23,683 nt of DNA. Source: PVC group bacterium. GTDB lineage: Bacteria > Auribacterota > Erginobacteria > Erginobacterales > Erginobacteraceae. The notes under the pieces were generated by a model. That model searched no databases. It saw nothing but the letters and a program-made list of their open reading frames with translations, and was not told the DNA's origin. Position numbers and translations under genes: made by a program. Below, one piece after another: positions 1 to 23,683 of the stretch (position 1 is its first letter; every line of letters begins with the position of its first letter). Location: NCBI GenBank assembly GCA_043804695.1, contig JAZDIV010000150.1:1-23683 (forward strand), in the 5' to 3' direction.

Positions 1-99
1 GGTTTCTTCGGGTCCGCGCCCCATATATTCAACTTCGAATTTAATGATCGCTTCACTGATCGCAGCCTCGAGTTGTCCCTTTGTCATCTTTTTCATCAT
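1..99 (-). CDS. DUF2294 / MpsC-family protein, N-terminal part (continues off the left edge)
   Basis: Not in the ORF track. Manual minus-strand translation from ATG at 99 gives MMKKMTKGQLEAAISEAIIKFEVEYMGRGPEET, matching the 'TKGxxEAxI...FExEYMGRGP' N-terminus of DUF2294 proteins. In-frame alternative ATGs at 96 and 87. Confidence 0.8.
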   Translation of the reverse strand, partial: MMKKMTKGQLEAAISEAIIKFEVEYMGRGPEET

Positions 100-119
100 T
101 TTTCTCAGGTTAGGCTCCC

Positions 120-147
120 AGTATAGGATTGAAATTACCGAAGTCAA
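120..147 (-). promoter_or_regulatory. sigma70-type promoter of the DUF2294 gene
   Basis: Minus strand reads TTGACT-16 nt-TATACT, about 20 nt upstream of the ATG at 99. Confidence 0.55.
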
Positions 148-156
148 TAGTATTGA
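144..156. promoter_or_regulatory. Palindromic candidate operator TCAATA-G-TATTGA overlapping the -35 box
   Basis: Perfect 6-1-6 inverted repeat overlapping the predicted -35 element. Confidence 0.4.
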
Positions 157-419
157 ACTCCGATATATTGTGGTCCGACCCCAAAATTAACGATAACTCC
201 ATCTTCTTTATTCTCTCAGAGTATAATAGCGGATGGAAGTTACATGCTGCGATTTTGTCCGGTCATTACCGGGCATAAAAAATTCCGGGTGCCCTCGATT
301 TTTACTTCAAAACCTCACCATTTTAATCTATAAAATAGCTCACTGCTTTGGAATTATGTATATTGGGACCCGGATAACCCGGATTGCTATTCAGCAGGAT
401 ATAGGATAGACAATTAATA

Positions 420-466
420 ACCGGGATTATCCGGGGAAATGTATGATTTCCCCGGATGATCCCGGT
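420..466 (+). promoter_or_regulatory. 21-bp leader hairpin ending just before the RBS of the RND operon
   Basis: accgggattatccggggaaat-gtatg-atttccccggatgatcccggt pairs fully with one G-U; AAGGAGG follows at 468-474. Confidence 0.55.
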
Positions 467-482
467 CAAGGAGGCGCGCCTC

Positions 483-2882
483 ATGGTTAATCGCCGTTGT
501 ATCCTTCCCCTTCTCATTCTTTTCATTCTTACCGCCGGCAGCGGCTATGCCGAAGTCCGCGCGGTCCGGATCGGGCTGGTCACCGACGGGCCCTATTACT
601 ACGGCGCGGAGTGCTGGGAGCAGTTCAAGAAAGAGATCGCCGTTTTTGAGGGAGACGAGTTCCGGTTTTTCTATCCCCCCGGCTACCAGCTGGTCGACGG
701 CTGGAAACCGGAAGAGATCTCGGCCAACTGCCGACGGGTGCTGGACGCCGGAGAAGTGGATATTGTCGTAGGGATGGGGCTGGCCGCCTCATCCTTCTTT
801 GCCTCTCAGACCGATCTCGGAAAACCGGTGATTCTTTTCGGCGATCTCGACTTTGAACTGCTCGGATTGGAAGACGAGGCCGGGCACTCCCGGATCAGGA
901 ATCTCACTTTCCAGGTTGACCGGGGCAAGATCAGAAGGGACGTGGAGAGCATGGCCCGGATGGCGAGGGGGAAGGAGGTGACGGTTCTGGTCGATCGCGA
1001 GATCGCTGAAAATATTCAGGGTTTGGAAGAGATGGGCGAAACGCTTGCCCGGGAGGCGGGGATTCCCATCAGGTACGCCTATTACGCGCCGACCGTGGAG
1101 GAGACCATGAACGCGCTGCCTCCGTCCACCGCCTTCATCTACCTGACGCCCACCTATCAATGCAACACCCGGGAAAAACTCCGGCAACTGATCGAGGCGA
1201 TCAACCGCCGAAAGATTCCCACCTTCGCGCTGGAAGGGCGCCCGGTGGTGGAATTGGGCGCGCTGGCCGGGCTGTACGCCGGGAGCGCGGAGAAGATCGC
1301 CAAAAACAACGCGCTCAAGCTCTATGAAATTTTAAAAGGCGAAGCCCCGGAAGCGCAGAGTGTTTATTTCCGGGATCGGGAAGAGTTTGCCATCAACCTG
1401 GACACCGCCCGCCGGATCGGTTATTCCCCCGACTTTGATCTGATGATGGAGGCCCGGTTCATCAACGAGGAACGCGAAGAAGGTCCGCTGATCACGCTCC
1501 GGGACGCCGTCCGGACTGCGCTGGATAATAACCTGAGCTACCAGATCGCGCGGAGAGAGCTGGAAGAGGAGGAACACGCTTACCGTAAAGTCCTCGCCAA
1601 CCTCTTCCCCCAGATCGAGGCCACCGCCGACTACCAGCGGGTGGACAGCGACCGGGCCAAGTCTTCCCTGGGGATACAGCCGCGCTGGCAGAGCCAGGGA
1701 GGGGTGTCGCTCGAGCAGCTGATCTTCGACTACTCGGTCTGGAAGTCGGTTTCCCTGGCCCGTCTCTCCGTGGTCTCGGCCGAGCGCGATCTCGAAATCG
1801 CCCGGCTCGACACCGCCCGGGACGCCCTCCTTGCCTACTTCTCGGTGCTCCAGGCCCGGGAGTTGCTCCGGATTCAGAAGGAGAACCTTGACAGCACTCG
1901 GAATCACCTGGGGATCGCCCGGGTCCGGCTGGAGCAGGAGACGGGGAGCCGGGAAGACGTCCTCCGCCTGGAGTCGGAGTACAAGGGCGCTCTCACCTCC
2001 GTGATCGGCGCCGCCTTCGACCTGCAGAAAACATCGCTGCAGTTTAACGAGACATTGAACCGGCCCCAGGAGGAGCCCTTCCGCCTGGAGCGCATCAGTC
2101 CGGAGGAAGGGGGGGGCGTCTCTGTCTTCTCCACCCCCCGGACCGGCTCGTTGCTGGCCAACCAGGCCGACGCCGACCTTCTCCGGACCTTCCTGGTCGA
2201 AGCGGGTAACCGGTATTCCCCCGAGGTCATTCTGGCCCGTCTCAATGTCGAGATCTCCGAGGAAGACCTGACCCGCGCCCGGGCCGGGATCTGGAGTCCG
2301 ACGGTCGGCGCCCGGGCCGAGTACAACCGCCGGTTCGGGGAAGAGGTCTGGAACCCGGACAACGCCGGCGGCGGCGAGTGGGGAGACTCGGGGCCCTACC
2401 CGGACGACAACGAGTGGTCGCTGGTGGGATACGTCCGTCTGCCCCTCTGGAAGGGCGGCAGCAACTGGGCCGAGATGGGGGAGAAGCAGGTGACCGTCCG
2501 GAAGGCCAGCCAGGCCCTGAGCCTCCAGGAGCAGGGGACCGCCCTGGCCATCCGGTCCGCCTTCTTTGACCTGGCGGCCTCCAGTACCAACTGGGAACTG
2601 GACCGGGATCGGGAACGGATCGCCCGGGAGACCCTGGAACTGGTGACGGACAAATACCGGAAAGGGACCCTCCCGCTGATCGATCTTCTTGACGCGCAGT
2701 CACAGAATGTCAACGCCCAGGCGTCGGCGGTCTCGTCTTTCTACACTTCGATCACCGACCTGATCACCCTGGAGCGGCAGACCGGCTTCCTGGAGTACGT
2801 CCGGTCGGCGGAAGAGATAGAGGATTTCCTGGCCGGGATGGAGCGGCACATGAAGGATAGAGTAAATCCGAAATCCGAATGA
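483..2882 (+). CDS. TolC-family outer membrane efflux protein fused to an N-terminal ABC substrate-binding-like domain
   Basis: Signal peptide (MVNRRCILPLLILFILTAGSGYA). N-terminal ~330 aa has ABC_sub_bind-like motifs (RRKIPTF, VELGALAG, AINLDTARRIG). C-terminal half has two OEP repeats (LRDAVRTALDNN, YFSVLQARE, RLPLWKGG, YRKGTLPLIDLLDAQ). Start set at 483 because AAGGAGG lies at 468-474 (track start is 456). Confidence 0.88.
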   Translation: MVNRRCILPLLILFILTAGSGYAEVRAVRIGLVTDGPYYYGAECWEQFKKEIAVFEGDEFRFFYPPGYQLVDGWKPEEISANCRRVLDAGEVDIVVGMGLAASSFFASQTDLGKPVILFGDLDFELLGLEDEAGHSRIRNLTFQVDRGKIRRDVESMARMARGKEVTVLVDREIAENIQGLEEMGETLAREAGIPIRYAYYAPTVEETMNALPPSTAFIYLTPTYQCNTREKLRQLIEAINRRKIPTFALEGRPVVELGALAGLYAGSAEKIAKNNALKLYEILKGEAPEAQSVYFRDREEFAINLDTARRIGYSPDFDLMMEARFINEEREEGPLITLRDAVRTALDNNLSYQIARRELEEEEHAYRKVLANLFPQIEATADYQRVDSDRAKSSLGIQPRWQSQGGVSLEQLIFDYSVWKSVSLARLSVVSAERDLEIARLDTARDALLAYFSVLQARELLRIQKENLDSTRNHLGIARVRLEQETGSREDVLRLESEYKGALTSVIGAAFDLQKTSLQFNETLNRPQEEPFRLERISPEEGGGVSVFSTPRTGSLLANQADADLLRTFLVEAGNRYSPEVILARLNVEISEEDLTRARAGIWSPTVGARAEYNRRFGEEVWNPDNAGGGEWGDSGPYPDDNEWSLVGYVRLPLWKGGSNWAEMGEKQVTVRKASQALSLQEQGTALAIRSAFFDLAASSTNWELDRDRERIARETLELVTDKYRKGTLPLIDLLDAQSQNVNAQASAVSSFYTSITDLITLERQTGFLEYVRSAEEIEDFLAGMERHMKDRVNPKSE

Positions 2883-2897
2883 ATGAAGCGGCCTGAT

Positions 2898-3049
2898 TTA
2901 CTGCTTCGGAATTTCAATAATTATTAGCCACCAAGGCACAAAGGCACCAAGAAAAGAGGGAAAAAGGTAAAATACTCATCTCATTTGGTTTTTTCTTGGT
3001 GTCTTAGTGTCTTGGTGGCAAAAGTTGCGAGCGAAGCGAGCTAATTTAT
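2898..3049. repeat. Conserved-end intergenic element, copy A, enclosing a 29-bp-arm inverted repeat (2927-2955 / 2991-3019)
   Basis: Left 20-mer ttactgcttcggaatttcaa (2898-2917) and right 25-mer ttgcgagcgaagcgagctaatttat (3025-3049) both recur exactly at 19088-19107 and 19357-19381. Confidence 0.8.
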
Positions 3050-3062
3050 TAAGGAGAATAAG

Positions 3063-4160
3063 ATGAAACGAATTGTCGGGAAATATCTGTTTGTGATGGG
3101 GTTGGCGGCGTCGACACTGCTGGCGGCAGGCGGCTGCGGGAAGAAGGAGCCGATCGTCGAGGAGGAGGTCATCCGCCCGGTCAAGGTGATCACGGTCGGG
3201 GCGGCGGACGAGGGGCTGAAGCGCACCTTCAGCGGGACGGTCCGGGCGGGCCAGGAAGCCTCCCTCGCCTTCCGGGTGAGCGGTAAGGTCGAGGAGATAC
3301 TGGTCTCGGTGGGAGAGAAGGTGGAGAAGGGCCGGGTTCTGGCCCGGCTTGATCAGCATGACTACGAACTCGCCGTCAGGAACATCGAGAGCACCCTGGC
3401 CAGCGCCCGAGCGGCCTATAAGAATTCCGAGAGCAGTTATCAGCGGAACAAGCGGCTGTATGAGAACAGCAACATCAGCAAGGCCGAGCTTGACCAGAAC
3501 GAGGCGCAGCGGAACTCCGATCGGGCGCAGGTCGAGGCCCTGGAAGCCCAGCTGGAGCAGGCCCGCAACCAGCTTGCTTATACCCGGCTGGAAGCGCCTT
3601 TCAGCGGATTCATCTCCGCCAAAAAAATCGAGGAGTTCGAGAATGTGAGCGCCGGGCAGGCGGTCTTCGCTCTGGTCGATCCCGGGAAGCTGAAGGCGGA
3701 CGTCGGCATCCCGGAAAGCCTGATTTTCCGGGTCAGTGAAGGAGGATCCGTCACGGTGGCGCTCGAGAGCCTCCCGGGCCGGGAGTTTTCCGGCACGGTC
3801 AGCGAGGTGGGGGTGGCGCTTGATGCCTCGACCGGCACCTACCCGGTGACGGTAGTCATGTCCGATCCGTCTCCGGAGATTTTGCCGGGGATGACGGCGG
3901 AGGTGACTTTCACCTTCGGGTTCACCGGGAGCAAGGGATTCATCGTGCCGACCTCGGCGATCCTGGAAGATATCCAGACCGGCAATCGCTATCTCTGGGT
4001 CGTGGCCGATGACGGCACGGTCGGCAAGCGCGGCGTGCAGACCGGCGCCCTCGTTGTCGACGGGCTGGAGATCATCTCGGGGATAGAGGAGGGGGAGGTC
4101 GTGGTGACGGCCGGCGTCCACCAGATTGAGGAAGGGCAGAAGGTGAAGGTGTTGGAATAA
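3063..4160 (+). CDS. RND efflux periplasmic adaptor (membrane fusion protein), likely lipoprotein
   Basis: Lipobox-like LAAGGC, LAFRVSGKV lipoyl half-motif, coiled hairpin, LEAPFSG, ILPGMTA, C-terminal GIEEGEVVV; RBS AAGGAG upstream. Confidence 0.93.
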   Translation: MKRIVGKYLFVMGLAASTLLAAGGCGKKEPIVEEEVIRPVKVITVGAADEGLKRTFSGTVRAGQEASLAFRVSGKVEEILVSVGEKVEKGRVLARLDQHDYELAVRNIESTLASARAAYKNSESSYQRNKRLYENSNISKAELDQNEAQRNSDRAQVEALEAQLEQARNQLAYTRLEAPFSGFISAKKIEEFENVSAGQAVFALVDPGKLKADVGIPESLIFRVSEGGSVTVALESLPGREFSGTVSEVGVALDASTGTYPVTVVMSDPSPEILPGMTAEVTFTFGFTGSKGFIVPTSAILEDIQTGNRYLWVVADDGTVGKRGVQTGALVVDGLEIISGIEEGEVVVTAGVHQIEEGQKVKVLE

Positions 4161-4216
4161 GGTTTTCTTTTAAATTGGGTACATAGTTTCAAATAATACA
4201 GATAGATTAAACGATA

Positions 4217-4448
4217 AAATCCGAAATCCGAATGTCGAAATCCTAAAGAAATCCAAATCCCGAAATTCAAATGTCCAAAATCAACGGTCGCCGAGCAATA
4301 GGCAGGCGGGAAGATTATTAAGTAAGAGTATTAATGTGACCAATTTCCGGAGGTATGCTCCATACGGCTTTAAGATTATCCGGCGGCCAGTTTTGGTTAT
4401 TGGGATTTAGGCATTGATTCGGATTTCGGATTTCGGGTTTCGGAATTT
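4217..4448. repeat. Long imperfect inverted repeat built of AAATCCG / CGGATTT heptamer units
   Basis: Left arm about 4217-4280 (aaatccgaaatccgaatgtcgaaatcc...tccaaaa); right arm about 4391-4448 (ttttgg...ttcggatttcggatttcgggtttcggaattt); ~110-nt non-coding interior. Confidence 0.75.
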
Positions 4449-4487
4449 ACTAGTTCAGATGTCGGTGTTTATCAGAGAGGTTCCACT

Positions 4488-7400
4488 ATGTCATTAACTG
4501 AATTTGCCTTAAAGAGAAGCCGCCTCACCGTCGTTCTCCTCGTCGTCATCCTTTTCGGAGGGATCTCGGCCTATCTCTCGCTCCCCCAGTCGGAGGACCC
4601 CGACTTCACCATCCGGACGGCGATGGTCATGACCTACTTTCCCGGCGCCTCGCCGGAAAGGGTCGAGCAGCTGGTCACCGACCAGCTCGAGCAGAAGATC
4701 CAGGAGATCCCCGAACTCGATCACATCGCCTCCGAGTCGCGGACCGGCGTTTCCCTGGTCTTCGTCGAGATCAAGGAGAAGTACACGGACATGCGGCCCA
4801 TCTGGCGGAAGCTCCGGGACAAGGTGGACGACGCCAGACCTAATCTGCCCGAGGGGATCGACGGTCCCTACGTCCAGGATGACTTCGGCGATGTTTTCGG
4901 GATCATGATCGCGATGACCGGCGAGGGGTTCAGCCAGGCCGAAATGGACGACTATGCCCGGGATATCAGGAAAGAACTCCTGCTGATCGAAAACGTGGCC
5001 CGGGTTGATATCATGGGCAGCCAGGAGGAGCGGATCTTTGTCGAGTTCTCCAACGCCCGCCTGGCCGAGATGGGATTGAGCCCGGCCCAGCTGGCCGATG
5101 CCCTGCAGACGGAGAACATCGTTCTCCCGGGAGGATACGTGAATATCGGGCCCGACAAGATCGTGGTGGAGCCGACCGGGAATTACGAGAACATCGAAGA
5201 TCTCCGCAACACCGTCATCCGCCTTTCCCAGCAGGGAGGAGAACGGCTGATCTATCTCAAGGACATCGCTTCCATCACCCGCAGCTACGTGGATCCCCCG
5301 GATACGATCGTCCATTACAACGGCCAACCCGCCGTTCTCCTGGCCGTCAACATGGCCCAGGGCGGCAACATCGTCACCCTTGGCGAGAAGATCGACGCCT
5401 TTTTGAAAGAAGCGCGCCCCGGCCTGCCGGTCGGCATCGACTTCCATTATGCGGCATTTCAGCCGGAGTATGTCACCACCGCCATCAACGACTTCATGGA
5501 AAATCTTCTGGAGGGCGTGATCGCCGTCCTGGCGGTCATGCTGGTCTTCCTCGGTCTCCGGACCGGCCTGGTGGTGGCCCCCCTGATCCCGATGACGATG
5601 CTGCTGACGTTTCTTTTAATGAACGCCTTCGGGGTCACCCTCCAGCAGGTGTCGATCGCCTCCCTGATCATCGCCCTGGGGATGCTGGTCGATAACGCCA
5701 TCGTGATGAGCGAGGATATCATGGTCCGGCTCGAAAAAGGGGAGGAGCGCTTCGCCGCCGCCGTGGCGGCCGGGAAGGAGCTGGCTGTCCCGCTCCTGAC
5801 ATCGACCCTGACCACCTCCGCCGCTTTCCTGGCGATCTTTCTGGCCCGCTCGACCGTGGGTGAATACTGCCGGAGCCTCTTTATCGTGGTCACCATGGCC
5901 CTTCTCTCCTCCTGGGTTCTCGCCCTGACCATGATCCCCCTCTTCTGCTTCTGGTTCCTGAAGGTGAAAAAAGACAAGCCTCCCCAGGAGTTCCGGGGAA
6001 AGTTTTACCGCACCTACCGGTCCTTTCTCCACTGGATGCTCACCCATCGCGGCCTGAGCATCGTTATCCTGCTCCTGGTCTTTATCGGGGTGATGCAGCT
6101 CTTCGGCTTTATTCCCAAGATCTTTTTCCCGGCCGCCGTCCGGCCCCAGTTCGTGATCGACTTCTGGCTCCCCGAGGGCACCCATCTCCGGGAGACCTAC
6201 CGGGAGATGCTCCCGGTGGAGGAATTCCTGGTGTCACGTCCCGAAGTTGATAATTTTTCGGTTTACGTGGGGGAGTCGAGCCCCCGGTTCTACCTGGCCC
6301 TTTCCCAGGAACAGAGCAATGAGAACTACGCGTTCTTCCTGGTCAACTGCCGCTCGCTCGAGGACATGGACCGGCTGATGGAAGATGTCTATCTTTTCAT
6401 GGCCGAAAACTGCCCCAGCGTTAACCCGGTGGTGAAGAAGCTGGAGACCGGCGCCCCGGTCGGCGCTCCCATCCAGATCCGGCTCTCCGGGCGGGACATC
6501 AGCCCCCGAGGGATCAAGGAACTCTACCGGCTGGCGGATCAGGTCAAAGAGCTGCTCCGGGAGACGCCGGGGTCTCTCTCCATCCGGGATTCGTGGGGCT
6601 CCCCGATCAAGAAGCTCTATGTCCGGGTCGATCAGGCGCGGGCGCGCCGGGCCGGGCTGACCAGCCAGGACATCGCCGTTTCGCTGCAGACCCAGCTGGC
6701 TGGCTACCAGGCCACCGAGTACCGGGAGGCGGAAAAGATCATCCCGGTTGAACTGCGGTCGGTCCAGGCCAACCGGGTTGACCTGGGCAAGATCGAGGGG
6801 ATGAACGTCTATTCCCTGAGCACCGGCCAGAGCGTCCCTCTCCGCCAGCTGGCGCGGCCCGAGTTTACGTCCGAGGTGGCCAAGATCGGTCGCCGCGACC
6901 GCAAGCGGGTGATGACCATCAAGTGCGATCTCGTCCCCGGGAGAACAGCCACCGAGGTCCTGGACGAAATCAAGCCCCGGCTCGCCGCCCTGACGAAGGC
7001 ATGGCCCCCCGGCTACGAGGTCGAGTACGGCGGCGAGTTCGAGGAGAACGAGAAAGCCAACCAGTCGATCGTGGATCAGCTTCCGATCTCGGCCTTTATT
7101 ATCCTGGTGCTCCTGGTCTGGCAGTTCAACTCCTTCCGCAAGACCCTGATTATCCTCATCACCATCCCGATGGGCCTGATCGGCGCCATCCTGGGCCTCT
7201 TTCTGACCGGGAGCGAGTTCGGCTTCATGTCGATGCTGGGGATGGTCGCCCTGGCCGGGATCGTGATCAATAACGCGATCGTGCTGATCGACAGGATCCA
7301 GCTGGAGATGGAGGAGGGGAAGTCCGGTCAGGATGCCATCGTCCTGGCCGCCCAGAAACGCTTTCGCCCGATCCTCCTGACCACGGTAACCACCCTCTGC

Positions 7401-7577
7401 GGCCTTCTTCCTCTCGCCCTCCAGGGCGGTCCCCTCTGGGAGTCGATGGCCTGGACGATCATCGGGGGGCTCCTCTTCGCCACCGTTCTGACGCTGGGAT
7501 TTGTGCCGCTGCTCTATTCTCTTTTTTTCAAACTGAAGTTTGAAAAAAAGAAACAGTATGGACTTATTAAAAAATGA
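4488..7577 (+). CDS. RND efflux transporter permease subunit (AcrB/AcrD/AcrF family)
   Basis: 1029 aa with YFPGASPERVE, LGMLVDNAIV, GIVINNAIVLID and RFRPILLT motifs; 12-TM layout with two periplasmic loops. Confidence 0.95.
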   Translation: MSLTEFALKRSRLTVVLLVVILFGGISAYLSLPQSEDPDFTIRTAMVMTYFPGASPERVEQLVTDQLEQKIQEIPELDHIASESRTGVSLVFVEIKEKYTDMRPIWRKLRDKVDDARPNLPEGIDGPYVQDDFGDVFGIMIAMTGEGFSQAEMDDYARDIRKELLLIENVARVDIMGSQEERIFVEFSNARLAEMGLSPAQLADALQTENIVLPGGYVNIGPDKIVVEPTGNYENIEDLRNTVIRLSQQGGERLIYLKDIASITRSYVDPPDTIVHYNGQPAVLLAVNMAQGGNIVTLGEKIDAFLKEARPGLPVGIDFHYAAFQPEYVTTAINDFMENLLEGVIAVLAVMLVFLGLRTGLVVAPLIPMTMLLTFLLMNAFGVTLQQVSIASLIIALGMLVDNAIVMSEDIMVRLEKGEERFAAAVAAGKELAVPLLTSTLTTSAAFLAIFLARSTVGEYCRSLFIVVTMALLSSWVLALTMIPLFCFWFLKVKKDKPPQEFRGKFYRTYRSFLHWMLTHRGLSIVILLLVFIGVMQLFGFIPKIFFPAAVRPQFVIDFWLPEGTHLRETYREMLPVEEFLVSRPEVDNFSVYVGESSPRFYLALSQEQSNENYAFFLVNCRSLEDMDRLMEDVYLFMAENCPSVNPVVKKLETGAPVGAPIQIRLSGRDISPRGIKELYRLADQVKELLRETPGSLSIRDSWGSPIKKLYVRVDQARARRAGLTSQDIAVSLQTQLAGYQATEYREAEKIIPVELRSVQANRVDLGKIEGMNVYSLSTGQSVPLRQLARPEFTSEVAKIGRRDRKRVMTIKCDLVPGRTATEVLDEIKPRLAALTKAWPPGYEVEYGGEFEENEKANQSIVDQLPISAFIILVLLVWQFNSFRKTLIILITIPMGLIGAILGLFLTGSEFGFMSMLGMVALAGIVINNAIVLIDRIQLEMEEGKSGQDAIVLAAQKRFRPILLTTVTTLCGLLPLALQGGPLWESMAWTIIGGLLFATVLTLGFVPLLYSLFFKLKFEKKKQYGLIKK

Positions 7578-7583
7578 TTTTGC

Positions 7584-7925
7584 TTAAAGAAAGCGGACGA
7601 AGCGGTTCTTCTCGTCCACCAGGATGCTCCGGGGCTTGATCGGGGTATCGCTCAGCTCGAAGCCCATGATGATGACCTGATCGCCTGTATCGATGAGATG
7701 GGCGGAGGCCCCGTTCATGCAGATAATCCCGGAACCCCGCTTGCCCCTGATCACGTAGGTCTCCACCCGGGCCCCGTTGGTGTTGTCGACTACCAGGACC
7801 TTCTCCCCGAGCAGGAAACCGGCCTTCTCGATCAGGTCCTCGTCGATGGTGACGGACCCGATGTAGTCAATGTCGGCATCGGTAACGGTGGCCCGGTGAA
7901 TCTTGGATCGCAGAAACCATCTCAT
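7584..7925 (-). CDS. panD: Aspartate 1-decarboxylase (pyruvoyl-dependent)
   Basis: [13 protein letters not shown] self-cleavage site, NGARVETY and NGASAH motifs; 113 aa. Confidence 0.96.
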
Positions 7926-7956
7926 TTAAAATCAGTGCCTCCGGCGCTGATTTTAA
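7926..7956 (-). promoter_or_regulatory. Hairpin enclosing the putative SD (GGAGG) directly before the panD start
   Basis: Minus strand ttaaaatcag-cgccggaggca-ctgattttaa-ATG: 10-bp stem abutting the start codon. Confidence 0.5.
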
Positions 7957-8042
7957 TGTATATTTTACAGCGCCGTCTGTTAAATCTGAGTTGATCAATA
8001 ATCGGCAGTATAGTAAGAGCTGCTGCTGGCGTCAACCGTACA

Positions 8043-8537
8043 ATGAACCTTGTCTGGCAGATCCTTATCTGGTTTATTGTGGCTGTTTTTTTCCTGGCCG
8101 GTTTGGCCGGGAGCATTATTCCCGGCATCCCCGGGCCGCCCCTGGTCTTTGCCGGCGCGCTTTTTTACGGCCTGGTGACCGATTTCCGCGAGGCGGGCTG
8201 GATAGTGCTTTCTGTCCTGGGTCTTCTCGCGGCTCTCTCCCAGATCCTGGATTATCTCGCCTCCGCCTACGGGGCGAAAAAGTTCGGCGGAAGTTCGTGG
8301 GGGATCTGGGGTTCGATCCTCGGCGGCCTGATCGGGTTCATCGTCTTCACCATTCCGGGGATGATTGCGGGGCTCTTCGCCGGCGCGGTTTTGATGGAGC
8401 TCTGGAAGGGGAAGAAAGAAACGGGGGCTGCCCTGAAAGTCGGCGGCGGAAGCTTGCTGGGTTTCCTGGGAGGCACCCTGATGAAGGCGATCGTCAGCCT
8501 CCTGATGATCGGCCTCTTCGCCGCCGCCCTCCTTTAA
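8043..8537 (+). CDS. DUF456 (YqgC-like) membrane protein
   Basis: GSIIPGIPGPPL, LDYLASAYGAKKFGGSSWG and GSILGGLIG motifs; hydrophobic throughout. Confidence 0.88.
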   Translation: MNLVWQILIWFIVAVFFLAGLAGSIIPGIPGPPLVFAGALFYGLVTDFREAGWIVLSVLGLLAALSQILDYLASAYGAKKFGGSSWGIWGSILGGLIGFIVFTIPGMIAGLFAGAVLMELWKGKKETGAALKVGGGSLLGFLGGTLMKAIVSLLMIGLFAAALL

Positions 8538-8573
8538 ATGATTTTCGGTTTGACTAATGCACCGAAAATCATT
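8537..8573 (+). terminator. Stem-loop after the DUF456 stop (possible terminator)
   Basis: Perfect 13-bp stem aatgattttcggt / accgaaaatcatt; no clear U-tract. Confidence 0.4.
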
Positions 8574-8731
8574 AGTATCCGGCTCCCTCAAAGTTGAGGA
8601 GGGTTCTCTAACGGATCCTTAGTTCAGAATTATGATTGAGCGGTGGTGGGATTTTAAAAAGGAAAGAAGTGCAGTCAAAAGATATATTTACATTTACGCC
8701 GGAGGCGGAAATGTAAAAGGAGGATGTCAAA

Positions 8732-9802
8732 ATGGGAAAACTGAAAGGCAAGGATTTAATCTGTACCCAGGAATGGTCGAAGGAAGACCTGGACCGGGTC
8801 TTTAACCTGGCTTTTGAGATGAAGCAGGACCGCTTCGGGGAGAAATATCTCGACATTCTCTTCCGGAAGCAGTTCTTCATGTTCTTCTTCAACCCGTCGG
8901 TCCGGACCCGGCAGTCTTTCGAGGCGGCGGCCACCGAACTCGGCGCCCATGCCCAGTTCCTGGAGCCGAAGGCGATGCGGCTCAAGACAGCCAAGTCGGC
9001 CGGGGAGACGATCGAGGACGCGGCCCAGGTCATGGACCGGTACGCTTTCGGGCTTGGCATCCGCATGCTGGAAGACAAGGTCTCCTATTACGGGGAAGGG
9101 GACGCCCTTATCCGGGAATACGCCAAATTCGCCCGGATGCCGGTGATCTCGATGGCCCACGACAAGTTTCACCCCTGCCAGGGGGTGGCCGACCTGATGG
9201 GCTGGATCGAGTGGCTGGCCGAGGACGGCAAGCTGCAGACCGGCTCCCTGGCCACGACCTTCCAGCCGGACGCGGTGATCGGCAAGAAGTTGCTGATCAC
9301 CTGGTCCCAGGGCGCGCTTTGCCGGTCCCTCTGCTCGGTTCAGGAGGCGGCCCTGATCGGCAGCCGTTACGGGATGGACGTCACCATCGCCCACCCGGAA
9401 GGGTATGACCTCGATCCGGAAGTCATCAAGGCCGCCCGGGTCAACTGCGAGTCGAGGGGACAGGAGTTCGTCGTGACGAACGACCCCGAAGCAGGGTACG
9501 AGGTCGCCCACGTGGTCTATTCCCGGAACTGGATGAGCCCGCAGGCCTACCGGGACGGCGCGCTTCAGAAAGAGGAAGAGGTCGCCCGGGCCAAAACCTA
9601 CACCGACTGGACCTGCACCGCCAAGCGGATGGCCCGGACCGACAACGGGATCTTCACCCACCCGATGCCGATCGACCGGGGCGCCGAGGTGGAGGACGCG
9701 GTGGCCAGCGGCCCTAACTCCTGCATCTACGACGTGGCCGAGAACCGGCTTCACGGCCAGAAGGCGATCATGGCCGCCGTCATGGGGGGGTTTCTGGATT
9801 AA
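8732..9802 (+). CDS. Carbamoyltransferase of the ornithine/aspartate superfamily, atypical (AOTCase/YgeW-like branch), substrate unknown
   Basis: Carbamoyl-phosphate motifs FNPSVRTR and HPCQ; C-terminal AENRLH. Lacks the OTCase DxxxSMG loop and HCLP, having ITWSQGALCRS, VVYSRNW and HPMP instead. RBS AGGAGG at 8718-8723. Confidence 0.9.
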   Translation: MGKLKGKDLICTQEWSKEDLDRVFNLAFEMKQDRFGEKYLDILFRKQFFMFFFNPSVRTRQSFEAAATELGAHAQFLEPKAMRLKTAKSAGETIEDAAQVMDRYAFGLGIRMLEDKVSYYGEGDALIREYAKFARMPVISMAHDKFHPCQGVADLMGWIEWLAEDGKLQTGSLATTFQPDAVIGKKLLITWSQGALCRSLCSVQEAALIGSRYGMDVTIAHPEGYDLDPEVIKAARVNCESRGQEFVVTNDPEAGYEVAHVVYSRNWMSPQAYRDGALQKEEEVARAKTYTDWTCTAKRMARTDNGIFTHPMPIDRGAEVEDAVASGPNSCIYDVAENRLHGQKAIMAAVMGGFLD

Positions 9803-9864
9803 CAACGCCCCGGGAATAGAGATAGTACCGGGTATTGGTCATAATGAAATAACAATGTGGGTAT

Positions 9865-9938
9865 GGAGTGTTGGAGTAATGGAAAGCCGGTTCCCCCCGG
9901 TATCCCACTACTCCAATACTCCAGTACTCCATTACTCC
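9865..9938. repeat. Inverted tandem 8-mer repeat (TGGAGTAN / TACTCCAN), copy 1
   Basis: ggagtgttggagtaatgga ... ctactccaatactccagtactccattactcc; same unit as at 11056-11119. Confidence 0.8.
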
Positions 9939-10013
9939 CCAACGCTTGCCCGGACCCCAACCAATAAAAAGTTGACTGAGGCGAGGGCAGTTCATCTCAG
10001 AAGGAGAACATAG

Positions 10014-10985
10014 ATGAGAAAAGTTATCGTCATCGCCCTGGGCGGGAACGCCATCAAGCAGGCCGATGAAAAAGGCACCGCGGAAGAACAGCGCAAGAAT
10101 GTCGCCACCACCTGCCGGCAGCTGGTCAGCATGCTGCAGTACGGCCATCGCCTGGTGATCACCCACGGGAACGGCCCCCAGGCCGGGAACCTCCTCATCC
10201 AGCAGGAGGCCGGCGTCAACGAAGTGCCGGCCCAGCCGCTGGACATCGTGGGGGCGATGACCCAGGGGCAGATCGGCTACATGTTCCAGCAGATTCTTCA
10301 GAACATGCTCTGGGAAGAGCGGCTTTCCCTCCCGGTGGTCTCGATCGTCAACCAGGTCCTGGTCAGCGAGGACGACCCCGATTACCAGGATCCCAGCAAG
10401 CCCGTCGGCCCGTTCTATACCAGGGAAGAGGCCGATCAGATCAAGGCCGAGCGTCCCGATTACATCATCAAGGAGGTCAAACCCGAGAACGTCGAGAAAC
10501 GGTTCCGCCGGGTTGTCCCCTCTCCCGAGCCGCTCCGCAATATCGAGTACATCGGTATCCGCCGGATGGTCGATGCCGGGATCGTGGTCATCGCTTCCGG
10601 CGGTGGCGGGATTCCGGTGATCTTTGACCAGGACAAGAGCCTGAAGGGGACCGCCGCCGTCATCGACAAGGACAAGGCGGGCGAGGTCCTGGCCACCGTG
10701 GTCGGGGCGGATATTTTCATGGTCCTGACCGACGTCGATCACGCCAAGATCAATTTCGGCAAGCCGGATGAGAAGGACGTCGGGTGCATCACCTACTCGG
10801 AGATGAAGAAGCTTTACGACCAGGGGCACTTCAAGGCCGGGTCGATGGGGCCGAAAGTTTTGGCCTGCCTCCGGTTCATCGAGTGGGGCGGCCAGAGGGC
10901 CATCATCACCAGCCTCGACAAGGCGATCAGCGCCCTGATCGACCAGAGCGGGACCCGAATCGTCCCCGACCGGGTCCGCGGGTAA
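10014..10985 (+). CDS. arcC: Carbamate kinase
   Basis: IALGGNA, ITHGNGPQAG, KPVGPFY, RRVVPSP, SGGGGIPV, AVIDKD and GSMGPKV motifs; RBS AAGGAG. Confidence 0.96.
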   Translation: MRKVIVIALGGNAIKQADEKGTAEEQRKNVATTCRQLVSMLQYGHRLVITHGNGPQAGNLLIQQEAGVNEVPAQPLDIVGAMTQGQIGYMFQQILQNMLWEERLSLPVVSIVNQVLVSEDDPDYQDPSKPVGPFYTREEADQIKAERPDYIIKEVKPENVEKRFRRVVPSPEPLRNIEYIGIRRMVDAGIVVIASGGGGIPVIFDQDKSLKGTAAVIDKDKAGEVLATVVGADIFMVLTDVDHAKINFGKPDEKDVGCITYSEMKKLYDQGHFKAGSMGPKVLACLRFIEWGGQRAIITSLDKAISALIDQSGTRIVPDRVRG

Positions 10986-11055
10986 ACCAGTTCGGAAGGA
11001 ACAAGCGCCTCCGGTCAGCAGACGGGGGTGTTTTGTCGCCTTGCAGAAAGAAGCA

Positions 11056-11119
11056 CGGAGTAATGGAGTACTGGAGGCCACGCTCCAATACTCCATCACT
11101 CCATTACTCCAACACTCCG
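11056..11119. repeat. Inverted tandem 8-mer repeat (TGGAGTAN / TACTCCAN), copy 2
   Basis: cggagtaatggagtactggag-gccacg-ctccaatactccatcactccattactccaacactccg. Confidence 0.8.
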
Positions 11120-11171
11120 GTTAACCGGATCCCGGCAGCATCAGGTTAGACTATGTAAGGATTATGTTCTG

Positions 11172-12404
11172 ATGGATAAAATAGTTGGTCTGAAGTGTCT
11201 TTCCTGCGGATGCGAGGTTGTCTGCGAGGGGATGCAGTATCTCTGCGACAGGTGCGGCTGCAACTTCGACATGGTCTATGATTATGGGGAGATCAGGAAG
11301 GTGCTGACCCGCAGCTCCCTGGCCGGGGACAAGAACTTTTCCGTCTGGCGGTACTGGGATCTCCTCCCTCTCTCCGACCGCTCTCATATCATGCCGCTCC
11401 AGATCGGCTGGACCCCTCTCTATCGGGCATCCCGGCTGGAGAAAAAACTGGGCCTGAAGGCCCTCTACCTGAAAGACGACGGGAGGAATCCGAGCGCCTC
11501 CTTCAAGGATCGGGCCAGCTCGGTGGCGATCTGCAAAGCGCTCGAGCTGGGATTTGAGACCATCGCCGGCGCCTCGACCGGGAATGCCGCCTCCTCCACC
11601 GCCTGCCTCTGTGCCAGCCTGGGGATCAGCCCCGTCATCTTCGTTCCGGCTGCGGCCCCGGAGGCCAAGGTCGCCCAGCTTCTGGTTTTCGGAGCCACGG
11701 TTTACGCGGTGGAGGGGTCGTACGACGACGCTTTCGACCTCTGCTCGGAAGTCTGCCGCGAATACGGCTGGTTCAACCGGAACACCGGGTATAACCCCTA
11801 TACCCGGGAAGGGAAGAAGACCGTTTCCTTCGAGATCTGCGAGCAGCTGGAATGGGAGGTCCCGGATACGGTTCTGGTGCCGGTCGGGGACGGGAATATC
11901 TTCACCGGAGTCTGGAAAGGGTTCAAGGATCTGAAGGGGGTCGGGCTGGTCGATCGTCTTCCCCGTCTGATCGCCGTCCAGTCCGACAAGAGTTCCGCGG
12001 TGGTCGACGCCGTCCTGGGAGATGGTGTCGTCAGGCCGGTCCAGGCTACGACAATCGCCGACAGCATTTCGGTCGACCTTCCCCGGGATGGCTCCGCCGC
12101 GGTCCGGGCGGTCCGGGAGTCGGGGGGGACGGGCGTCCTGGTCAGCGACGAAGATATCCTCCGGTCCATCCTGACGGTCGCCCGGGGAGCGGGTATCTTC
12201 GCCGAGCCGGCCGGGGCCACGGCCTACGCCGGCCTGGAGAAGCTGTGTGCCGAAGGAAAGATCGGTGATAATGAGACGGTGGTCTGCCTGGTGACCGGAA
12301 ACGGCCTCAAGGACGTCAAGTCGGCGATCAAGGTGGCCGGGAAGCCGGTCTCGATCAGCCCCACCCTCGACGCCTTCCGCTCAGTTGCCGGGGAAGGAAA
12401 ATAG
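11172..12404 (+). CDS. Threonine-synthase-like fold-type II PLP enzyme with N-terminal zinc ribbon
   Basis: CxxC...CxxC at the N-terminus, GWTPL, NPSASFKDR (PLP lysine), ASTGNA, TIADSI, AEPAGA, TGNGLKD. Symbol withheld because the substrate-phosphate motifs look altered. Confidence 0.88.
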   Translation: MDKIVGLKCLSCGCEVVCEGMQYLCDRCGCNFDMVYDYGEIRKVLTRSSLAGDKNFSVWRYWDLLPLSDRSHIMPLQIGWTPLYRASRLEKKLGLKALYLKDDGRNPSASFKDRASSVAICKALELGFETIAGASTGNAASSTACLCASLGISPVIFVPAAAPEAKVAQLLVFGATVYAVEGSYDDAFDLCSEVCREYGWFNRNTGYNPYTREGKKTVSFEICEQLEWEVPDTVLVPVGDGNIFTGVWKGFKDLKGVGLVDRLPRLIAVQSDKSSAVVDAVLGDGVVRPVQATTIADSISVDLPRDGSAAVRAVRESGGTGVLVSDEDILRSILTVARGAGIFAEPAGATAYAGLEKLCAEGKIGDNETVVCLVTGNGLKDVKSAIKVAGKPVSISPTLDAFRSVAGEGK

Positions 12405-12417
12405 ATCCCGCTCTCAT

Positions 12418-12475
12418 CTGTGGGAGAGGTTTTCAACCTCGATCGCGAACTGTGGGAGAGGTTTCCAACCTCGAT
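12418..12475. repeat. Tandem pair of REP-like 26-nt palindromic units
   Basis: ctgtgggagaggttttcaacctcgat (12418-12443) and ctgtgggagaggtttccaacctcgat (12450-12475), one mismatch; each has GTGG followed by a GAGGTT/AACCTC stem. Confidence 0.75.
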
Positions 12476-12496
12476 GCGCCCCGATGCGGTTCCCGG

Positions 12497-12757
12497 CTAT
12501 TTACTTTCCCGAAGGTACCTTTCTTTGATCCATTCCCGGATCATCGGTTGATAGCGCTTCCTTTTTTGCCTGGCCAGCTCTTTAATCCCGTCGATCAACT
12601 CGGGCTCCATCCTCAGCGTCACCATTTTTTTCTTCGGAATCCTGATTTCCACGTCTACCGGATTGTCGAAGTCAAAATAATCGGTGACATCCTGCTTATC
12701 CCAGAATTCGGACTCCTCCGGCAACGACCTGAACTTGGGCATAGTGTTCTTTTTCAT
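12497..12757 (-). CDS. CopG/BrnA-like antitoxin (C-terminal ribbon-helix-helix)
   Basis: 86 aa from ATG at 12757, overlapping the toxin stop (ATGA). PKFRSxxEExEFWD at the N-terminus and VTLRM...IKELARQK..YQPMIREWI RHH at the C-terminus. Confidence 0.85.
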   Translation of the reverse strand: MKKNTMPKFRSLPEESEFWDKQDVTDYFDFDNPVDVEIRIPKKKMVTLRMEPELIDGIKELARQKRKRYQPMIREWIKERYLRESK

Positions 12758-13044
12758 CTTTGGTATCTTCTCTTTTCGGTGCCGCTCATCATCCGGGCGG
12801 TGATGACTCGAGCGACATGCTTTTTCTCCATGACAAAAATCACCGTTATATATTTCCCCGAAAAAGTTCGTCCCAGCGCGGCATATCGCCATCTTGATTT
12901 GATTTCTTTCTTGGAGCGGACTATCAATGGTCGATCTGTTTGATTAAGAAATACCTCGGTTATTTCATCAAAAGCCAAACCGTGTTTGGCGGCAATTTTT
13001 TCTTCCATTTCTCTGTTCGCGGGATAGACAGCGTCAATCCTCAT
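12754..13044 (-). CDS. BrnT-like (RelE-fold) ribonuclease toxin
   Basis: KIAAKHGLAFDEITEVF, RYAALGRT, YITVIF, RVITAR and EKRRY motifs; upstream of and translationally coupled to the antitoxin; start set at ATG 13044. Confidence 0.85.
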   Translation of the reverse strand: MRIDAVYPANREMEEKIAAKHGLAFDEITEVFLNQTDRPLIVRSKKEIKSRWRYAALGRTFSGKYITVIFVMEKKHVARVITARMMSGTEKRRYQR

Positions 13045-13050
13045 GCCTTC

Positions 13051-13078
13051 AACGTACCATGGAATCAGCATATGTCAA
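13051..13078 (-). promoter_or_regulatory. Promoter of the TA operon, probably giving a leaderless mRNA
   Basis: Minus strand TTGACA-16 nt-TACGTT with TG extension; the ATG begins 7 nt after the -10 box. Confidence 0.6.
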
Positions 13079-13161
13079 TACAAATGTATGTATGTTATGC
13101 CCACTGTGAGACTTCCGCCGATTTGAAATTATCCTGAAATTATCCTTTTAATATTCCCTGA

Positions 13162-13190
13162 TTGCCCTATATCTGTTATATTCCTATCAT
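13162..13190 (+). promoter_or_regulatory. Candidate sigma70 promoter of the fibre-like gene
   Basis: TTGCCC-17 nt-TATCAT, preceded by tandem TGAAATTATCC x2 (13124-13145). Confidence 0.4.
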
Positions 13191-13282
13191 CCTGGTTTCG
13201 CATAATATGGCTGTCCGTCATTAAAATCCGTCTGAAGGGGATCGTGTTATCAATCCCGGTACGATTTAGCATTTTTTAACTA

Positions 13283-13325
13283 ACCCGATTTATGCCGGCC
13301 TGATACAGGCAGACATAAATCGGGT
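13283..13325 (+). promoter_or_regulatory. Leader hairpin upstream of the RBS of the fibre-like gene
   Basis: acccgatttatg / cataaatcgggt 12-bp stem plus inner gcctg/caggc; GGAGGTG RBS at 13333-13339. Confidence 0.5.
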
Positions 13326-13343
13326 CAACACGGGAGGTGAAGA

Positions 13344-14702
13344 ATGAAGCAAGTGTTGACAGTGGTGGTTATGCTGGCGGCAATGTGCTCAACGCTGACC
13401 GCCCTGGGCGCCGACTTCAACGGCGATGGGTACGACGATATCGCCGTTTTCCGGCCCTCGACCGGTCTCTGGGCGATCCGCGACCAGGGAAGGTACTACT
13501 TCGGGCAAGATGGTGATATCCCGGTGCCGGGGAAGTTCGTCAGCTCAAGCCATGACAGCATCGCCATCTTCCGGCCCACGGAAGGCCTCTGGGCGATCAA
13601 CGGGGGCGCCCGGTATTACTTCGGCGGCGAGGCCGGCGACATCCCGATCGGAGCCTGCGCCAGCGGCGTCGGTGATAGCCTCTGGACCCAGAGTGGAAAC
13701 AACATCTACTACGACGCGGGCTACGTCGGCATCGGAACCACCGAACCAAGATTTAACCTCGATATTTATCGGGATTCGTCCTATTGGTCGTACCTTCGTT
13801 TTACCAACACCACCACCGGAACCGCGGATGGAAACGGCGTCCTGGTCGGGATTGACCCCGATGAAGATTTCCGGATCCATTCTTACGAGGCAAACAACAT
13901 CAAATTCTTCATCAACAACGATGAAAAAATGAGGATTCAGAACGACGGGGATGTCGGAATCGGCACCACGAACCCATACGAAAAACTCCACGTCCAGGAC
14001 AGCTCGAGTGGTTGGTATGTGGCCATGTTTGAGAATATATCCGACAATAGTTCCGCAAAACTTTTAAGTTTAAGGATAAATAAGAATCACCCGGGCACGA
14101 GCAACGAATATATAGCATTTTACCAGGATACTGGTTCTATTGGCGCAATCACAGGCGACGGCGCCGGTGGGGTTTGTTTCACCGGAAGCAGCTGTGACTT
14201 TGCTGAGTACCTGCCCCGGCTGATGGCTGACGAGGACATCGGAGCAGGAGACCTGGTCGGTGTTCAGGGAGGCAAGATCACCAAAGATACCAGTGAGGTT
14301 GAACAGATTAAGATCGTCTCCACGGCCCCGATCGTCCTCGGTAATTCTCCCGGAAAGGAAAAAGAACATCTCTGCGAGAAAGTTGCCTTTATGGGGCAGG
14401 TACCGGCCAGAGTACGGGGAAAGGTACAGACCGGGGATTACATCGTTCCTTCGGGATTGAATGATGGTATAGGAATGGCCATTGCCCCCGACAAACTTAC
14501 CTCCGACGATTGTGCTCAGATTGTGGGGAGTGCCTGGGAAGCTTCGAATGATGAGGGAGTAAAGCTGGTCAATATTTCAGTTGGACTGGGAGCCACAGCC
14601 AAAGCTTCTCAACAGCTGAGCCTCGCGAAAGACCGGAAGATCGACGACCTCACCGCCCGCCTGGAAGTGCTGGAGCGGATGGTGAAAGAAGGGAAGCAGT
14701 GA
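13344..14702 (+). CDS. Secreted protein with two FG-GAP-like repeats, tail-fibre-like GIGT repeats and a putative C-terminal intramolecular chaperone domain
   Basis: Signal peptide; DFNGDGYDDIAVFRPSTGLW and SIAIFRPTEGLW repeats; GYVGIGTTEP and GDVGIGTTNP; DFAEY...IVSTAP...FMGQVP...GDYIV...IVGSAWE; terminal coiled coil IDDLTARLEVLE. Confidence 0.8.
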   Translation: MKQVLTVVVMLAAMCSTLTALGADFNGDGYDDIAVFRPSTGLWAIRDQGRYYFGQDGDIPVPGKFVSSSHDSIAIFRPTEGLWAINGGARYYFGGEAGDIPIGACASGVGDSLWTQSGNNIYYDAGYVGIGTTEPRFNLDIYRDSSYWSYLRFTNTTTGTADGNGVLVGIDPDEDFRIHSYEANNIKFFINNDEKMRIQNDGDVGIGTTNPYEKLHVQDSSSGWYVAMFENISDNSSAKLLSLRINKNHPGTSNEYIAFYQDTGSIGAITGDGAGGVCFTGSSCDFAEYLPRLMADEDIGAGDLVGVQGGKITKDTSEVEQIKIVSTAPIVLGNSPGKEKEHLCEKVAFMGQVPARVRGKVQTGDYIVPSGLNDGIGMAIAPDKLTSDDCAQIVGSAWEASNDEGVKLVNISVGLGATAKASQQLSLAKDRKIDDLTARLEVLERMVKEGKQ

Positions 14703-14715
14703 CCTCCGGGAAGGG

Positions 14716-14756
14716 CTTATTTAACAAATAAGGTCAAGCCTGTTTTGTTAAATAAG
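14716..14756. terminator. Stem-loop between convergent genes (possible bidirectional terminator)
   Basis: cttatttaacaaa / tttgttaaataag 13-bp stem between the stops at 14702 and 14764. Confidence 0.5.
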
Positions 14757-14763
14757 GGGTGGT

Positions 14764-15987
14764 TTAATCTGTTTCGTACCCGGCTTTCCTGATCGCCCGG
14801 GCCAGGTCTTTCCGGTTGAGTCCTGCTCCCCGGACCCGGACCGTGCCCGTCCGGAGGTCGGGGGCGGCTTCCGTGACCCCCGCGACCGCCTCCAGGGCGT
14901 CCTTGACCGTCTTGACACAGTGGTGGCAGGTCATGCCCCGGACGCGGATGGTCTGCTCCGCCGCACCGGTCTCCGGCCGCCCGGTCGTTGCCGGTCGCTT
15001 TCGCAGAATCCGCCGTCCCAGCAGGAGGACGAGGATGACGGACAGGGCGGCCGCGCAGACAGTCTGCAGCAGGCTCCCGCCCGCGGCGTGATGGTGGGCC
15101 GCCTGTCCTCTGCTCCCGATCACCCAATCGAAGGTCAGCCCCAGCGCGATGCTCATCACCGCCACCGTCCCCAGGTAGATGGCGAGGACCCGTTTCCCCA
15201 GGACGCGATAGACGGCTCCCAGGGTGGCGATGTTGGTGGCCGGGCCAGCCATCAGGAAGACCAGTGCGGCCCCGGTCGGCATCCCGGCCGCGATCAGGGA
15301 GGCCGCGATCGGGACTGACCCGGTGGTGCAGACGTAGAGGGGGAGAGCGATCGCCAGAACGATCAGCATCCCTCCGATCCCCCCGGTCCAGGCCGAGCCG
15401 GAAAGATATCCCCCCGGAATCGTGATGGCGATGATGGCGGAGACCACCACCCCGAGGACGATCCAGATGTCGATTGATCCGAGCAGTTCAAAAATGCCGT
15501 AGCGGAGGACTTCCGCCGGCGTTTTAGAGACGCCGTCCCCGCGTGGTTGCGCGGCGGCGGCGGTTTTTTCTTCCCCCGCCTGCTTTCCGGTCAAGTTGAC
15601 CAGTGTCCCCCCGATCATCCCGGTGACGAAGGCGGCCAGGACCTTGAAGAGAGCGAAGGGCCAGCCCAGGAACGTTGCCGAGACCAGGATCGAGTCCACG
15701 CCGGTCTGCGGGGTGCTGATCAGGAAACCGGTGGCCGCGCCCGGGGAGGCGCCTTCGTTTTTGAGCCCGATCGTGGTCGGGATGACTCCGCAGGAACAGA
15801 GCGGCATCGGGATGCCGAGCAGGACCGCCCGGAGCACGCTTCCGACGGTGCTCCGGCTCAGGTGCCGCGAGACCAGCCCGGGAGGAAGAAAGACGTGGAG
15901 GAGCCCCGCGATCAGTGTTCCCAGGAGGAGGGGAGGGGACAGCTCCAGCAACACCGCCCAGGCGGTGATGAAGAATTCGGCGATCAT
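14764..15987 (-). CDS. DUF318 (SO_0444-like) metal permease fused to a C-terminal heavy-metal-associated (HMA) domain
   Basis: PMPLCSCGVIP, STPQTGVDS, LYVCTTGSVP and AGPATN motifs; HHH linker; C-terminal VRGMTCHHC...AIRKAGY HMA domain. Confidence 0.9.
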   Translation of the reverse strand: MIAEFFITAWAVLLELSPPLLLGTLIAGLLHVFLPPGLVSRHLSRSTVGSVLRAVLLGIPMPLCSCGVIPTTIGLKNEGASPGAATGFLISTPQTGVDSILVSATFLGWPFALFKVLAAFVTGMIGGTLVNLTGKQAGEEKTAAAAQPRGDGVSKTPAEVLRYGIFELLGSIDIWIVLGVVVSAIIAITIPGGYLSGSAWTGGIGGMLIVLAIALPLYVCTTGSVPIAASLIAAGMPTGAALVFLMAGPATNIATLGAVYRVLGKRVLAIYLGTVAVMSIALGLTFDWVIGSRGQAAHHHAAGGSLLQTVCAAALSVILVLLLGRRILRKRPATTGRPETGAAEQTIRVRGMTCHHCVKTVKDALEAVAGVTEAAPDLRTGTVRVRGAGLNRKDLARAIRKAGYETD

Positions 15988-16098
15988 GGTTCGGAAGGCG
16001 ACGCCCGCAGCTTGGATTTTTGATCAGTCGGATCCGTCCAATCCGTCCGACCCGATTGAATAAAATACCACTTTTCCCGCGCGGCCGCCATAACATGA

Positions 16099-16128
16099 TT
16101 GTCAAAGACACCCGATCCGGCATATAAT
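16099..16128 (+). promoter_or_regulatory. Candidate sigma70 promoter of the nitroreductase
   Basis: TTGTCA-18 nt-TATAAT upstream of the GGAGG RBS (16150-16154). Confidence 0.5.
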
Positions 16129-16161
16129 CAACTTCTTGCCAAACACAATGGAGGATTGCCG

Positions 16162-16701
16162 ATGGAACTATTCGAAGCGATGAAACGCCGGCACAGTTAC
16201 CGGGGACCGTTTAAGGACGATCCGGTGCCGAGGGAAGACCTGGAGCGGATCGTGGCGGCGGGGCTGCGGGCCCCCTCCGGGAAGAACGAGCAGACCACGT
16301 CCTTCGTGATCGTGGACGATCCGTCCCTGGTCAAGGAGATCGGCGGGATGCATCCGGGCAACCAGGCCCTCCAGCTGGCCCGGGCCCTGATCGCCTGTAT
16401 CATTGACCGGCACCCGGAGGCGGTTTACGAAGGGCACTCCTTCCAGGTCGAGGACTGCGCGGCGGCGGTCGAGAACATGCTGCTGGCGATCACGGCGCTC
16501 GGCTACGGCTCGGTCTGGATCGATGGCTGGCTTCGCCTGGAAGGCCACGCGGAGAAGATCGGCGGGCTTCTGGGGGTCCCCGAAACCAGGGTGGTCCGGG
16601 TTCTCCTCCCGGTCGGCATCCCGGCGGAAGAGGGGCCCCGGAAGGAGAAGAAGGCTTTCAATGAGCGGGCCTGGTTTAATCGATACCGTGTGAATATCTG
16701 A
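16162..16701 (+). CDS. Nitroreductase family flavoprotein
   Basis: RRHSYR, RAPSGKNEQ, DCAAAVENMLLAITALGYGSVW and LPVG motifs; start moved to ATG 16162 behind GGAGG. Confidence 0.92.
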   Translation: MELFEAMKRRHSYRGPFKDDPVPREDLERIVAAGLRAPSGKNEQTTSFVIVDDPSLVKEIGGMHPGNQALQLARALIACIIDRHPEAVYEGHSFQVEDCAAAVENMLLAITALGYGSVWIDGWLRLEGHAEKIGGLLGVPETRVVRVLLPVGIPAEEGPRKEKKAFNERAWFNRYRVNI

Positions 16702-16719
16702 GAAACCCGATAGACTCTG

Positions 16720-16855
16720 GCCACCAGGGCGCGAAAGGCACTAAGAAAAGATAAAAGGAGCAAAACGTGCATGCTGTTTATTTCCCGTAGTGCGTTGCCC
16801 CGCCCCTGGCGGAGCTAAACGGGGTTGTCTTAGCGGCCGAAGGGAGCTGATTTAT
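16720..16855. repeat. Diverged third copy of the conserved-end element (GCCACC-type palindrome plus right-end motif)
   Basis: gccaccagggcgcgaaaggcactaagaaaa (16720-16749) resembles 2927-2955 and has a degenerate right arm to ~16812; gcggccgaagggagctgatttat (16833-16855) matches the right-end motif at 19 of 23 positions. Confidence 0.6.
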
Positions 16856-16886
16856 AAAATTAAAAGCAAAACTGAACCGCCTGGTC

Positions 16887-19004
16887 ATGAACATAATGAC
16901 CAGCGGGACGTTTGATGAGTATCGCGATGATGTCGGCGTCTATCTGCGTTTCTTCCTCATCAACATGATCGCGATCCTCTCGGGAACGTTCCTGCTCGGT
17001 TACGGCATATTCGATATTTTCCAGGGGCAGGCATTGCTCGGGCTGACCACGGTCGGGGCGGGCATCCTGCTCCTGATCAACTTTGTCTTTCTCCGGGCGA
17101 CCCGGAAATACCTGCTCGCCGGCTGGGTGGCCGCGCTTCTGATCGCCGGTTTCTTTGCCTTCCTGCTCAGCACCGGGGGAAGTGAAAACAGCGGACCTCT
17201 CTGGATCTATACCCTGCCGGGGGTGGCTTTCATCCTCCTCGGCGCGAAAGCCGGGACCTTCCTGATGCTCGCGTTTTACGCCTTTTCGGCCCTGGTGCTC
17301 CTGGTCCCAGAATCCCCCCTCCTCTTCACCTGGTATTCGCCGGCGTTTGTTCGCCGGTTTTTTTCTTCCCTCCTGACGGTCCAGATTCTGGCCTACCTCT
17401 TCGTACATATGCGGGTGCTTTCCCAGAAAATGACCGTTCAGAAAAACCGGGAACTGGAGGCGGCCATCGCGGATGCCCGCCGGGTCGAGAAGGCCCTGCG
17501 GGAGAGCGAAAAGCGTTTCCGGGACATCTCCTTCAGCATGGCGGACTGGATCTGGGAGATCAACCGGGAAGGTGTGTATACCTATGCCTCAAAATCGGTT
17601 AAGGGAATTCTGGGCTTCGAACCGGATGAACTGATGGGAAAGACGCCTTTTGATCTGATGGATCGGAAAGAATCGAAAAGGGTGGGTAAGATGTGCCTGA
17701 AGACCATGGCCGAGGGGCGTCCGATAGTCGATCTGGAGAACTGGAACCTGGCCAAGAGCGGACAGAAGGTCTGTCTCCTGACCAACGGGGTCCCGATCCT
17801 GGATCAGAACGGGGAAATAATCGGTTACCGGGGCGTGGATAAGGATATTACCGACCGCAAGCTGATGGAGGCGGAGTTTCTGAAGACCCAGAAACTCGAG
17901 TCGGTCGGTATTCTTGCCGGCGGGATCGCCCATGATTTCAACAACATTCTCACGGCTATCCTGGGGAACATCTCACTGGTCAAGATGGGAGTGAAACATG
18001 ACAAGGAACTCATCCGGTCGCTCTCCGAGTCCGAGCATGCCTGCCAGCAGGCAAAGAACCTGACCCAGCAGCTTCTCACTTTCTCCCGGGGCGGCCTGCC
18101 GGTCAAAAAGACCATCGTGATTGCCAATCTGATCAGGGAAGCCGCCACGCTTGCCCTCAGGGGATCTTCTTCCCGCTGTGAGTTCGCTATCGCCGATGAT
18201 CTCAAGCCGGTTGACGTGGACCCCGGACAGATGAACCAGGTGATCAATAACATCGTTCTGAATGCCGGGCAGGCCATGCCTGACGGGGGGGTGGTCAGGG
18301 TGCGCGCTGAAAATTTTCCGGTTGGCCGGGGCGTCGAACCGGCTCCGGGAGAGGGAGAGTATGTCCGGATAGAGATTCAGGATACGGGGACGGGAATTTC
18401 GCCGGAGATTGTTCATAAGGTGTTCGACCCCTATTTCAGCACGAAAAAAGCAGGCAGTGGTCTGGGGCTGGCGGTGGCATATTCCATTGTTAAAAATCAT
18501 CAGGGGGTAATAACGGTTGATTCTGAAAAAGATTCCGGAACGACCTTCACGATATACCTCCCCGTTTCGTCTGAGCCCGGCGAGATGGAACGGGAGAAGG
18601 GCGGCGAGCTGATCTTCGGGCGCGGGCGTGTTCTTCTCATGGATGACGAGGAGGCGGTCCGGAACGTGACGGAGAAAATTATCCGCTACCTCGGCTACGA
18701 GATAGACTATGCCGATGACGGGCGGGTCGCCGTTGAGATGTATCGGAAGGCGAGAGAAGAAGGGAGCCCGTATGACCTGGTTATTCTGGATTTGACCGTT
18801 CCCGGGGGAATGGGCGGAAAGGAGACCGCCGAAAAAATCCTGGAGATCGATCGGGGCGCCCGACTGGTTATCGCCAGCGGTTATTCAAGTGACACGGCCG
18901 GCTTTTCCCGGCCGGCGGGGGGATATTACCGTGCTTTTCTCACCAAGCCGTACCGGATTAAGGAGATCAGCGAGGTGCTCGACCGGGTGGTGAAAAGCGA
19001 GTGA
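16887..19004 (+). CDS. Membrane-bound hybrid sensor histidine kinase (TM sensor-PAS-HisKA-HATPase-REC)
   Basis: Multi-TM N-terminus; PAS/PAC ending DITDRK; H-box GIAHDFNNILT; QVINNIVLNA, DTGTGI, FDPYFSTK, GSGLGLA; receiver LMDDE...DLVILD...TKP. Confidence 0.93.
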   Translation: MNIMTSGTFDEYRDDVGVYLRFFLINMIAILSGTFLLGYGIFDIFQGQALLGLTTVGAGILLLINFVFLRATRKYLLAGWVAALLIAGFFAFLLSTGGSENSGPLWIYTLPGVAFILLGAKAGTFLMLAFYAFSALVLLVPESPLLFTWYSPAFVRRFFSSLLTVQILAYLFVHMRVLSQKMTVQKNRELEAAIADARRVEKALRESEKRFRDISFSMADWIWEINREGVYTYASKSVKGILGFEPDELMGKTPFDLMDRKESKRVGKMCLKTMAEGRPIVDLENWNLAKSGQKVCLLTNGVPILDQNGEIIGYRGVDKDITDRKLMEAEFLKTQKLESVGILAGGIAHDFNNILTAILGNISLVKMGVKHDKELIRSLSESEHACQQAKNLTQQLLTFSRGGLPVKKTIVIANLIREAATLALRGSSSRCEFAIADDLKPVDVDPGQMNQVINNIVLNAGQAMPDGGVVRVRAENFPVGRGVEPAPGEGEYVRIEIQDTGTGISPEIVHKVFDPYFSTKKAGSGLGLAVAYSIVKNHQGVITVDSEKDSGTTFTIYLPVSSEPGEMEREKGGELIFGRGRVLLMDDEEAVRNVTEKIIRYLGYEIDYADDGRVAVEMYRKAREEGSPYDLVILDLTVPGGMGGKETAEKILEIDRGARLVIASGYSSDTAGFSRPAGGYYRAFLTKPYRIKEISEVLDRVVKSE

Positions 19005-19087
19005 TTATGGCCGGGAGGGAAAGCAGTCGGTGGGAAGCAACCCCGGTTGAATCAACCGGGATATGGAAGTCAGCGCGAGGTGCTAAC

Positions 19088-19381
19088 TTACTGCTTCGGA
19101 ATTTCAAAAAAAGAGAAATCAAGTAGTGTAGTATTGTCCTTTCGCTTCGCTGCTCTTCGGCAAGCTCAGGGTCTGCGACAGGACTTGTAGGATCAGAATG
19201 CCTTCGGCATTCTTTAGTAGTAATTGTAGGATCGCTTCCTGCCTGCTGACAGGCAGGCGCTTGCAGTTCGGCAAGCGTTGCCGCAGGCAAGGCGATACTA
19301 CAATTACTACATCTGCCGCAAGTCCTGAACGGAGTGAAGGACGATCCTACATAAATTTGCGAGCGAAGCGAGCTAATTTAT
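19088..19381. repeat. Conserved-end intergenic element, copy B, enclosing nested GTAG-type palindromes
   Basis: Same 20-nt left and 25-nt right ends as 2898-3049; the interior is a nested multibranch inverted-repeat structure (19127-19351). Confidence 0.8.
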
Positions 19382-20399
19382 GCCGGATACATTACACTGG
19401 GGCATTCTTTCCACCGCCCGGATCAACCGGCGGATCATCCCTCCGCTCCGGCGGGCCTCCCGTTCCGAACCGGTGGCGGTGGCCGGCCGGGACCCGGACC
19501 GGACCCGCGACTTTGCGGCCAGATGGGGTATCGGCGAAGTTTTCCCGTCGTACCGGGAACTGCTCGCCTGTCCCGGCATCGACGCCGTCTACATCCCGCT
19601 TCCCAACAGCCTCCACTGCGAGTGGGTTGTCAGAACCGCCCGGGCCGGCAAGCATGTTCTCTGTGAAAAGCCGCTCAGCCTGACCGCGGCCGAGGCGGAG
19701 AAGATGGCGTCCGCGGCTCGGGAAAACGGCGTCGTTCTCCTGGAGGCGATGGCGTACCGGATGCACCCCCAGTTTCTCCGCCTGCAGTCGCTGATCGGAG
19801 AGGGGATGATCGGCCGGATCGGCCTGATCCGGGCCTGGTTCCGTTTCACCCTGCCCGCCGGGGAGAACTTCCGCTGGTCGAAGGAGATGGGAGGGGGCGT
19901 CCTTCGGGATGTCGGCTGCTATCCGGTCAACTTCTGCCGGGCGGTTGCCGGCTCCAGCCCGGAAACGGTTTACTGCCGCCAGCTGATCGGCCCGACCGGC
20001 GTCGATATCCTCTCCTCCGGCCAGCTGACCTTTCCGGGAGGCCTGATCGCGCAGATAGACTGCGCGTTCTCTCTCCCCTTCGGGGTTGGGGCGGAGGTCA
20101 TCGGCGAGAAAGGCGTGCTCCGTCTCCCCAATCCCTGGCAGCCGGACATTGACGGCAAGTCGGGCGGCCTGATCCACATCGCCCCCGACGATACCGAGAC
20201 CTCGATCCCTGTCCCGGCGGCCGATCCGTATCTTTGCGAGATCGAAGCGATGGAATCGGCGGTCCTGGACGGTGTTCCTCCCCTCTACACCGTCGAGGAA
20301 AGCCGGGAGAACGCCGCAGCGATAGCGGCGCTGTACCGTTCCGCCCGGTCCGGGCGGCCGGTGAATGTCACTACCCGGTCTATTTCACGGGGGATATAA
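19380..20399 (+). CDS. Gfo/Idh/MocA-family oxidoreductase
   Basis: WGILSTARI, DAVYIPLPNSLH, GKHVLCEKP and GGGVLRDVGCY motifs. Confidence 0.93.
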   Translation: MPDTLHWGILSTARINRRIIPPLRRASRSEPVAVAGRDPDRTRDFAARWGIGEVFPSYRELLACPGIDAVYIPLPNSLHCEWVVRTARAGKHVLCEKPLSLTAAEAEKMASAARENGVVLLEAMAYRMHPQFLRLQSLIGEGMIGRIGLIRAWFRFTLPAGENFRWSKEMGGGVLRDVGCYPVNFCRAVAGSSPETVYCRQLIGPTGVDILSSGQLTFPGGLIAQIDCAFSLPFGVGAEVIGEKGVLRLPNPWQPDIDGKSGGLIHIAPDDTETSIPVPAADPYLCEIEAMESAVLDGVPPLYTVEESRENAAAIAALYRSARSGRPVNVTTRSISRGI

Positions 20400-20406
20400 T
20401 ATAAAT

Positions 20407-20445
20407 GAGCCCGCCCCGATAAAATCGGGGCGGGCTCTTTTATTT
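20407..20445 (+). terminator. Rho-independent terminator
   Basis: gagcccgccccgat-aaa-atcggggcgggctc 14-bp stem followed by ttttattt. Confidence 0.85.
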
Positions 20446-20449
20446 CTGG

Positions 20450-20477
20450 TTGACTTTACCGGCAAAGTGAGTAAACT
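20450..20477 (+). promoter_or_regulatory. Candidate sigma70 promoter
   Basis: TTGACT-16 nt-TAAACT right after the terminator and upstream of the AAGGAG RBS. Confidence 0.5.
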
Positions 20478-20519
20478 CCACCCCCCCTTAAATAGTAATG
20501 TAAAAAGGAGTGCAAGAAA

Positions 20520-21860
20520 ATGACAGAGAAGAAGAAGAGGAAGAAAACCGCGATGCGGAAAACCGCGTCGGGGAAAAAGCCTGCCTCCAGAAAGGCCGGA
20601 AGGAAAAAGAAAACCGTTCTCAAAAAATCCGCGGCTCACAAGATAACCGTATCAGGAAAAAAGGCTGGCAAGAAGAAGTCCTCCCCCGGAAGAGGGCCAT
20701 CCCCGGCCCGGGCGGTTGCCCCGAAAAAGAAAGCGGGTCGCAAAACCGCCGCCGGCAAGAAAGCCGCCTCGGTCCGCCCCCGAAAGGCGGTGAAGAAAAC
20801 GGTCCGCCGCGCCACGCCGCGCCCTCCCGCTAAAATAGAGTGGGATGAGATCTATGAGATGGAGATCGTCACCCGGGCCCGGAGCTGGAACCGCGCCCGG
20901 GACGTGGGGACGATCCAGGGCGTCAACCGCCGGATGGCGTTCGGCGGCTATCTGGATGTCATCCGGGACGCCGACCGGGCATATGAAGGAACGATCTGGA
21001 AGATAGCGGGAGAGATTCTGGCAAGGCGGAACGCCGTCAGGATGGTGATCGTGGCCGGGCCGAGCTCTTCCGGGAAAACCACCACCACGCTCAAGCTCTG
21101 CGGGGCGCTGCGGGCGATGGGCGAGGAGCTCCAGGTTCTTCCGCTGGACAACTACTTCTGGAATCTGGAAGGCCAGCCCCAGGACGAGTTCGGCGATTAC
21201 AACTTCGAATCACCGGTGGCCCTGGACATTCAGACCATCAACCGCAACCTCCGCGAACTGCTTGACGGCCGGGAAACTCTGATCCCGGTGTATGATTTCA
21301 AGGCCGGCCGGCGGCAGGAAGAGCCGATGAAGATGAAGCAGGAGCCGAACCAGCTCCTGGTCGTGGAAGGGCTTCACGCCTTCCATCGCCCGGTAACGGC
21401 TTCCATTCCGGCCGAGAGCCAGTTCCGGGTTTATGTCGAGACCATCTGTCAGCTTCAGGACCGGGATTATAATTTCGTCCCCTGGACGGACATCCGCCTT
21501 TTGAGAAGGATGGTCAGGGACAATGTCCACCGCAACTACACTCCCTTCAGGACGCTCGGCCACTGGCATTATGTCCGGGAGGCGGAGAAGGAATACATCG
21601 TGCCCTTCATCAGCCGGGCGGACGCGGTGGTGAACGGGTATCTGCCCTATGAACTCCCGGTCTACAAGAAATACCTCTATCAGCCCCTGAAGAAGGCGGT
21701 GGAGGAGTATTCGGAACAGCCCGGGAGGAAGGACGCCCTGCGGAGGGGAATCCGGTGCCTCGCTTACCTGGAGGAGATCGATGTATTGGATGATGAATCG
21801 GTCATCCCTCCCACCTCCCTTCTCCGGGAGTTTATCGGCGGGAGCGTCTACAAGTATTAA
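20520..21860 (+). CDS. Uridine-kinase-like P-loop nucleoside kinase with a ~100-aa Lys/Arg/Ala-rich N-terminal tail
   Basis: Walker A GPSSSGKTT, LDNYF, YNFESPVALD, VEGLHA, RLLRRMVRD and SLLREFIGGS motifs; N-terminus is low-complexity and basic. Confidence 0.88.
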   Translation: MTEKKKRKKTAMRKTASGKKPASRKAGRKKKTVLKKSAAHKITVSGKKAGKKKSSPGRGPSPARAVAPKKKAGRKTAAGKKAASVRPRKAVKKTVRRATPRPPAKIEWDEIYEMEIVTRARSWNRARDVGTIQGVNRRMAFGGYLDVIRDADRAYEGTIWKIAGEILARRNAVRMVIVAGPSSSGKTTTTLKLCGALRAMGEELQVLPLDNYFWNLEGQPQDEFGDYNFESPVALDIQTINRNLRELLDGRETLIPVYDFKAGRRQEEPMKMKQEPNQLLVVEGLHAFHRPVTASIPAESQFRVYVETICQLQDRDYNFVPWTDIRLLRRMVRDNVHRNYTPFRTLGHWHYVREAEKEYIVPFISRADAVVNGYLPYELPVYKKYLYQPLKKAVEEYSEQPGRKDALRRGIRCLAYLEEIDVLDDESVIPPTSLLREFIGGSVYKY

Positions 21861-21932
21861 TCAGGATATCTCGATGCATTAAATATTCAATTTCCGGCTG
21901 AACCGGAAATTGAGTGGGAGAAAAATGTAACG

Positions 21933-23300
21933 ATGAAAACGATCACAGACCTGAAACTGCGGCTGAAGACCCCCAAGCAGCGTGAAGTCTTCGGCAGGGT
22001 TGTTCTTCAGCCGTCCCGCCTGGAGGGATACCGGCACCTGGCCCGGCTGCTGGCCGGGGAAGGCGATCCGCGGGCGGCGGAGGAGGTTCTCCGCCTGGCC
22101 CTCTCCCTTTCCCCGAAAGACCGCCTGGCCCGGGAGCAGCTGGCCGGGATTTACGAGGAGACGAAGCGTTCGAACCGGGCTGCGGAGATCTACCGGCAGC
22201 TGATTAAAGAGGGTGAGAGCTGGTCTTCCTATGTCCGCCTGGCGAGAATTCTCAGGAAGAAGGGCGATTTCGAGGGAGCCGTTGCCGTTTTCAAGAGCGT
22301 CCCCTACCGGCACCTGTTCCGGGAGCGGACCTATGCCCCCCTCTATGATCTGTTTTTCATGATGGGAGCGCACAAGCGGGGCATCCAGAGCGCCAAGGAC
22401 GCTCTCCGCCGCTGCGGCCTTTCCCACCAGTGGGTCAAGAAGCTGGGACGCCTCTATATGAAGGACGGCAACAAGGCGGAAGGGATCAACTACTTGAAGC
22501 AGGCCCTCCGGCAGCATCCGGATGACCTGGACACGATCAAGCTGATCGGCCTGGCCAATCTCGACCTCGGCAATTACGGTGTGGCCCGGGAGTGGTTCAA
22601 AAAGATCCTCGCCAAGGACCCCGAATCCTACCAAGCCCACATCGAGCTGGCCGAGCTGGCGCTTCGCCTGGAGAAGCTCGATGAGGCGAAAAAATGGGTG
22701 GATGCGATCCGCCGGGTCCAGAAGAAGAAGGGCGAGCTCTGGGACTCCCGCTCCAAACTGGCACTGGCGGAGTATTGCCTGCGAAAAGAAGATTATCAAA
22801 AGGCGGTCGAACTGGCCGTCGACGGTTTAACCGAGACTCCTTTTTATTATCCGCTGGAGCTGGTGCACGCTCACGGTATTCTCGGCCAGGGATACCAGGC
22901 GCTGGATGATGAATTCAAGGCCGAAGTTCATTCCCGGATCGAGAAAGTTTTGCTGGAAAACCCGGACGTTTTCAACGCCTTCTTCGCGCTGGCCCGTCAG
23001 CTGAAGAAAGAGGGAAAACTGGCCGAAGCCAAGGAAGTCCTGGAGCAGCTGCTCATCACTTTCCCGGGGAATACCCTGACCCTCCTCAACCTGGCCGAGG
23101 CCCAGTTCCGGCGGGGGATGACCCAGAGCGCGGTCCAGCTCGCCCGGGCCGCCGCCGGCGGAGAGGGGGGAAGATTCATTCAGGATCAGGTCAAGGCGCT
23201 GAAGCTCCTCATCCAGATCAGCAAAGCGGGCGGGATGGAAGGCGCCGCCCGGGATTACGAACGCCGTTTGAAGAAGCTCGCCTCCTCCAGCAGTGCATAA
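21933..23300 (+). CDS. Tetratricopeptide repeat protein
   Basis: Repeated TPR-type helix pairs (e.g. YLKQALRQHPDDLDT, FKKILAKDPESYQAHIELA, LEQLLITFPGNTLTLLNLA). Confidence 0.88.
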   Translation: MKTITDLKLRLKTPKQREVFGRVVLQPSRLEGYRHLARLLAGEGDPRAAEEVLRLALSLSPKDRLAREQLAGIYEETKRSNRAAEIYRQLIKEGESWSSYVRLARILRKKGDFEGAVAVFKSVPYRHLFRERTYAPLYDLFFMMGAHKRGIQSAKDALRRCGLSHQWVKKLGRLYMKDGNKAEGINYLKQALRQHPDDLDTIKLIGLANLDLGNYGVAREWFKKILAKDPESYQAHIELAELALRLEKLDEAKKWVDAIRRVQKKKGELWDSRSKLALAEYCLRKEDYQKAVELAVDGLTETPFYYPLELVHAHGILGQGYQALDDEFKAEVHSRIEKVLLENPDVFNAFFALARQLKKEGKLAEAKEVLEQLLITFPGNTLTLLNLAEAQFRRGMTQSAVQLARAAAGGEGGRFIQDQVKALKLLIQISKAGGMEGAARDYERRLKKLASSSSA

Positions 23301-23493
23301 CCACGGCGAACCGGTCATCTGTTCTCGCCGCGGCGAGCCGACACCGGCCGAGAATCTCAACTGGATTTACTACGGTGAGCGGCTCTCCCGGCCGGCCGGC
23401 TCCCTCAGTTCCCTGTCGCCGGGATGGAGAGGCCGGATCGGTGTCGTCCTGACCATTCGGGCGGTGATGATATTCCTGATCTGGTTGTTATAA
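23293..23493 (+). CDS. Small membrane protein with a degenerate zinc-ribbon-like N-terminus
   Basis: GTG start overlaps the TPR stop; its stop TAA abuts the next ATG; C-terminal hydrophobic helix; pattern C-x2-R-x10-W-x2-Y-G mirrors C-x2-C-x10-C-x2-C-G. Confidence 0.6.
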   Translation: MHNHGEPVICSRRGEPTPAENLNWIYYGERLSRPAGSLSSLSPGWRGRIGVVLTIRAVMIFLIWLL

Positions 23494-23683
23494 ATGATCA
23501 CGCACCTGAAACAGCTTCGTCTGGACCATCCCCAGATGCTGGCCGCGTGGCCGGGCATGGGCTACGTGGCTTCGAAAACGGTCTCCTACCTGGTGGAAAC
23601 GCTGGGGGCGGACCGTTTCGCGTTTATCAATCCCGATAATTATTTCTCTCCCGCCAGCGTGATCGTTGAAGAGAGCGTGGCTC
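23494..23683 (+). CDS. PAC2 (proteasome assembly chaperone)-family protein, N-terminal part (runs off the right edge)
   Basis: Not in the ORF track. Manual translation MITHLKQLRLDHPQMLAAWPGMGYVASKTVSYLVETLGADRFAFINPDNYFSPASV matches the 'P.L.AAWPG.G.VA...YL...L.A..FA.I.P..FF' PAC2 N-terminus. Confidence 0.75.
   Translation, partial: MITHLKQLRLDHPQMLAAWPGMGYVASKTVSYLVETLGADRFAFINPDNYFSPASVIVEESVA

Follow-up and report, generated by a model that had tools for sequence, protein, structure and literature searches.

A new-clade carbamoyltransferase, a carbamate kinase and a threonine-synthase-like enzyme as the probable ATP-yielding end of a variant reductive uric acid pathway in an uncultured Auribacterota bacterium

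In this study, we analysed a 23,683-nt stretch of DNA (the window; assembly GCA_043804695.1, contig JAZDIV010000150.1) from an uncultured Auribacterota bacterium whose 88%-complete genome assembly comprises 155 contigs. An ORF check found three co-oriented genes at exactly the coordinates given in the preliminary description. These genes (hereafter the trio) and the features around them are as follows.

8043..8537, + strand: DUF456 small membrane protein (PF04306, 136 bits)
8550..8578, + strand: sigma-70-like promoter match upstream of CT1 (TTGACT-17-TAGTAT, 9/12 matches; a consensus match only)
8732..9802, + strand: CT1, putative carbamoyltransferase of a new clade (356 aa; Pfam OTCace_N + OTCace)
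9854..9933, + strand: REP-like octamer-repeat hairpin in gap 1 (-45 kcal/mol, z -6.1 vs shuffles)
10014..10985, + strand: carbamate kinase, CK (323 aa; TIGR00746)
11057..11110, + strand: REP-like octamer-repeat hairpin in gap 2 (I21, I9; -38.7 kcal/mol, z -7.0 vs shuffles)
11172..12404, + strand: ThrCl, ThrC-like fold-type II PLP enzyme (410 aa; PALP/threonine-synthase models)

The gaps between the trio genes measure 211 nt (gap 1) and 186 nt (gap 2), and both contain the same type of repeat, as described previously, with an 8-nt period (NNACTCCN). The repeat family (D1) has eight copies, and the 20-nt I9 arms of the two gaps are 100% complementary. The octamer repeat is not specific to the trio operon; 52 such arrays occur in the genome, on 31 of the 155 contigs. 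No Rfam element was found in positions 7500-13400. The DUF456 gene lies directly upstream of CT1 in close relatives only (L008-L012, L015 and L026; 65-85% identity), and its membership of the module is uncertain. A PanD gene, whose product makes beta-alanine, lies divergently upstream of the trio here and in close relatives.

CT1 scored below every NCBIfam cut-off. The best match was AOTCase (NF003384, 216 bits against a cut-off of 288), followed by OTCase (178 against 281; curated cut-off of TIGR00658, 280.85), PTCase (166 against 500) and YgeW (98-101 against 453-500), which justifies the earlier label 'atypical'. In the tree, CT1 fell into a clade of its own (46 rows, SH-aLRT 100), separate from OTCase, PTCase, the arginine-cluster AOTCase/SOTCase-type enzyme, YgeW and ATCase. 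Judged by its sequence, CT1 thus represents a new carbamoyltransferase clade and is none of the known transcarbamylases. Its motifs are SVRTR, HPCQG, VYSRNW (within VYSRNWMSP) and HPMP. Shi et al. (2015) give a DxxxSMG ornithine-binding loop and an HCLP motif as the hallmarks of OTCase, and an extended 120s loop plus a proline-rich loop as those of knotted transcarbamylases. CT1 lacks DxxxSMG, carries HPMP where OTCase has HCLP and stays below 280.85 bits, so that it was rejected as an OTCase; a canonical OTCase is encoded separately on contig C75 (401.5 bits against 281).

Among the enzymes of solved structure, the closest to CT1 is the Xanthomonas campestris AOTCase (3kzc/3m5c; best PDB match 3m5c, E = 1.8e-44), and CT1 resembles this enzyme and the Bacteroides fragilis SOTCase in its similar length, its extended 120s loop and its HPCQ motif. 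However, its 80s loop is shorter, its equivalent of the AOTCase proline-rich loop (WSQGALCRSLCSVQE) contains no proline, Arg replaces the conserved Lys252, and its gene context is catabolic, with no arginine cluster. The signature residues are E92/N185/K302 for AOTCase and A,S,P,V,Q / P / V,I,E for SOTCase, together with a Trp (W77) in the 80s loop. At the equivalents of E92, N185 and K302, alignment to 3m5c places G (E with a one-residue shift), S and E in CT1, and there is no Trp. An assignment to AOTCase/SOTCase was therefore rejected on the lost signature positions and Trp, the score and the context; one CT1-bearing genome (G035) additionally has a true arginine-cluster AOTCase/SOTCase (402 bits). 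The context expected of a YgeW-type enzyme (YTCase) was found, with CK adjacent and purine genes (ssnA/ygeY/ygfK/xdh) in several loci, but CT1 reached just 98 and 101 bits with the YgeW models, has none of the YgeW insertions and branches separately in the tree.

CK matched TIGR00746 over the full model length (393.1 bits against 358.25), which identifies it as a predicted canonical carbamate kinase, and it is the sole carbamate kinase match over cut-off in the genome. The reported absence of arginine and agmatine deiminases from the window held for all 15 window proteins scanned with Pfam and NCBIfam. Genome-wide, no arginine deiminase reached the cut-off (best 20.6 bits against 489), and two PAD_porph (agmatine-deiminase-type) genes were found on other contigs (C19 and C117). 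The trio shares with the arginine and agmatine deiminase pathways the carbamoyltransferase-CK pair, and with it the route from a ureido compound through carbamoyl phosphate to ATP, but here no deiminase adjoins the pair, CT1 falls outside the OTCase/PTCase clade and purine genes neighbour CT1 in other genomes.

ThrCl (PALP, 266 bits) has a Cys-rich, Zn-ribbon-like N-terminal segment and exceeds two threonine-synthase cut-offs (NF006050, 313.3 against 303; TIGR00260, 234 against 167.1). It matches the threonine synthases of Thermus thermophilus (1uim) and Aquifex aeolicus (2zsj) over about 345 residues (E = 3e-63 to 5e-67), and as a fold-type II PLP enzyme it retains SFKDR, with the PLP lysine, and the STGN loop. 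The preliminary description had termed it altered, and rightly so, since A139, G206, T211 and D240 replace the T, S, R and N found in five of five solved ThrCs (T88, S155, R160 and N188 in Thermus numbering). We take these four positions to be the phosphate site for O-phosphohomoserine. Across the family the changes are T88A, S155G/A, R160T/L/M and N188D; of 32 cluster-linked ThrCl sequences, 31 have A for T88 together with D for N188, and none retains R160. The same pattern is present in 102 of 142 representative clusters, giving a family of at least 102 sequence clusters, every one of which bears the public name 'threonine synthase'. ThrCl is a paralogue, since a canonical 457-aa ThrC (TIGR00260, 230 bits) is encoded on contig C143, and canonical copies likewise accompany it in four other genomes (G007, G008, G009 and G026). 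Unlike threonine synthase, it tracks SsnA-marked purine clusters: of 151 Chloroflexota genomes, all 22 with a ThrCl-type match (at least 373 bits; this threshold and one of 450 were picked post hoc, once the scores were known) have SsnA, as against 14 of the 129 others (Fisher p = 2.5e-17).

It had been proposed that the ThrC-like enzyme plays the role of YgeX. ThrCl is not itself a YgeX (50.9 and 39.6 bits against the NF006058 cut-off of 276), and a true YgeX (510 bits) is kept on contig C78 of the same genome and in seven of seven close relatives; the proposed role is thus unproven, and ThrCl appears dispensable here as a diaminopropionate lyase. YgeX is missing from 42 of 50 CT1 genomes. 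A third PLP enzyme, the CysK-like c6, is present with the set in 46 of 51 CT1 genomes and may be what truly replaces YgeX; the 88%-complete assembly studied here yielded no c6.

A tblastn survey of gene neighbourhoods retrieved 64 CT1-type loci from many phyla, of which 52 contain CK, 32 ThrCl, 28 both CK and ThrCl, and 37 a second new carbamoyltransferase, CT2, which stands in tandem with CT1 elsewhere and on a separate contig in the window's genome. In other phyla, CT1 is neighboured by YgeY (448 bits, cut-off 321), YgfK (907, cut-off 835) and D-hydantoinase (399, cut-off 393), as well as by SsnA-like proteins, MocA, xanthine-dehydrogenase subunits and adenine deaminase. Some clusters hold YgeY and two carbamoyltransferases, that is, three ureido-cleaving enzymes per two ureido groups. 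These neighbourhoods support a reading of the trio as a catabolic module that is conserved and centred on a carbamoyltransferase of a new clade, and they bear out the analogy to ygeW-ygeX-yqeA drawn earlier.

The reductive uric acid (2,8-dioxopurine) pathway, published in 2025, comprises an XdhD-type Mo enzyme, a YgfK/UacX-type reductase, SsnA, HyuA, a carbamoyltransferase with a carbamate kinase, YgeY and YgeX, and runs through 2,3-diureidopropionate and albizziin or 3-amino-2-ureidopropanoate; YgeW and YqeA gain ATP from 2,3-diureidopropionate, and YgeY and YgeX complete the route to pyruvate (Li et al., PMC12507026; Liu et al., bioRxiv 10.1101/2025.04.24.650524). In the window's genome, SsnA (540 bits against 444), YgeY (contig C109, 333 against 321, apparently frame-shifted), YgeX and CK exceed their cut-offs, and the carbamoyltransferases belong to the new CT1 and CT2 clades. 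Two xanthine-dehydrogenase sets, below specific cut-offs, adjoin an 850-aa PreT/PreA-type reductase, likewise below them, which is 52-59% identical to reductases beside SsnA in Acidobacteriota loci, and a cyclic amidohydrolase on contig C134, a hydantoinase candidate, scores below both the allantoinase and the hydantoinase cut-off.

Because the genome appears to have the rest of the pathway in scattered form, including a true YgeX, we regard the trio as a variant form of YgeW-YqeA-YgeX: it is probably the substrate-level-phosphorylation end of a variant reductive uric acid pathway. As in Escherichia coli, the carbamoyltransferase has as gene neighbours a carbamate kinase and a PLP enzyme of fold type II; the associated genes (SsnA, YgeY, YgfK-type reductases, hydantoinase and xanthine dehydrogenase) match as well, and the logic is ureido phosphorolysis leading to ATP. 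In contrast to E. coli, CT1 is no orthologue of YgeW (no YgeW insertions, HPMP for HCLP, no proline-rich loop), it comes together with CT2, the neighbouring PLP enzyme resembles ThrC and not YgeX (40-51 bits against 276 for YgeX), and the genes are scattered, with YgeX coexisting with the trio. Several observations speak against this reading: the pathway genes lie on at least seven contigs, so that their co-regulation is only putative, and the trio genes themselves are split by the 186- and 211-nt gaps with their strong hairpins; to these come the retained YgeX, the c6 enzyme of other CT1 genomes, the surplus of ureido-cleaving enzymes in some clusters, the threonine-synthase cut-offs exceeded by ThrCl and the low scores of the hydantoinase candidate. 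The preliminary description had listed the module as a candidate undescribed one, which does not hold for a variant of a published route; of the substrates it suggested, albizziin is close to the known intermediates, whereas carbamoyl-diaminobutyrate is without support.

We infer the substrates of CT1 and ThrCl, the reaction directions and the ThrCl reaction as follows. With phosphate, CT1 would split a ureido group off 2,3-diureidopropionate or a mono-ureido product, giving carbamoyl phosphate and a free amine. From carbamoyl phosphate and ADP, CK would form ATP, CO2 and NH3. ThrCl, whose substrate would be a pathway intermediate with a free alpha-amino group, may catalyse beta-elimination of the de-protected amino acid (albizziin or 2,3-diaminopropionate) towards pyruvate. 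Since CK and ThrCl would consume both products of the thermodynamically unfavourable phosphorolysis, both would be drawn off. CT2 may harvest the other ureido group. A bolder version, which we put forward only tentatively, is that CT1, CT2 and the one CK harvest both ureido groups of 2,3-diureidopropionate, which would raise the yield per purine ring from one ATP to two, and that the ThrC-like family forms a new PLP lyase class with ureido- or diamino-propionate as substrate. If so, the retention of YgeX in Auribacterota would imply that ThrCl does something YgeX cannot, a candidate being to eliminate the 3-ureido group of albizziin directly.

It seems unlikely that the same module of phosphorolysis and carbamate kinase serves another ureido compound, such as beta-ureidopropionate from reductive pyrimidine breakdown, N-carbamoylputrescine or external albizziin-like amino acids. 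The two PAD_porph genes would suit N-carbamoylputrescine, but the PTCase model gives CT1 just 166 of the 500 bits needed. The upstream PanD gene also fits this alternative, but that neighbourhood is restricted to close relatives; so does the PreT/PreA (dihydropyrimidine dehydrogenase) type of the reductase by the xanthine-dehydrogenase genes, but a PydA-type reductase (UacX) belongs to the purine pathway (Li et al. 2025, PMC12507026). The separation of the trio from every ring-opening gene in its lineage would fit as well, but CT1 occurs with SsnA, YgeY, YgfK and xanthine-dehydrogenase genes in other phyla, and SsnA accompanies ThrCl in every one of the 22 Chloroflexota genomes.

An arginine-linked role is very improbable. 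CT1 would then be a divergent catabolic or anabolic ornithine or acetylornithine carbamoyltransferase and ThrCl a second threonine synthase nearby by chance, as the public names of their homologues ('ornithine/N-acetylornithine carbamoyltransferase' and 'threonine synthase'), the AOTCase top matches of CT1 and the two ThrC cut-offs passed by ThrCl would have it. Against this, canonical OTCase (402 bits against 281) and ThrC genes lie elsewhere in the genome, which encodes no arginine deiminase at cut-off; the AOTCase/SOTCase signature is lost in CT1, which coexists with the true enzyme in G035; ThrCl deviates at four positions invariant in solved ThrCs; and the gene order with purine genes is conserved across phyla. 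We give hardly any credence to an anabolic direction, in which CK would make carbamoyl phosphate from carbamate and CT1 would carbamoylate a diamino acid made by ThrCl into an albizziin-like ureido amino acid. The carbamoyltransferase reaction is reversible, carbamate-kinase-like enzymes can be anabolic in some archaea (PMC6022934), and diaminopropionate and diaminobutyrate carbamoyltransferases are known from antibiotic pathways; the known DPTCase/DBTCase motifs (TRWQ..G, HDLP) are, however, absent from CT1. Moreover, the Pfam/NCBIfam scan of the window proteins found no NRPS or other biosynthetic genes near the trio, whose association is with ring-opening and ureide-hydrolysing genes. If the four altered positions are indeed the phosphate site, ThrCl would also have no site for O-phosphoserine-type substrates.

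It was only in 2025 that the anaerobic urate pathway was worked out, in gut bacteria. The trio and the related loci suggest wide use of a different design of this route among anaerobes of the environment, with examples in Auribacterota, Chloroflexota, Acidobacteriota, Marinimicrobia, Elusimicrobia and Asgard archaea. Genes named 'ornithine/acetylornithine carbamoyltransferase' and 'threonine synthase' may be mislabelled in their thousands, and reconstructions of metabolism, such as those of arginine and threonine prototrophy, would be distorted as a result. The field has yet to settle in which order the ureido groups are cleaved and with which stereochemistry (Percudani commentary, PMC12990295), and two separate carbamoyltransferases and new PLP enzymes would be natural tools for this. 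Phosphorolysis of both ureido groups, if it occurs, would double what purine fermentation yields in energy at this step.

The three genes of the trio lie exactly where the preliminary description had placed them, all on the forward strand, and the gaps between them (211 and 186 nt) each contain REP-like hairpins:

8732–9802, +, CT1, a two-domain aspartate/ornithine carbamoyltransferase (PF02729, 114.6 bits; PF00185, 109.3 bits)
9854–9933, gap 1, REP-like hairpins of NNACTCCN units
10014–10985, +, carbamate kinase (CK; TIGR00746, 393 bits against a cut-off of 358)
11057–11110, gap 2, REP-like hairpins of NNACTCCN units
11172–12404, +, ThrCl, a PALP/threonine-synthase-like protein

The nearest relatives of all three proteins come from MAGs named Candidatus Erginobacter, Candidatus Euphemobacter, Auribacterota, Aureabacteria, 'PVC group bacterium' and 'uncultured bacterium'. 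As had been claimed, the two gaps share one repeat type, namely arrays of the 8-nt unit NNACTCCN with a reverse-complement partner (repeats D1, I9 and I21), and the hairpins are long (−45 and −38.7 kcal/mol; z-scores −6.1 and −7.0). The shared repeat was considered as an operon marker and discarded, since the element occurs genome-wide, in 52 arrays on 31 of the 155 contigs, and the gap repeats therefore tell nothing that is operon-specific. An Rfam scan of positions 7500–13400 gave no match.

Several other features of the window were recorded. Further hairpin repeats with an 8-nt period flank the RND efflux genes, at 2924–3022 (GGCACCAA-type) and at 2864–2885, 4217–4239 and 4412–4440 (AAATCCGA-type), and the 808-aa product of 456–2882, in which an ABC-type substrate-binding domain (PF04392) is fused to two outer-membrane efflux (OEP/TolC) repeats, is an unusual protein to head an RND efflux operon. 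A 29-nt element at 3021–3049, 16827–16855 and 19353–19381 (copies 1 and 3 are 97% identical, copy 2 69%) lies 0–30 nt upstream of three unrelated start codons, those of an efflux adaptor, a histidine kinase and a GFO oxidoreductase, and may be a shared 5′-UTR or promoter-proximal motif. Directly downstream of the ThrCl gene there is an overlapping BrnT-toxin/CopG-type antitoxin pair (12497–13071, reverse strand), with a 25-nt direct repeat (GTGGGAGAGGTTT.CAACCTCGAT) in between, at 12420–12475. A PanD-like aspartate 1-decarboxylase, recognized by eye from the translation (7584–7925, reverse strand), is divergent and upstream of a DUF456 gene and occupies the same place in close relatives (81–87% identity). 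The uridine-kinase/PRK-family protein of 20520–21860 carries an N-terminal extension of about 170 aa coded by repeated GAAAAAGAAAACCG-type units.

In a profile scan CT1 fell under all NCBIfam cut-offs, scoring 216 bits with the AOTCase model (cut-off 288), 178 with OTCase (281), 166 with PTCase (500), 98–101 with the YgeW models (453–500) and 72–78 with the ATCase models (237–263). Its top PDB match was the X. campestris AOTCase (E = 1.8e-44), the match to E. coli YgeW (3q98) being much weaker (3.2e-24). Comparison with the family signatures available from Shi et al. (2015) and Table 1 of Barba et al. (2013) revealed that CT1 retains SxRT (as SVRT) and HPxQ (as HPCQ) but has HPMP where all the families listed there have HxLP. 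Furthermore, Lys252 of AOTCase is replaced by Arg (VYSRNW), the 80s loop lacks Trp, none of the AOTCase and SOTCase signature residues is present, and the 120s loop is extended as in the knotted transcarbamylases, but the 'proline-rich' loop contains no proline. These motif features are kept clade-wide (90% consensus of 46 sequences). In a maximum-likelihood tree of 92 sequences, from which rows shorter than 290 aa and carbamoyltransferase genes lost to antisense ORF frames were left out, all 46 CT1 rows formed one clade (SH-aLRT 100), and CT2, a second new carbamoyltransferase also encoded in this genome, formed another (28 rows, SH-aLRT 99). Both clades stand apart from E. coli YgeW, from the pair of E. 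coli ArgI and the host OTCase, from E. coli PyrB and from the AOTCase/SOTCase-type reference, which is a single arginine-cluster enzyme of genome G035 and not a Xanthomonas AOTCase or Bacteroides SOTCase sequence; the deep branch order is not resolved. CT1 was rightly described as atypical. The family is large, with 5512 of 8000 scored candidates at E ≤ 0.001, and its best 120 homologues (62–90% identical) are named, if at all, ornithine or N-acetylornithine carbamoyltransferase. In the window and its close relatives CT1 is 356 aa long and has an extra stretch of some 16 residues following the HPCQG helix (approximately residues 163–182), which other CT1 proteins (337–350 aa) lack.

ThrCl aligns with solved threonine synthases over about 345 residues (E = 5e-67 to 7e-60), with the PLP lysine and STGN loop intact. 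In the Thermus enzyme, residues T88, S155, R160 and N188 are those which we take to hold the phosphate of O-phosphohomoserine. All five solved ThrCs, from Aquifex, Thermus, M. tuberculosis, B. subtilis and Arabidopsis, carry T, S, R and N there; the window protein has A, G, T and D. The A and D are shared by 31 of 32 ThrCl sequences (the window and 31 locus copies), and in no sequence is Arg present at the R160 position; the Arg that comes next in the window protein (NPYTREG) is confined to close relatives and one other locus (L044), and is therefore no conserved substitute. When the best 150 representative clusters (50% identity level) were surveyed, leaving 142 after eight shorter than 330 aa had been dropped, the A/non-R/D signature was found in 102 and the canonical one in a single cluster. 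Four genomes (G007, G008, G009 and G026) hold a signature copy together with a canonical T-N-R-N copy. Every public name among the best 120 ThrCl homologues is 'threonine synthase', and a literature search for a ThrC-like enzyme in purine clusters or with carbamoyltransferase and carbamate kinase found nothing relevant. The archaeal CT1 genomes (L113, L114 and L055; Asgard and Thermoplasmata) have a ThrC-like protein with a third signature, A-P-P-Q-x-S/G, which differs from both the canonical ThrC and the bacterial ThrCl types.

A reductive uric acid (2,8-dioxopurine) pathway was described in 2025 by Li et al. (Life Metab, PMC12507026) and Liu et al. (bioRxiv, 10.1101/2025.04.24.650524), with a commentary on both by Percudani (PMC12990295). 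According to the available text of these sources, urate is the substrate of XdhD or XdhAC, the ring is reduced by YgfK or UacX, and the two rings are opened by SsnA and then HyuA to give 2,3-diureidopropionate; YgeW phosphorolyses one ureido group, the carbamoyl phosphate yielding ATP through YqeA, YgeY hydrolyses the other, and YgeX converts 2,3-diaminopropionate to pyruvate. Percudani (PMC12990295) lists the order in which the ureido groups leave, and the stereochemistry, as open questions, and Li et al. (PMC12507026) describe phosphorolysis by YgeW as thermodynamically less favourable than hydrolysis. As far as their available text goes, both papers bin neighbouring genes by Pfam (PF00185 as 'YgeW' and PF00291 as 'YgeX') and mention no threonine-synthase-like enzyme, the term 'threonine synthase' being absent; neighbours of that kind may be listed in their supplements.

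The neighbourhoods of CT1 homologues point to this pathway. We took 75 loci from species-representative genomes, 64 of which hold a CT1-type gene (at least 50% identity). Partners were counted by tblastn and not by ORF clustering because the ORF picker sometimes took antisense frames in GC-rich loci (clusters c3, c19 and c20):

Partners in CT1 loci (all 64 loci; the 34 with 6 kb or more on both flanks)
CK: 52/64; 30/34
ThrCl: 32/64; 19/34
CK and ThrCl both: 28/64
CT2 orthologue (42–79% identical to the gene in the window's genome): 37/64; 22/34

Four of the 12 loci without CK stop less than 1 kb downstream of CT1. The usual order is CT2-CT1-CK-ThrCl in Acidobacteriota, Chloroflexota and Caldisericota, CT1-CK-CT2-ThrCl in Marinimicrobia, and CT2-CT1-CK, with ThrCl not in the locus, in Elusimicrobia. 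Among the recurrent neighbours were YgeY (448 bits against an NCBIfam cut-off of 321), YgfK (907 against 835) or, as its alternative, an 850–900-aa PreT/PreA-type reductase, a D-hydantoinase (399 against 393), an SsnA-type amidohydrolase, MocA/YgfJ, xanthine-dehydrogenase subunits, adenine deaminase, a GntR regulator and c6, a PLP enzyme (about 490 aa) resembling CysK. The Acidobacteriota loci L056–L065, for instance, show the order SsnA-reductase-(YgeY)-CT2-CT1-CK-ThrCl.

Genes and candidate genes for the remaining steps of the 2,8-dioxopurine pathway are scattered over other contigs of the host assembly (2.97 Mb, 155 contigs, 88% complete; the window forms contig C150):

C36: two xanthine-dehydrogenase-type gene sets, MoeA and an 850-aa PreT/PreA-type reductase, 52–59% identical to reductases adjoining SsnA in Acidobacteriota
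C88: SsnA (540 bits against a cut-off of 444)
C134: cyclic amidohydrolase, below the allantoinase and hydantoinase cut-offs
C51: CT2, a 374-aa CT1 paralogue (AOTCase model 254.5 against 288; YgeW model 175.5 against 453)
C109: YgeY (333 bits against 321), its C-terminal part in another frame
C70: a weaker YgeY-like gene
C78: diaminopropionate ammonia-lyase, a true YgeX (510 bits against 276)

In the C109 gene (approximately 5944–7075; 2910–4118 of locus L085) the model matched only to position 329 of 399, the final 62 residues being encoded in a different frame, which reflects either a frameshift or an assembly error.

Of 50 genomes with CT1-type (in a few cases, related) loci, eight encode YgeX according to a whole-genome HMM search, namely the seven close relatives of the window and G046; it was not found in the MAGs of the other 42. 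Loose-threshold tblastn matches to YgeX in six CT1 loci were taken as PALP cross-hits, a stricter run leaving one locus (L074). A ThrCl copy, 50–56% identical, was present in 14 of 19 genomes chosen for a fetched flank seemingly without ThrCl (in G017 and G040 it lies within the fetched locus or at its border), and all 11 ORFs recovered from those 14 genomes carry the signature. Across 151 evenly sampled Chloroflexota genomes, with thresholds chosen after the score distribution was seen (ThrCl at least 373 bits; SsnA E ≤ 1e-80), SsnA was present in 22 of 22 ThrCl-positive genomes versus 14 of 129 others (Fisher p = 2.5e-17); the sample takes in the unpublished genomes G088 and G181, neither of which is ThrCl-positive. 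The ThrCl and SsnA genes are adjacent in G129 and G192. CT1 occurred in six of the 151, five of which are the five top ThrCl scorers. This places ThrCl in SsnA-marked purine clusters, with a wider spread than that of CT1. The c6 enzyme was found in 46 of 51 genomes, including all seven close relatives, and in G005 and G046 adjoins or lies near YgeX; a search of the host assembly, which is 88% complete, did not find it. This distribution weakens the simple idea that ThrCl replaces YgeX. ThrCl is not merely a YgeX under a different name: both enzymes occur in Auribacterota, and c6 could fill the YgeX role just as well.

The host gene complement also bears on other readings of the trio. The genome has three carbamoyltransferase genes, CT1, CT2 and a canonical OTCase on C75 (TIGR00658, 401.5 bits against 280.85; STRTR, HPTQ, DVWASMG and HCLP), and two ThrC-type genes, ThrCl and a canonical 457-aa ThrC on C143. 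With canonical argF and thrC both present elsewhere, CT1 and ThrCl are favoured as extra, non-housekeeping copies. The window kinase is the sole carbamate kinase found in the genome. An anabolic role for the trio is very improbable, and an arginine-linked role seems just as hard to credit. A genome-wide search found no arginine deiminase and, as had been noted, none of the 15 scanned window proteins matches a deiminase; two agmatine-deiminase-type genes lie elsewhere in the genome. Action on other ureido compounds, whether pyrimidine-derived, carbamoylputrescine or external albizziin, deserves somewhat more weight and is nonetheless unlikely; the genes that recur around CT1 include those for SsnA, YgeY, YgfK and xanthine dehydrogenase.

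On the favoured purine-catabolic reading, CT1 would remove a ureido group from 2,3-diureidopropionate, or from a mono-ureido product, by phosphorolysis, the carbamate kinase would turn the carbamoyl phosphate into ATP, and ThrCl would act on the CT1 product, now with a free alpha-amino group. CT2 would deal with the other ureido group, and YgeY, where present, may be an alternative or act at a different step. Given the unfavourable phosphorolysis, grouping a carbamoyltransferase with enzymes that remove both its products would be sensible operon logic. The ThrCl substitutions, in which Arg and small polar residues give way to Ala, Gly or hydrophobic residues, with Asp at the Asn188 position, fit a distal group that is neutral or cationic (a ureido or an amino group) and not a phosphate, if the residue roles are as we presume. 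As the side chain of albizziin is about as long as that of O-phosphohomoserine, albizziin would be at least as attractive a substrate for ThrCl as diaminopropionate.

Taken from sequence comparison, these results suggest that the preliminary description was right as to the kind of system, an ATP-yielding module for ureide catabolism that comprises a new carbamoyltransferase and a PLP enzyme that is probably not a threonine synthase. What it put forward as a candidate undescribed module would instead be a variant of the known 2,8-dioxopurine route.
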